Source of the DNA: an uncultured Bacteroidales bacterium
Lineage (GTDB): Bacteria > Bacteroidota > Bacteroidia > Bacteroidales > ML635J-15
DNA length: 62,875 nt
Assembly (NCBI GenBank): GCA_964527535.1
Contig: CAZGPW010000206.1
Location: forward strand, 1 to 62,875
Direction: 5' to 3'
Below, piece by piece: positions 1-62,875 of the stretch (position 1 is its first letter; the number at the start of each line of letters is the position of its first letter). The translations under genes were made by a program, and so were the position numbers. The notes beneath the pieces are model-generated. The model ran no database searches and was not told the DNA's origin. It saw nothing but the letters and a program-made list of their open reading frames with translations.

Positions 1-18
1 TTAAGGCGTCAAATCACC

Positions 19-240
19 TTAATACTCATCTTCATTGAAGAAAAAATCATCTTTGCTGGGGTAATCCGGCCAGATGTCTTCAATGCTGTCGTATGATTCG
101 CCTTCATCTTCAATTTCCTGAAGGTTTTCAATCACTTCGAGAGGCGCCCCTGATCGTATGGCATAATCGATGAGCTCTTCTTTGGTTGCAGGCCAGGGAG
201 CGTCTTCCAGTTTTGATGCTAATTCAAGAGTCCAATACAT
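19..240 (-). CDS. DUF2795-like small acidic protein
   Basis: 73-aa ORF. 'PATKEELIDYAIRSGAPLEVIENLQ' followed by an acidic tail fits the DUF2795 pattern (recognised from memory). Confidence 0.55.
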   Translation of the reverse strand: MYWTLELASKLEDAPWPATKEELIDYAIRSGAPLEVIENLQEIEDEGESYDSIEDIWPDYPSKDDFFFNEDEY

Positions 241-300
241 AAGAATTTACCTTTTTTATCCGTTTTTTCAGGACTGCGAATATAAAAAAAATATCAATAG

Positions 301-867
301 TCAAATAGTATTTGTCCACAAATTTTCAATATTGTTATTTTTATGTGTGAGATACCTTGCCAACACGAAGAAATAGTCAGATAAGCGATTCAAATATTTT
401 ATAACAGCGGGGTTAACATCATTTTTAACAGCGATGTTTATTGATGTCCGCTCAGCCCGCCGGCATACAGTCCTTGCTATATGACAAGCCGCTGCAGGCA
501 TATAACCTCCGGGAATGATAAAACTGTTGAGCTCGGGAAGTGTTTTATCCATTTTGTCAATTTTATTCTCAAGAAAATCAACATTATTATCACCAAGTAA
601 AGGGGATGGGGTCATTTTTGACGTGGCATTGCCTTTATCATCTGCCATATCAGCGCACAATGAAAATAAGTCCTTCTGAATTGACATCAATGTGTGTTTT
701 TCTTGTTCTGATACATCATCATAAGATCGTATCAGGCCAACCCATGCATTGAGCTCATCTACAGTACCACATGCATTAAGTTGTTCATGGTTTTTGGCAA
801 CCTTTTGTCCATTTATCAAGTTGGTTTTGCCGAGATCCCCATATTTTGTATAAATTTTCTTTGCCAT
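301..867 (-). CDS. PduO-type ATP:cob(I)alamin adenosyltransferase
   Basis: 188 aa. 'YTKYGDLGKTNL', 'ACGTVDELNAWVG' and 'FIIPGG...AACHIARTVCRRAER' are typical of PduO-type adenosyltransferases. Confidence 0.85.
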   Translation of the reverse strand: MAKKIYTKYGDLGKTNLINGQKVAKNHEQLNACGTVDELNAWVGLIRSYDDVSEQEKHTLMSIQKDLFSLCADMADDKGNATSKMTPSPLLGDNNVDFLENKIDKMDKTLPELNSFIIPGGYMPAAACHIARTVCRRAERTSINIAVKNDVNPAVIKYLNRLSDYFFVLARYLTHKNNNIENLWTNTI

Positions 868-869
868 AA

Positions 870-1580
870 TTAAGCTTTAACAAGGATTTTGGGGTTTTTG
901 TTAACAGTGTCAGATTCGATTTTGCCGTCGCGTAAGCGTACGATACGTCTTGCATGCACAGCGATATCTTCTTCGTGGGTAACCAACACCACCGTATTCC
1001 CGGCGTTGTGAATTTCCTCGAAGAGCTGCATGATATCCAGGGAAGTTTTGGTGTCAAGGTTACCCGTAGGTTCATCAGCGAGGATAATGGCGGGTTTGTT
1101 CACAAGTGCCCTGGCAACAGCGACACGTTGGCGCTGGCCACCGGAAAGCTCATTGGGTTTGTGATGCATGCGGTCTGCAAGCCCGACGGATGACAACACT
1201 TCCTTAGCCCTTTGTTCCCTTTCTTTCTTTTTTATCCCGGCATAAACCAATGGTAACATCACATTGTCCAAGGCATTAAACCGGGGAAGAAGGTTGAAAA
1301 CCTGAAAAATAAACCCGATTTCCTGGTTACGAATTTCTGCCAGCTCATTATCGGTCATCTGGCTTACGTTGGTGCCGTTAAGTATGTATTCTCCTTTTGT
1401 TAAAGAATCAAGGCACCCTATAATGTTCATGAGGGTGGATTTTCCGCTGCCGGAAGGCCCCATAACGGCCACATATTCATTCTTTTTGATGTTCAGATCT
1501 ATGGAGCGCAATGCTTTGACAGTCTGAACGCCCATTTCGTAATGCTTGACCAGTTTCTGAAGTTGGATAATATCTTCCAT
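870..1580 (-). CDS. ABC transporter ATP-binding protein (MacB/LolD-like)
   Basis: Walker [13 protein letters not shown] signature [15 protein letters not shown], Walker [13 protein letters not shown]. Confidence 0.9.
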
Positions 1581-1649
1581 GTTGATGCTGTCAATGCTTG
1601 TTTTGACTTGTTTTAGTTAGTTATATGCTATATTTTAACGTATGATCAA

Positions 1650-3824
1650 TCATAAATTTTCCATCAAAAAGTCCGTCATTTTAGTGTAGAGATGTAACCT
1701 TGCATTTCCGCCATAAATACCGTGGTCCCTGTTGGGATAAGCCATCATCTCAAAATGCTTATTGGCAGCCACCAATTTGTTGATGTAATCCATGCTGTTC
1801 TGAAAATGCACGTTATCATCTGCTGTGCCGTGCACAAGCAAAAGCTCGCCCTCAAGTTTACCAATATGATTGATGGGAGAATTGTCGTCGTATCCACCGG
1901 CGTTGTCCTGAGGCAATCCATTGTAGCGTTCGGTATATATGGTATCGTAATATCGCCAGTTGGTTACGGGTGCCACTGCAATACCGGCCACAAAATAATC
2001 AGCTCCTTTGGTCAGGCATAAATTGGTCAGGTATCCGCCGTAACTCCATCCGAAAATACCAATGCGTTTCTCGTCAATATATTTACGTTCAGCCAGTTGT
2101 TTTGCACATGTGATGAGGTCCTCGGTTTCGTATTTGCCTAGTTCTTCATAAGTAATTTGTTTGAAGTCCCTGCCACGAAACCCCGTTCCCCGGTTATCCA
2201 CCGACACAACGATATATCCTTTTTGAGCCAGCAATTGCCACCATCCGTTGTTGTGATCCCAGGCATCTGCTACCGTTTGTGAGCCGGGGCCTCCGTAGGT
2301 ATAAATCAATACGGGGTACGATTTCCTTTTTTTGAAATCCGGAGGTTTTATCATCCATGCATTCAGGTCTGTTTTATTATCAGCAGCTTTAAGGGTAAAA
2401 AATTCTTTGTTTTGGAAACCATAATCTTCCATGGTTGCTTTCATGCCTTTGTTTTCTTTCAGCAAGCGGACAAATTCAGTGTTTTTACGGTGAAGACTTA
2501 CAGTAAGCGGGGTGTTGGCATCGGTGTGTTCCTCGATGTAGTATTTGTACCCTTTGCTGAATTTGAATTTTGTGGTGCCTGTTTTATCATTCAGTTTTTT
2601 CTTCTGTTCCCCGGTTTCGCTGATGGCATACACATTACGTTCCATGGGGGATGTCTCAGCGGACTGATAATAATACATTTTTTCCCCGGCATCGTATCCA
2701 TAAAAATCAGTCACTTCCCAATTTCCGGAGGTAACCTGATTTTGTAATTCCCCTTCCATGTTATAACGGTACAAATGCCGAAATCCACTTTCTGAATGCG
2801 TCATCACAAAATGTTCTCCGTCCGGCAGAAATGTCACATCATCATGCAACTCGATGTAATTTTCGGCGTTGAGGGAGAGGATGATGTTGGATGCATTGCT
2901 TTCTGCATTTACCTTATGGAGATTGTATTCATTTTGTAGCCTGTTCATGCTGACAACAGCAAACTCAGATGGATTTGCTGTTTGATAAATGCGGGGCACA
3001 TAAAATTCGCCTTCCGTGTCAAGCTTAACATGTTGAGTTTTTCCTGATTGAATATCGTAAATATGCACACTGACCTCAGAATTTTCTTCACCAGCCTTGG
3101 GGTATTTATATTTGTATTGGTCAGGGTATAGGTTCCCGTATATTGGCATGTTAAATTCTTTGACATTGCTTTCGTCTGTTTTTAAAAAAGCAATGTATTG
3201 GTTGTTTTTTGACCAGGTATAGGCTTTTGCAAAACTGAATTCTTCTTCATATACCCAGTCCGGGATGCCATTGATAATTTTGTTTTTTTCGCCGTCATCC
3301 GTGATTTGTGTGGTTTGTTTGGTTTCAATGTCATATAGATACATGTTATTGTCCAGCACATAACTAACGTAATTTCCTTGCGGCGAAAATACGGCTGCCT
3401 GGATTTTGTTTCCTTCACTCACGGGGGCAATGGAATTATTTTCTCTGTTAAAAATATGAAAGTTTGCTTTATATGAATGCCTGTAAATGGATTTATGGCC
3501 TGTGGCAATCAACATGAGGTTTTCATCTTTACTGAATTTATAGTCGAATATCCACTCGTTTTCATACGTGTCTTCAAAAATACCGAGTTTAAAAATGACA
3601 CTGTCTTTTTCACCGGTTTCATAATCTGCCATTAGAATGCTGTTGCGGGTCATGTTAAGCCTGGTAAAATGTTTGCCATCGTCCATGCTGCGAATTCCAC
3701 GAACCATGCCCGGCTGAAATCGTCCTTTTGACCAAATGTCTTCCAGTGTGATTTCTTTCTGTGCAAAAATTGGTGTTGCAATCAACAATACCAATAGGCT
3801 GATGATAGTACTATGTGTTTTCAT
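1650..3824 (-). CDS. S9B family dipeptidyl-peptidase IV
   Basis: 724 aa with an N-terminal signal peptide and a propeller-like N-half. C-terminal hydrolase motifs DNRGTG, GWSYGG (nucleophile elbow) and HGTADDNVH. Confidence 0.9.
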   Translation of the reverse strand: MKTHSTIISLLVLLIATPIFAQKEITLEDIWSKGRFQPGMVRGIRSMDDGKHFTRLNMTRNSILMADYETGEKDSVIFKLGIFEDTYENEWIFDYKFSKDENLMLIATGHKSIYRHSYKANFHIFNRENNSIAPVSEGNKIQAAVFSPQGNYVSYVLDNNMYLYDIETKQTTQITDDGEKNKIINGIPDWVYEEEFSFAKAYTWSKNNQYIAFLKTDESNVKEFNMPIYGNLYPDQYKYKYPKAGEENSEVSVHIYDIQSGKTQHVKLDTEGEFYVPRIYQTANPSEFAVVSMNRLQNEYNLHKVNAESNASNIILSLNAENYIELHDDVTFLPDGEHFVMTHSESGFRHLYRYNMEGELQNQVTSGNWEVTDFYGYDAGEKMYYYQSAETSPMERNVYAISETGEQKKKLNDKTGTTKFKFSKGYKYYIEEHTDANTPLTVSLHRKNTEFVRLLKENKGMKATMEDYGFQNKEFFTLKAADNKTDLNAWMIKPPDFKKRKSYPVLIYTYGGPGSQTVADAWDHNNGWWQLLAQKGYIVVSVDNRGTGFRGRDFKQITYEELGKYETEDLITCAKQLAERKYIDEKRIGIFGWSYGGYLTNLCLTKGADYFVAGIAVAPVTNWRYYDTIYTERYNGLPQDNAGGYDDNSPINHIGKLEGELLLVHGTADDNVHFQNSMDYINKLVAANKHFEMMAYPNRDHGIYGGNARLHLYTKMTDFLMENL

Positions 3825-4007
3825 TTTTTTGTTTTATTTAAAGATTTCCAAACAAAAGTAACAATTTCCCTGCCGAAAAATACAGCTCTTAATAAATTTT
3901 AGTGTTTTTGCTGATTTATACTTATTGTTTCATGGGGTTATAATTATACAGGATTTGCTCTTTCATTGCATTTGTCCTCAATGGAAGTGTAAAAGAAATA
4001 CACCATT

Positions 4008-4697
4008 TTAGTTTTGAGATAATTTCTCGAGTCGTTTAAACGATTTAATAAACTTATTAAAATCAAAAGGATTGCCATGGCCCGGGTAAAAATGTTTTGC
4101 CCCGTTTTCGTTCAGGATATGCCATGATTTAAGCAGTGCCTTTTTATCGTTGATAAACGGTGGGATAACACGCCTTGTAAACTTCAGGTTAAAACAGGTA
4201 TCCCCGGTAAAGGCGTTGCCGTTCTCAAACAATACCGAGACAGATCCTTCAGTATGACCGGGGGTAGGGATGATAAAAGCCGAAAAACCATAAGGACGCA
4301 GGTCTGTCTTATATTGAATGGTTTCATCTGCTTTCACAGTGGTAAATTTCATACGCCGCGGAAACAATTTGAACAACCTGATTCCCAATTTCGCAACAAA
4401 AGTAACAGGGTCAGGCAACACAACCTCAGCGTTCTCAATGATGGCTGCCTCAGATTTGTGTATGAAAATCCGTGCATTGGTCAAAAATTTCAAAAACTCC
4501 AGGTTGCCTGCATGGTCGTAGTGAGCATGGGTAATGACTATGATTTTAACTTTGCATGGAGAAATATTATGCTTCCGCATGAAGCGCAGGATTTTTTTAC
4601 TTTTTTTTGGAATACCAGTATCAATAAGCATCCAGCCGGTTGCCGAACGTATGAAATAAAGGTTAGCGTTTCCGAGTTTTAATCGTCGTATATTCAT
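4008..4697 (-). CDS. MBL-fold metallo-hydrolase
   Basis: HAHYDHAG (HxHxDH) motif. Start moved to the internal ATG (MNIRRLKLG) because the upstream 88 codons of the tracked ORF overlap the + strand gene at 4795 and look non-coding. Confidence 0.85.
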   Translation of the reverse strand: MNIRRLKLGNANLYFIRSATGWMLIDTGIPKKSKKILRFMRKHNISPCKVKIIVITHAHYDHAGNLEFLKFLTNARIFIHKSEAAIIENAEVVLPDPVTFVAKLGIRLFKLFPRRMKFTTVKADETIQYKTDLRPYGFSAFIIPTPGHTEGSVSVLFENGNAFTGDTCFNLKFTRRVIPPFINDKKALLKSWHILNENGAKHFYPGHGNPFDFNKFIKSFKRLEKLSQN

Positions 4698-4794
4698 ATT
4701 GTTTTCTTTCTTTGGCGTAAAATATAAAAATAATGCAACGTGACCATGGTAATATGTGTTTTTAATTTGAATCATTTTTTGTAATATTGAAAAC

Positions 4795-5421
4795 GTGAAA
4801 AAAATTGGATTCATATTGTTGCTGATTAGTGTGCCGGTCATTTTATGTGCCCAACTGGATGAGTCATTTGAAAAGAAAAACACCATTACGGGCGGCATGT
4901 TTATGAAGGTTGACAGCATGTCGGATAAACGCATGAGTTTTTGGCCTGAAATATACGGCACCTACGAATCCAATTTATCGGAACGGCTGGCGGGCTTTTT
5001 CCGGTTGAATGTCATCATCCCTGCAACCATCAGTTATCAGAAAGCAGATGTGTATGGTGATGTCATTTCAAAACAACATGCCAGGGGGTTTGGAATGACA
5101 CTGGGGGCAAGGTATTACATAAATGCCGTGATGCAAGGGTTTTACGTGGGGCCTTCGATTGGATATTACCGCTACAACCACACTTACGAATATGAAAATC
5201 GCATCAGCGATGATGAGTATTCAATAACTTCAGTGAGAGGTAGTATGGTTTTAGGGTATCAGCATGTGTACAAAAACGGTTTTACCATTCATGGGTATGT
5301 AGGTATTATGCTGGATCATAAAAACTATGCCAGGTTTATTTCGCTTATCGAAACGGTTCCTGCCGGCAGCACGAATTTGATAAAACCGGATGTTGGCTTA
5401 TCTTTTGGATATTATTTTTAA
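4795..5421 (+). CDS. putative outer-membrane beta-barrel protein
   Basis: GTG start, signal peptide MKKIGFILLLISVPVILCAQ, alternating aromatic/Gly-rich strands, C-terminal 'GLSFGYYF' ending in Phe. Confidence 0.6.
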   Translation: MKKIGFILLLISVPVILCAQLDESFEKKNTITGGMFMKVDSMSDKRMSFWPEIYGTYESNLSERLAGFFRLNVIIPATISYQKADVYGDVISKQHARGFGMTLGARYYINAVMQGFYVGPSIGYYRYNHTYEYENRISDDEYSITSVRGSMVLGYQHVYKNGFTIHGYVGIMLDHKNYARFISLIETVPAGSTNLIKPDVGLSFGYYF

Positions 5422-5437
5422 CTTTATATAAAATTAC

Positions 5438-6178
5438 ATGACTATGAAAAAATCATTTCAAACAATCATTATCCTGATGTTAAGTGTTATTGTTTTGTTT
5501 TCATGCCAATCAAATCCAAAACAAAATGACACAAAAGACAACGAAATTATACCAAACCACGAATTGGTAAAAACCGATAACCTGGAAATCATTGAAAACA
5601 GTGAAAGCGATGTACAATGGGAAAACATCAGCAGGCAAAGTGTTACCCTTGAAGGCTACCCCTTATCAAAATGCATAAAATTGCTTGTAGGGAAAACCGG
5701 CGCTAAGGTTTTTGTGGAAGGGCTTGACCATGACCCCGTGATGTACATTGCTTACAGGCCCGATGATATTTGGGAAACTTCTGTTGAGGAAAACCGCCGG
5801 AACCTTATTGAGCAACTGAAGGAGTTTTATAATTTCGCGTTTGAAGATGCTGCAAGGGAGCTTGAAATATATACCTTAACAGGTTATGACAGCACCAAAC
5901 TGAGTAATGCAGGCGAAGATGTTGCCGGCACATCGGTCAAATCGGTAAATAAAACCAAAACCTTTTCGAATTACAGTTTTGACCGGTTTATGGAAGCTTT
6001 GGAGAAAGAATTTGATGTGGTTTTTATCTCCGGTGTTGATGACAACTCAAAATACAATTTTGAGACCATATCCATGGCCAATGTTGAACAAGCTCTCAAT
6101 GATTTGAAACAGCAATACAACATGGAATTTAAAAAATCCAATGAGATGGCTGATGTAAAAATTGTGAGTTTTGAGTGA
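5438..6178 (+). CDS. hypothetical lipoprotein
   Basis: Signal peptide with lipobox-like 'LFSCQSN'. No recognisable catalytic motif. Confidence 0.5.
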   Translation: MTMKKSFQTIIILMLSVIVLFSCQSNPKQNDTKDNEIIPNHELVKTDNLEIIENSESDVQWENISRQSVTLEGYPLSKCIKLLVGKTGAKVFVEGLDHDPVMYIAYRPDDIWETSVEENRRNLIEQLKEFYNFAFEDAARELEIYTLTGYDSTKLSNAGEDVAGTSVKSVNKTKTFSNYSFDRFMEALEKEFDVVFISGVDDNSKYNFETISMANVEQALNDLKQQYNMEFKKSNEMADVKIVSFE

Positions 6179-6245
6179 GATACATAATTCAGTTGTTATA
6201 ATACCTGTATTTTATTAAATTTGTACCTTATTATTGAATTAAAAA

Positions 6246-7484
6246 ATGAGCATTGACAGCCTCATTATTGTCATAACCATCCTTCATGCTTATGTTTTTG
6301 CGATCATGCTGTTTGCAAGAAACCAGGCGGGAAGCCGCGTACTTGGTTTCTTTATGGTGAATTTCTTTATTCAAAGCTTTTTGTTTGCCAATTTCCACAT
6401 TTTTCACATTGAATCCCTGCATGTTTTGTTCTATTTGGGATTGTCTTCCTTATCATTACTTGAATTTCCATTGATTTATTTGTATGTCAGGTATATGTCT
6501 GATGCCGATTTTAAGCTCACCTGGCGACAAGCATTGCATTTTCTGCCTGCTTTCGTGATATTTGTATGTCAGGTAGCAACCTATTTGTCTTTGGAACCAG
6601 CAACAAAAACAGTACTACTGGCGTCTGATGGATTATTAAATGTGCCTGAATTGAGTGCATTTAATGCAGTGTATTCAATTTCAATCATTATACTGTTTAT
6701 TCAGGTATTTGCATATTCAACGGTGATGATTATCAGGCTTATTAAGCACAAGAAAAACATTGAAAATTACTATTCTTATAAGCATAAAATTTCCCTGAGG
6801 TGGTTACTTGCATTTGTTATTTTATACCTGGCATACTATATTGTTGAAATTATTATTTATTCCTTTCTATATCTGAAAATCTCTGAAACTGCCTATTTTT
6901 CCATTTTGGCGGTACATATTTTCTTTGTTGGCATATTTGGGTTACGGCAAAAGGAGATTTTTGATCCGGAGCACAAAAAAGAAGAGGAAGAATCATTTCC
7001 TTATCCGGTTATTGAAAAAGGCGAAGACAACACGTCAGGCGATCCCATTAAAGAACAATTGGTGAAAGAGGTTGAGCAAAAAGCCGCTACCCGGGAAAAG
7101 CAAGAGTTATTAAGTGATGACATGAAGAAAATGCTTGCTGATAAAATTACCGGGATCATTGAATCTGAACAGCTTTATCTGGATGACGAGCTTTCCCTGA
7201 ACAAGTTGGCAGAACAACTTGAAATACACAAAAATTACGTGTCTCATGTTATAAATAATGAGTTCAATGTTAACTTTTATAACTTTATCAACAAGTACAG
7301 AATTGAAGAAGCCAAACGTTTGTTGGCGGATGAACAATACGACCATTATTCAATTGAGGGCATCGCAAAATCCTGCGGCTTTAAATCCCGGAATGTGTTT
7401 TATCCGATATTTAAAAAACACATGGGAATGACACCCCGTGAATTCAAAAACAAGATACAGCAGCCTAATAGCCAGAGTAACTGA
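6246..7484 (+). CDS. membrane-anchored AraC-family transcriptional regulator
   Basis: About 230 aa of hydrophobic helices, an acidic linker, then a C-terminal AraC HTH ('YVSHVINNEFNVNFYNFINKYRIEEAK', 'GFKSRNVFYPIFKKHMGMTPREFK'). Confidence 0.8.
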   Translation: MSIDSLIIVITILHAYVFAIMLFARNQAGSRVLGFFMVNFFIQSFLFANFHIFHIESLHVLFYLGLSSLSLLEFPLIYLYVRYMSDADFKLTWRQALHFLPAFVIFVCQVATYLSLEPATKTVLLASDGLLNVPELSAFNAVYSISIIILFIQVFAYSTVMIIRLIKHKKNIENYYSYKHKISLRWLLAFVILYLAYYIVEIIIYSFLYLKISETAYFSILAVHIFFVGIFGLRQKEIFDPEHKKEEEESFPYPVIEKGEDNTSGDPIKEQLVKEVEQKAATREKQELLSDDMKKMLADKITGIIESEQLYLDDELSLNKLAEQLEIHKNYVSHVINNEFNVNFYNFINKYRIEEAKRLLADEQYDHYSIEGIAKSCGFKSRNVFYPIFKKHMGMTPREFKNKIQQPNSQSN

Positions 7485-7651
7485 CCTTTTTTTAATCTTC
7501 CAAAATGTCATAATTTATCCATTCTTACATGTTATTTTGTTCTTAATTCCTCCAGTGATCAAAATTCATGTATCTTGAGATACATTAGAGTCATACAGTG
7601 TCGATTTTTTCTTGTGAAACTTATATTCACTCGTTATAAATTTTAAAAACC

Positions 7652-10213
7652 ATGAAAAAAATAATTTACGCACTTATCATTGTTGTGTGCATTGGATATG
7701 TAACACATAATACAGCAAAATCACAGACTACATATACATTAGGCAGTGGTAATATTTATGAACAGGGTGGAGGAATTTCTGCTATTGGCTGCAAAGTTGA
7801 AGACTCTAAAGTGCAGTATTTAATCAGGGCTTCTGAACTTGCAAATCAAGGGGCAACAGAAGGTATCATAGTGAACCTGGCTTTAAAAATCTATGAAGTG
7901 CCCGCCTTTACATTGGAAAATTTTAACCTTTCACTTAAAGAGACCAACGATACCGTGTTGGAGTGTAATTTGGATGACACGGGGTTTACAAATGTGTTTA
8001 GCGAAGACATTGAACCATCAGAATTTACTGCTGATTCATGGAAAATCTTTCCCTTTGATGCAGGGTTTTATTGGGATGGTTCCAGTAATTTGTTGATACA
8101 GTTTTGTTTTGATAATCAAACTGATGATTATACATTTACCAATCCCGGAGGTATTTATGTATATACCCCTGGCAGTTACGATTGTACCAATTATTCAGGA
8201 ACGTATGATGATGCCGGTTGTAGTTTAACATCCCCTTGTTATTCATCCACTGAAAGAGCACAAATGCAGGTTTCGTTGTTTACAGCCCCTTATCATTGTC
8301 GCTTTCATAATTTGGACTCCGGCGGATCACCTTTGACTTTCAATAATGCCTATATCAGCGATAATACGCCGGCGTTTAGCGTTTCCGCCACACATACCAC
8401 AAGCTTTGACCGCTTTCAGGTAGAACTCAATACGGAATCAGATTTTACCGGCACTGCTTATACACAGACTTTTTCTGATGTTTATTCAACCGACACCCAA
8501 TATGAGCTGGATTGCAATTCCCTTTCACCGGTGTTGCCAAACACTAATGATGTAACCTATTATGTACGTGTGCGGGCATCGGCGGATGGTGGTAGCACGT
8601 GGGGAGAATGGTCATCAGGCATGTATTCTTTTACATATAAACTTGCCGGACATCCGGAATGGCTACAGGCTGAAGAAGACCAATTTGAAAGCGGGATTAT
8701 TCTGGAGGAAGGCGAATACGATTTTGGGAATACTTCTACACATGAATATGGTGCAGGATCCCTGAGTGATGGACGTATGTTTTGGTACAGATGTTATGTA
8801 ACGGAATTGTCTTATTTGCAATCTTTATCTGTTCAGTTACGGTATCCTGACGGAAATGTCAAACTTGCTTTGTATGATGAAAGCGGGGAATTTATTGCAG
8901 AGACTACCAGTGAAGCTTGCATAGCAGATGTCAATACATTAAATACAACAACAAATCCGTTGCTTGGTGAAAATATATACTACGTTGCCGTGATGCTCAG
9001 CAGTGATACACAACAAATATGGTATTCAGAAAATGATGGAGACCCATGGGGCAGGTATTATGATGGTGGATATGTTTATGGCAATTTTCCGTCATCGCTT
9101 CCTGCTTCGCCGGTAGAATGGAACAAGCGGTTTAATGTGTTTTTGACCACAGCAAATCCCAATGAATATATTTCTCCTCCCATAAAATACGCATTTTTTG
9201 ATGGTGCTGATTCCTGGGGCAATATTACATGGAACACAGGGGGAGCAGATACAATTACGGTGGGTGCATATACAGATGCTGACGTCACCACAGAAATACC
9301 TGGCATCCCCCCATCATCAACAAGCCCTGTAGATATTTCCGGCATAGATGAAACCACTTATGATGTTATTTATCTGAAAGCTACATTAGAAGGGGGAAAT
9401 CCTGTTTTGGAAAACTGGAAAGTGAGCTGTAATTACAGCATGGACATGGATTCTGAAGCCGAAAACCCGGTTAATCAGGTAGAAGCAGCCTATATTGATT
9501 CATCTGTCAATACCGATGCCGAAGCTCAGGAGGTGTTTGCATTTAAGATTACAGATATGGGTACAGCCGACGACGCTCCGACAATGGTCACCAATGTCCG
9601 CATCAAACCAGGAATAAACAACACTGCCGGTTGGACCGATCACATTCAGGGTGTTAAATTGTATGATAATGACGGATCTTCTTTTATATCGACAGAAAGC
9701 CCGGTTATTACTGATACATGTATTGATATCCCTGTTTCTCCGGGGGATTTTAATATCCCGGACGGAACATCAAAATTGGTTTCGCTCTATGTTTATTTGA
9801 ATACATCAAATATTGTTGATGGAGCAGTGCTGCATTTTCATATTGATTGCAATGACCATGGTTTTTCCAGTGACAGTTTGGGTTCTGGTTTTGCAGAAGC
9901 ATTTTCATCTGCCGATATTGAAAGCAACAACATGACCGTAACCTCTACACCAACCAGCATAAAACAGACAACCAATATTGATAGCCGTATTTATCCCAAT
10001 CCTTTTGATGATAAATTGTTCATTGGGCACAACCTGAAGGGTGTTTACGATGTAACAATACTTAATGCTTTTGGAAGTGTGTTGTACTACAATACACAAA
10101 CTATTGATTGCACTGGGGTGATCAACACCGGATTTCTCACACAAGGAGCTTACGTGCTGATCCTTACCAATGAAAATTCTGAAAAACGTATTTTCAGGGT
10201 CATAAAAAAGTAG
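7652..10213 (+). CDS. secreted protein with T9SS type-A C-terminal sorting domain
   Basis: Signal peptide. C-terminal 'IYPNPFDDKLFI...GAYVLILTNENSEKRIFRVIKK' matches the Por_Secre_tail pattern. Confidence 0.8.
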   Translation: MKKIIYALIIVVCIGYVTHNTAKSQTTYTLGSGNIYEQGGGISAIGCKVEDSKVQYLIRASELANQGATEGIIVNLALKIYEVPAFTLENFNLSLKETNDTVLECNLDDTGFTNVFSEDIEPSEFTADSWKIFPFDAGFYWDGSSNLLIQFCFDNQTDDYTFTNPGGIYVYTPGSYDCTNYSGTYDDAGCSLTSPCYSSTERAQMQVSLFTAPYHCRFHNLDSGGSPLTFNNAYISDNTPAFSVSATHTTSFDRFQVELNTESDFTGTAYTQTFSDVYSTDTQYELDCNSLSPVLPNTNDVTYYVRVRASADGGSTWGEWSSGMYSFTYKLAGHPEWLQAEEDQFESGIILEEGEYDFGNTSTHEYGAGSLSDGRMFWYRCYVTELSYLQSLSVQLRYPDGNVKLALYDESGEFIAETTSEACIADVNTLNTTTNPLLGENIYYVAVMLSSDTQQIWYSENDGDPWGRYYDGGYVYGNFPSSLPASPVEWNKRFNVFLTTANPNEYISPPIKYAFFDGADSWGNITWNTGGADTITVGAYTDADVTTEIPGIPPSSTSPVDISGIDETTYDVIYLKATLEGGNPVLENWKVSCNYSMDMDSEAENPVNQVEAAYIDSSVNTDAEAQEVFAFKITDMGTADDAPTMVTNVRIKPGINNTAGWTDHIQGVKLYDNDGSSFISTESPVITDTCIDIPVSPGDFNIPDGTSKLVSLYVYLNTSNIVDGAVLHFHIDCNDHGFSSDSLGSGFAEAFSSADIESNNMTVTSTPTSIKQTTNIDSRIYPNPFDDKLFIGHNLKGVYDVTILNAFGSVLYYNTQTIDCTGVINTGFLTQGAYVLILTNENSEKRIFRVIKK

Positions 10214-10420
10214 TGCGGTTTTTTTATTGCCGGAAATGCTTGCAAACCTGTATTGACAAACAGGAAAGCATTATGATGCAAACATGGTATTCCCAACAGG
10301 ATTGTCTGATTTTACACATTATGACATGATAAAGTATATCAGTATGATTTAAATGGTAAAAATGGTTTAATATTGCTATATAAAAAAAACATTGCTCATT
10401 ATTTTTAATATAGTTTGATT

Positions 10421-13400
10421 ATGTTTGACACCATTGCATCTACAGGAAAAAAACAGTTGTTTAAAGCCATATTTATGGTAATTCTATTTGGTATTTCTTC
10501 ATTACAGATAAAAGCACAAACAGAAATCTGGTCTGAAGATTTTAACGCATACAGCGACACATACCCGCTTGATGGAAGTACTGATTGGGCAATTTCGGGA
10601 ACATCCGGCAATAATGACTGGGCATTTTATGAACCCTCACATAGCAGTATCACAAGCCAATGCCTTGAAATGTATTACAGTACAACTGATCTGGCTTATG
10701 ATAATTCAACCGCTGCAGATGAAATAGTTTATTATGCTACTGAAATTGATGCCACAGGCTATGAGAGTTTAACCATGGATTTTGACTGGATGTCAGGGGG
10801 TGATGAAAATGATTATTTTAAAGTGGTGTATTCTTTGGATGGGAGTAACTGGAATGATGTATCATCAACTAAATACTATGGTCAAACATCTGACTGGCAG
10901 ACTGTCAGTGCCCTGGATTTGTCATCTTGTGATGATGATACATTTTACATTGGATTTAACTGGATCAATGATGCCAGCGGAGGCGATGGAACAGGCCCCT
11001 GTTTTGATGAAATATCCATATCCGGAAGTGTAATTGCCTGTTCTGGTACTCCTGCCCCCGGTAATACACAATCCACAGCAACAGAAGTATGCCCTTCGGA
11101 AAACTTTACCTTGTCTTTACAAAACGATTATTCCGGCTATTCTGGTATTTCTTATCAGTGGCAATCCTCTTCTGATGGTTCCACCTGGAGTGAGATGTCC
11201 GGTGAAACCTCTTCAACCTGTACCACTTCAATTACAGAGGATACATATTTTCGTTGTAATGTGACTTGTTCAGGTGAGGGGACAGGCGAATCATCCTCAT
11301 TACAAATTGAAATAACTATGGGTATTTCCTGTTATTGTGATTCGTACGCTGGTGAAGATTACGATTCAAAAATTCACAGGGTACAATTTGAAGATATTGA
11401 TGTAACAAGCCCTGCAGGTTGTGAAACATATACTGATAATACCTCTAATTCCACGGATGTATATACCTCCACCTCCTATGACATCACGGTTACAACAGGT
11501 ACATGTAGCGGTGATTATAGCAGAATAGGACGTGTTTACATTGATTTTAATCTTGATGGTGACTTTTCTGATGCTGGAGAAATGGTTTACCAATTTGAAA
11601 CTTCAAATTCTGAAGCAATGAATGGTAGCGTTTCTGTTCCTGCTGATGCTTCGGAAGGAACCACAATAATGAGAGTGGTTTTGGTAGAAACATCAGATGA
11701 GAACGATGTCAGTTCATGTGGAGAATATTCATGGGGAGAAACTGAAGATTACACCATCAATATCATTGAGGCCACAGCTTGTTCAGCTACACCTGATCCC
11801 GGGGAAACGCAATCAACAGATACGGAAGTATGTTCTGGAACGGAATTTACACTTTCACTTGAAAATGCTTTCCCTTACAGTGGAATATCCTATCAGTGGC
11901 AATCTTCCTCCGATGGTTCCGCATGGAGTGATATGTCTGGTGAAACCTCTTCAACCTGTACCACTTCAGTAACGGATGACACTTACTTTCGCTGTAACGT
12001 TACATGCGATGGTTATGGTACAGGTGCATCAAATTCCCAACTTATTGATGTTATTTCTTCCATATCCTGTTATTGTTCTGCAGAGATGACCAGCAGTGAA
12101 GGCGGTATTTCAAATGTGAGTTTTAATACCATTGATAACAGTTCGGATTATGACCAGGGATACTCCAATTACACAACCATTGCAACCAATGTACTCAGAG
12201 ATTCCACCTACACGGCGTATGTTACCATTGGGGATGGTGACAGTTATCGTGTCAATGTGTTTATTGACTGGAATCAGGATGGTGATTTTGAAGACACCGG
12301 TGAAGAAACGCAATTGGGTATAACCAGTGATGGGACAGTAAGCAGCGATATTACCGTTCCATCAGGAGCAGCATACGGCTTTACTTTCATGCGGGTTATT
12401 GCACACTCATCCGGTTATAGTGGTCCTTGTGAGGGTACTGGTTATTATGGTGAAGTGGAAGATTACAAAATCATGGTGAAACAACTTACCGCTTGTGACG
12501 CTGACCCGGTTCCTGGAGCAACCACGGTAAGCGAAAATCCGGTTTGTGTGGGAAATGATTTTACCTTATCCCTTGAAGATGATTATTACTACTATACAGG
12601 AATCAGTTACCAGTGGCAGTCTTCCTCTGATGGTTCCACCTGGAGCAATATAAGCGGAGCCACCCATCATGAACACACAACAAACATCACTGAAGATACT
12701 TATTATCATTGTATTGTTTCATGTGATGCTGCCGAATCCGATACCTCAACATCCTTGTTGGTCGAAACAGAACTGAATGCTTCCTGCTACTGCGAGAGCT
12801 ATGGCAGTACATCTGGTTATGGTACTAAGTACGTAGGCATTGAACAAATCGACAACGCAACCTCAAGTGGATATACTTATGTTGATTATACGGATCAAAT
12901 GGCCACAGTTGAATTGGGAGGGAGTTATGATCTGTCCGTAAGGGTTAATACCTATGGTTCTTCTACAGCAGATACCTATGCTTACATTGACTGGAATCAG
13001 GACGGGGATTTTGCAGATACAGGGGAATCGTATGATCTGGGAGATGCAACCGATGTATCAGATAGCCCTACAGATTTATCGCCTTTGTCTGTTACTGTCC
13101 CCGGAGGTGCCGAAACCGGAATTACAATAATGCGTGTCATAACATCAATAGACGGGGATCCTACAGATCCCTGTGCAACCTCATTCAATGGTGAAACAGA
13201 AGACTACAGCATAAGGGTGGTTGATCCCGTTACCTGTTCCGGGACACCAACAGGTGGCACAGTAACCCCTGATTATCAATGTACATCATCAGGCGGAACG
13301 GTTACTTTGACAGTACAGGATTACGATTACAACGACGGCATCACATTTCAATGGCAGGAAACCACAGATACAACCGGAACATGGTCAGATGTGACGGATG

Positions 13401-15814
13401 GATCCGGAGCCACTACCCCGGTATATACTACAGGACCCATCACAGAAACAACCTATTTCAGGCTCAAAACCACGTGTGGGTCTAAAGGGCCGTCTTATGC
13501 GTTTTCTGATTTCGGAAAAGTGGATATAGCGTATTTAACAGGTACTGCATCCAGTCCTGTAACATCATGTTCAGGAGCGTTTTACGATTCTGGAGGATGT
13601 GATAATAATTATGGAAACAATGAAAATGAAGGGGTCGGTTATTCCCTTATAATAGAACCATCGATGGCAAATTCGGCTATTAAAGTGTTTTTTGATGCTT
13701 TTTATACAGAAGAGGAATGCGATTATTTGTATGTCTATAATGGAAACTCCACAGATGCAGAAGATATGATAGGTTCCTATTCTGGTGAATTAGAGCCTTT
13801 TGAAGTGTTTTCAACAGACCCGTCCGGAAAACTTACTTTTGTGTTTGAATCTGATGGGGCAGTTAATGAAAGTGGCTGGGAGGCCAGGTGGGAATGTGTA
13901 CCACCATGCAGTGGCACCCCTAATGGCGGCATCGCTTCGATTTCCATGGAACAGGGGTGTACAGGAATCAGTACCACCTTGTATGTGTTTTGCGAAGATT
14001 ATGACCAAAATGGTGATGAAGCAGCGGGATATTATTATCAATGGCAGGAATCGTCAGATGGATCGAGCTGGTCAGATATTTCGGGTGAGACCAATCCGGA
14101 CGTAACGGAGTATTCCGGTGCAACGACGGATGTGTATTTCAGGCTTGAGGTGACTTGTAACGAGAGCAGTGAGGTTGGTTACAGCAATGAGGTTCATTAC
14201 AATGCTGTAAGTTGCGATACGTATAATATTGACGATGCTTCAAGCGTGTCAACCTGTGCTGCTTCATTTTATGACACAGGTGGAGCATCTTCAAATTACA
14301 GCAATTCCGAAAATGAAACCATCACGTTTTGTTCTGATGGTTCAAATGGGGAGCATGTCAAAGTGGTGTTTTTTAATATTGCCATTGATGTGACGGATAC
14401 ATTGTATGTGTATGATGGAAACAGTACCTCATCTACATTGATATTTAAGTTTAACGGAGAATCCACGGTGACTAATATCCCACCCGAGATTATATCGTAT
14501 GGTTCATGCCTGACCTTTGAATTTATATCGAATGCCAGTGAAGATAGTGTGGGATGGGAGGCCATTGTCATGTGTGCAGATGAAGAAAACCAGGTTGCGC
14601 ATAATTTTTGTGACGGTGCTACACATATTTGCAATCTTAATGGTTATACCGGAACAACTTCTGGTTTTTATCAACCGAATTTCCCGGGGGATTTTGAACA
14701 AAGTTCTGATTTGTTTGGCGGAACCATTGAAAACAATTCATGGTTAACATTTACCGCCGCAGAAACTACGGCTGAGTTTGATATTACGGTGACCAATTGT
14801 TCGGGAGGCTCCAATGCCATTCAGCTCGGTGTGTATTCCGGAATTGATTGCGATAATTTTTCATTGTTATCATCAGATTATTACACCAGTTCTTCTGCTA
14901 CCCTCTGTAACAATACGACCACCACCATTACAGTCCCTGATCCGTATAGCGATGCTCCCGACCTTGTGCCGGGCGATCATTATTACCTGATGATTGATGG
15001 AAATGCCGGATCAATATGTGATTATGCCATTGAAGGTAAATCCGGTGTTGAATATGCCAGTGTCAGTTCAACCAATGCCTGTCAAAAAGATATTATAACA
15101 GCCTCGGGGGGTGATTCTTATGCCTGGTCAGGGCCCAATAGTTTTACATCAACAGATTCTATTATCCAGGTGATGAGTGTTGGAACTTATACCGTCACAA
15201 TTTCAGGTGGTATTTCCGAATGCCCCGATGAGGTAATTTATAATATCAATGTCGAAAACTGTGATCCATTGCCGGTTGAGTTAATTGATTTTTCTGCCCG
15301 TTGTAAAGAAGACAATGCTGTTATTTCCTGGATAACGCAATCTGAGGTTAACAACGATTATTTTATCCTCGAAAAATCCAATAACTTACCATATTTTGAA
15401 CCTGTAGTTGAAGTTCAGGGCAATGGAAACAGCAATTTGATAAGGTATTATTCTTTCTGCGATACAGCACTCTATCCCGGTAATAATTATTACCGCCTGA
15501 AGCAGGTTGATTTTAACGGGACTGAAAATTATTCTTCAATTACTCAGGTGGATTGTATTCAGGAAATTTATGATGATATCAATGTAGGTGTGTACCCCAA
15601 TCCGTTTGACAATAAAATATTTATTAAAGCGTCAAAAAGCGTTGATTGCCGGGTGGAAATCAGGAATGTATATGGAGGTGGTGTGTACAACAATACGATC
15701 GTAATCAATGGATACAGTGAAATTAATACCTCAGAGTTATCCCCCGGATTCTATGTTCTGGTAATTACCATGCCCGATGAACAACAACATACGTTCAAAC
15801 TCATCAGAAAATAA
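10421..15814 (+). CDS. giant modular surface protein (GEVED-like and CUB-like domains, T9SS type-A CTD)
   Basis: Tracked ORF starts at TTG 10415; first ATG is 10421. Repeated 'ISYQWQSSSDGSTW' Ig-like modules, 'GETEDY/GEVEDY' GEVED motifs, two CUB-like 'FYDSGG...YLYVYNG' domains. C-terminal 'VYPNPFDNKIFI...GFYVLVIT' sorting domain. Confidence 0.85.
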   Translation: MFDTIASTGKKQLFKAIFMVILFGISSLQIKAQTEIWSEDFNAYSDTYPLDGSTDWAISGTSGNNDWAFYEPSHSSITSQCLEMYYSTTDLAYDNSTAADEIVYYATEIDATGYESLTMDFDWMSGGDENDYFKVVYSLDGSNWNDVSSTKYYGQTSDWQTVSALDLSSCDDDTFYIGFNWINDASGGDGTGPCFDEISISGSVIACSGTPAPGNTQSTATEVCPSENFTLSLQNDYSGYSGISYQWQSSSDGSTWSEMSGETSSTCTTSITEDTYFRCNVTCSGEGTGESSSLQIEITMGISCYCDSYAGEDYDSKIHRVQFEDIDVTSPAGCETYTDNTSNSTDVYTSTSYDITVTTGTCSGDYSRIGRVYIDFNLDGDFSDAGEMVYQFETSNSEAMNGSVSVPADASEGTTIMRVVLVETSDENDVSSCGEYSWGETEDYTINIIEATACSATPDPGETQSTDTEVCSGTEFTLSLENAFPYSGISYQWQSSSDGSAWSDMSGETSSTCTTSVTDDTYFRCNVTCDGYGTGASNSQLIDVISSISCYCSAEMTSSEGGISNVSFNTIDNSSDYDQGYSNYTTIATNVLRDSTYTAYVTIGDGDSYRVNVFIDWNQDGDFEDTGEETQLGITSDGTVSSDITVPSGAAYGFTFMRVIAHSSGYSGPCEGTGYYGEVEDYKIMVKQLTACDADPVPGATTVSENPVCVGNDFTLSLEDDYYYYTGISYQWQSSSDGSTWSNISGATHHEHTTNITEDTYYHCIVSCDAAESDTSTSLLVETELNASCYCESYGSTSGYGTKYVGIEQIDNATSSGYTYVDYTDQMATVELGGSYDLSVRVNTYGSSTADTYAYIDWNQDGDFADTGESYDLGDATDVSDSPTDLSPLSVTVPGGAETGITIMRVITSIDGDPTDPCATSFNGETEDYSIRVVDPVTCSGTPTGGTVTPDYQCTSSGGTVTLTVQDYDYNDGITFQWQETTDTTGTWSDVTDGSGATTPVYTTGPITETTYFRLKTTCGSKGPSYAFSDFGKVDIAYLTGTASSPVTSCSGAFYDSGGCDNNYGNNENEGVGYSLIIEPSMANSAIKVFFDAFYTEEECDYLYVYNGNSTDAEDMIGSYSGELEPFEVFSTDPSGKLTFVFESDGAVNESGWEARWECVPPCSGTPNGGIASISMEQGCTGISTTLYVFCEDYDQNGDEAAGYYYQWQESSDGSSWSDISGETNPDVTEYSGATTDVYFRLEVTCNESSEVGYSNEVHYNAVSCDTYNIDDASSVSTCAASFYDTGGASSNYSNSENETITFCSDGSNGEHVKVVFFNIAIDVTDTLYVYDGNSTSSTLIFKFNGESTVTNIPPEIISYGSCLTFEFISNASEDSVGWEAIVMCADEENQVAHNFCDGATHICNLNGYTGTTSGFYQPNFPGDFEQSSDLFGGTIENNSWLTFTAAETTAEFDITVTNCSGGSNAIQLGVYSGIDCDNFSLLSSDYYTSSSATLCNNTTTTITVPDPYSDAPDLVPGDHYYLMIDGNAGSICDYAIEGKSGVEYASVSSTNACQKDIITASGGDSYAWSGPNSFTSTDSIIQVMSVGTYTVTISGGISECPDEVIYNINVENCDPLPVELIDFSARCKEDNAVISWITQSEVNNDYFILEKSNNLPYFEPVVEVQGNGNSNLIRYYSFCDTALYPGNNYYRLKQVDFNGTENYSSITQVDCIQEIYDDINVGVYPNPFDNKIFIKASKSVDCRVEIRNVYGGGVYNNTIVINGYSEINTSELSPGFYVLVITMPDEQQHTFKLIRK
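11035..13230. repeat. intragenic tandem modules (about 715-740 nt period) inside the giant surface-protein gene
   Basis: Module starts near 11035, 11775 and 12490 (further related modules near 13232 and 13905). A perfect 30-mer 'ggtgaaacctcttcaacctgtaccacttca' occurs at 11201-11230 and 11939-11968. Confidence 0.8.
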
Positions 15815-15832
15815 GGGTAATTGCCACGGCAT

Positions 15833-17368
15833 TTACCCCGGCATCATCTCATAATGCAATCCGGCTCCCGGCCCCAATGGAATGTCCAGTAAAACCCAGG
15901 CAATAAGCAACAGTGACCATCCGATGAAAAAGAATATCGAATAGGGCAGCATAGCCGATGTAACTGTGCCGATACCGGTTTTGGGTTCATATTTCTGAAA
16001 ATAAGCAATGATCAGGGCAAAAAAGCTCATCATCGGGGATATCACATTGGTAACAGAATCTCCGATACGGTAAACTGCCTGCGATAGTTCGGGTGAATAC
16101 CCTAATATCATGAAGATAGGAATAAATATGGGCGCCATGATGGCCCATTTTGCCGAGGCACTGCCCATTATCATGTTGATCATCCCGGCAAAAATAATGA
16201 ACAATATCATGGTGGGGATAAGCCCCATATTGGCTTTCATCAAGGCTTCGGCACCTTCTATGGCAAATACAATACCGATGTTGCTCCATTTAAAATACGC
16301 CACAAACTGGGCGGCAAAAAACACAAGCACCATGTAAAAAGATAAGGTTTTGAGGCTGTCAGACATGCTGACCATGACATCCCTGTCGTTTTTAAATTTA
16401 CCCACGGCCACCCCATACGCAATTCCCATGGTACCGGCAACCAAAAACAAGAAAGCCACAATGCCTTCAATAAATGGAGAGTTCAGCAATCCACCGTTGG
16501 CACCGCGCAAAAAGCCGTTTTGCGGTAGCAACCCAACCACAAAAATCACAATCCACAACACCATGGTAATCAGGCTCCAGCGCATTCCCTTTTTTTCATC
16601 CGGGGTGAGTTTTTCCATCTCATCAGCTTCTTCACCCCCTTTGTATTTTCCAAAACGGGGTGCTACAAACCGTTCTGTGACCCAAGTGCCAAGAAACGCA
16701 ATCAAAAAAGTAGAAGCGATCATCAAATAGTAATTGGCTGTGGGATTCACATTATAGGCAGGATCAATAATGCGGGCTCCTTCTGTACTTAGCCCGGCAA
16801 GCAACGGATCAATGGTGCCCAGAACCAGATTGGCAGAATATCCACCCGATACCCCGGCAAAGGCTGCTGACATTCCGACAATCGGATGCCGTTTTAACGC
16901 ATAGAATATTGACCCTGCCAGGGGAACAAGCAATACATACCCTATGCTGCTTGCCAGATTTGACATGATTCCTGCAAACACAATCACAAAGGTGATGATG
17001 CGTTTTGGTGATGACATAACAAGCATCCGGATCAGTGCGGACAGCAAACCTGACTTTTCAGCAATGCCAATACCAAGCATGGCTACCAAGACAATCCCCA
17101 ACGGGGCAAAATCAGTAAAATTCACCACCATCTTGGTGATAATTTTGTCTAACCCGGATTTTGACAACAGGTTGATCACAGGTATTTCTTCTCCTGTAGC
17201 AGGGTGGATAGCATGCCAGCCCAGCAAACTTCCCACAAACGATAAAACCAGGGCAAACAACGCCAGCAGGGCAAATAAAGTGGCGGGATGGGGTAACGCA
17301 TTTCCTACTTTTTCAACGCCGTTTAAAAAACGGTTCATCAAACCTAAACGCTTCTTCTTTTTTCCCAT
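15833..17368 (-). CDS. AbgT-family (p-aminobenzoyl-glutamate/dipeptide-type) transporter
   Basis: 511 aa polytopic protein. N-terminus 'RFLNGVEKVGNALPHPATLFALLA' is characteristic of the AbgT family. Confidence 0.88.
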   Translation of the reverse strand: MGKKKKRLGLMNRFLNGVEKVGNALPHPATLFALLALFALVLSFVGSLLGWHAIHPATGEEIPVINLLSKSGLDKIITKMVVNFTDFAPLGIVLVAMLGIGIAEKSGLLSALIRMLVMSSPKRIITFVIVFAGIMSNLASSIGYVLLVPLAGSIFYALKRHPIVGMSAAFAGVSGGYSANLVLGTIDPLLAGLSTEGARIIDPAYNVNPTANYYLMIASTFLIAFLGTWVTERFVAPRFGKYKGGEEADEMEKLTPDEKKGMRWSLITMVLWIVIFVVGLLPQNGFLRGANGGLLNSPFIEGIVAFLFLVAGTMGIAYGVAVGKFKNDRDVMVSMSDSLKTLSFYMVLVFFAAQFVAYFKWSNIGIVFAIEGAEALMKANMGLIPTMILFIIFAGMINMIMGSASAKWAIMAPIFIPIFMILGYSPELSQAVYRIGDSVTNVISPMMSFFALIIAYFQKYEPKTGIGTVTSAMLPYSIFFFIGWSLLLIAWVLLDIPLGPGAGLHYEMMPG

Positions 17369-17615
17369 AATCAGTGGTTTGTCATTTCACAATGGCATAA
17401 TCACTGAAATCTGCCCATACACATCAGAAGGAGCATCTTTCGGATCTATGCGTATTAAAATCGAACAGCAAAGATATAAACTTGTTTATTCTGACAAAAT
17501 AGATTCTTTTTTTACATTGCTCATGCAGTTAGACAGAACAAAAGCATTCCTGTAACCGGCTGGTGTAGGATAGAAAGAAGTGTACTGCTTGTTGGATAGT
17601 ACTAAGATGAAGTTT

Positions 17616-20543
17616 TCAGTATATTACTGATAAGGTGCCGGTTACAGGTTCTGCTTTTGTGTAAGTTTTTATTACGTATATGTAAGAGCCAGCAGGGACA
17701 TACTTGTTATTATACCTTCCATCCCATGGCCCGTTGTTTTCACGGTTGTAATATAGCAATTGTCCCCATCTGTTGTATATTCTGATTTCAATAAGGGGAA
17801 ATATATCCATGTTTTCAATTACCCATTCATCATTGACACCATCCCCGTTAGGGGTGAAAGCATTCGGGATGATCAGACAATCGACGGGAATATCGTTAAG
17901 CTCAATGTCCAAAAAACTTGTTAAACATTCATTCGTGTCTTTTACGCGTATGAAATATTCCCCTTCAGCCAGATTATCAAATTTTCCTGATTTCTGGTAA
18001 ACACCATTCCATAAATAGGAATACGGAGGTGTGCCGCCAGTGGCATAGATTTCAATACTACCATCTGTGTTTCCGATACAGCTTGGCCGATGTGTTTCAA
18101 AAGATGCTTCCAAAGGTGGTGGTTCATTCACAGTAACTGTTTCTGCAAATGAACATCCGTTATGATCGGTAACCGTGATGGAATAATTATCTGCATATAA
18201 ATCTTCCAGCGTAAACAGATTAAGATTGCTAATTATGCTGTTATTTCCCCATGTAGTTGTGTATGCAGGATTCCCACTGCTGATGGATACCTGAACAGAA
18301 CCTGTGTTATCGCCATGACACTTAACATCTTCATTCGTGATAATTGATCCTGTGAGTGGATCCGGGGGTGTTAGATCAATTGTGGTTACATTACTGCAAC
18401 CATTGGCATCAACTACGGTATATTCATGATGACCGGCATCGGCTTCAAATTCTCCTGTGCCGGTATAAGGCGATGTGCCGCTAGTGGCGGTTACAGATAG
18501 TATTGCCCCTTCTCCATTGCAGTTCAAAGGTGATACTATGCTGACTTGTGCATCAGGAAGGGGAACGATTTCAACGGATATCGAAATGTCAGATACACAG
18601 CTTCCGCCCGAAGTAGGGGTAAATACATAATCAAAAATGCCTGTGTTGTTGGTATTGATGGATGCAGGTGACCAGTTTCCCGTAATTCCGTTGTTGGAAG
18701 TTGATGGCAGCGAATCCGGTGTGGAGTTAAGGCAATAAGGGCCAAAGTCATCAAATTGGGGTATGGCTCCATCCAGTATGGTAATATCGATATCAACATC
18801 AGAGGCACATTGTCCAGGCTCAGGTGTGAATGTATAAGTAGTTATACCCGGGCTTGTGTTGTTGATAGAAGGCGGACTCCAGTTTCCTGTAACACCATTG
18901 TTGGATGTAGTGGGTAGGTCAGGAACAGGTTCCCCTTCACAATAGGGGCCATAATCAGAAAAAGCAGGTGTGATATTATCCAATACACTGATGTTTCCTT
19001 GTGCTGTGATTATACCGCAATCTCCGGTAACTTCAATTGTATAAACAAAATCCCCCGTATTAGCAGGTGTTCCGCTTATGACAATTTGTTGAGTTCCGGC
19101 ATTAAAATCACCTGTCACACCAGAAGGTAATCCTGAAAAAGTAACGTTGTCAGCCATTTGTGTGTCGTAAGTGATGTTGGCAATGGCATCATTCAGGCAG
19201 ATGACCTGGTCTCCGGTTGAAGGTCCTGATGTTAGGATGATATCAACGGCACTGTTGATGGTAAAATCCCAGTTTTCACCCGCTGTTATATTCCCACACA
19301 TGTCTGAAGCGGAGCCGTTGTACGTAACCGTGTATAATCCCGTTTCATCAATGGCCGGACTGAAGGAAATAGTAAAATCACGTTCCATAACACCACCAGC
19401 TGAACAGGCCGGACCGGCAATATAATCAATGGTATAAGGGCCGCCCGGACCGGTTATTGAAAAATCTGATGAATTCACAGAACCGCATTGAATGTTTTCA
19501 TTGAACTCAATGTCAAAACTATTGTCTCCGCAAACAGGTTCAAAAAAAGATTCAACAAAAGGCGGATTATCATCATAAATGGCTGCTGTTGAATTAGAAA
19601 AATCCAGTACATATCCACCAGTAGTTCCTGACCAGTTTTGAATGTTCAAGTAATAAATCTCTCCTACTGTTACGTTGATGGGAATATTGTTGATAGGTTC
19701 TTCACCTAATGTAGAGGGAGGTGCACAATTACTCCCAGTATTGGGCGAAAGTGTGTTGGCCCCCGTGATTCCATAATCATAGGCCGCGTTGCAACTTGTG
19801 ATCAGTTGAGTATGTGATTCGATATCCTGAAGTATGGAACAATCGTGATCTGTGAGATTAAATAAAGCCCAATCGTAGTCACTGTCCGGGGCATTGGGAT
19901 CAATTCTGAAATCCAAAACACCGCTCGCCTGGACCTGAAATGTGTACCATACCGAATTATCTTCGGGATCCACACACAATCCGGAACAAGTGGAAGAACT
20001 TGTATAATCTAATACATTCCCGTAACCAAAATAAGATTCAGTTTCGTTGTATGTCTCGTTGCAGACCGTAATGGCTCCCATACAATCCTGTTCATCAGGC
20101 ATTGACTGCCGTTTATAAGCCAGAGTACCAGCTGCTGTTGTTGTTGTGTTGCAATTGAATTCATAAATTGATATTCTGAACGTTCCGGCATTGGGTGCTG
20201 TAAAATTGACTTCTGATCCAAGGCTGCATGCATCGTCATTGTAAAAACCTATGGAATTTCCTGTGTTGTCATGTACTTCAAGTTGAGTATCAAGGTCATT
20301 TGATCCGCCGCCCTGACAAAATGAAAAAATAAAGCCTTCACCAGCGTATGTTGCATCAAATGAATAATAAGTATATGTATTGACATCTATGGTTTGCCAT
20401 GATGTGGTTATTGTTAGTGATCCTGCGTTGTTGCCTCCCGTACACTGCGCTTTAACTGCGTTTTGATTGTTTAAGAATAACAACAAAAATGTTGTTGTAC
20501 AAATCACAACATATAGTATTTGTAGAATATCAAATCGTTTCAT
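17616..20543 (-). CDS. large secreted protein with T9SS type-B (gliding-motility CHU_C) C-terminal domain
   Basis: Signal peptide. C-terminal 'IPNAFTPNGDGVNDEW...IYNRWGQLLYY'. Cys-rich SprB-like repeats 'GGTPPYSYLW'. Confidence 0.85.
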   Translation of the reverse strand: MKRFDILQILYVVICTTTFLLLFLNNQNAVKAQCTGGNNAGSLTITTSWQTIDVNTYTYYSFDATYAGEGFIFSFCQGGGSNDLDTQLEVHDNTGNSIGFYNDDACSLGSEVNFTAPNAGTFRISIYEFNCNTTTTAAGTLAYKRQSMPDEQDCMGAITVCNETYNETESYFGYGNVLDYTSSSTCSGLCVDPEDNSVWYTFQVQASGVLDFRIDPNAPDSDYDWALFNLTDHDCSILQDIESHTQLITSCNAAYDYGITGANTLSPNTGSNCAPPSTLGEEPINNIPINVTVGEIYYLNIQNWSGTTGGYVLDFSNSTAAIYDDNPPFVESFFEPVCGDNSFDIEFNENIQCGSVNSSDFSITGPGGPYTIDYIAGPACSAGGVMERDFTISFSPAIDETGLYTVTYNGSASDMCGNITAGENWDFTINSAVDIILTSGPSTGDQVICLNDAIANITYDTQMADNVTFSGLPSGVTGDFNAGTQQIVISGTPANTGDFVYTIEVTGDCGIITAQGNISVLDNITPAFSDYGPYCEGEPVPDLPTTSNNGVTGNWSPPSINNTSPGITTYTFTPEPGQCASDVDIDITILDGAIPQFDDFGPYCLNSTPDSLPSTSNNGITGNWSPASINTNNTGIFDYVFTPTSGGSCVSDISISVEIVPLPDAQVSIVSPLNCNGEGAILSVTATSGTSPYTGTGEFEADAGHHEYTVVDANGCSNVTTIDLTPPDPLTGSIITNEDVKCHGDNTGSVQVSISSGNPAYTTTWGNNSIISNLNLFTLEDLYADNYSITVTDHNGCSFAETVTVNEPPPLEASFETHRPSCIGNTDGSIEIYATGGTPPYSYLWNGVYQKSGKFDNLAEGEYFIRVKDTNECLTSFLDIELNDIPVDCLIIPNAFTPNGDGVNDEWVIENMDIFPLIEIRIYNRWGQLLYYNRENNGPWDGRYNNKYVPAGSYIYVIKTYTKAEPVTGTLSVIY

Positions 20544-20806
20544 CTTGAAACATAATTAATTTACATTTTATTCCTTACAAATATAAGCTGCGGAAAAATT
20601 AATATGCTTATTATCAGCGGTTTGTTTTGATTATTCTTACAACAAAAGAATTGTTTTGTGAAGTTTTGCAACATGTAGGAAATGAGTAATTTAGTGTAAT
20701 TGGAAATGTGGATGTCAATTCTTTTTATGTATTCTTACAAAATTGGTTGCAGTTATTGTCCCGGTTAAAGAGAAAACCAGGGAGTTTTTCTGTAACAGAG
20801 AGAATC

Positions 20807-22033
20807 TTAAGCGCGATAAAAATAACTGCTGATCATGAACACAGCCGAAACAATAATAAAAGCGTATCCAACGCCAACCAGATCACTAAACACCCCAAGC
20901 AATACAGCCATCAATGCTGCTGACAACGATTTTACCTGGCTCAGGGATGATAATACAGATGCATGAATTTTGGACTGCGTTAACGATGCAATGTGTGATA
21001 CGCCCATTGGCCTTCTCAGGTTTTCAATGATGATGATGAGCATAAATGGGATGATGGCAACAAGCGGGATGCCAATGATTTCACCTGCCCCCGCTATCAA
21101 TCCCATGGAAAACCCTAAAATGAGTGTAAGGTTCAGGGGAATATTCAGATCACTGTATTTATTGGCAAACCTCCCTGAATGCCTGGACGCCAAACTGCTG
21201 AATGTATAAATGAAAAAATACGTGATTCCGACGATGATGGAGATTTTATCCTGTTTTTCCATGCCGTACAACACAGGGATCAGAGGGGCTATATTTTTTA
21301 TGATGGCTTGCAGATATTCCCGGCTGGCTTTGTAGAACCCACTGAAAACAGAAACGTTAAGAACGGCTTTTATGTATTGGTATGACCGAAAGGTAAGCCA
21401 TAAATCACGCCATACAAGCCTGAATTGTATTTTTAAATGTTTCCATCTGAGTGTTTTATGTTCCCCGTCAAGCCAGGAAGGATATGATAAAAGCAACAGC
21501 ATATCAAGGACATAAGGGATGATGGTAAATAAAAATATGGAACGGTAATCCCCCTGGTAAAACACAATCGCTCCCGCAATCAATGCGGAAATTGCCGATC
21601 CCATCTGTGACCAGGAGCGTGTATGGCCGTAATAGTTTACTTTCTGAGACTGCCACCCATGCTTATCCAGGTAATGAAAAATCATGGCTTTATGAACACC
21701 GCTGCGGAATGAATCCCCAAGGGCATAAAAAACCATGGCCAGCACAAACAGTCCAAAGCCGTTTGAAAAGTAAAAAACAACAAAGGCTACAATATATACC
21801 GCAAACGACATAACCATGGTGTGCCGGCGTCCGGAAGCATCGGCAAATACACCTGAAGGAATTTCAAACACATTGATTAATATTTCACGCAGGCCAAACA
21901 AAATGCCTATTTGTGTGTAGCTTAAATCGTTAGCAAGGAAAAACAACAATAAAAAAGGTTCAAAAAACCGCATGTTTTTAAGAAACCCGTACAAACTAAA
22001 CTTATAATATTGTATGTCTTTTTGCAATTTCAT
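20807..22033 (-). CDS. MFS transporter
   Basis: 12-TM-like hydrophobic profile. 'GVFADASGRR' loop motif. Start placed at internal ATG (MKLQKDIQYYKF...); the tracked ORF extends to 22192. Confidence 0.72.
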   Translation of the reverse strand: MKLQKDIQYYKFSLYGFLKNMRFFEPFLLLFFLANDLSYTQIGILFGLREILINVFEIPSGVFADASGRRHTMVMSFAVYIVAFVVFYFSNGFGLFVLAMVFYALGDSFRSGVHKAMIFHYLDKHGWQSQKVNYYGHTRSWSQMGSAISALIAGAIVFYQGDYRSIFLFTIIPYVLDMLLLLSYPSWLDGEHKTLRWKHLKIQFRLVWRDLWLTFRSYQYIKAVLNVSVFSGFYKASREYLQAIIKNIAPLIPVLYGMEKQDKISIIVGITYFFIYTFSSLASRHSGRFANKYSDLNIPLNLTLILGFSMGLIAGAGEIIGIPLVAIIPFMLIIIIENLRRPMGVSHIASLTQSKIHASVLSSLSQVKSLSAALMAVLLGVFSDLVGVGYAFIIVSAVFMISSYFYRA

Positions 22034-22222
22034 GCCAATCTGATACGTGATTCGTTTGAGTTTGTTGTTTAGCCATTGTAATTTATGGTCAAAAATAGCA
22101 ATTTGTTGCCAATTTTTCATCCTGAGAAGTTGTGTTATAAAAACAAGAATAACAAAACCAATCTGTAATAAAACCGCATATAACATTAACAATCAAACAG
22201 CGGAGTTTTGTTTAAAAAATAT

Positions 22223-22320
22223 GGTTCTACTGCCCAATTTTCCGTCAATTGAGTTGGAAGTCGGAAGTCAGGAATTGTGAATATTTCTTCCGACTCCGTA
22301 CTCCCGTCTTCGGTCTTCCG
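22223..22320. repeat. intergenic hairpin/word repeat ('ggttctactgc..aatttt' + 'ggaagtcggaagtc' hairpin)
   Basis: The 'ggttctactgc' word is shared with 26397-26407. 8-bp stem gtcggaag (22260-22267) / cttccgac (22287-22294). Confidence 0.6.
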
Positions 22321-22412
22321 GTTGCTGCTTTTTAAATATAGACTTTAATCTTTATACCGGACTGATTTAGTCTAAAATTTGTATCTTAGCGTACATAACC
22401 GACAGCCCCATT

Positions 22413-24272
22413 ATGAAGAATACTGTATTTCTCTTTTTTGCATTGATTGTTGTGGCAGCTGCAAGCGCACAGCCATTAACACCGCAGGAAGTATGGATTC
22501 CCATGCGTGATGGTGACAGCCTGGCTGCTGATTTGCATGCACCGCAACCCGAACAACCGCGCCCCACTATCCTGGTTCAAACCCCTTACAACAAATATTA
22601 TTTCCGTTTTAACCTTCCCGTAGGCTATGGCACTGACATTGATGAATGTCCGTATAATTTTGTCATCATGGACTGGCGCGGGTTTTATGCATCTTCAGAG
22701 GCATCCAACCCCGATGCAACACGCGGGGAAGACGGTTACGATGCCATTGACTGGATTAAAGATCAGCCCTGGTCTGACGGAAATATTGGCACATGGGGTG
22801 CATCTGCACTGGGAAAAGTGCAATTTATGACTGCTAACGAACAACATCCAAACCACATTTGTGCTGTTCCCATTGTTGCCAGCCCTGAATATAATTACCA
22901 TGTATATTATCCCAACGGCGTTTACCGTGAAGAATACGTGGAACAACTGGATGGCCTTGGGTTTGGAATATCTGCATGGATAGATGCCCATCCGTACCAC
23001 GATTGGTTGTGGACTTATGTGGAAGATTCTACGTATGCCCCGGATGAAATTCAGATTCCCATGCTGATGATTGGCGGGTGGTACGACCATGCCACTGAAT
23101 GGGTACTCCGCTATTTCGAAGGGATTCGTTCCCAATCCCCTCCCGGTATTGCCGATCAGCACAAGCTAATGATGGGGCCATGGGCACACAATACCGTTGG
23201 CAAATTGAGTCAGGGGGAACTGGAATTTCCTGCAGCCCAGCATGTCAGTGAGCAATATGCACAGGCTTTTTTCGATTATCATTTGTTACAAGCGTACAAC
23301 AGTTGGCCATTCAACCCGGTTGTAAAATATTTTCAGATGGGCGATATGGAATGGCATGAAACAGAATCCTGGCCACCATCTGACTTCAGTGATGATACTT
23401 TTTACCTTCATGGAGATGGTTCCATGTCCGCAAATACTCCGGTTGCTGAAGATTCTTGTTCTACCTTCAGCTATGATCCACGTGACCCGTCACCAACCAT
23501 TGGAGGACCTACCTTGCATACAGATTTACAACAGGGGCCGTATGACCAGAGCCCTGTTGTGGAATCACGGGATGATATCCTGATTTTTGACAGCGGGGAA
23601 TTAGATGAACCTATTAGCATAGCTGGTGCGCCAAGGGTTGTATTGCATGTTTCAAGCAACAGGACAGATACCGATTTTGCCGTACGCCTTACCGATGTTT
23701 ATCCTGATGGCAGGAGTATGATATTGGCAGATGGGATATACCGGATGCGTTTCAGAAACGGCTACACCAGTACAGCGGAATCATTGATAACGCCCGGTGA
23801 AATCCATCAGATCGAAATTGAATTGCCGCATATGGCACAGACGTTTCCGGCAGGCCATCACATCAGGCTGGATATCACATCATCCAATTACCCGCGCTTT
23901 CACCGGAACATCAATAACGGCGAAGATTTGTATGCCCCCGGTGATACCCTGTCGGCTTTGAATAAAGTATATCACAACGCTTTACAATTGTCAAGGCTTA
24001 TATTACCTGTTGGTGATCTGGGAAACACACCTGTTGAAAAATACACACAAGCGCAAATATATCCCAACCCTGTGACTGAAAATGGCAGGTTGCATGTTCT
24101 GGGATCAAAAGGAAAAACCATAACAGTTATTAACAGCACAGGAAAGCTTTTGTTACAGGAAAATATACCATCATCACCGTACACCTTCCAACCGGATTTA
24201 TGCCCAGGTGTATATGTTATTAATATTCACGGAAGGAACCGGGTTCAAACTGAGAAATTGATTGTGAATTGA
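22413..24272 (+). CDS. CocE/NonD-family (S15 X-Pro dipeptidyl-peptidase-like) hydrolase with T9SS type-A CTD
   Basis: Signal peptide, 'WGASALG' nucleophile elbow. C-terminal 'IYPNPVTENGRLHV...GVYVINIHG' sorting domain. Confidence 0.82.
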   Translation: MKNTVFLFFALIVVAAASAQPLTPQEVWIPMRDGDSLAADLHAPQPEQPRPTILVQTPYNKYYFRFNLPVGYGTDIDECPYNFVIMDWRGFYASSEASNPDATRGEDGYDAIDWIKDQPWSDGNIGTWGASALGKVQFMTANEQHPNHICAVPIVASPEYNYHVYYPNGVYREEYVEQLDGLGFGISAWIDAHPYHDWLWTYVEDSTYAPDEIQIPMLMIGGWYDHATEWVLRYFEGIRSQSPPGIADQHKLMMGPWAHNTVGKLSQGELEFPAAQHVSEQYAQAFFDYHLLQAYNSWPFNPVVKYFQMGDMEWHETESWPPSDFSDDTFYLHGDGSMSANTPVAEDSCSTFSYDPRDPSPTIGGPTLHTDLQQGPYDQSPVVESRDDILIFDSGELDEPISIAGAPRVVLHVSSNRTDTDFAVRLTDVYPDGRSMILADGIYRMRFRNGYTSTAESLITPGEIHQIEIELPHMAQTFPAGHHIRLDITSSNYPRFHRNINNGEDLYAPGDTLSALNKVYHNALQLSRLILPVGDLGNTPVEKYTQAQIYPNPVTENGRLHVLGSKGKTITVINSTGKLLLQENIPSSPYTFQPDLCPGVYVINIHGRNRVQTEKLIVN

Positions 24273-24318
24273 TCCCTGAACATTTTTCACCCAGTCAAGA
24301 TCAATAGCAAAGTTCGCA

Positions 24319-25518
24319 TCAATGAAGTTTTTGCAATGCTGTTTTTATGCGTTCGATGGCTTTGATCAGGTTTTCTTCCGAGTTGGCGTACGAGATGCGT
24401 AAACACTCCGGTGCCCCGAATGCATCTCCGCCAACCGTAGCAACGTGAGCATTTTCAAGCAAATACATTGCGAGGTCGCTGGAATTATTGATGATAAAAT
24501 CACCATATTTTTTACCAATAATATAATTGACGTCCGGGAACACATAAAAAGCACCACCCGGGACAATGGTTTTCATCCCTGGAATATCCTTTAACAAATC
24601 AAGCACGAGATCGCGCCGTTCTTTAAATTTAACTGTCATTTTTTTTGACGCTTCCGTTCCTCCTTTTAAGGCAGCTTCAGCGGCTTTTTGTGCTATCGAA
24701 CAAGCTCCCGAAGTAAATTGCCCCTGCAATTTCTGGCATGCTTTGGTAATCCATTTGGGTCCGGCCATGTATCCAATGCGCCATCCGGTCATGGCATACC
24801 CTTTGGAGACACCATTTACAATAACCGTTTGGTCTTTTATGTTGTCAAATTGTGCAATGCTTTCGTGTTTTGAAACAAAGTTGATGTGTTCATAAATTTC
24901 ATCAGACAACACAATTACCTGCGGGTATTTTTCCAGTACATCAGCTAAAGCCTTTAATTCGTCTTTTGTGTATAAGCTTCCTGTAGGGTTTGAAGGAGAA
25001 GAAAAAATAATTAATCTGGTTTTTTCATTGATAGCACGTTCAAGTTGCTCCGGTCGCATTTTAAAATCAGATTCAATCCCACATTTCAACACAACAGGTG
25101 TGCCCTCAGCAATTTTAACCATTTCAACATAACTCACCCAGTAGGGCGCAGGCACAATCACTTCATCACCAGGGTCAACAACACTAAGCATGACATTAAT
25201 GAGGGAATGTTTAGCGCCTGCAGATACCATTATCTGATCATATGAGTAATCCAGATTATTTTCTTTTTTAAATTTTTCAGATATTGCCTTTCTGAGTTCT
25301 GGATAACCCGGCACAGGTGGATAATGTGTCCAGTTTTCACGGATGGCCTTAATGGCTGCCTCCTTTATGTACTCAGGGGTGTCAAAATCCGGCTCTCCAA
25401 TGCTCAGGTTAATCACATCGTGGCCTTGATCTTTAAGGTCTCTGCTTTTTTGTGTCATCGCCAATGTAGCACTGACGGATAATTTTTCCAAACGGTTTGA
25501 AATTTTTTCTGTAATCAT
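24319..25518 (-). CDS. class-I pyridoxal-phosphate aminotransferase (aspartate aminotransferase-like)
   Basis: 399 aa. 'SPSNPTG', PLP-lysine context 'NGVSKGYAMTGWRIGY', C-terminal 'LRISYA'. Confidence 0.9.
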   Translation of the reverse strand: MITEKISNRLEKLSVSATLAMTQKSRDLKDQGHDVINLSIGEPDFDTPEYIKEAAIKAIRENWTHYPPVPGYPELRKAISEKFKKENNLDYSYDQIMVSAGAKHSLINVMLSVVDPGDEVIVPAPYWVSYVEMVKIAEGTPVVLKCGIESDFKMRPEQLERAINEKTRLIIFSSPSNPTGSLYTKDELKALADVLEKYPQVIVLSDEIYEHINFVSKHESIAQFDNIKDQTVIVNGVSKGYAMTGWRIGYMAGPKWITKACQKLQGQFTSGACSIAQKAAEAALKGGTEASKKMTVKFKERRDLVLDLLKDIPGMKTIVPGGAFYVFPDVNYIIGKKYGDFIINNSSDLAMYLLENAHVATVGGDAFGAPECLRISYANSEENLIKAIERIKTALQKLH

Positions 25519-25602
25519 ATCAATGTGTAAATTTTTATGTAAATTTAAACTTTTAATTTTAAATTAAACATATTGTACAGCATTTAAAAAACAAATCTTA
25601 TT

Positions 25603-26121
25603 ATGTTAGGTGAAATTCTGCAAATTACAATCCCGGCGTTGTTGGTAATGGCTACTGCCGTTTATATGATGCAACATCAATCAAAGAAAGACCATGAATT
25701 AAAATTAACCGAACTTGCCATGGACAATCAAAAAACAATTACTCCACTCCGTTTGCAGGCCTACGAACGCGTGGTGATTTTTCTGGAAAGAATAACGCCA
25801 AACAGTATCGTATTCAGGTTGCAAACGCCCACGATGACAGCAGACCAATTGCACAAAGAAATGCTGGAACTTATCAGGGCAGAATATGAGCACAATTTAT
25901 CGCAGCAACTGTATTTGTCCAATCATGCATGGGGACAAGTTAAGCAAGCCAAAGAATTGACAATAAAACTCATCAACGAAGCGGCTGAAAATGTTAAACC
26001 CAATGATAACGCCATACAATTGAGCCGTGAAATTTTTGATAAGCTTGTGGAATTTGAGAAGGCTCCTACTCATGAAGCCATTGACACACTAAAAGAAGAG
26101 ATACACAAACTGTTTACCTGA
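25603..26121 (+). CDS. hypothetical protein with N-terminal TM helix
   Basis: 172-aa ORF, one N-terminal hydrophobic helix, helical remainder. No recognised motif. Confidence 0.5.
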   Translation: MLGEILQITIPALLVMATAVYMMQHQSKKDHELKLTELAMDNQKTITPLRLQAYERVVIFLERITPNSIVFRLQTPTMTADQLHKEMLELIRAEYEHNLSQQLYLSNHAWGQVKQAKELTIKLINEAAENVKPNDNAIQLSREIFDKLVEFEKAPTHEAIDTLKEEIHKLFT

Positions 26122-26396
26122 TTGTGTGGTAAATATTCTTGATGAGCCACATCAAAATAGTTTACAGGCAATACATCTATATATTGTTGTTTCCCGTTTC
26201 GAACTCCATGTTTTTGCACTATTATACTTCCACAGTTTATGCATTTTTTTTATTCGTAAGCGTTGATTTGTTTCAAAGATAGTGTTTTCACGTCATTCCG
26301 AAGATTATAGCCTACTTTTTGTCCATTAAGCCTAAATTTTAAATGCATCGTGTATGCAAATAATACGGATTATTTTTAAAATAAGTTGCAAAAAGC

Positions 26397-26590
26397 GGTT
26401 CTACTGCAAATTTTGTGCAACCAAGGGCAGAGCCAAGCCGCCGTCCTGCGATGTACTGCGATGTGTTGAGCGAAGCCGAAACAAGCGCAGTCGAAGTAAG
26501 CGAAGTCGAAGGGCGATGTCCTGAGCGCAGTCGAAGGGTTGCTTGAGCTATGCCGGGAGCGATGTATTGAGCGATGTCGAAATGCAGCCA
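26397..26590. repeat. GC-rich degenerate tandem word repeat (unit gcgatgtNNtgagcgNNgNcgaa)
   Basis: Units at 26458-26480, 26513-26535 and 26559-26581. 26448-26488 matches 59268-59308 at 37/41 positions. Confidence 0.75.
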
Positions 26591-26709
26591 AAATTATTCA
26601 ATTTTAATGGGTTATGATTAGCTGCCTGTTTACCTGATCTTTTTGTGATACCATTAGTTTTCCTTTCTACCTTTCGAAAACAGGAAAATAATTACCTTTT
26701 CTAGGTGAG

Positions 26710-26798
26710 CCTATGTGACCTACTGTGGTTCAAAAACTTGGAAACATCTCAGGTTGGAACCACATAGGCACAGTAGAACACATAGGAATTCACATAGG
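26710..26798. repeat. imperfect inverted repeat built from cctatgtg/cacatagg and ctactgtg/cacagtag words
   Basis: Left arm 26710-26731 'cctatgtgacctactgtggttc'. Right arm 26757-26786 'gaaccacataggcacagtagaacacatagg'. A third cacatagg lies at 26791-26798. Confidence 0.7.
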
Positions 26799-26992
26799 AT
26801 TAGCGATAAAAATCATCTGGCTAAACATTGAATGGATTAAAGAAAATTAGAATAAATAATTAAAATCACATGAATTATTAGCTTTAGGTATTCCTGGTTT
26901 TCCACTAAGTTTGCAGTTGAACACAAAAAGTTAAGATTATCTATGAAACCGGTGGCTGTTTGGTCAGTGATTCATTCCGAAGTGATTGATTT

Positions 26993-29770
26993 TTATGCAT
27001 TGAGTTTGCCTTTCAGGTATTGTCCTGTATAAGATTGGTTGCACTTGCTCAAATCTTCAGGTGTTCCTGCAAAAATAAGCTGCCCCCCTTTATCACCACC
27101 CTCAGGACCGAGATCAATTACCCAATCTGCCGACTTAATTATTTCGGGATTATGTTCAATAATCAATATGCTGTGGCCTCTGTTTTTAAGTTGTTCAAGG
27201 GATGAGAGCAATTTGTGGATGTCATGAAAATGCAAGCCGGTAGTTGGTTCATCAAAAATAAACATAGCCGGCGTCTGGGTTTCGTTACTCAGGTATGAAG
27301 CCAGCTTAATGCGTTGACTTTCCCCTCCACTGAGTGTATTTGAAGCTTGCCCCAATTTCAGATACCCCAACCCCACTTTCAGGTAATTATTCAGCAGTTT
27401 TACAATTTGTTTTTCACGGGAACCTGGGTTGGAAAAGAATTCCACAGCCTGATTTATTGTCATATCCAAAATATCCGCAATATTTTTTCCACCATATTTT
27501 ACTTCAAGGATTTCATTTTTAAACCGTTTTCCCCCACACTCTTCGCATGTCAGATAAACATCAGCCATGAATTGCATTTCAACCCTTATCCTGCCCTCCC
27601 CTTTACAGGCTTCACAACGGCCTCCATCAACATTAAACGAAAAGTATGCAGGTTTGTATTCCCTTTGTTTTGATAACTTTTGTTCAGCAAACAACCGCCT
27701 GACATCATCCCACGCCTTGATGTACGTAACCGGATTGGAACGCGATGATTTGCCAATGGGATGCTGATCAACGTACTGTATATCTGTTATCAATGAAAAA
27801 TCACCCTCTGAGGATTTATGCAATCCCGGCTTAGCTGCGTTATTCCCTGTTTTTCGTTGTATCACAGGCGTAATAATATCCCTGACAAGTGTACTTTTAC
27901 CAGAACCACTGACTCCGGTAACCACACACATCACCTGCAGGGGCAATTCCAGTTTTTCAATCTTCAGGTTATGTTGCCGTGCCCCATAAAAGCGAAGGCT
28001 ATTCTGCCATTGCTTTCTTTTCTCAGGCACTGGAATATGACGCTTGTGATTCAGGTATTCAGCCGTAATTGAGCCAGATGCGTTTAAAAATTGTTTTAAA
28101 GGGCCATTGAAGATAATTTCTCCACCTTGATAACCTGCTCCGGGCCCAATGTCAACAATGTGATCAGATTCCCTGATGACAGCTTCTTCGTGTTCAACAA
28201 CAACAACCGTATTCTGAAGATCACGCAAATTTTTCAACAGGTCGGTAAGCAAATGGGTGTCGCGCGGGTGCAAGCCTACAGAGGGTTCATCAAGAATATA
28301 AAGTGAGCCAACCAGGGCACTGCCCAGCGACGTCACCAAATTGATCCTTTGGGTTTCGCCACCGGATAAACTGGCGGCATGACGATTAAGCGTAAGGTAT
28401 GGTACTCCAACTTTGATCATGAACCTTAACCGGTTAACAATCTCTGTGAGAATCCTGTCAGCTATTTGATGCTCACGTTGGCTGAGTTTAATGGAATCAA
28501 CAAAATCCAACAAATGTTCTGCACTCATATCCACCAGTTCAGGGACACTTTTTTTATTCACTTTTACCCATGAAGTTTCTTTTTTCAGCCGCTTTCCGTG
28601 ACAGGCAGGACATACGGTACGTCCTCTGTATCGTGACAACATCACACGGTATTGGATTTTATATTTCTTTTTATCGAGGTACTTGAAAAAATCATTTATT
28701 CCGTAAAAAGCACTGCATCCCTCCCACAACATACTTTTTTGTTCCTCTGTCAGATCAATATACGGCCGGTGTACCGGGAAATTCACGCTGGAAGCATTGA
28801 TGACAAGCTGATCTTTCCACTTTTTCATTTTATCCCCTTTCCAGGCAACCACACAATCTTCCCATACAGATAAGTGAGGATTAGGAACAACAAGCTCCTC
28901 ATCAATACCGATAACACTTCCGTATCCTTCGCATTCAGGACATGCCCCGACAGGATTGTTAAAAGAAAACATGTGCTCTGTAGGTTCTTCAAACCGTATT
29001 CCGTCTTCTTCAAACACATTGGAAAAACTTCGTTGATTAAATTTTTCTTTAAATTCAGTTACGATGACGCATTTGCCTTCTCCTTCCTTAAACGCCATTT
29101 CTGCAGAATCCCTGATCCGGCTTTGAACAGATTTGTCCCGCTTATTTTTCAACCTGTCAAGCACAACACATACCGAATTTTTACTTACTTTTTCGTTTTT
29201 TAATTCATCAATTTTCCGAATACGCCGGTCAATCCATAAACGCCGGAACCCTTTCACCCTCAGGTTTTCCAGAAAGTTTTCCTGACTGTCACCGGCTACA
29301 TCCAGTGGAAAACAAATATAAATTTTACTGTCTTCAGGCTTGTCATCCAAGTATTCCACCACATCATTAACGTTCTGTTTTTTAACCAGTTTTCCGGAAA
29401 CAGGTGAGTATGTTTTCCCAATGCGGGCATACAGTAGTTTAATGTAATCGTATATTTCCGTCATGGTACCTACCGTTGAACGGGACGACCTTGACCCCAC
29501 TTTTTGCTGTATTGCTATGGCAGGAGGAATACCGCTTATCATATCGGCTTCCGGTTTACTGAGCCTGCCAAAAAACTGGCGGGCATAAGATGACAGGCTT
29601 TCAATGTAACGGCGCTGGCCTTCTGCGTACAACGTATCGTACACCAAACTGGATTTTCCTGACCCTGAAAGCCCTGTTACCACAATAAGTTTATCATAAG
29701 GGATGGTAAGGTCAATTCCTTTCAGGTTATGAACGCGGACATTTTTTAATATTATTCCTTGTTTAGTCAT
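26993..29770 (-). CDS. uvrA: excinuclease ABC subunit A
   Basis: 925 aa. 'GLSGSGKSSLVYDTLYAEGQRRYIESLSSYARQF', two ABC modules, zinc-finger CxxC pairs. Confidence 0.93.
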   Translation of the reverse strand: MTKQGIILKNVRVHNLKGIDLTIPYDKLIVVTGLSGSGKSSLVYDTLYAEGQRRYIESLSSYARQFFGRLSKPEADMISGIPPAIAIQQKVGSRSSRSTVGTMTEIYDYIKLLYARIGKTYSPVSGKLVKKQNVNDVVEYLDDKPEDSKIYICFPLDVAGDSQENFLENLRVKGFRRLWIDRRIRKIDELKNEKVSKNSVCVVLDRLKNKRDKSVQSRIRDSAEMAFKEGEGKCVIVTEFKEKFNQRSFSNVFEEDGIRFEEPTEHMFSFNNPVGACPECEGYGSVIGIDEELVVPNPHLSVWEDCVVAWKGDKMKKWKDQLVINASSVNFPVHRPYIDLTEEQKSMLWEGCSAFYGINDFFKYLDKKKYKIQYRVMLSRYRGRTVCPACHGKRLKKETSWVKVNKKSVPELVDMSAEHLLDFVDSIKLSQREHQIADRILTEIVNRLRFMIKVGVPYLTLNRHAASLSGGETQRINLVTSLGSALVGSLYILDEPSVGLHPRDTHLLTDLLKNLRDLQNTVVVVEHEEAVIRESDHIVDIGPGAGYQGGEIIFNGPLKQFLNASGSITAEYLNHKRHIPVPEKRKQWQNSLRFYGARQHNLKIEKLELPLQVMCVVTGVSGSGKSTLVRDIITPVIQRKTGNNAAKPGLHKSSEGDFSLITDIQYVDQHPIGKSSRSNPVTYIKAWDDVRRLFAEQKLSKQREYKPAYFSFNVDGGRCEACKGEGRIRVEMQFMADVYLTCEECGGKRFKNEILEVKYGGKNIADILDMTINQAVEFFSNPGSREKQIVKLLNNYLKVGLGYLKLGQASNTLSGGESQRIKLASYLSNETQTPAMFIFDEPTTGLHFHDIHKLLSSLEQLKNRGHSILIIEHNPEIIKSADWVIDLGPEGGDKGGQLIFAGTPEDLSKCNQSYTGQYLKGKLNA

Positions 29771-29823
29771 TCAAATTGGTACAATTTTTGTTGATTTGTT
29801 AAATAAATAAAATAAATAAAATG

Positions 29824-29831
29824 CAAATATG
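29824..29831 (-). promoter_or_regulatory. possible -7 promoter box (CATATTTG) for uvrA
   Basis: Near match to the Bacteroidota TAnnTTTG consensus on the minus strand, about 55 nt upstream of the uvrA start. Confidence 0.25.
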
Positions 29832-29851
29832 CACAAAACAAAAAATATTTG

Positions 29852-29859
29852 TATATTTG
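29852..29859 (+). promoter_or_regulatory. possible -7 promoter box (TATATTTG) for the ECF sigma gene
   Basis: Exact TAnnTTTG match about 90 nt upstream of the start at 29949. Confidence 0.4.
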
Positions 29860-29948
29860 CATAACAGTATTTGAACAAAAACGTTTAATTAATAAAAGAG
29901 ACTGCCTATAGAACATATTTTACGCTTTTAACCAAAAGAGGAAAACAT

Positions 29949-30539
29949 ATGAATCTTTCTGTTCTAACAGACCAACAACTGGTAGAAGGTTTTGTTAAAG
30001 GCGAAAATAGTTACATACAGGAACTTATCAACCGCCACAAAGACAGAGTCTATACTTACATCCTGTTAATTGTCAAAAACCCACACGTTGCAGATGATCT
30101 TTTCCAGGACACCTTTATTAAGGTAATCAAATCACTGGAGAAAAGCAAATATACCGACAAAGGTAAATTTGTATCGTGGGTTATCCGCATTGCGCATAAC
30201 CTCAGCATTGACTATTTCAGGAAAAGTAAAAACCAGAACACTTATTCAAACGATGATAACGAAGTGGATGTCTTCAATTCACCAAAATATTCTGATTCCA
30301 CAAGGGAAGATCAGATGATAGACGAGCAAAAAGAAAAAGATGTTCGGTTTTTAATCGACAAACTGCCCAAAAATCAAAAACAGGTGGTTATGATGAGGCA
30401 TTACGGAAACATGAGTTTTAAAGAAATCGCTGACCAAACCGGTGTAAGTATCAATACCGCTCTGGGCCGCATGCGATATGCCCTCATCAACATGCGTAAG
30501 CTCATGGAAGAACATAACATGCATCACACCTATATGTAA
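29949..30539 (+). CDS. ECF-type RNA polymerase sigma-70 family factor
   Basis: Region 2 'DLFQDTFIKV...WVIRIAHNLSIDYFR'. Region 4 'MSFKEIADQTGVSINTALGRMRYA'. Confidence 0.85.
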   Translation: MNLSVLTDQQLVEGFVKGENSYIQELINRHKDRVYTYILLIVKNPHVADDLFQDTFIKVIKSLEKSKYTDKGKFVSWVIRIAHNLSIDYFRKSKNQNTYSNDDNEVDVFNSPKYSDSTREDQMIDEQKEKDVRFLIDKLPKNQKQVVMMRHYGNMSFKEIADQTGVSINTALGRMRYALINMRKLMEEHNMHHTYM

Positions 30540-30624
30540 TAATGCCTGCTGTAAACTATATAACGGACTAAATGAGTCTTAAAACAAGATTGAAGAAAGA
30601 AATAAGAAGTCTTTGATTTTTGAC

Positions 30625-30999
30625 ATGGAAAAAACAGGAACACATAACGAGCTAAAGGTTTATAAGTTGTCATTTGAAGCAGGGATGAAAGTTCTTGAAC
30701 TCAGCAAAAATTTTCCTTCAGAAGAAAAATCCTCACTTACTGATCCGTTAAGATGCTCTTCACGAGGCGTTTCGGGAAGAATTGCTGAGGCTTGGAGAAA
30801 AAGGCGTTATCCAAAATCTTTTGTGGCAAAATTTAATGATGCGGAAGCCAAAGCTGCAGAAACACAAGTTTGGCTTAATTACGCCCTGGAGTGTAATTAC
30901 ATTGATTTGGCTGAACACAATCCACTCTATGAAAAATATGAACACATCATTGCCATGTTAAGCACCATTTACAAAAAGCCGGAACAAAGGAAATCATGA
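30625..30999 (+). CDS. four-helix-bundle protein (23S rRNA intervening-sequence protein / Avd-like family)
   Basis: 'LKVYKLSFEAGMKVLELSKNFPSEEKSSLTDPLRCSSRGVSGRIAEAW' and 'AETQVWLNYALECNYI' fit the PF05635/TIGR02436 pattern. Tracked ORF starts at TTG 30613; first ATG is 30625. Confidence 0.75.
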   Translation: MEKTGTHNELKVYKLSFEAGMKVLELSKNFPSEEKSSLTDPLRCSSRGVSGRIAEAWRKRRYPKSFVAKFNDAEAKAAETQVWLNYALECNYIDLAEHNPLYEKYEHIIAMLSTIYKKPEQRKS

Positions 31000-31087
31000 A
31001 AATCCTTTTTGATCATATATCATCTCGCTATCGTGCTATCATGCCCTCATCAATATTTAGAATTGACATAATTTTACATCAAATGAT

Positions 31088-31534
31088 ATGCAGATAAAAC
31101 AAAATATTTTACTTATGAGATACCTTATAATCAGTATTGCTTTGTTGTTTTCATTACAGGCAATGTCACAAAAAACGCCGGAAGATATTCTTGATCCTTT
31201 TTTCAACACGTTTGATCAAAATCCGGATAAAGCCATACAATATATTTTCACTACCAACCCCTACATAGAGAAAAACCAGGATGGCATTGAACGCATTAAA
31301 GAACGACTTAACACATCCCGGAAATTACTGGGAGAATATTATGGTGAAGAACTTATAAAACTAGAAAGCGTTGGGGATTCTTTTGTGAAATACACCTACA
31401 TGCTAAAATACGACCGTCAACCAGTAAAAATTGAGATTGTGCTTTACCGCCCCAATGAGGTTTGGCTTTTATATACCATGCAATTTGATGATAAATTAAC
31501 GAAGGATTTTCAAACCCTTGATACAGGTGAATAA
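31088..31534 (+). CDS. hypothetical secreted protein
   Basis: 148 aa. Signal peptide 'MRYLIISIALLFSLQAMSQ' (alternative start 31115). Confidence 0.5.
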   Translation: MQIKQNILLMRYLIISIALLFSLQAMSQKTPEDILDPFFNTFDQNPDKAIQYIFTTNPYIEKNQDGIERIKERLNTSRKLLGEYYGEELIKLESVGDSFVKYTYMLKYDRQPVKIEIVLYRPNEVWLLYTMQFDDKLTKDFQTLDTGE

Positions 31535-31558
31535 CATTTAATATCTAGTGTCATGTCA

Positions 31559-34500
31559 CTAGCGTATCAACCTGACAACGCCACTGTATTCATTATCAAT
31601 GCCGGTTTTATCTTTAAACGTACATACCCAGCCGTATAAACCCTGATCAAGCACTCTGTCCCCTTTCAGCAGGTTTCCCTGATAGGTTCCATCCCAGGAG
31701 CCTTTTGTGCAACCATCACATCCTTCAGAATGGTCATATTCGGTTGTCTCAAACACCAATTCCCCCCATCTGTTGTAAATCTTAAGCGAAAATTCATTGG
31801 GATCAATGCCATGCCCGCACACAGAAAAACAATCGTTAAATCCATCCCTGTTTGGTGTAAAGGCTGTTGGTGCATAAAAACTGTATTCATCATCAATTTT
31901 TATCACTTTACTTATGGTATCTGCGCAATCATAAATGCTCTCCCCTATAAGGTTAATGGTGTATTCACCAATGCCACCGTAAAAATGAGTGACTTGAGTT
32001 ACAGAGTTGAAAAGAGAATCTCCATCACCAAAAAACCAATATAAACTGTCGGTGTTTTCAGTTACAGGATAAAAAGTAACCTGTGGATTCAACATGCTGA
32101 CTGCCTCGGGTTTGGTATAAAAATCCAAAACAGGCTTTGGAAAAACCCTTATCATATTTATTTTTTCCCGGACATTTTCACAACCGTGCTCATCTGTGAT
32201 TTTGAGGGTTATAGTATGATTTCCGCTATTACGAAACACATGTACGGGATGGCGTTGGTAAGTAAAGTGTTCATCTCCAAAATTCCATTCAAATTCCGCA
32301 AATTCATTTCCGGAAGTTTCACTAAAATGTACCGTAAGCGGAGAACAACCTTCTACCCTATCTGCAGTAAAACTATTTTTTGGCAGAGGCCAGACATGAA
32401 TATAAACAGAATCCTTAACAGCCGGCGTAGAGCACATATCGTTAACCCGTATCCTGTAATAACCTGATTCTGTAGGATAAAACCGGTAAGGAGAAGGAAT
32501 AATATTATCTCCATTAAGGACAATACGATAGGGACCACCATTACCTCCTGTTACATCGGTGTAAATATTTACCGGATCACCTTTGCATATACTATCGTGA
32601 TCAACATGAGTTGATACTATATTGAGTTCCGGGTATAAAAATACTGTAAATTCCTTCTTAGCTTCACAACCATTCATATCCCGTACTATCAACTTAATAT
32701 CAGTTGTTTGGGTCAAAGTGTCTATTGTAATTGCTCTGTTATTCCATACTGTATCTCCGTCAATAATGTACCGGAAATCATATTCTCCACTTCCTCCGGT
32801 TGCTGCAGGGCTGTAGTGTACCGCATCATTAATGCATATTTGTTTATTGTAAACATCTGATATTATAATAGGATCCGGCGCAGGCACAAAATTTTGAAGT
32901 TCTAAAAAACAACCATGTGCATCTGTAACAGTAATACCATGCATACCACCTCCCGCATTAATAGAGTCGGCTGTTTCACCATTATCCCACAAGTATTGAT
33001 ATGGCGGTGTTCCGCCTTGTACTCCAATCCATGAAAGCCCGTCTTCTGTGTAGGAACATGATGCAGGCTCGGCATATAGATTATAAACCAAAGGATTTGG
33101 TTGATGTACCTGATATGTCTCGCTTATAGTACAACCAATGGCATCGGTCACGGTTAAACTATGCATGCCGGCACAGATATTTTGGTGAAAATTATTGTCG
33201 GAATCCCATGAATAATCATAGGGGAGAATTCCGCCTGTTACGGTTGCAACAGCTTCACCATCACAAGCATCATAACATAAAACATCGGCAACATCTATAT
33301 CAAGCCCCAAGTATGGGCTTACAACAATTTCGGCACTTTGGGATTCCGTTCCACAGCCGTTAGCATCAGTAACTGATACCGTAAATGTAGTCGTTGTGTC
33401 AGGTTTTACCGTTAAATTGTCTTCGTTGTATCCGGCCATTCCATCCCAGTGATAATCATATGGTGGCGTTCCACCTGTGGCATCAATATGTAAATCAACT
33501 TCAGCACCCTCACAAATGCTTGTATCATCACTAAAGGTAAAACTTAATTCAGGAGGCATGGTAATATCCCATGCATCTGATGCACTGCAGCCATGATCAT
33601 CAACGACAGTAAGACTATACGTTCCCTGGTCAAGACCCGAAATATCTTCACTTGTATCTCCGGTATTCCAACTAAAATCATAAGGAGGTGTACCACTGTT
33701 TATCGTTACATCTATTTCGCCGGTAGTTTCTCCATAACACTCATTATCGGTAACAGCAGCAGCAATATCAACAGCAGGATAAACATTCACGGTAAAACTT
33801 TCAGTTTCTGTACATCCATTGTTGTCCATGACCGTAACAGTATAATTACCACTGCTGTTGATGGTGATGCTTGAGGTATCATCTCCTGTTGTCCAGGCAT
33901 ACGAAAAAGGCGCATCCCCTTCTGTAGGCACAACTTCAGCCTGGGCGTTCTCTCCGGCACATACCCCTGTATCGTATGTTAGGTCAAACTCAACATTACT
34001 GTATTGCACATCAATGGTTTCGGAATCCTCACAAGTACCAAATGAAACATTCACGGTATAGGAACCAGGTGTCAAGTCTGTAACTGTTTGTGTTGTTTGT
34101 ACAGGCGAAGTATTCCATTCAAAATCACACAATGCAGGATCAGCACCTGTCACTTCCGCAGTTGCATCAAAAGGGCCGTTACATACATCCCCGGTTGTCA
34201 CGACATCAACGGTAATATCTCCATCATCAACAATGTCAAAATCAATAATAGTGTCACCACAAGGAGCATCGTCTGTAACCGTAACAGAATAGGAACCGGC
34301 CGTAAGGTTTGTAACACTGTTTCCTGTATCACCTGTGCTCCAGTTATACGTTGGGGTTCCTGAACAAGACTGTGTAACACTTATGGTTGCTGAACCACTT
34401 TCTCCGCAAATGGCATCTGTGGTCGTCAGATCAACGATTAGATCTTCTTCAATGAAAGGGGCAGAAAATCCGTATGTACATAGTGAAGTCCCATTCAAAT

Positions 34501-35434
34501 CACTGTACCCATCCATAGCAAGAATATATTGACCCGGGGGCAGATTTTCGGAATAGGTAACCGTTCCGGTACCATTGGCACATCCATAATATGATCCGGA
34601 ATTATTTGCCGGATCACTGTATGGGCTTCCACCTACAGTTGCACAACTTGAGCCATCCCACGACCATACAGCTAACTGTATTTCAGAATCACTTAATCCG
34701 CCGGCATTAGACTCACACTCCCCGTTTTCAGCTTCAATTGTGTAAGGCTGGCTATCGCTTGCTGTTACGGTAAATTCATAAAAAATAGTATTATCACTTG
34801 TGTTCCAGCCACAATCTTCAGGAGCCTGTACCGGACCAGGGGTTGCCAGTATATTGCACCCCCCCTGCGATAATGGGACTGCTGATTCACATTCATCTTC
34901 AGGAAATTCAAGCCTCACTGAGGCAGCAATAAACAATTGTTGGGCAAGGTTGTTTTCATCCCAAATACGAATGTAAATGGTTTCCCCGGGCGTTAATCCA
35001 TTTATCTCCTCCCAATGTATCTCCCCATTCTCCATAAATCCTCCACTTGATTCAAAACAATCCAACAAGGTCAAATTTGAACAATCCGTCCCTGAATAGA
35101 CAGCCATACCGGGAGCAGAAGCATCAAGCATAGGAATATGATCTGAATTAAAGGCATGAAAAGCCATCGTATTGGTTGCTGCCGGAACCTGAAAAGTGTA
35201 CCATAAATCATTGGTTGTTCCACTGTTAAAACTGGCACATCCGGGATTAGGCCCCGTTGTTGATGGTGTAGCTGCCCCCAAATCCACTGACTCTAAAGCC
35301 ATTTCTCCACACGTGGAATATAACTCCACAGGTATATTTATTGCTGATGAACAATCATCCTGTGAAAAAGCAGGAAACATAAGAAGCACCAGAAAACTAA
35401 TTATGACAAATCTTTTCATATTAAATAAAATCAA
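31559..35434 (-). CDS. very large secreted protein with T9SS type-B (CHU_C) C-terminal domain
   Basis: Signal peptide, multiple 'GGTPPYxYxW' SprB-like repeats, a PKD-like segment. C-terminal 'APTAFTPNRDGFNDCF...IYNRWGELVFE'. Confidence 0.85.
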   Translation of the reverse strand: MILFNMKRFVIISFLVLLMFPAFSQDDCSSAINIPVELYSTCGEMALESVDLGAATPSTTGPNPGCASFNSGTTNDLWYTFQVPAATNTMAFHAFNSDHIPMLDASAPGMAVYSGTDCSNLTLLDCFESSGGFMENGEIHWEEINGLTPGETIYIRIWDENNLAQQLFIAASVRLEFPEDECESAVPLSQGGCNILATPGPVQAPEDCGWNTSDNTIFYEFTVTASDSQPYTIEAENGECESNAGGLSDSEIQLAVWSWDGSSCATVGGSPYSDPANNSGSYYGCANGTGTVTYSENLPPGQYILAMDGYSDLNGTSLCTYGFSAPFIEEDLIVDLTTTDAICGESGSATISVTQSCSGTPTYNWSTGDTGNSVTNLTAGSYSVTVTDDAPCGDTIIDFDIVDDGDITVDVVTTGDVCNGPFDATAEVTGADPALCDFEWNTSPVQTTQTVTDLTPGSYTVNVSFGTCEDSETIDVQYSNVEFDLTYDTGVCAGENAQAEVVPTEGDAPFSYAWTTGDDTSSITINSSGNYTVTVMDNNGCTETESFTVNVYPAVDIAAAVTDNECYGETTGEIDVTINSGTPPYDFSWNTGDTSEDISGLDQGTYSLTVVDDHGCSASDAWDITMPPELSFTFSDDTSICEGAEVDLHIDATGGTPPYDYHWDGMAGYNEDNLTVKPDTTTTFTVSVTDANGCGTESQSAEIVVSPYLGLDIDVADVLCYDACDGEAVATVTGGILPYDYSWDSDNNFHQNICAGMHSLTVTDAIGCTISETYQVHQPNPLVYNLYAEPASCSYTEDGLSWIGVQGGTPPYQYLWDNGETADSINAGGGMHGITVTDAHGCFLELQNFVPAPDPIIISDVYNKQICINDAVHYSPAATGGSGEYDFRYIIDGDTVWNNRAITIDTLTQTTDIKLIVRDMNGCEAKKEFTVFLYPELNIVSTHVDHDSICKGDPVNIYTDVTGGNGGPYRIVLNGDNIIPSPYRFYPTESGYYRIRVNDMCSTPAVKDSVYIHVWPLPKNSFTADRVEGCSPLTVHFSETSGNEFAEFEWNFGDEHFTYQRHPVHVFRNSGNHTITLKITDEHGCENVREKINMIRVFPKPVLDFYTKPEAVSMLNPQVTFYPVTENTDSLYWFFGDGDSLFNSVTQVTHFYGGIGEYTINLIGESIYDCADTISKVIKIDDEYSFYAPTAFTPNRDGFNDCFSVCGHGIDPNEFSLKIYNRWGELVFETTEYDHSEGCDGCTKGSWDGTYQGNLLKGDRVLDQGLYGWVCTFKDKTGIDNEYSGVVRLIR

Positions 35435-35726
35435 TTATAATTACATATTGCACCTTGTAATAACATGCAATCTACTTTTGAAGCAAATTTAACAAATATA
35501 TTTTGAAACTAAAAATATTTCTATAGCACTGGCTTTACTTGAAAACACCATTAACTGACCACACTAAAAACTATTTACCTGCAATAAAAATCTTAGATAT
35601 CTATTGATTTCTTCTAAAAAATACTAACGATAGCTGATTGTGAAAGCAAATATACCTTATATTATAAAACAAATTCATTTAAGCTTCTTTTAAAATAAAA
35701 AATATTCCTATTTTTGATTTTGTTTA

Positions 35727-35963
35727 ATGTCAGTCATAAAAAACATATTCAGGTTTTACCGTGATGGATTTCGCAACATGCCAAGATGGGGCAAACAGTT
35801 GTGGATCATCATCATATTGAAAGGCATCGTGATTTTTATTTTGATCCGGTTTTTATTTTTTCCCAATTTTTTAAAAACAGAATTCAAAACAGATCAGGAA
35901 CGAAGCGATCATATTATTGAGCAATTAACCAACAAAAAAGAAAATGACACTAATGAGCATTGA
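35727..35963 (+). CDS. small membrane protein of Bacteroidota cyd operons (DUF4492-like)
   Basis: 78 aa, one TM helix 'LWIIIILKGIVIFILIRFLFF'. Overlaps the cydA start by 20 nt. Confidence 0.6.
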   Translation: MSVIKNIFRFYRDGFRNMPRWGKQLWIIIILKGIVIFILIRFLFFPNFLKTEFKTDQERSDHIIEQLTNKKENDTNEH

Positions 35964-37524
35964 CTGGGCTTTGGTAAACTGGTCGAGAGCACAGTTTGCC
36001 CTTACAGCCATGTATCACTGGATTTTTGTTCCCATCACGCTCGGGATATTATTCATCATTGCTTTTATGGAAACCCGGTATGTGCGCACCGGCAATCCGG
36101 AATGGAAACGCATCACCAAATTCTGGATGAAGTTATTTGGGATTAATTTCGCCCTTGGAGTAGCCACCGGCCTGATACTGGAATTTGAATTCGGCACCAA
36201 CTGGTCAACCTATTCATGGTTTGTTGGCGATATTTTTGGTGCTCCCCTGGCCATCGAAGGTATCATGGCCTTTTTCATGGAATCTACATTCATTGCGGTG
36301 ATGTTTTTCGGCTGGAATAAGGTGAGCAAAAAATTTCACCTTACCGCCACCTGGTTGACAGCTCTTGGAGCCAACCTGTCAGCATTGTGGATATTGGTTG
36401 CCAATGGCTGGATGCAATTCCCTGTCGGCATGGAATTTAACCCTGATACAGCACGCAATGAAATGGTCAATTTTTGGGAAGTGTTTCTCAGTCCGGTTGC
36501 CATCAATAAATTTCTGCATACCATAACCAGCGGGTATGTACTGGCTTCCATTTTTGTTATTGGCGTGTCCAGTTGGTTTTTGCTGAAAAAACGGGAACAA
36601 ATGATGGCAAAAAAGAGCATCATCATCGCCTCTGTGTTTGGTTTTATTTCATTGCTGGCAGTTATCTTCACCGGGCACGGCTCCGCTCAGCAAGTGGCTG
36701 AAAAACAACCCATGAAACTGGCAGCCATGGAAGGGTTATATGAAGGAAAACAAGAGGCTGACCTGATTGGGATCGGCATTCTTAATCATAAAAAAGAGAT
36801 CAACGACGAACAAAAGCCAATGCATTTTCAACTGGCTTTTCCAAAATTGCTGTCCTGGCTCAGCTTTGGAGATACAGAGGCTTTCGTTCCCGGCATTGAG
36901 GATCTGATCAATGGTAATGAATCTCAGGGAATAATGCCTGCAAAAGAACGGATGACCCGCGGCGATACTGCCATTCAGGCATTAAAAACGTACAAGAAGG
37001 CTCAAAAATCCGGCGATGAAGCTACTGCTGCAGCCAACCTTGATGTTTTCAGAGCTCATTACGATCATTTCGGATATGGCTACATTGAAAAGGAAAAAGA
37101 CCTGATACCACATGTGCCGTTGGTTTTTTACAGTTTTCATTATATGGTAGCCACCGGATTTCTTTATCTCTTGCTGTTTCTGGTATTTTTGTGGCTGGCT
37201 TACACAAATAAAATCGAAACCATAAAATGGCGAAAACCATTATTTATCCTTGGAATTGCAGCCATACCAATGGTTTTTATCACCAGCGAAGCAGGCTGGA
37301 TTGTGGTGGAAGTAGGACGGCAACCCTGGGTAGTTCAGGATTTGATGCCCGTCTCAGCCGGGGTTACCAATATTTCATCCAATTCCGTGCAATTAACCTT
37401 CTGGATATTTGCTGTCATTTTTACAGCTTTATTGATAGCGGAATTAAATATCATGTTCAGGGCAATTAAAAAAGGCCCGGCAAAACCACAGGTTGAATCT
37501 AAAAACGGGGAGGACAAATCATGA
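35944..37524 (+). CDS. cydA: cytochrome bd ubiquinol oxidase subunit I
   Basis: 'SRAQFALTAMYHWIFVP' N-terminus and the hallmark 'EAGWIVVEVGRQPWVVQDLM'. Confidence 0.93.
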   Translation: MTLMSIDWALVNWSRAQFALTAMYHWIFVPITLGILFIIAFMETRYVRTGNPEWKRITKFWMKLFGINFALGVATGLILEFEFGTNWSTYSWFVGDIFGAPLAIEGIMAFFMESTFIAVMFFGWNKVSKKFHLTATWLTALGANLSALWILVANGWMQFPVGMEFNPDTARNEMVNFWEVFLSPVAINKFLHTITSGYVLASIFVIGVSSWFLLKKREQMMAKKSIIIASVFGFISLLAVIFTGHGSAQQVAEKQPMKLAAMEGLYEGKQEADLIGIGILNHKKEINDEQKPMHFQLAFPKLLSWLSFGDTEAFVPGIEDLINGNESQGIMPAKERMTRGDTAIQALKTYKKAQKSGDEATAAANLDVFRAHYDHFGYGYIEKEKDLIPHVPLVFYSFHYMVATGFLYLLLFLVFLWLAYTNKIETIKWRKPLFILGIAAIPMVFITSEAGWIVVEVGRQPWVVQDLMPVSAGVTNISSNSVQLTFWIFAVIFTALLIAELNIMFRAIKKGPAKPQVESKNGEDKS

Positions 37525-38675
37525 TACACACAGCTATTTCATACCTGGCACTTCAACAATACTGGTGGGCTATAATCGCTTTACTGGGTGGATTGCTTGT
37601 CTTCTTACTTTTTGTACAGGGTGGGCAATCATTGATTTTCAACCTGAAAAAAAACGAATCTGAACAAAACATGCTGCTGAACACTACCGGCCGCAAATGG
37701 GAAACTACATTCACCACACTCGTGACTTTTGGAGGTGCGTTTTTTGCATCGTTTCCGCTTTTTTATGCTACCAGCTTTGGCGGTGCATACTGGTTGTGGG
37801 TTGCCATATTGCTCTCATTTACCATTCAGGCCTTCAGCTATGAATACAGAACCAAATCAGGTAATATTTATGGCAAAAAGTTTTTTAACCTGCTCCTGTG
37901 GATTAACGGCATGTTTGGTCCTTTCCTCCTGGGCGTTGCTGTAGGAAGCTTTTTCAATGGCTCCGATTTTCTGATTGTTGACAGCAACATCAGGGAATCG
38001 TTCTGGCAAAACAACTGGCATGGCCTTGAAACACTGGCAAACTGGCACAACCTTGCACTTGGTTTTACCGTGCTGTTTTTATCACGTACTTCCGGGATTC
38101 TCTACGTTATGCACACCATTGATGACAACAGCCTGATGGCTAAAGCCAAAAAACAATTATGGTACAATGCCGTTCCTTTTGTTGTTTTCTTTTTAATTTT
38201 CACAATTGGATTGTTGCTTAAATCTGGTTTTGCAGTGAACCCCGATACCGGGAATGTATTCATGGAAAAACACAAGTACCTGCACAATTTTATTGACATG
38301 CCTGTGATATCAATATTGTTTCTGGCTGGTGCCGGCGCAGTAATTACAGGTATAATCAGAGCGCTGATGAAAAAGACCGGAGATGACAAGGCTTTTTGGA
38401 TCACCGGGCCGGGCATCGTTTTGGTGGTGATGAGTTTATTTTTTGTCGCCGGTTTTAACAATACAGCGTTTTATCCTTCGTCTTTTGATATAAACTCATC
38501 GCTGACAATACAAAATGCTTCGTCAAGCGAATTTACCCTGAAAACCATGGCCATTGTTTCATTGCTGATACCATTTGTTGTTGGATACATTGTCATCGCC
38601 TGGCGATCCATCAATAAAAATAAAATCAATAAAGAAGAAATCACAGATACGGATAAAGAAAACCACATCTATTAA
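37521..38675 (+). CDS. cydB: cytochrome bd ubiquinol oxidase subunit II
   Basis: 384-aa polytopic protein. ATGA start/stop overlap with cydA. N-terminal 'LQQYWWAIIALLGGLLVFLLFVQGG'. Confidence 0.9.
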   Translation: MIHTAISYLALQQYWWAIIALLGGLLVFLLFVQGGQSLIFNLKKNESEQNMLLNTTGRKWETTFTTLVTFGGAFFASFPLFYATSFGGAYWLWVAILLSFTIQAFSYEYRTKSGNIYGKKFFNLLLWINGMFGPFLLGVAVGSFFNGSDFLIVDSNIRESFWQNNWHGLETLANWHNLALGFTVLFLSRTSGILYVMHTIDDNSLMAKAKKQLWYNAVPFVVFFLIFTIGLLLKSGFAVNPDTGNVFMEKHKYLHNFIDMPVISILFLAGAGAVITGIIRALMKKTGDDKAFWITGPGIVLVVMSLFFVAGFNNTAFYPSSFDINSSLTIQNASSSEFTLKTMAIVSLLIPFVVGYIVIAWRSINKNKINKEEITDTDKENHIY

Positions 38676-38686
38676 CACCGGAAATC

Positions 38687-38836
38687 ATGAAATACGCATA
38701 TGAAATTATTTCGTTGGTCTGTTGGCCGGTACTTATTTACATAACTTATTTCATTTCAATGAAATTGATCAACAGATTTGAAAAAAACAACAAAGCAAAA
38801 ATTAACAATAAACCGAATAACACCTCAGCATCATGA
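38687..38836 (+). CDS. unannotated 49-aa single-TM ORF downstream of cydB
   Basis: Hand translation: MKYAYEIISLVCWPVLIYITYFISMKLINRFEKNNKAKINNKPNNTSAS. Starts 11 nt after the cydB stop. Its TGA overlaps the ATG of the next gene (ATGA at 38833-38836). Below the 60-aa track cutoff. Confidence 0.5.
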   Translation: MKYAYEIISLVCWPVLIYITYFISMKLINRFEKNNKAKINNKPNNTSAS

Positions 38837-39219
38837 AAATAAAACCTTTCATACTTTTTGGATTTGTCTTTTTGCTTGTTGTGACAACCGGATGCAACCG
38901 TAAATTGCCATGTGAACGCATTACTTCCGATGAAAATTATTATCGCGCAAGCGGTATGGCGTTCAGCCAAAGACGGGATCTGGCGGAAGAAAAAGCACTG
39001 AATGTTGCTAAAAAAAACCTGGTAAAAGAAATTGCCCGGGATTTAAACAAAAAAACCGGCATGAGTGAACAATTGCTACTGGACAGCCTGAAAAAAGGAA
39101 TAAAAATACACGATCTGGAAATGGTTTGCAAACACAATGATAAGCACAAAGGATCATTTCGCTGCAGCCTGGCAATAGAAATGGCTGTGAAAGAATTCAG
39201 TGACTTGGGGAATAAGTAG
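38833..39219 (+). CDS. putative lipoprotein
   Basis: Signal peptide with lipobox 'VVTTGC'. 128 aa, no catalytic motif. Confidence 0.55.
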   Translation: MKIKPFILFGFVFLLVVTTGCNRKLPCERITSDENYYRASGMAFSQRRDLAEEKALNVAKKNLVKEIARDLNKKTGMSEQLLLDSLKKGIKIHDLEMVCKHNDKHKGSFRCSLAIEMAVKEFSDLGNK

Positions 39220-39477
39220 TGCATCTAAAAAAACGCTTGTTTTTTGTTAGTGGCGTAATAAATTCCGTTGGTATTTATATAATCCCATCACTCAATCTGG
39301 TACTAAGACAAATGCTTATGGCACAGTTTTATACCACGTTGTACTGCGCTGTTGTAATGGCTAAAACGAAGTAATTATCAGCGAAGTTTGCCCCTGGAGA
39401 TTTAAGCTTATACAAGAAAAATTTCAGAGAAATATTATTTTTTTTGAAATGATTGTTGTTAATAATAAAAATAACAA

Positions 39478-39485
39478 TACCTTTG
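39478..39485 (+). promoter_or_regulatory. possible -7 promoter box (TACCTTTG) for the ribosomal super-operon
   Basis: Exact TAnnTTTG match 48 nt upstream of the rpsL ATG. Confidence 0.35.
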
Positions 39486-39532
39486 CAGTCCAATTTGAAA
39501 AATAGTTTTTGTTTAATAACAACATTTAAGTT

Positions 39533-39907
39533 ATGCCAACAATACAGCAATTAGTCCGTAAAGGAAGAAAACGTCAGGTGGAAAAAAGCAAATCACCTGC
39601 CCTGGGTTCTTGTCCCCAACGCAGAGGTGTATGTACCAGGGTATATACAACCACCCCGAAGAAACCAAATTCCGCCATGCGTAAAGTAGCAAGGGTTCGT
39701 TTAACCAATGGGAAGGAAGTCAATGCCTATATCCCAGGAGAAGGCCATAATTTACAGGAACACTCCATTGTGTTGATCCGCGGGGGACGTGTTAAAGACC
39801 TGCCTGGTGTACGTTATCATATCGTACGGGGAGCACTTGACACTTCAGGTGTAGAAGGAAGAACGCAAAAACGCTCAAAATACGGTACTAAAAAACCCAA
39901 AAAATAA
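39533..39907 (+). CDS. rpsL: 30S ribosomal protein S12
   Basis: '[12 protein letters not shown]...[10 protein letters not shown]'. Confidence 0.97.
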
Positions 39908-39922
39908 GAAACGGTTATTATT

Positions 39923-40399
39923 ATGAGAAAAATAAAAAACTATACAAGAGAACGTGAGGCTGATCCGGTTTACAACGATGATTTGGTGACAAGATTTGCC
40001 AATGATTTAATGCTGCATGGTAAAAAAGCACAGGCTTTAAATATCCTTTATAAAGCATTAAATATCGTTGAAGAACGTAAAAATGACATTGAGCTTTCTG
40101 CCCTTGAAATCTGGAAAAAGGCATTGCAAAATGTTACACCCCTGGTAGAGGTAAAAAGCCGTCGTATAGGTGGTGCCACATTTCAGGTACCCATGGAAAT
40201 CCGTGCCGACAGAAAAATATCAGTTTCAAACAAATGGATGATTCAGGCTACCCGTAAGCGCAGCGGAAAATCAATGGCAGAAAACCTTGCCGCTGAAATT
40301 TTGGCTGCCTATAAAGAAGAAGGTGGAGCAATAAAGAAAAAAGAAGATACCCACAGAATGGCTGATGCCAACAAAGCATTTTCTCATTTTAGATTTTAA
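39923..40399 (+). CDS. rpsG: 30S ribosomal protein S7
   Basis: '[19 protein letters not shown]'. Position after rpsL. Confidence 0.96.
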
Positions 40400-40404
40400 T
40401 TAAT

Positions 40405-42501
40405 ATGTCCCTTGAGAACACCAGAAATATTGGATTAATGGCACATATCGATGCTGGTAAAACTACCACCACCGAGCGAATCCTGTATTATACCGGTGTT
40501 AACTATAAATTGGGAGAAGTACACGATGGAGCTGCTACCATGGACTGGATGCAGCAGGAACAACAAAGGGGCATTACAATTACATCTGCAGCCACCACAA
40601 CTTTCTGGAAACAAAATGATACAGATTATAAAATTAACATCATTGATACCCCCGGGCATGTTGATTTTACTATGGAAGTAGAAAGATCACTGCGAGTGCT
40701 GGACGGCGTTATTGCTGTATTTTGCGCTGTCGGTGCTGTGGAGCCGCAGTCTGAAACGGTGTGGAGACAAGCCGATCGCTATAAAGTACCCAGAATTGCT
40801 TTTGTCAATAAAATGGACAGAGTAGGTGCTGACTTTTATAAAGTAGTTGAACAAATTGAATCTAAACTAAAGGCCACCCCAGTGCCAATGCAAATTCCTG
40901 TTGGAAGCGAAGATGATTTCAGGGGAATGGTTGATCTGATCACCGAAAAAGCATACTTATGGCCACCTGATGATAATGGCCTTGGTGCTAAGTTTGAAAT
41001 TACCGATGTGCCCGAAGAATTGGAAAATGAAGTCCATGAATGGAGAGAAAAGTTGATTGAAACCGTCGCTGCTTCTGATGATCAATTACTGGAGCGGTTT
41101 TTCAATGACAGAAGTGAAATTTCTGTCGAAGAATTCAAAAAAGTCACACGTAAAGCCGTATTGAACAGAGAGATTGTTCCTGTTTTTTGTGGAGCTGCAT
41201 TTAAAAATAAAGGCATTCAGCCTTTGCTTGATGCCATTGCTGATTATCTTCCAAGCCCGTTGGATGTAGAAAATATTGAAGGTGTACATCCGGCAACCAA
41301 TGAATACCTTTCTCGTAAACCTGATCCCGAAGAACCGCTTGCCGCGCTGTGTTTTAAAATTGCTACCAGCAGTTACGTTGGCAGACTTGCTTATGTAAGG
41401 GTATATTCCGGAAGCATCGAAGCAAAGCAACAAGCATACAATGTGCGCACGCAAAAACACGAGCGCCTTACTAAATTGTATCAGATGCATGCCAATAAAC
41501 AAAGGTCGCTGGATAAAATATCCGCAGGAGACATCTGTGCAGTCGTTGGATTCAAAGACATTAAGACCGGAGATACCCTCTGTGATAAAAATAAACCGAT
41601 TATATTGGAAACCATGCAATTTCCTGAACCTGTTATCGGGCTTGCCATTGAACCTGAAGCACAGTCTGACCTGGATAAAGTGGCTAAATCCCTTGACAAA
41701 ATTGCCGAGGAAGACCCTACTTTTACCGTAAAGCACGACGAACAATCAGGTCAAACTATCATTAATGGTATGGGGGAGTTACATTTGGAAATATTGATTG
41801 ACAGATTAAAGCGTGAATTTGGCCTGAATTTGAATCACGGTAATCCACATGTAAATTATAAGGAAAGGCTTGAGGGAGAGGTTAAGCACAGGGAAATATT
41901 CAAAAAACAAACCGGAGGAAAAGGCAAATTTGCTGATATTGAAGTAATAATGTCAGAAGTGGAAGAGGGAACAAAAGGCCTCTTTTTTGAAAATAAAATA
42001 AAGGGAGGTGCTGTACCAAGGGAATTTATTTCTGCCGTGGAAAAAGGATTTGCTTCCTCATTAAGCAATGGCCCCCTGGCAGGATTTCCTGTCGAAGGCA
42101 TCAACGTTACACTTGTGGATGGCAGCACACACCCTGTTGACTCCGACGAGCTTTCTTTTGAAATAGCTGCAAGACAAGCATTCAGAAATGCCAGCCGTAA
42201 AATGAAATCAAGGCTGCTTGAACCGGTTATGAAACTTGAAGTGACAACTCCCGAAGAGTACCTTGGTGACGTTGTTGCTGACTTAAATAAACGCAGAGCT
42301 GAAATTAAAGGCATGGGCGAACAAAGCGGCGCAAGAATTGTACGTGCCATGGTTCCGCTTGCCGAACAATTTGGTTACGTTACCGTATTAAGAACATTAA
42401 CTTCAGGAAGAGCAACCTCATCTATGGAATTTAGCCATTATGAGCCGATGCCCGAAGAACTGGAGAAAAAAATACTTGAAAAAGGATTGTTGTTTTTTTA
42501 A
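40405..42501 (+). CDS. fusA: elongation factor G
   Basis: '[24 protein letters not shown]', 'DTPGHVDF', 698 aa. Confidence 0.97.
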
Positions 42502-42513
42502 TTGTTATGAAAT

Positions 42514-42819
42514 ATGAGTCAGAAAATAAGAATTAAGCTCAGGTCTTACGATCACAATCTGTTGGACAAATCTTCAGAAAAGATCGTAAAAACAGTAAAA
42601 ACCACTGGTGCTGTGATTGGAGGGCCAATACCACTCCCTACTCACAAGCGGATTTTTACAGTAAACCGTGCTACATTTGTTAACAAAAAAGCACGGGAAC
42701 AGTTTGAAGTGAATTCACACAAAAGGTTGCTGGATATTTACAGTAGTACAGCAAATACCATTGATGCCCTGATGAAACTCGAACTGCCCAGTGGTGTTGA
42801 CGTGGAAATTAAAGTGTAA
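42514..42819 (+). CDS. rpsJ: 30S ribosomal protein S10
   Basis: '[17 protein letters not shown]'. Confidence 0.96.
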
Positions 42820-42839
42820 ATCTTTTAATATTAAGTAAA

Positions 42840-43457
42840 ATGCAAGGAATATTAGGTAAAAAAGTAGGAATGACTTCCATCTACAGTGTTGAGGGGAAAA
42901 ATATCCCATGCACTGTCATTGAAGCTGGTCCTTGTGTTGTTACACAGGTTAAAACCGAAAAATCTGACGGCTATGAGGCCGTTCAGCTTGCTTTCGATGA
43001 AAAAAAGGAAAAACGTACCTCAAAAGCGATGAAAAACCATTTTAAAAAGGCAAAAACAAGCCCTAAACGTAAAGTGGTTGAATTTCGTGATTATGGAAGG
43101 GACGTAAAAACAGGTGACAAGATCACCGTGGATATTTTTATCGAAGGCGAATGGTGCGATGTAAGTGGCAATACAAAAGGTAAAGGATTTCAGGGTGTCG
43201 TAAAACGCCATAACTTCTCGGGCGTTGGCGGCCGTACGCATGGTCAAAAAGACAGGGAAAGAGCTCCCGGATCACTCGGAGGATCTTCGGATCCATCACG
43301 TGTGTTTAAAGGCATGCGCATGGGAGGCCGTGACGGAGGCAAAAAAGTAAAAATGATCAGCCTCAAAGTTTTGAAAAAAATACCCGAAAGTAATTTATTG
43401 TTAGTCAAAGGTTCCGTACCAGGTGCTAAAGGTTCATATTTAATAATTGAGAAATAA
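42840..43457 (+). CDS. rplC: 50S ribosomal protein L3
   Basis: '[13 protein letters not shown]...[15 protein letters not shown]'. Confidence 0.96.
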
Positions 43458-44083
43458 TGAAACTAAAAGTATATAATAACAAAGGCCAGGAAACCGGAAA
43501 TACCCTTGAGGTCAACGATGCTGTTTTTGCTGTTGAACCAAATGATCATGCCATCTATCTGGATTGTAAACAACACCTGGCAAACAAAAGGCAAGGGACA
43601 CACAAAACCAAAGAACGTAGTGATATAAAGGGTAGTACCAGAAAAATCAAACGGCAAAAAGGTACCGGCACAGCTCGTGCAGGGGACATTAAAAACCCTA
43701 TTTTCAGAGGCGGTGGACGTACTTTTGGACCGCGTCCAAAAGACTATAACCATAAAATCAACAAGAAAACCAAGCGGCTTGCAAGAAAATCCGCCCTTAG
43801 TTACAAAGTGAAAGATGGTGATGTATTTGTCGTTGATAATTTTGGAATTGATGAAATAAAAACCCGGAATGTCACGGAAATTCAGAAAATTTTTAAAATT
43901 TCTGAGAAAAATTTGGTTTTTGTTGTGAATCAACAAAATAAAAACCTATATTTGTCATCTCGAAATTTACCGGGCGTCAATGTTGTAAGTGTTTCTAATT
44001 TAAATACTTACAACATTTTAAAAGCCTCAATTTTGATGTTTGATGAAGAATCAATTAAGGTTTTGAATGAAAACCTGGCTTAA
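43457..44083 (+). CDS. rplD: 50S ribosomal protein L4
   Basis: 'RQKGTGTARAGDIKNPIFRGGGRTFGPRP'. Confidence 0.95.
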   Translation: MKLKVYNNKGQETGNTLEVNDAVFAVEPNDHAIYLDCKQHLANKRQGTHKTKERSDIKGSTRKIKRQKGTGTARAGDIKNPIFRGGGRTFGPRPKDYNHKINKKTKRLARKSALSYKVKDGDVFVVDNFGIDEIKTRNVTEIQKIFKISEKNLVFVVNQQNKNLYLSSRNLPGVNVVSVSNLNTYNILKASILMFDEESIKVLNENLA

Positions 44084-44095
44084 AAAGTGATCGAA

Positions 44096-44386
44096 ATGAA
44101 TGTTTTAGTGAAACCAATAGTGACAGAAAAAATGACGGATCAGAGTGAAAAACTGAACCGTTATGGATTTATTGTAGATGTAAAAGCAAATAAAGTACAG
44201 ATCAAACAGGCAATTGAAGAATTGTATGATGTAAACGTACTTAGTGTCAACACAATGCGCTACGATGGCAAGTTGAAAACCCGATATACCAAAACTGGTA
44301 TCGTCAGTGGAAGAACCAATGCCTATAAAAAGGCCATTGTCAGTCTTGATGAATCCGATACAATTGATTTTTATAGCAATATTTAA
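44096..44386 (+). CDS. rplW: 50S ribosomal protein L23
   Basis: 'LVKPIVTEK'. First ATG used; tracked ORF starts at GTG 44087. Confidence 0.93.
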   Translation: MNVLVKPIVTEKMTDQSEKLNRYGFIVDVKANKVQIKQAIEELYDVNVLSVNTMRYDGKLKTRYTKTGIVSGRTNAYKKAIVSLDESDTIDFYSNI

Positions 44387-44395
44387 TCTGAAATT

Positions 44396-45229
44396 ATGGC
44401 AGTCAGAAAATTTAAACCCTCAACACCGGGACAACGAAATAAGATGATAAGCAGTTTTTCCGATATCACATCGAAAAAACCGCAAAAATCATTGCTTGAA
44501 CCTTTGAAAAAATCAGGTGGAAGAAACAAGGCAGGTAAAATGACCCTGCCCCATCGGGGAGGCGGTCATAAACGCAGATACCGTGTGATGGATTTCAAAA
44601 GGAACAAAGATGGCATGAAAGCCACCGTTAAAACAATTGAATATGACCCAAACAGATCTGCACGGATCGCAATGGTTCAATATGAAGATGGAGAAAAACG
44701 GTATATCCTTGCTCCCAATGGAATAACTGTTGACCAGGAAATACTGAGTGGAAAAGGAGTTGCCCCTGAAATAGGAAATGCTTTGTTTTTAAAAGATATT
44801 CCCTTGGGAACAATTGTACATAATATCGAAATGCATCCCGGACAAGGAGCCATGTTGGTTCGAAGTGCCGGGGCTTTTGCACAAATCGTTTCCAGGGAAG
44901 GCAAATATGCCGTTGTAAAATTGCCATCAGGCGAAATTCGCAGATTACTTACTACCTGTAAAGCTACCATTGGAAGTGTGTCTAATGCAGATCACAGCCT
45001 TGAAATATCCGGAAAAGCCGGAAGATCACGCTGGCAGGGACGCAGACCAAGGGTGCGTGGCGTTGTTATGAATCCCGTTGATCACCCAATGGGTGGCGGT
45101 GAAGGCCGTGCCTCCGGTGGACACCCACGGTCTAAAAAAGGACTCTATGCCAAAGGGTATAAAACACGCACACCAAATAAAGCATCGGATAAATATATTA
45201 TTGAAAGACGTAAAAAAAGAAAAAAATAA
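44396..45229 (+). CDS. rplB: 50S ribosomal protein L2
   Basis: 'GGGHKRRYR', '[18 protein letters not shown]'. Confidence 0.97.
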
Positions 45230-45241
45230 TTCCTAATTAAT

Positions 45242-45508
45242 ATGAGCAGATCGTTAAAAAAAGGACCATTTATTAATCCCAGCCTGGATAAAAAAGTAAT
45301 GGTCATGCAGGAAGCCAAAAAAAAGTCGGTAATTAAAACATGGGCTAGGGCATCAATCATTTCTCCCGATTTTGTCGGATTAACCATTGCTGTTCATAAT
45401 GGTAAAAAGTTTGTCCCTGTATATATTACCGAAAATATGGTAGGGCATAAACTTGGAGAATTTGCTCCGACAAGAACGTTTAGAGGTCATGGAGGAACTA
45501 GAAAGTAA
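45242..45508 (+). CDS. rpsS: 30S ribosomal protein S19
   Basis: '[10 protein letters not shown]...[16 protein letters not shown]'. Confidence 0.96.
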
Positions 45509-45524
45509 AAAACAGTAAATTATT

Positions 45525-45992
45525 ATGGGTGCAAGAAAAAGAATAGCGGCCGAAAAAAGAAAAGAGGCCAGAAAAAATATAAGTTTTGCTGCGCTGAAAA
45601 ATTGCCCTACATCACCTCGTAAAATGAGGTTGATGGCGGATTTGATCAGAGGCAAGTCAGTTGATGAAGCGTTGGATATCTTAAAGTTCTCTTCCAAAGA
45701 AGCTTCCGGAAGACTGGAGAAACTACTGATGTCAGCCATTGCAAATTGGCAGGCAAAAAATGAAGGTGTCAGAATTGAGGATGCTAACCTGTTTGTTAGT
45801 GACATACATGTTGATTCTGCTCGTATGCTGAAAAGAATACAACCAGCACCGCAAGGTAGAGCACACAGGATTAGAAAACGTTCAAATCATGTGTACCTCG
45901 CTGTTGAAAGTGCCAGTGCATTGATCAGCAGCGAATCCGAAAACAATGAAGAAATTGAATCTGTAAACGTTGAAGAAGAATCTGATAATTAA
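45525..45992 (+). CDS. rplV: 50S ribosomal protein L22 (with acidic C-terminal extension)
   Basis: '[24 protein letters not shown]'. About 35 extra acidic residues at the C-terminus. Confidence 0.94.
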
Positions 45993-46003
45993 AAATTGAG
46001 TCA

Positions 46004-46705
46004 ATGGGACAAAAGGTAAATCCAATAAGCAATAGATTAGGTATCATCAAAGGATGGGATTCAAACTGGTATGGTGGTAATAATTACAGTGATAAACTTC
46101 TTGAAGATTATAAATTACGCCAGTACCTGAATGTACGCCTTGCAAAGGCCAGTGTGGCTAAAATTGTGATTGAACGGTCAGTTAAAATGGTTACCATCAC
46201 TGTACATACAGCCCGGCCCGGTATCATTATCGGACGTGGTGGTTCAGAAGTGGATAAACTAAAAGAAGAATTGAAGAAAATCACATCCAAAGAGGTTCAG
46301 GTAAATATCTTTGAAATTAAAAGACCCGAACTTGTTGCTCAATTAGTTGCCTCGAACATTGCCAGGCAGATTGAAGGTAAAATTGCATACCGCAGGGCTG
46401 TGAAAATGGCAATCGCATCCACAATGAGGATGGATGCACAGGGTATTAAAGTACTGGTATCCGGAAGACTCAATGGTGCTGAAATGGCTCGTTCAGAAAC
46501 CTACAAGGAAGGAAGAATCCCATTGCATACTTTTCGTGCTGATATTGATTATGCACTTTCCGAAGCCTTGACAAAAACAGGAATGATAGGTGTGAAAGTT
46601 TGGATTTGCCGCGGCGAAATTTATGGAAAAGCTGATCTATCACCAAACGCAGGGATGGGTAAAAAAGGTGGTAAAAAACGGTTTAGTAAAAACAGAAGAA
46701 AATAA
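46004..46705 (+). CDS. rpsC: 30S ribosomal protein S3
   Basis: '[14 protein letters not shown]', KH domain '[11 protein letters not shown]'. Confidence 0.96.
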
Positions 46706-46717
46706 AGTGCATTGATC

Positions 46718-47143
46718 ATGTTACAACCCAAAAAAGTAAAATACAGAAGACACCAAAAAGGCAAAATGAAAGGTAACGCTCATCGCGGCACCTCTATTGC
46801 CTTTGGTTCATTTGCCTTGAAAACACTTGAAACAAGCTGGATTGACGGTCGGCAAATTGAATCCGCCAGGATCGCTATTACGCGTGAAATGCAGAGACAA
46901 GGGAAATTATGGGTAAGAATATTTCCCGATAAACCCATCACCAAAAAACCCGCTGAAGTGCGTATGGGTAAAGGTAAAGGTGATCCGGAAACGTTTGTGG
47001 CAAGGGTTACCCCCGGCAGAATCATGTTTGAAATCGATGGTGTCCCCTTTGATAAAGCACAGGAAGCACTCAGGTTGGGTGCCCAAAAATTGCCCGTGAG
47101 AACAAAGTTCATTGTCAGAAGGGATTATGATTTTAATAATTAA
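46718..47143 (+). CDS. rplP: 50S ribosomal protein L16
   Basis: '[15 protein letters not shown]...RMGKGKG'. First ATG used; tracked ORF starts at TTG 46712. Confidence 0.95.
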
Positions 47144-47154
47144 AATGTTAAGCA

Positions 47155-47352
47155 ATGAAGAACAGCGAAATAAAAGAATTGACAACCAAAGAGATTATTG
47201 AAAAAATCGGGGATGAGAAAAATACGCTCACCAGGTTAAAAATGAGTCATGCCGTTTCTCCCCTTGAGAATCCAAATAAAATTACGGATGTTAAACGTGA
47301 TATTGCCCGGTTAAAAACAGAATTGAGGTCTCGGGAACTTAGTGAAAAATAG
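47155..47352 (+). CDS. rpmC: 50S ribosomal protein L29
   Basis: 65 aa. '[10 protein letters not shown]...[13 protein letters not shown]'. Confidence 0.93.
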
Positions 47353-47359
47353 AAAAACT

Positions 47360-47614
47360 ATGGAACGAAATTTACGAAAAGAACGTGTAGGTGTTGTATT
47401 CAGCAACAAAATGGATAAGTCCATTACTGTCAACGTTAAACGAAAAGAAAAACATCCGATGTACGGTAAATTTGTCAACAAAAGCAAACGGTTTATCGCA
47501 CATGATGAAGATAACAAATGCGATATCGGTGATACTGTAAGAATTATGGAAACACGCCCGATGAGCAAAAATAAAAAGTGGAGATTAGTTGAAATCATTG
47601 AAAAAGTTAAATAA
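47360..47614 (+). CDS. rpsQ: 30S ribosomal protein S17
   Basis: '[19 protein letters not shown]...HPMYGKF'. ATG at 47360 preferred over GTG 47342. Confidence 0.93.
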
Positions 47615-47616
47615 GA

Positions 47617-47985
47617 ATGATACAGCAGGAATCAAAATTGACAGTAGCCGATAACAGCGGTGCGAAAATTGTTCAGTGCATACGTGTGCTGGGTGGTACA
47701 AGAAAAAAATATGCCAGTATTGGCGACCAGATTATGGTTACTGTGAAAACCGCTATCCCTGGTAGCGAAGTAAAAAAAGGAACCATGTCAAGAGCTGTTG
47801 TGGTTAGAACCAATAAAGAAGTCCGGCGGCAGGATGGTTCATACATAAGGTTTGATGATAATGCCTGTGTATTGCTGGATGCAACCGGAGAAATTAAGGG
47901 CACGCGTATTTTTGGCCCTATTGCCAGGGAATTAAGAGATAAAAAACACATGAGAATTATTTCATTAGCATCTGAAGTATTGTAA
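47617..47985 (+). CDS. rplN: 50S ribosomal protein L14
   Basis: '[17 protein letters not shown]'. Confidence 0.97.
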
Positions 47986-47996
47986 ATTTTATAGAC

Positions 47997-48314
47997 ATGT
48001 CAAAAAAATTACATATCAAAAAAGGAGATACAGTGATGGTAATTGCGGGTGAATCCAAAGGTTACCAGGGTAAAGTGCTCCAGGTTCTGCCAAAAAAATA
48101 TAAGGCCATCGTGGAAGGTGCAAATATTGTCTCAAAGCATTCAAAACCGGATGCCAAAAACACCGAAGGAGGCATCATTAAACAAGAAGCACCAATTCAT
48201 GTGTCGAACCTTATGGTAATTGACCCGAAAGAGGGTAAACCTACCCGCGTAGGAAGAAGAAAAGAAAATAATAAGCTGATTCGTTATTCAAAAATATCAG
48301 GGGAGGAAATTTAG
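47997..48314 (+). CDS. rplX: 50S ribosomal protein L24
   Basis: '[17 protein letters not shown]' KOW motif. Confidence 0.95.
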
Positions 48315-48316
48315 TA

Positions 48317-48871
48317 ATGGCATACAAACCGAATTTTCAGAAAAAATATGAGGAGGAAATTATTCCTAAATTGAAAGACCAATTTCAATATACCTCAGTA
48401 ATGGAGATACCTAAAGTAGAGAAAATTGTTTTAAATCAGGGAATAGGAGATGCTATCACCGATAAAAAACTCATTACCACGGCACTCGAAGAGTTGGCAC
48501 TTATTACCGGACAAAAGCCGGTAGCTACCTACTCAAAAAGGGATATTTCTAATTTTAAAGTGCGTAAAGGAATGCCCATTGGTGTAAGAGTGACCCTAAG
48601 AAGGCATAAAATGTATGAATTCCTTGAAAGGCTTGTACGCAGTGCCTTGCCTCGAATCAGAGATTTTAAAGGTGTAGGTATCAAATTTGATGGCCACGGA
48701 AATTATACCCTGGGCATCAATGAACAAATTATTTTTCCCGAAATTAACCTTGATAAAGTCAATAAAATCATGGGAATGAACATCACAATGGTAACTACTG
48801 CCAAAACAGATGAGGAAGCTTATGCTTTGTTAACTGAATTTGGAATACCTTTTAAAAACAAACAAAAATAA
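48317..48871 (+). CDS. rplE: 50S ribosomal protein L5
   Basis: '[14 protein letters not shown]', '[16 protein letters not shown]'. Confidence 0.96.
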
Positions 48872-48877
48872 TACGAT

Positions 48878-49147
48878 ATGGCCAAAGAATCCATGAAAGC
48901 GCGTGAAAGAAAGCGCAAAAAAATGGTTGAAAAATACGCTGAAAAGCGGGCAAAACTGAAAGCTGAAGGTAATTACGATGCCCTTCATAAATTGCCCAGA
49001 AATTCATCTAGAGTACGCTTACATAACCGGTGCAGCATCACAGGAAGACCCAAAGGATACATGCGCCAGTTTGGGGTAAGCAGAATTGTGTTCAGGGAAA
49101 TGGCATCCAATGGCCTCATCCCGGGAGTTAAAAAAGCGAGTTGGTAA
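48878..49147 (+). CDS. rpsN: 30S ribosomal protein S14 (long type)
   Basis: '[24 protein letters not shown]...KASW'. Confidence 0.95.
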
Positions 49148-49168
49148 TCATTTGATAAGTGTGAAATT

Positions 49169-49564
49169 ATGACAGATCCGATTGCAGATTATTTGACCAG
49201 AATTAGAAACGGTATCCAGGCCAAACAAAGGGTTGTGGAAATACCCGGGTCAAATCTTAAGTATGAAATGACTAAAGTCCTTTTTGATAAAGGATATATC
49301 CTTAATTATAAATTTGATGAGGATAATAAACAGGGAATGATCAAAATCGCTTTGAAATATCATCCCAAAACAAAAGTATCAGCCATCAAAAACCTTGAAC
49401 GTGTCAGCAAGCCAGGCCTCAGACAGTATGTGAATGTTAAAAGCATTCCAAGGGTACTCAATGGACTGGGAGTTGCTTTGATTTCAACTTCTCATGGTGT
49501 GATGTCTGACAAAGAAGCTAAAAAGCTGAATTTGGGTGGCGAAGTATTGTGTTACGTTTATTAA
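49169..49564 (+). CDS. rpsH: 30S ribosomal protein S8
   Basis: 'MTDPIADYLTRIRNG'. Confidence 0.96.
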   Translation: MTDPIADYLTRIRNGIQAKQRVVEIPGSNLKYEMTKVLFDKGYILNYKFDEDNKQGMIKIALKYHPKTKVSAIKNLERVSKPGLRQYVNVKSIPRVLNGLGVALISTSHGVMSDKEAKKLNLGGEVLCYVY

Positions 49565-49574
49565 AATTTTTATC

Positions 49575-50126
49575 ATGTCAAGAACAGGTAATTTACCAAT
49601 TCAAATACCGGAAAAAGTCACCGTGGAGGTGAAAGGAAATCTTGTTACCGTAAAAGGACCGGTAGGAGAATTAGAACAGGAAGTCAATAAAGAATTGAAA
49701 ATCAACAAGGATGATAACCAAATCGTGTTGGAAAGACCATCTGAGGCAATCAGACACAAAGCCATGCACGGATTGTATCGCTCACTTCTTGCCAATATGA
49801 TTGAAGGGGCATCAAAAGGCTTTTCAGAAAAACTCGAACTGGTAGGCGTTGGTTTTAAAGCCGAGAATAATGGTCAATTGATTGATTTTGCACTTGGGTA
49901 TTCTCACCATATTTATTTTGAAATGCCACCTGAAATTGAGGTGGAATGCAAAACTGAAAAAAGAAAAAATACAATCATTACCCTCAAAAGTGCCGATAAA
50001 CAATTGCTGGGCCAGGTCGTTGCAAAAATTAGAGCACTCAGGCCACCTGAACCCTATAAAGGTAAAGGAATCCGGTTTGTGGGTGAAGAAATCAGGAGAA
50101 AAGCTGGTAAAACAGCCAGTGTATAA
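49575..50126 (+). CDS. rplF: 50S ribosomal protein L6
   Basis: 'MSRTGNLPIQIPEKVTVEV...PEPYKGKGIRF'. Internal ATG used; the tracked ORF start at 49536 overlaps rpsH. Confidence 0.94.
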   Translation: MSRTGNLPIQIPEKVTVEVKGNLVTVKGPVGELEQEVNKELKINKDDNQIVLERPSEAIRHKAMHGLYRSLLANMIEGASKGFSEKLELVGVGFKAENNGQLIDFALGYSHHIYFEMPPEIEVECKTEKRKNTIITLKSADKQLLGQVVAKIRALRPPEPYKGKGIRFVGEEIRRKAGKTASV

Positions 50127-50144
50127 TTTTTAACATCAATTGTT

Positions 50145-50501
50145 ATGTCAAATAAAAAATTAACAAGCAGACAAAGAATTCGTAAAAGCATCCGGGGAAA
50201 AATCTCAGGAACTACTGAAAAACCCAGGTTGGCTGTGTTTCGTTCTAATAAACACATCTCTGCGCAGATCATCAATGATGATAAAGGTGTTACCTTAGCT
50301 GCTATTACATCAAAAGCAAAAGATCTGGCAGACCTTAAAGGAACAAAATCTGAAGTGGCACAGAAAACGGGGGAGGCTTTTGCTAAAATAGCCATTGAAG
50401 AAGGAATCTCAACCGTTGTGTTTGACAGAAGTGGATATAAATATCATGGACGTGTGAAAGCTTTTGCTGAAGGCGCCAGAAAAGGAGGCTTAAAATTTTA
50501 A
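50145..50501 (+). CDS. rplR: 50S ribosomal protein L18
   Basis: '[17 protein letters not shown]...[20 protein letters not shown]'. Confidence 0.95.
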
Positions 50502-50506
50502 ATATT

Positions 50507-51022
50507 ATGACATTAAACGTAAAAAAAGTTAAAGCCAGCGACCTCGATCTGAAAGACAGATTGGTTGCTATTAACAGAGTAACAAAAGTAACCAAAGGTG
50601 GACGTAACTTTGCCTTTGCTGCTATTGTTGTGGTTGGTAATGAAGAAGGTGTTGTCGGACATGGTTTGGGTAAAGCCGGAGAAGTCGCTTCTGCCATTGA
50701 AAAAGCTGTGGAAGATGCTAAAAAGAATCTGGTAAAGATGCGCCTTTATTCCAATACAATACCTCACGAGCAAACAGCAAAGTACAGCGGAGCTAAAATA
50801 TGGCTGAAACCTGCATCTCCGGGTACGGGTGTAGTAGCCGGTGGTGCAATGCGTGCTGTGCTGGATAGCGTGGGTATTAAAGACGTACTCGCCAAATCCA
50901 AAGGTTCAGCAAATCCTCATAACCTTGTTAAAGCTACTATGAAGGCCCTTTTGGAAATGAGAGACCCTGTTACAGTGGCCGAACACAGAGGAATTTCACT
51001 CGAAAAAGTGTTTAACGGATAA
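50507..51022 (+). CDS. rpsE: 30S ribosomal protein S5
   Basis: '[24 protein letters not shown]'. Confidence 0.96.
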
Positions 51023-51038
51023 GATAATTTTGATTGTT

Positions 51039-51221
51039 ATGGCAAAAGTGAAAATTACCCAGTTCAGAAGCAGTATAAACTGCAATAAAAAACAAAGAGA
51101 TACTCTGAAAGCTCTCGGATTAAAAAGAATGCATCAGAGTGTTGTGCATGAGGTAAGCCCTCAGATAAGTGGTATGGCTAAAGCAGTCAGCCATCTTGTG
51201 AAAAAAGAAGATGTTAAATAA
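51039..51221 (+). CDS. rpmD: 50S ribosomal protein L30
   Basis: 'MAKVKITQFRS...TLKALGLKR'. First ATG used; tracked ORF starts at TTG 51030. Confidence 0.92.
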   Translation: MAKVKITQFRSSINCNKKQRDTLKALGLKRMHQSVVHEVSPQISGMAKAVSHLVKKEDVK

Positions 51222-51237
51222 TTAAGATCAGTGTAAA

Positions 51238-51687
51238 ATGGATTTAAGCTCATTAAAACCAGCAAAAGGATCAAATAAACCGGATGGAAAACGCTTCGGA
51301 CGTGGCGAAGGTTCCGGAAAAGGAGGTACCGCCACACGTGGACATAAAGGCGCTAAATCCAGATCCGGGTATTCCAGAAAATTGGGGTTCGAAGGTGGAC
51401 AAATGCCACTCCAGAGAACCAGCCCAAAATATGGATTTAATAACATTAACCGAAAAGTATATAAACCTGTAAATGTAGCCAGGCTTCAGGAAATAGCCGA
51501 GAAACATAAACTCGAAACCATTGATGTGGAAGTATTGGTGAAATACGGCGCTGTAAAACCTAATAAGCTTGTGAAAATTCTTGGCAATGGCGAAATTAAA
51601 TCAAAAGTCAATGTCAAAGCGCATGCTTTTTCTGAATCGGCAACTAAAAAAATTGAAAAGCTTGGTGGAACTGTAGAAAAATTGTAA
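51238..51687 (+). CDS. rplO: 50S ribosomal protein L15
   Basis: 'GRGEGSGKGGTATRGHKG...GFEGGQMPL'. Confidence 0.95.
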   Translation: MDLSSLKPAKGSNKPDGKRFGRGEGSGKGGTATRGHKGAKSRSGYSRKLGFEGGQMPLQRTSPKYGFNNINRKVYKPVNVARLQEIAEKHKLETIDVEVLVKYGAVKPNKLVKILGNGEIKSKVNVKAHAFSESATKKIEKLGGTVEKL

Positions 51688-51690
51688 AGG

Positions 51691-53031
51691 ATGAAACGAT
51701 TAGTTGAAACAATCAGAAATATTTGGCGTATTGAGGACTTGCGTAAACGGATCCTTACAACTTTGGGTCTTATCTTGATCTACAGACTCGGTAGTCATGT
51801 CGTTTTACCAGGTGTTGATCCCAATATGCTGGCAGGCCTTCAACAACAAACATCCAAAGGGGTGCTCGGCTTGCTTGATATGTTCTCAGGCGGTGCTTTT
51901 TCAAGAGCTTCTGTGTTTGGGTTGGGGATTATGCCTTATATTTCGGCTTCAATTGTTGTTCAACTTCTTGGCATTGCAGTGCCTTATTTTCAACGACTGC
52001 AGCGGGAAGGCGAAAGCGGCAGAAAACGGATAAACCAGATAACAAGATACCTTACCGTTGGTATTTTACTGCTCCAGGCACCTTCTTATATTGCTAATCT
52101 ACATTCACAGTTGCCGCCCGAAGCGTTTGCCATCAGGGGGCCTTTGTTTACCATCAGTTCTGTTATTATTCTTACTGCCGGCACCATGTTCGTTATGTGG
52201 CTTGGCGAACGCATTACCGATAAAGGCATAGGTAACGGTATCTCACTGATCATCATGATTGGTATTATTGCCCGAATGCCATTGTCTTTTGCCCAGGAAG
52301 TCGTGTCACGTTTTACAGCACAAGCAGGAGGCCTTATCATGTTGCTCGTGGAAATTGTAATCCTATTCGTGATCTTTATGCTTACCATTGCACTTGTGCA
52401 AGCCGTTCGCAGGATTCCTGTACAATACGCAAAACGCGTTGTCGGCAACAGGCAATACGGTGGCGTTAGGCAATATATCCCGCTTAAAGTAAATTCAGCA
52501 GGGGTAATGCCCATCATTTTTGCCCAGGCATTGATGTTTGTGCCCATTATGATATCCGGATTTAGCGATTCTGATGCCATGAGCCGATTTGGGGCAGCAT
52601 TTGCCGATTATACCGGATTCTGGTATAACGCTGTGTTTGCAATAATGATTATTTTATTTACCTACTTCTATACGGCTGTTACTGTGAATCCGCAGCAAAT
52701 GGCTGAAGATATGAAGAAAAACGGCGGCTTTATACCTGGTGTGAAACCTGGTAAGAAAACCGTTGAATTTATTGATACTATAATGTCACGTATTACATTG
52801 CCCGGATCAATATTCCTGGCAGTAGTGGCTATAATGCCTGCATTTGCAATCCTGGCAGGAGTAAACAATCAGTTTGCCCAATTTTATGGGGGAACTTCTT
52901 TGCTTATCCTTGTCGGTGTTGTGCTTGATACATTGCAACAAATCGAGTCACACCTGATGATGAGACATTATGACGGATTGACAAAATCAGGCAGAATTAA
53001 AGGCAGGGGCCAAACAGCTTCAGCCTTGTAA
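51691..53031 (+). CDS. secY: preprotein translocase subunit SecY
   Basis: 446-aa polytopic protein. 'LGIMPYISASIVVQLL', position after rplO. Confidence 0.96.
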   Translation: MKRLVETIRNIWRIEDLRKRILTTLGLILIYRLGSHVVLPGVDPNMLAGLQQQTSKGVLGLLDMFSGGAFSRASVFGLGIMPYISASIVVQLLGIAVPYFQRLQREGESGRKRINQITRYLTVGILLLQAPSYIANLHSQLPPEAFAIRGPLFTISSVIILTAGTMFVMWLGERITDKGIGNGISLIIMIGIIARMPLSFAQEVVSRFTAQAGGLIMLLVEIVILFVIFMLTIALVQAVRRIPVQYAKRVVGNRQYGGVRQYIPLKVNSAGVMPIIFAQALMFVPIMISGFSDSDAMSRFGAAFADYTGFWYNAVFAIMIILFTYFYTAVTVNPQQMAEDMKKNGGFIPGVKPGKKTVEFIDTIMSRITLPGSIFLAVVAIMPAFAILAGVNNQFAQFYGGTSLLILVGVVLDTLQQIESHLMMRHYDGLTKSGRIKGRGQTASAL

Positions 53032-53041
53032 ATGTTCTTTG

Positions 53042-53830
53042 ATGATATATTTAAAAACAGAGGAAGAAATTGAAATGATGCGGGAAAGTAACCGGATAGT
53101 GTCTATGACACATGCCGAAATTGCTCGGGTCATTAAGCCCGGAATGACTACCATCGCCATTGATAAACTTGCTGATGAGTTTATCAGGGATATGGGAGCT
53201 GTACCAGGCTTTTTGAACTATTCCGGCTTCCCGAATTCAGTTTGTATCTCTGTTAACGATGTGGTTGTTCATGGAATCCCGGATGATACAGCACTTGAAG
53301 ACGGAGATATCGTCTCCATTGATATTGGCGCCGTAAAAAATGGATTCAATGGTGACTCATGTTTTACTTTCGAAGTTGGAACGGTTTCTGATCAAGTGAA
53401 ACATCTATTGAGAATAACCAGAGAATCCTTGTATAAAGGGATCGAAATGGCTGTCAACGGAAACCGCATTGGTGATATCGCACACGCTATACAACAACAT
53501 GCCGAAAATAACGGGTATGGAGTTGTCAGGGAATTGGTTGGCCATGGAATTGGCAAAAACCTGCACGAAGAACCCGAAGTCCCAAATTTTGGACGTAAAG
53601 GAACAGGACATAAATTGCAGCGTGGAATGTGTATTGCCATCGAACCCATGATCACCATGGGAAAACGGTTTATCCGGCAGGAAAAGGATGGCTGGACCAT
53701 TCGGACAACAGACCATAAACCAGCTGCTCATTTTGAGCATACCGTGGCAATCACTAAAGGAAAAGCTGATATCCTGTCGGATTTCAGTATTATTGATAAA
53801 GCAGTTGAACAAAATAAATTAAATAAATAA
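53042..53830 (+). CDS. map: type I methionine aminopeptidase
   Basis: 'VVHGIP...GDIVSIDIG...GHGIG...FAIEPM'-type metal ligands. Second ATG preferred. Confidence 0.94.
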   Translation: MIYLKTEEEIEMMRESNRIVSMTHAEIARVIKPGMTTIAIDKLADEFIRDMGAVPGFLNYSGFPNSVCISVNDVVVHGIPDDTALEDGDIVSIDIGAVKNGFNGDSCFTFEVGTVSDQVKHLLRITRESLYKGIEMAVNGNRIGDIAHAIQQHAENNGYGVVRELVGHGIGKNLHEEPEVPNFGRKGTGHKLQRGMCIAIEPMITMGKRFIRQEKDGWTIRTTDHKPAAHFEHTVAITKGKADILSDFSIIDKAVEQNKLNK

Positions 53831-53833
53831 ATT

Positions 53834-54052
53834 ATGGCGAAACAACCTTCGATTGAACAAGATGGAACAATACTTGAAGCATTGTCAAACGCTATGTTCA
53901 GAGTAGAACTTGAAAACGGACATGTGATAACAGCTCATATCTCCGGCAAAATGAGAATGCATTACATCAAAATTTTGCCCGGTGACAGAGTGAAAGTTGA
54001 AATGTCTCCGTATGATTTAACCAAAGGAAGAATTACGTTTCGTTATAAATAA
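53834..54052 (+). CDS. infA: translation initiation factor IF-1
   Basis: 72 aa. '[31 protein letters not shown]'. Confidence 0.96.
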
Positions 54053-54081
54053 ATAAACAAATAAAATGGAAGGAATACGAT

Positions 54082-54198
54082 ATGAAAGTTAGAGCATCCG
54101 TTAAAAAAAGATCCGCTAATTGTAAAATCGTCAGGCGCAAAGGAAGGGTGTACCTTATTAATAAGAAAAACCCTAAATTTAAAATGCGTCAGGGGTAA
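54082..54198 (+). CDS. rpmJ: 50S ribosomal protein L36
   Basis: Not in the ORF track (38 aa). Hand translation [38 protein letters not shown]. Canonical position between infA and rpsM. Confidence 0.9.
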
Positions 54199-54240
54199 TG
54201 ATTAAAATGATTGTGAATTAATAAAAACAAATAATACATT

Positions 54241-54612
54241 ATGGCAAGAATCGCTGGTGTTGATGTACCAAACAACAAGAGAGGAGAAATCGCTCTCACT
54301 TATATTTACGGAATTGGGAAAAGCCGGGCCAAAGAAATCTTAACAAAAGCCGACGTGGACCCGAATATTAAATCCAATGACTGGACTGACGATCAATTGG
54401 CAGCCCTCAGGAATGTGATGGAAGACTACATTGTCGAAGGAGAACTCAGATCACGCGTTCAGATGGATATCAAACGCCTTATGGACATTGGAGCATACAG
54501 GGGTATTCGTCATCGTACAGGCTTACCCCTGAGAGGGCAAAATACTAAAAACAATGCCCGCACACGTCGTGGTAAAAAGAAAACCATCGCAGGTAAAAAG
54601 AAAGCTATTTAA
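54241..54612 (+). CDS. rpsM: 30S ribosomal protein S13
   Basis: '[14 protein letters not shown]...[15 protein letters not shown]'. Confidence 0.96.
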
Positions 54613-54627
54613 TACATTTTTAATGAT

Positions 54628-55020
54628 ATGGCAAAAAAGAAAACAAAAGTTACAAGAAAACGTATTGTCAGAGTGGATACAATGGGGCAAGCTCATATTC
54701 ATTCGTCGTTTAACAATATTATCATTAGCCTCACCAACAGTGATGGACAGGTTATAAGCTGGTCTTCATCTGGAAAAAGAGGCTTCAGAGGAAGTAAGAA
54801 AAACACACCTTATGCTGCCCAGGTGGCTGCTGAAGAATGTGCAAAAGTGGCTTACGATGCTGGCATGAGAAAAGCAAAGGCTTATGTCAAAGGCCCCGGT
54901 TCCGGACGCGAATCTGCTATGAGAGCTATTCATAATACTGGAATCCAAATTACCGAGATTATTGATGTGACACCATTGCCCCACAATGGTTGCAGACCAT
55001 CAAAAAGAAGAAGAGTTTAA
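54628..55020 (+). CDS. rpsK: 30S ribosomal protein S11
   Basis: '[18 protein letters not shown]...[12 protein letters not shown]'. Confidence 0.96.
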
Positions 55021-55039
55021 TAATTTAATTGATTGATTC

Positions 55040-55648
55040 ATGGCTAGATACAGAGGACCAAGAACAAAAATTGCCAGAAAAATTGGTGAACCCATTTACG
55101 GACCGGATAAATACTTTGAAAAAAAGAATTATCCACCCGGACAACATGGTAATAACAGAAGAAGACGTAAAGTTTCAGAGTACGGCACGCAACTTAAAGA
55201 GAAACAAAAAGCCAAATATACCTATGGTGTGTTGGAAAGACAGTTTTTAAATATTTACAAAAAAGCCAATAGCGCCAAAGGTGTTACTGGTACTGTTTTG
55301 CTTCAGTTACTCGAATCAAGGCTCGATAATGTGGTTTTCAGACTGGGCATTGCACCAACAAGACAGGCTGCAAGACAACTCGTTACACACAGGCATATTG
55401 TGGTTAACGGAAACGTACTGAACATCCCTTCAGCACGCGTCAGAGCAGGTGATATTGTGGGTGTGCGTGAGCGTTCCAAAGCACTGGATGTCATCACCGA
55501 ATCACTCCAGTCTGCTAACCATGGAAAATTTTCATGGCTGGAATGGGACCAAGACCAAATGGCCGGCAAATTTTTAAATTTGCCCCAACGGGAAGAAATA
55601 CCCGAAAATATTGAAGAACAGTTAATTGTTGAATTATATTCTAAATAA
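55040..55648 (+). CDS. rpsD: 30S ribosomal protein S4
   Basis: '[14 protein letters not shown]...[10 protein letters not shown]'. Confidence 0.96.
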
Positions 55649-55665
55649 TCCATAACCCTATATTT

Positions 55666-56661
55666 ATGGCTATTATACCTTTTCAGAAACCGGATAAAGT
55701 CGTCATGCTTGAAGCTGACGGTTATACAGGAAAATTTGAGTTTAAACCACTTGAACCCGGATATGGCATTACCATTGGAAATGCCTTAAGGCGAATTCTC
55801 TTGTCCTCGCTCGAAGGATTTGCTATCACCAATATAAAAATTGATGGCGTTGATCATGAATTTTCAACCATCAAAGGAATAATCGAAGACGTTACAGAGA
55901 TTATCCTGCAACTTAAGCAAGTGAGGTTCAAACAGCAAATTGATGATTTCGACGGGGAAAAAATTACCGTTAACGTTTCAGGGCAAAATGTCTTTAAAGC
56001 TGGCGATATTGGTAAATTTCTTACCGGATTCAAAATCCTGAATCCCGATCTCGAAATCTGTCATATGGAACCTGATGTAGCCTTAAAAATGGATATTACC
56101 GTAAGCAAAGGCAGAGGATATGTACCCCCGGAAATGAACACACCGGAAGAGGATGAAGAAATTGGCATTATCCCCATTGGTTCTGTATTTACACCTATCC
56201 GTAATGTACAATATACCATCGATAACATGAGGATAGAACAAAAAACGGATTTTGAAAAACTGATCCTGGAAATTGAAACCGATGGATCTGTGGAACCAAA
56301 AGAAGCTCTCAAAGAAGCTGCTAAAATTCTGATCCAGCATTTCATGCTCTTTAGCGATGAAAAAATTACCCTGGATGAAGATGAAAGCCCCGGGAATGAA
56401 GAATTTGATGAAGAAGTGTTGCACATGAGGCAATTGCTCAAAACCAAACTCGTTGATCTGGACCTCTCTGTCAGAGCACTCAACTGCCTCAAAGCAGCCG
56501 ATGTTGAAACCCTCGGAGATTTGGTTCAATACAATAAAACCGATCTTTTGAAATTTAGAAATTTCGGTAAAAAATCACTGAATGAACTCGAAGACCTGTT
56601 GGATAACCTCAATCTGGATTTTGGTCTTGATACATCGAAATATAAGTTGGACAAGGAATAA
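55666..56661 (+). CDS. rpoA: DNA-directed RNA polymerase subunit alpha
   Basis: '[17 protein letters not shown]'. C-terminal '[20 protein letters not shown]'. Confidence 0.96.
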
Positions 56662-56672
56662 ATTGATTTGTG

Positions 56673-57500
56673 ATGAGACATAGAAAGTCATTTAACCATT
56701 TGGGAAGAACCCCTGCACATCGTAAAGCCATGTTAAGCAATATGGCTGCATCGCTTATAATACATAAACGTATTAATACAACATCAGCTAAAGCCAAGGC
56801 ACTGAAAAAGTATGTGGAACCATTGATTACAAAGGCAAAGGAAGACAATACTCATAACAGAAGAATGGTATTTAAGAAATTACAGGACAAAGATGCGGTG
56901 TCTGAACTTTTCCGGAATATCGTTGTGAAAATTGGAGAGCGTCCGGGTGGATACACACGTATCCTGAAAACTGTAAATCGACTTGGCGATAACGCAGAAA
57001 TGTGCATCATTGAACTCGTTGATTACAACGAAAATATGCTGGCCGCCAAAGAAGAAGAAACATCCAAAAAGAAACGCAGCAGGCGTGGTGGAAGACGCGG
57101 AGGCTCTAAGAAAAAAGCGGAGCAAACGGATAAACAAACCGAAAGTGCCGCCAAAGAACAACAGCAAGAAAAAGCGGCGGAAGAAAAACCCCCGGCTAAA
57201 GCTGAAACGGATACTGAAGCTAAACAGGGTGCTGAAAAGGAGAAAGAACAAAAGCCTGAAAAACCCGAAACCGGTAAAGAAGCTAAGGCTGACACCGAAG
57301 ATGCTAAAAAGCCCAAAGAAAAGAAAACTGAAGAAGCTGATTCCCATAAAAGTGAGCCCCAGGCTAAAGAAAAACCCGCTGAGGAGAAAAAAGAAACAGC
57401 CAAACCTGAGGCCAAAACAAAAAAAGAAGATTCAGCTGACAATAAACAAAAAGATACCCCAAAAGACAAAAAGGACGATAAAAAAAACAGCGAATCCTAA
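56673..57500 (+). CDS. rplQ: 50S ribosomal protein L17 with about 150-aa Lys/Glu-rich C-terminal extension
   Basis: '[21 protein letters not shown]' core, then a low-complexity KEAPT tail from about 57051. Confidence 0.93.
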
Positions 57501-57524
57501 CCTCCTCCTGTCCAGGATCGCTGC

Positions 57525-57590
57525 AAAAACCTTGTTGTTTTATGCCTCCCTGTGACGGATAAGATAATGAGGTTTTTTGTTTTTATATCT
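57525..57590 (+). terminator. possible intrinsic terminator after rplQ
   Basis: aaaaacct (57525-57532) pairs with aggttttt (57570-57577), followed by a T-run 'tttttgttttt'. The stem is A/U-rich with a long loop, so this is weak. Confidence 0.25.
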
Positions 57591-57700
57591 GAACATTATA
57601 AACCCTTTGTTTGTTGCTAATAATAAACATATACGGGATATTCTAAGGGAATAATCCCCGATTTTATCGAATGTTGTATTCAGATGATATTTTTTTATAA

Positions 57701-59020
<1,320 letters not shown>

Positions 59021-59046
59021 AATATAACGGATTAATTAACTTCCTT

Positions 59047-59344
59047 TTTTTATTTGGGCAGCGGAATCAGGTGTGCCTTTATTTTACATTATCTCCGCCT
59101 ACGCCTGCTACCACCTACCGTTGATGCCTGTTTTTGCAACACTGCAGAACAGGAGTTTCGCCTGTCACTCTGCCTGCAGTGCAAAAACACAGCCATCACC
59201 GGCAGCAGGGTATCCGTCTCCGGCGGGCTGCAGAAAGTGACATGCCACCTGCTGAACCACCTGTCAGGCGATGTAGTGCGATGTGTTGAGCGGTGTCGAA
59301 ACAAGCGCTGCCGAACTATCAGCCATCATTACCTTTCGAAGTTG
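59047..59344. repeat. GC-rich hairpin-dense non-coding segment
   Basis: Extended hairpin 59130-59188. The word gcgatgtgttgagcggtgtcgaa (59278-59300) is shared with the 26.4-kb locus. Confidence 0.65.
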
Positions 59345-59704
59345 TTGCAGCAAAAACCCCGTCCTTTAGGCGGGGTGGTTCAAAGCAACAGTATTGCAGC
59401 AGTGTTTTTACCCCGCCAGCCAATTGCCACCAACGGTGGTTTGACGAACTCTAAGCGATGCCGATGCTATTATAACAGGTGAGCAGCTTGTACAGGCTGA
59501 AGGCCTGCGATACCAAAGCTTGGGGCAACGCCCCAAGTGATACAAGACCCAGCCGTAAGCAGGCTGAAGGCCTGCGATAATCACCTGACCACGAAGTGGT
59601 CAAACATGAATAACCACGGGTACAACCCGTGGTGTGACACCACCCCACACCGTAACTTTTGGCATGTGTTTTTGCTTTTCTGCAAAAACCATGACAAAAG
59701 CGGC
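59345..59704. repeat. hairpin-chain repeat, copy 1 (arms 59345-59450 and 59587-59704, split by a 136-nt insert)
   Basis: Aligns in the same orientation with 61103-61327. Stems: ccacc/ggtgg, gaccac/gtggtc, ccacggg/cccgtgg (59614-59632), gtttttgc/gcaaaaac (59668-59689). Confidence 0.8.
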
Positions 59705-59757
59705 ATATTACTGCACTAGTATAGGCGGCTGGAGGATTTGACGATTCTCTAAAATAA

Positions 59758-60893
59758 CTACTTGATTTTAAAATAAAAATGCCTTAACCAATAGTGATAC
59801 ATTGGGTCTAGAATCGTAATTGAATTATCAAACAAATCTACAATTTCTTTATTTTCGAGACTGGATTTAATTCTGGAAACATTTGCAGACGTGCCAAGAT
59901 TATAGGTATCAATAACATCTTTTGAGCTTAAATGTGTTTCCCCGGAAATTAAAGCTTTTAAAAAGTTGACCTGTGTATTACTTAAACCATCGGTGAGTTT
60001 TTGAAACAAATAATCTAATTGCAATATCAAGCTCTCGTGTGCATTTAATACAATTTCTTTGGTGCATTCAATAGACGTTCTTAACCAAACAAGTTGAGCC
60101 AATTGTTGCACATAATAAGGATGACATTCAGCCATGTCAATAATCATTTCAGCAAGATTTTTGTCAATCTTTTTCCCTGTATCTTTAAATCGCTTAATAA
60201 CAAACTTTCGAAGTGCAGTTTTTTCAATTTTTTGTAAAAACAAAATATCCCCAAATTTATAAAACGGCATTGATGATGACGTAAATACATGCATTAACAT
60301 GTGCCGTTTACTACCGTATAAGCAGTACGTTACGTTTTTATGCTTCTGCCAGTTAGCCCTGAGCTTTTTCTGTATAGCCAGCGAATCCCCAAAACTGGAG
60401 ATATTCTGAAACTCATCAATACAGATTACAAACCTGAAGTTCTTTTCTTTTGCGATGTTTTCTGCTAAATTCAGAATTTCATCGGGATTCTTCTTAACTT
60501 CATTCCAGTTAAAACTAATGCTGAACTCATTGTTTGATTCGGGACTAAATGATAAATTGGGAACCAATCTACCCAGAAATTTACCTGCTTTTTCGATGAT
60601 CTCTTCAACTTTTGTATTCGATTGTAGCAATACATTTTTTGCCAGTAAAATATAGAACTCCTCTTCTGTGCGGACATTAAATAAATCAATGAAAACAAAC
60701 CTCAGTTGTTTGTCTTTCTTTTTGGATAGTTTAGCAGATTTTACAACCAACGATGATTTTCCCCAGCGTCTTGGAGAAATTAAAATGGTATTTATTCCTG
60801 AGGTAAATTTGTAGTTAGCCTTAATGATTCATTTTCCCTGTTTGTGAAATTTGAATCGTAAGCAATTTTTCCAAATGTAAATGGCGTTGTCAT
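59758..60893 (-). pseudogene. AAA ATPase (archaeal-ATPase/PF01637-like) with interrupted reading frame
   Basis: ATG at 60893 gives MTTPFTFGKIAYDSNFTNRENESLRLTTNLPQE*, with the stop at 60792-60794. The -1 frame continues ...TSGINTILISPRRWGKSSLVVKSAKL... (Walker A) into tracked ORF 59758-60750, whose 'M' is really a TTG Leu. Confidence 0.75.
60804..60810 (-). other. A_AAT_TTA heptamer at the frame break of the ATPase gene
   Basis: In the zero frame the mRNA reads ac[A AAT TTA] cct cag gaa taa, which fits the X_XXY_YYZ pattern. A -1 slip joins directly to the Walker-A frame. Confidence 0.3.
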
Positions 60894-60908
60894 GATTAAA
60901 GATTTGTG

Positions 60909-60916
60909 CAAATATA
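60909..60916 (-). promoter_or_regulatory. possible -7 promoter box (TATATTTG) for the ATPase gene
   Basis: Exact TAnnTTTG match on the minus strand, 16 nt upstream of the ATG at 60893. Confidence 0.3.
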
Positions 60917-61102
60917 CAAACAATTAAGTAACTAACCTAAATATAACTAACTTTTTTGTAACATACATAAAGGTTAGTTGTATTGTGCATGGATTATAAA
61001 TCGGTAGCTTTAAGATACTGCCTGGCAAGCTCTGTTGTAGCTTTATCATTCAACCTGTTTCGAATAAACTCAACACACCGCTTTCAGGGATGTGGAGGAC
61101 GC

Positions 61103-61327
61103 TTGCAGCAAAAACCCCGTCCTTTAGGGCAGTGTGGTTAAAAGCAACAGCATTCAAAAGGGCTTTAGCCCCGCCAGCCAATTGCCACCAACGGTGGTTT
61201 GACAAACTGACCACGAAGTGGTCAAACATGAATAACCACGGGTGAAACCCGTGGTGTGACAAACACCCACCCCGGTAGCTTTTGCCATGTGTTTTTGCTT
61301 TTTTGCAAAAACCATGACAAAAGCGGC
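61103..61327. repeat. hairpin-chain repeat, copy 2 (uninterrupted, about 225 nt)
   Basis: Same-orientation match to 59345-59450 plus 59587-59704. Hairpins at 61209-61223, 61236-61254 and 61291-61312. Confidence 0.8.
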
Positions 61328-61412
61328 TTTCAATGTAAATAACATGAAAAAACTTTTTTAGTTCTAATTATAATTAGTAAATTAGCAAAATAATACAAAC
61401 CATGCTTTGAAT

Positions 61413-62687
61413 ATGAAAAATGCTTTAGTATTACATAATGCGCATTGGAATAACAAAAAATATTCTGTAAAGATCAAACGTGAACTTCTGGAAAGTTTGA
61501 AAAAGCTGAATTCTATTAAAGAAATTCAGATAATTTCCGGATTAAGGAGAAGCGGCAAATCCTCCATAATGAAGCTTTATATTAATTGGCTCATGGAAAC
61601 TGAAGATCCCAAATCATTATTGTTTGTAAATCTGGATGACCCTTCCTTTTCTGAGACATATAATAATCCGGCTCTTTTTCATAAACTTATTGAGCATGCT
61701 GAAACAATCACAGGAATCAAAGTAAAATATTTATTTATTGATGAAATACAGAATGTTAAGGGATGGGAAAAATACCTCAAAAGCGTATATGATGCCGAAA
61801 GATTTAAAAAAATATGCATTAGCGGATCAAATTCCAGGTTATTAAATTCTGATTATTCAGCATTGTTGTCAGGAAGATATGTTTTGCATCAATTATTCCC
61901 CTTGTCTATCAATGAAATATTAACATATTACAAGCTTAATGACAACCTGAGTATAACGCAAAATCAGCCAAAAGTTAATAATGTTTTGACAGATGCATTA
62001 AAATCAGGTTGTTTTCCGGAAATTGTTTTACAGGAAGAAAATGACATTAAACACGAGATTTTGATATCCTATTATGACAGCATCATAATTAAAGATTGTA
62101 TAATCAATAAGGATATAAGGGATTATCGCTTATTTAAGCAGATTTCATATTACGTTTTCAATAACACAGCCGCTTTATACTCTTACAATAGTTTATCTAA
62201 AGCATTAAATGTAAACGATATAACCATTAAAGAATACATTAATGCAATGAAGGATGCATATTTGATTTATGAGATACCACAGTTTAGTTACAAATTAAAG
62301 AAACAGATAAAGTCCCGAAGAAAATTGTATTCAATAGATAACGGATTAATTAATATCGTATCGTTAAATTTTTCAGAGAACAAAGGCAAATTGTTTGAGA
62401 ATATGGTTTTTGCAGAGTTAAAAAAAGCGGGGATTAATGAGATATATTTATTAAATGATACGAAGGAATGTGATTTCATTATTCGTCATAAAAATATAAT
62501 CTATTCAATACAGGCCTGTTATGAATTAACTTCTGCTAACAAAGAAAGAGAAATAAGTGGCTTATTATATGCAAATGACAAATACAAAATTGATAAATCG
62601 TTTATTGTCACATTTTCGCAGTCTGAAATAATAGAAAATGAAATAACTGTAATGCCTGTTTATGAATTGCGAAGAAAATTAGGATAA
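61413..62687 (+). CDS. AAA ATPase of the AAA_14/DUF4143 type
   Basis: Walker A 'GLRRSGKSS', Walker B 'YLFIDEIQ'. C-terminal 'KECDFIIRHKNIIYSIQACYEL' segment. First ATG used; tracked ORF starts at TTG 61407. Confidence 0.8.
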   Translation: MKNALVLHNAHWNNKKYSVKIKRELLESLKKLNSIKEIQIISGLRRSGKSSIMKLYINWLMETEDPKSLLFVNLDDPSFSETYNNPALFHKLIEHAETITGIKVKYLFIDEIQNVKGWEKYLKSVYDAERFKKICISGSNSRLLNSDYSALLSGRYVLHQLFPLSINEILTYYKLNDNLSITQNQPKVNNVLTDALKSGCFPEIVLQEENDIKHEILISYYDSIIIKDCIINKDIRDYRLFKQISYYVFNNTAALYSYNSLSKALNVNDITIKEYINAMKDAYLIYEIPQFSYKLKKQIKSRRKLYSIDNGLINIVSLNFSENKGKLFENMVFAELKKAGINEIYLLNDTKECDFIIRHKNIIYSIQACYELTSANKEREISGLLYANDKYKIDKSFIVTFSQSEIIENEITVMPVYELRRKLG

Positions 62688-62875
62688 AGATAAACAGGTA
62701 GAAAATTAAAGTATGGGTTGCCTTAAAATGGTGATTTTAAATTAGCGGATGCGCTGTAAACTGCGTAGGCTTGTTTATCAGTGCTCGCCCCTGGGAAAAA
62801 AACAGGGGAACTTCAAAAAAGATAACTTAAATTTGTCTATGGAAATATAGCACATATGAAGTTCAAAATCCCAAA

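Follow-up and report, generated by a model that had tools for sequence, protein, structure and literature searches.

Two repeats in the same orientation enclose a single ATPase gene in a 62,875-nt stretch of DNA from an uncultured Bacteroidales bacterium (hereafter the window, meaning the whole stretch analysed), and this geometry raises the question of whether the gene is a cassette bounded by recombination sites. The original prediction proposed that it is, taking each repeat as a 225-nt chain of hairpins. The comparisons described here make a small mobile gene cassette, with REP-like sites at its boundaries, the probable explanation, and indicate that the repeats are built differently from what had been proposed. 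Related loci, designated by L numbers, were reached by homology searches; exact look-ups of the enolase and ATPase2 of the window gave no match.

Anatomy of the repeats

A repeat search and blastn agreed with the predicted coordinates and common orientation of the two repeats, and with the claim that they enclose one gene only, a frame-broken ATPase (59758-60893, minus strand). Each repeat consists of two parts, here called the A-half and the B-half. By blastn, the A-halves (59345-59450 and 61103-61208) are direct repeats of 87.9% identity (E ~2e-27) and the B-halves (59585-59704 and 61207-61327) direct repeats of 91-92% identity (E ~5e-36; 91.7% for copy 1 against copy 2), and no third copy was detected anywhere in the 62,875-nt window. 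The features of the locus are the following.

59021-59247, plus strand: non-coding stretch downstream of enolase, syntenic with relatives; homology to them stops at 59247
59248-59344, plus strand: lineage-specific junction DNA, which carries the next feature
59263-59318, plus strand: member of a second short-repeat family, like 26443-26498 (84% over 56 nt, E = 3e-10, blastn)
59345-59450, plus strand: A-half copy 1, ending in a small hairpin, CCACC-AAC-GGTGG, followed by TTTGACGAACT
59451-59586, plus strand: nested hairpin insert of 136 nt with two CAGGC-TGAAG-GCCTG-CGATA units, missing from copy 2
59451-61225, no strand assigned: segment shared with L045 at ~99% (insert, B-half copy 1, ATPase1, A-half copy 2, H1 of B-half copy 2)
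59587-59704, plus strand: B-half copy 1, made of hairpin H1, linker, hairpin H2, spacer and hairpin H5
59587-59601, plus strand: H1 of copy 1, GACCAC-GAA-GTGGTC
59602-59613, plus strand: linker of copy 1, AAACATGAATAA
59613-59633 and ~59656-59700, plus strand: H2 and the long hairpin H5 of copy 1
59758-60893, minus strand: ATPase1, an AAA+ ATPase of the PF01637/AAA_14 type (Pfam), frameshifted
60894-61102, minus strand: upstream region of ATPase1, with a -7 box and three iteron-like repeats, then a lineage-specific spacer
61103-61208, plus strand: A-half copy 2, directly abutting H1 (…CAAACT|GACCAC…)
61207-62757, plus strand: segment shared with L001 (B-half, ATPase2 and 70 nt), 98.4% overall
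61209-61327, plus strand: B-half copy 2, with H1 at 61209-61223, linker at 61224-61235, H2 at 61235-61255 and H5 at ~61278-61324
61407-62687, plus strand: ATPase2, with AAA_14 (Pfam, E = 2.5e-30) and DUF4143 (E = 2.3e-22)
62770-62860, plus strand: backbone resuming past the cassettes, 92% identical to L015 15513-15426, inverted

Since a self-folding insert of 136 nt (59451-59586) interrupts copy 1, the repeat unit is modular and not one 225-nt block; the predicted unit is repeated, but as a mosaic in which an A-half and a B-half may be separated by the insert. The insert folds as single-stranded DNA with z = -3.1, and an element of the same kind (92-94% identity) lies directly 5' of H1 in L001, in L011 and twice in L045. 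Its left edge (59450|59451) coincides with an edge of the segment shared with L045. The description as a hairpin chain likewise holds for the B-half and for the insert but not for the A-half, whose folding as single-stranded DNA was no better than that of shuffled sequences (z = -0.8 and +1.5). Outside the window the A-half was found in L045 only, where the single copy (185-291) is 97.2% identical to A-half copy 2 and 88.9% to copy 1. Given the lack of further matches and of a significant fold, the A-half was dropped as a candidate for the functional core.

The B-half folds strongly as single-stranded DNA, with z values from -6 to -7.4 over copies and strands (for copy 1, -7.2 on the plus and -6.0 on the minus strand). 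Its core is formed by the hairpin GACCAC-NNN-GTGGTC, the conserved linker AAACATGAATAA and a second, covarying hairpin; the bases 5' of H1 are variable and the conserved element is the linker on its 3' side. Where the two copies of the window differ within hairpins, the changes are confined to the loops (TACAA versus TGAAA in H2, TTTTCT versus TTTTTT in H5) and the stems are intact, as had been noticed from the letters. Over all the copies collected, which are without exception intergenic, 93.7% of the alignment cells of the core module keep the pairing, against 29-42% in slid controls; in nine of the 13 stem pairs both partners vary, and the linker hardly varies at all. Judged from this substitution pattern, the structure of the core module is under selection. 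A covariance model run on the window with filters off recovered the two B-halves with 74.7 bits (copy 1) and 75.5 bits (copy 2), the next match reaching 12 bits.

A structure of this kind might act in cis on RNA or transcription, as a terminator, an insulator or an mRNA-stabilising hairpin copied along with each ATPase gene, and classical REPs are described as acting in this way (PMC3733652). On the minus strand the reverse complement of H2 followed by TATTCATGTT scores like an intrinsic terminator in both copies, and copy 1 sits 54 nt downstream of the ATPase1 stop codon. The explanation is nevertheless improbable: a generic U-tract would not hold a 12-nt sequence invariant across orders, the tandem arrays of L010 and L032 are not terminator-like, and the orientation of the B-half to adjacent genes is not consistent, following that of ATPase2, running against ATPase1 and ATPase3 and, in L010 and L013, placing it upstream of divergent genes. 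No Rfam family was matched over the whole window at gathering thresholds, and a permissive search of 58900-61500 returned sub-threshold, chance-level matches only (for example Trp_leader with 27.9 bits against a threshold of 41, Acido-Lenti-1 with 24.8 against 37). Paired regulatory RNAs, which the original prediction had also considered, find little support for the same reasons, namely the lack of an Rfam family and the inconsistent orientation to neighbouring genes. Neither a tRNA nor a tmRNA that could have served as an integration target is present in the window.

Near-identical cassettes in unrelated contexts

An empty counterpart of the site exists. The window from 50000 to 59247 is 85.8% identical to positions 286-9514 of L014/L015 (91.9% over 59027-59247), and in relatives sharing this ribosomal-operon backbone at about 86% identity 494 nt separate the enolase gene from a pseudouridine synthase gene, and neither an ATPase nor the core module is present; the polymorphism between empty and occupied sites that the original prediction called for is thus found. 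Past the cassettes, the segment 62770-62860 is homologous to a site located ~6 kb from enolase in the relatives, in inverted orientation, which implies that the cassettes sit at the junction of an inversion or rearrangement.

Mobility is suggested by the cargo. ATPase1 is 99.5% identical to its counterpart in L045 and ATPase2 99.0% to that in L001, both in unrelated contexts, against 85.8% for the backbone. In L045 the cargo stretch 59705-61102 is conserved at 99.5% over 1,399 nt and the flanks beyond the shared segment differ. The whole shared segment (59451-61225), which by this comparison appears to be a recently moved or exchanged ATPase1 cassette, includes one complete B-half, the insert, an A-half and, of the second B-half, the hairpin H1 only. 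In L001, a site between guaA and an HI0933-like gene in the MAG CAZTNS01, the B part is 90.8% identical and the remainder (61328-62757) 99.0%; no H1-type hairpin was found at the right end (62757) of this ATPase2 segment. In the alignments, H1 of copy 2 is the pivot at which the segment shared with L045 ends and that shared with L001 begins, and a second cassette, that of ATPase2, abuts the first. The edges of the shared segments fall at module junctions (59450|59451, 61208|61209 and the boundary between H1 and linker), which read …GAACT|CTAAGCG, …CACCT|GACCAC and …AAACT|GACCAC. These sequences are suggestive of defined ends of the IS200/IS605 kind, inserted 3' of a fixed tetra- or pentanucleotide with no target duplication, but the ends differ according to the comparison, and the flanks give the impression of local duplication.

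Given the ~55 genes of the window, the chance that two randomly placed copies flank one and the same gene is ~0.04, and the arrangement is not isolated, since the same bracketing recurs in independent contigs. In most of the related loci direct repeats bracket an ATPase gene, namely in L045, L026/L040, L001, L005+L011, L042 (163 nt, 99%) and L044 besides the window, the repeats of L042 and L044 belonging to an unrelated family. No bracketing repeats were found around the ATPase1 homologs of L043 or around distant ATPase1 relatives. The recurrence also bears on a collapsed or duplicated repeat generated during assembly. The contig does end ~190 nt past ATPase2 and many related contigs are short, but the two copies are set apart by 8-12% of their positions as well as by the 136-nt insert, and the same two-copy layout is present in independent samples and assemblies (L045, L026, L040/L041 and L005+L011), so that an artefact has a negligible chance of being the explanation.

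Between the window and L026 the B-halves are 77-78% and the cargo 92% identical, and pairs of B-halves within one locus are 92-94% identical. The flanking repeats therefore do not simply accompany the cargo; flanks that diverge or are replaced around a similar cargo are easier to reconcile with local duplication or homogenisation than with the fixed ends of a transposon, and the candidacy of a classical transposon with fixed left and right ends is weakened accordingly. L026 and L040 are circular permutations of each other, with a unit of ~2.4 kb (Y1 gene, B-half, ATPase1, B-half), as would be expected for a circle or for tandem copies; an assembly mis-join through the 95%-identical B-halves could also produce them.

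The same data can be read in terms of ordinary dispersed repeats that serve as portable homology, RecA-type recombination acting between copies with no dedicated enzyme and no site-specific cleavage. A circle looped out between direct repeats could carry one repeat and re-enter elsewhere, or incoming DNA could be exchanged through crossovers inside the repeats. The gradient of identity, with 99-99.5% in the cargo and 91-97% in the flanking repeats, is expected if crossovers fall within repeats, and the greater similarity of copies within a locus than between genomes suggests gene conversion. The mosaic make-up of the repeats, with a truncated B-half in L045 and an optional insert, and the bracketing of L042 and L044 by an unrelated family, also speak for this reading. 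Nonetheless, repeats of 120-225 nt with ~90% identity are poor substrates for RecA, and the gain of a new repeat family on both sides of a cassette is left unexplained, as are the conservation of the core module across orders, with its covarying stems and near-invariant linker, and the clustering of modules around Y1 genes (see below). This account is to be taken seriously but is, on balance, rather unlikely.

The ATPase genes carried as cargo

The copy of ATPase1 in the window lacks one C near 60804 relative to the intact L045 copy, a difference that reflects either a pseudogene or a sequencing error; the truncated form of 330 aa is recorded on both the NCBI and the JGI versions of the contig, and the gene is probably a decaying, frameshifted resident. 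Intact homologs of 378 aa are P0242, encoded in L045, and the L026 protein, the latter 92.7% identical in amino acids over the 330-aa reading frame. Homologs that share 87-93% of their amino acids with the intact L026 protein have different neighbours in every genome. Upstream of the gene there is a putative promoter, recognised by the known Bacteroidetes consensus, with a -7 box of that type, TATATTTG, and three iteron-like repeats of the GTTAGTTAC type at ~60925-60970. This GTTAGTTAC-type upstream region is conserved in all ATPase1 homologs (L026, L042-L045); in L043 and L044 the period is 15 nt. ATPase2 combines AAA_14 and DUF4143 domains and matches the PADLOC model of PDC-S01, a candidate single-gene defence system (E = 9.4e-102). 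ATPase3 also matches PADLOC models of these candidate defence genes (AAA_14 with DUF4143 or PD-(D/E)XK) strongly. ATPase1, the bracketed gene, had no PADLOC match. The likeness to PDC-S01 concerns the cargo and not the repeats. A sequence search of the PDB with ATPase1 and ATPase2 gave no matches. PDC-S01 has been reported to rank fourth in frequency among the (candidate) defence genes of prokaryotes. Its defence activity is unvalidated (PMC12988326).

The repeats might instead be binding sites of the ATPases, AAA+/wHTH-type proteins that would recognise hairpin or cruciform DNA at their flanks by analogy with initiators at repeat-flanked origins. The bracketing of three ATPase families, the weak ORC/Cdc6-like and STAND-like Pfam matches found among these proteins, and the GTTAGTTAC repeats upstream of every ATPase1 homolog are in line with this idea. 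It is highly doubtful all the same, as the same ATPase1 (87-93% identical in amino acids) is accompanied by unrelated flanking repeat families or by none, and the module occurs in the absence of ATPases in other genomes.

The alternation of sites and genes, the lineage-specific repeats and the defence-type cargo resemble sedentary chromosomal integron arrays, and one may ask whether the repeats are attC sites of an integron-like cassette array. As in integron cassettes and CALIN elements, single genes are separated by structured repeats of the single-stranded type that resemble each other inside one genome and differ from one genome to the next. Several features speak against it, however: the B-half is a chain of three separate hairpins and not one long imperfect hairpin, GTTRRRY / RYYYAAC core sites are absent from both strands of the A- and B-halves, the genes have their own promoters and the cassettes stand in either orientation. 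Moreover, no integrase was found among the open reading frames within 4 kb (enolase, rplQ and the two ATPases). An integron-like array with attC sites is very improbable and was rejected on the structure and the missing core sites.

A Y1 transposase associated with the hairpin module

The core module recurs across the Bacteroidota, including members with no ATPase nearby. Covariance-model matches flank genes of a Y1 transposase in four independent contexts (L023, L029, L032 and L040), and none occurred in ~100 kb of control loci, those of enolase among them. The protein is a 148-aa IS200-like Y1 (HUH) transposase (Pfam Y1_Tnp, E = 8e-14) that scores above the NCBIfam cutoff for transpos_IS200 (60.3 bits, cutoff 55) and far below that for REP_Tyr_transpos (27.4 bits, cutoff 80). 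Its gene lies ~125 nt from a B-half of the ATPase1 cassette in L026 and L040, beside and not inside the unit of B-half, ATPase1 and B-half, and directly abuts a B-half in L023. Each of the sampled relatives has one fixed context. The original prediction had seen no transposase, and indeed no Y1 gene is present in the window, Y1 being the only recombinase searched for by sequence and the contig ending ~190 nt past ATPase2; the gene adjoins the same cassette in the related contigs.

Subclass 1.2 of TnpA-Y1 has been delimited by a length of ~148 aa, the W motif WQ, the Y motif Y---Q--HH, a distribution in Bacteroidetes and Cyanobacteria and a low copy number (PMC6006769). The protein found here shares these features (148 aa, GWQ, YVKNQENHH, distribution in Bacteroidetes, low copy number); its HuH motif is NHLH/DHLH instead of the tabulated DH[IV]H. 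According to Quentin et al. 2018, members of this subclass are generally without IS properties or IS200-type terminal structures and are listed as 'REP: no' (PMC6006769), whereas for those described here a conserved hairpin module flanks the gene in each of four contexts.

In the source lineage the copies are few and adjoin ATPase genes, contrary to the numerous and gene-unassociated copies that would have spoken against the original prediction; a strict-pattern search gave at least 1-4 loci per genome, the count for the source lineage being a lower bound. Elsewhere the module can be multiplied, as in L010, with a tandem array of 8.5 copies of an 80-nt unit, and in L032, with ~10 copies beside a Y1 gene, and some genomes (L008) have inverted doublets. 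For the L010 array a CRISPR-like nature was discarded, the full 80-nt unit being conserved and variable spacers absent. Viral contigs contained neither the core module nor Y1 relatives, and their two distant (~50%) ATPase1 relatives had no bracketing repeats; a plasmid collection yielded no relatives of Y1 or of ATPase1. Nothing in these searches points to a known phage or plasmid as the carrier.

Among the closest parallels are the REP/BIME and REPIN-RAYT systems, with which the modules share short GC-rich extragenic hairpins (H1, H2 and H5 fold as single-stranded DNA and are intergenic), a conserved adjacent single-stranded motif and composite clusters. In relatives, not in the window, a small cognate Y1 HUH gene, single-copy and in a single context, is flanked by the same hairpins, as observed in the four Y1 contexts mentioned above. 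The modules differ from REPs in their low number, two in 63 kb as compared with 250-1,500 per genome for Pseudomonas REPs (PMC3390384), in the absence of the GTAG/CGTC tag at the hairpin foot, and in the associated protein, which belongs to class 1, subclass 1.2, and not to the RAYT class (class 2). In addition, REPs mark stable regions, whereas these modules bracket variable genes. The likeness to IS200/IS605 elements and PATEs lies in the IS200-type transposase (NCBIfam) and in end hairpins that are located on one strand and are thus seen as direct repeats, the H1/H2 modules being on the plus strand on both sides of ATPase1; movement through a circular intermediate would moreover fit the permutation of L026 and L040. 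In IS200/IS605, however, the Y1 TnpA is inside the element, the cargo is TnpB or IscB and there is a defined cleavage tetranucleotide. In the present case there is no multi-copy Y1 gene, nor any in the window, the cargo is an AAA+ ATPase, the flanks are composites of 120-225 nt that change from genome to genome around a similar cargo, and no such tetranucleotide was identified in the modules.

From these elements a reading can be assembled, for and against which we consider the chances about even, in which the REP-like hairpin modules are attL/attR-like boundaries of a mobile cassette carrying ATPase1 and the Y1 protein is supplied in trans. The functional core would be the B-half, with H1 and its GAA-type loop, the single-stranded linker AAACATGAATAA, H2 kept by compensatory changes, and H5. 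The hairpins would fold and be recognised once the DNA is single-stranded, and cutting and rejoining would take place at or beside H1 and the linker. A gene between two modules on the same strand would in this way exit one cluster of modules and enter another, with a module copy left on each side. The make-up of the repeats, the covariation, the association with Y1 genes, the empty site of the relatives and the near-identical cassettes in differing contexts are observations; that recombination takes place at the modules themselves, and that a Y1 enzyme acting in trans cuts them rather than RecA-type recombination being at work, is inferred. None of the outcomes named in the original prediction as refuting it was encountered. 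Of the proposed cassette bounded by recombination sites, a bounded and probably mobile cassette is retained, the single 225-nt site is abandoned and the role of the modules in recombination is the conjectural part.

A broader scheme, which we regard as unlikely, extends this to shuttling of an integron-like kind with a different chemistry, the modules being attachment sites that the subclass 1.2 Y1 enzyme cuts and rejoins. Single-gene, self-promoted cassettes carrying ATPases of the PDC-S01 and PF01637 types would then move between sites and species, and the ~2.4-kb circle (Y1 gene, B-half, ATPase1, B-half) would be the intermediate. ATPases of both types are very abundant.

If the favoured reading is correct, subclass 1.2 of the Y1/HUH enzymes would gain a cognate DNA partner, a two-hairpin module conserved across the Bacteroidota, and the cassettes, which keep 99% identity in genomes with 14% divergence of the backbone, would illustrate the way in which single-gene AAA+ ATPases, PDC-S01 included, spread and relocate. 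The hairpin-bounded architecture would be neither that of an integron nor that of a classical IS. It would also matter for the annotation of MAGs, where such units break assemblies, and would bear on the shuffling of defence genes.

The locus downstream of enolase and its two repeat copies

The repeats lie where a ribosomal-protein operon ends, with rpoA and rplQ followed by the enolase gene (57734-59020). About 700 nt of GC-rich non-coding DNA are found 3' of enolase (50-56% GC, versus about 32% in the genes that come after), and two ATPase genes, with 510 nt of non-coding DNA between them, complete the region as follows:

59345-59450 and 61103-61208, + strand, A-half of the repeat (A1, A2), from repeat alignment
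59451-59586, + strand, 136-nt insert, in copy 1 only, from alignment of the copies
59587-59704 and 61209-61327, + strand, B-half of the repeat (B1, B2), from repeat alignment
59758-60893, - strand, ATPase1, PF01637/AAA_14-type, frame broken
61407-62687, + strand, ATPase2, AAA_14 + DUF4143

Repeat search and blastn recovered both halves of the direct repeat of the original prediction, with 87.9% identity between 59345-59450 and 61103-61208 (E about 1e-27) and 91-92% between 59585-59704 and 61207-61327 (E about 1e-36), and the single gene enclosed is indeed a PF01637/AAA_14-type ATPase gene with a broken frame. The description of the unit as a hairpin chain of about 225 nt holds for the B-half, a robust hairpin chain on either strand (ssDNA fold z = -6 to -7.4), and not for the rest: the A-half folds no better than shuffled sequence, and copy 1 is interrupted by the insert, a hairpin element in its own right (z = -3.1). 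Within the 62,875-nt window neither blastn nor a covariance model detected a third copy, and the repeats of the window match no Rfam family. The two copies differ from each other in sequence and their arrangement is replicated independently, which excludes an assembly artefact.

Other repeat families were also noted. A large intergenic region (26121-26993) contains several short tandem units of the type GCGATGT…TGAGCG…GTCGAAG (26420-26600), one of which is shared at 84% with 59263-59318, just upstream of repeat copy 1. In the related locus L043 (94-1208), 53-137-nt repeats (…GAAGCAATCTGTTG…GGATTGCTTC…CGCAATGACGGGG…) of a further family are present in four to six copies around a small GIY-YIG gene.

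The closest relatives (including MAG CAZTNS01), whose enolase protein is 97% identical to that of the window, share 85.8% nucleotide identity with it across the ribosomal operon and on to a point 227 nt beyond the stop codon of enolase, where homology ends. An empty site, looked for in these relatives, was found: enolase is followed after 494 nt by a pseudouridine synthase gene, with no ATPase gene and no core module (the two hairpins and linker of the B-half described below). The right edge of the window (62770-62860) matches, in inverted orientation, a site of the relatives about 6 kb away (L015 15426-15513). The loss of homology after enolase and the inverted right edge together indicate that the approximately 3.5 kb of repeats and ATPase genes sit at a rearrangement junction. 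Judging from sequence, the window genome is rearranged or inverted relative to its close relatives, with one breakpoint 227 nt past enolase and the other between two convergent genes about 6 kb off. A long near-perfect hairpin 3' of enolase (59128-59192, GTTTTTGCAACACTGCAG…CTGCAGTGCAAAAAC), probably the enolase terminator region, is kept in the empty site of the relatives, which also retain an H5-like hairpin (H5 being the last hairpin of the B-half) immediately 5' of the next gene. The rplQ (L17) ORF (56670-57500) encodes 276 aa, of which about 130 form a C-terminal tail rich in Lys, Glu and Ala, and is long in the relatives too (264-271 aa).

A two-hairpin module in the B-half

The B-half is composed, in order, of hairpin H1 (GACCAC-GAA-GTGGTC), a 12-nt linker (AAACATGAATAA), hairpin H2 (9-bp stem), a spacer of about 25 nt and hairpin H5 (stem of about 20 bp); H1, linker and H2 form the core module. 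A scan of 185,579 species-representative genomes found the H1-plus-linker pattern at no fewer than 13 loci, among the matches listed all in Bacteroidota (two Bacteroidales MAGs, Emticicia, Spirosomataceae, Saprospiraceae and a Bacteroidia MAG), and a metagenome scan with the module pattern added at least nine. Because the search patterns fixed H1 and part of the linker, the conservation of these parts in pattern-found loci is partly by construction. This does not apply to the remainder of the linker, which is conserved as well, or to H2, which keeps its pairing despite sequence change (CACGGG/CCCGTG, CCGAAT/ATTCGG, CATAGAT/ATCTATG, CCAGAAT/ATTCTGG). H1 covaries in modules that were found independently of the pattern, adjoining Y1 (IS200-like HUH transposase) genes: AGTCC/GGACT, AATCCC/GGGATT, GAGCC/GGCTC and GAAGCCC/GGGCTTC. 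In an alignment of 26 core modules 93.7% of cells pair, against 29-42% with slid partners, both sides change in 9 of 13 pairs, and every shuffle fell short of the covariation score observed. Pairing, covariation and the conserved linker thus describe two hairpins selected for their shape and a linker selected for its sequence, the signature, at the level of sequence, of a putative protein-recognised ssDNA (or RNA) site.

The core module occurs in low copy number, with two copies in the window and small clusters in other loci; a covariance model run on about 100 kb of control loci gave no hit. At L010 an 80-nt unit that contains the H1-linker-H2 module is tandemly repeated 8.5 times directly 5' of a 910-aa gene (4481-5147). 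The array runs to the end of the stretch examined and has no variable spacers, which rules out a CRISPR-like reading. The B-half may also have a transcriptional role alongside the one at the DNA level, since the reverse complement of H2, taken with the T-rich linker, has a terminator-like score at a site 54 nt beyond the stop codon of ATPase1, but this would leave the arrays, the mixed orientations and the invariant linker unexplained.

Shared cassettes and the behaviour of the flanking repeats

The segment 59451-61225 (insert, B1, ATPase1, A2 and H1 of B2) aligns at about 99% identity with L045, where ATPase1 is intact and has different neighbours (CarboxypepD_reg, TPR and sigma-70 genes); the 1,399-nt cargo (59705-61102) reaches 99.5%, versus 86% backbone identity with close relatives, and the sole frame difference is one C missing near 60804 in the window. 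A counterpart of segment 61207-62757 (B2, ATPase2 and 70 nt) is present in L001 between guaA and an HI0933-like gene, likewise module-flanked; identity is 99.0% from 61328 onward and only 90.8% within B. The L045-shared and L001-shared segments meet in H1 of B2. A third gene, ATPase3 (23.5% identical to ATPase2), is similarly bracketed between phoA and tgt on contig CAZTNS010000047, one of its two flanking repeats carrying the insert. Homologs of ATPase1 (87-93% amino acid identity to the intact L026 protein) have a different neighbourhood in each genome sampled; in the ≥90% ATPase1 cluster, the contigs of several members are just 1.4-1.9 kb long, the expected assembly outcome of repeat-flanked units present in multiple contexts.

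Upstream of ATPase1 there is a conserved putative promoter region with three to four iteron-like GTTAGTTAC repeats (window 60925-60970; L043 2899-2979; L044 2433-2492; period 15 nt in L043 and L044). They stand just 5' of a TAnnTTTG-type -7 box, are kept ahead of the gene in all ATPase1 homologs and may act as an autoregulatory operator.

B copies of the same locus are 92-94% identical (window 91.7%, L026 93.5%, CAZTNS010000047 93.3%), whereas between the window and L026 they are only 77-78% identical and the cargo 92%. Other ATPase1 homologs are bracketed by repeats of a hairpin family unrelated to that of the window (motifs CTTCGAGAC / CCCTCAG), with two copies each in their own locus: a 163-nt direct repeat in L042 (4734-4896 / 6264-6426, 99% identity), and 51-nt and 59-nt repeats in L044 (2294-2408 / 3673-3877; 90% and 95%), where an additional 95-nt unit separates the halves of one copy, a parallel to the window insert. 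No bracket was found in L043 and two distant relatives. Given their likeness within a locus, divergence between genomes and swaps of family, the flanking repeats resemble attL/attR more than the fixed ends of a transposon. They would either derive from duplication of a local site upon integration or be maintained as a similar pair by conversion; over a short timescale (comparing the window with L045) repeats and cargo do move together.

A Y1 transposase as candidate partner

The window, as originally reported for transposases, was searched and holds no Y1 gene. L026 reproduces its arrangement (B, intact ATPase1 homolog, B) and has, about 125 nt beyond, the 3' part of a Y1_Tnp gene (Pfam E = 8e-14). 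At L023 a complete 148-aa Y1 gene directly abuts a B copy and has a further module variant, 'X', as its bracket. By length and motifs (148 aa, GWQ, YVKNQENHH) the protein matches TnpA-Y1 subclass 1.2 (Quentin et al., 2018; PMC6006769), reported there as generally devoid of IS200-type terminal structures and of cognate REPs; among NCBIfam models it scores just above the transpos_IS200 cutoff and well below that of RAYT. In each of the four independent contexts examined (L023, L029, L032, L040), modules of this type are found no more than about 200 nt from the Y1 gene. At L032 about ten tandem units of AACCCC-GAA-GGGGTT + GAACATCAATAAC (5440-6090, period about 50 nt) immediately follow the 3' end of a subclass-1.2 Y1 gene that holds the same syntenic position on 22 contigs; the Y1 relatives P0123 and P0124 have one fixed neighbourhood each, that of P0124 keeping its synteny on 22 contigs. 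At L029 a 36-nt direct duplication (1690-1725, 2532-2567) of the 3' end of an upstream beta-lactamase-family gene encloses an 840-nt segment with three modules and the Y1 gene, and resembles a target duplication that is long or of att type. Contigs L026 and L040/L041, from separate samples, are circular permutations, with 99.8% and 98.4% identity over the overlaps of L026 and L040. The implied unit of about 2.4 kb (Y1, B, ATPase1, B, modules) may be circular, may be tandemly repeated or may have arisen by misassembly through the B copies, which are 95% identical.

In the best-supported specific account, to which we give about an even chance, B-type modules would act as REP-like ssDNA sites bounding exchanged cassettes, with a Y1 HUH enzyme as candidate. 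A gene between two same-strand modules would be exchanged between module clusters, leaving one module on each side. The Y1 family acts on ssDNA hairpins and recognises both element ends on the same strand, as established for IS608-type TnpA and E. coli TnpA-REP (background in PMC6006769). Since the family acts on such hairpins, a Y1 gene adjoins the same cassette and Y1 genes are embedded in modules, we infer that this enzyme is the natural candidate for cutting and rejoining. Swapping of cassettes by homologous recombination only, with crossovers inside the repeats, accounts equally well for the identity gradients; we consider it rather improbable.

The module system works like REP/RAYT and IS200/IS605 and fails membership in both. 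Its copy number in the loci examined is too low for REP, it has no GTAG/CGTC tag and its transposase is of the wrong class; the cassettes differ from IS elements in cargo, in having no internal transposase and in their apparently unfixed ends. Membership among attC sites and integrons fails on structure and core sites.

As for the cargo, ATPase1 has no match in PADLOC, NCBIfam or PDB. ATPase2 and ATPase3 have AAA_14 and DUF4143 domains and match PADLOC PDC-S01 (E = 9e-102 and 3e-89), described as an ATPase fused to a PD-(D/E)XK domain and as ranking fourth in frequency among prokaryotic defence systems and candidates; its defence function is a candidate one, yet to be validated (PMC12988326). 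The survey of the PD-(D/E)XK superfamily includes DUF4143/COG1373. In a literature of which our coverage is incomplete, we found no published account of subclass-1.2 Y1 genes paired to a conserved hairpin module, or of cassettes bounded by such modules. Both appear to be new: the pairing itself, and the modules as boundaries of mobile single-gene cassettes that carry ATPases and defence candidates.
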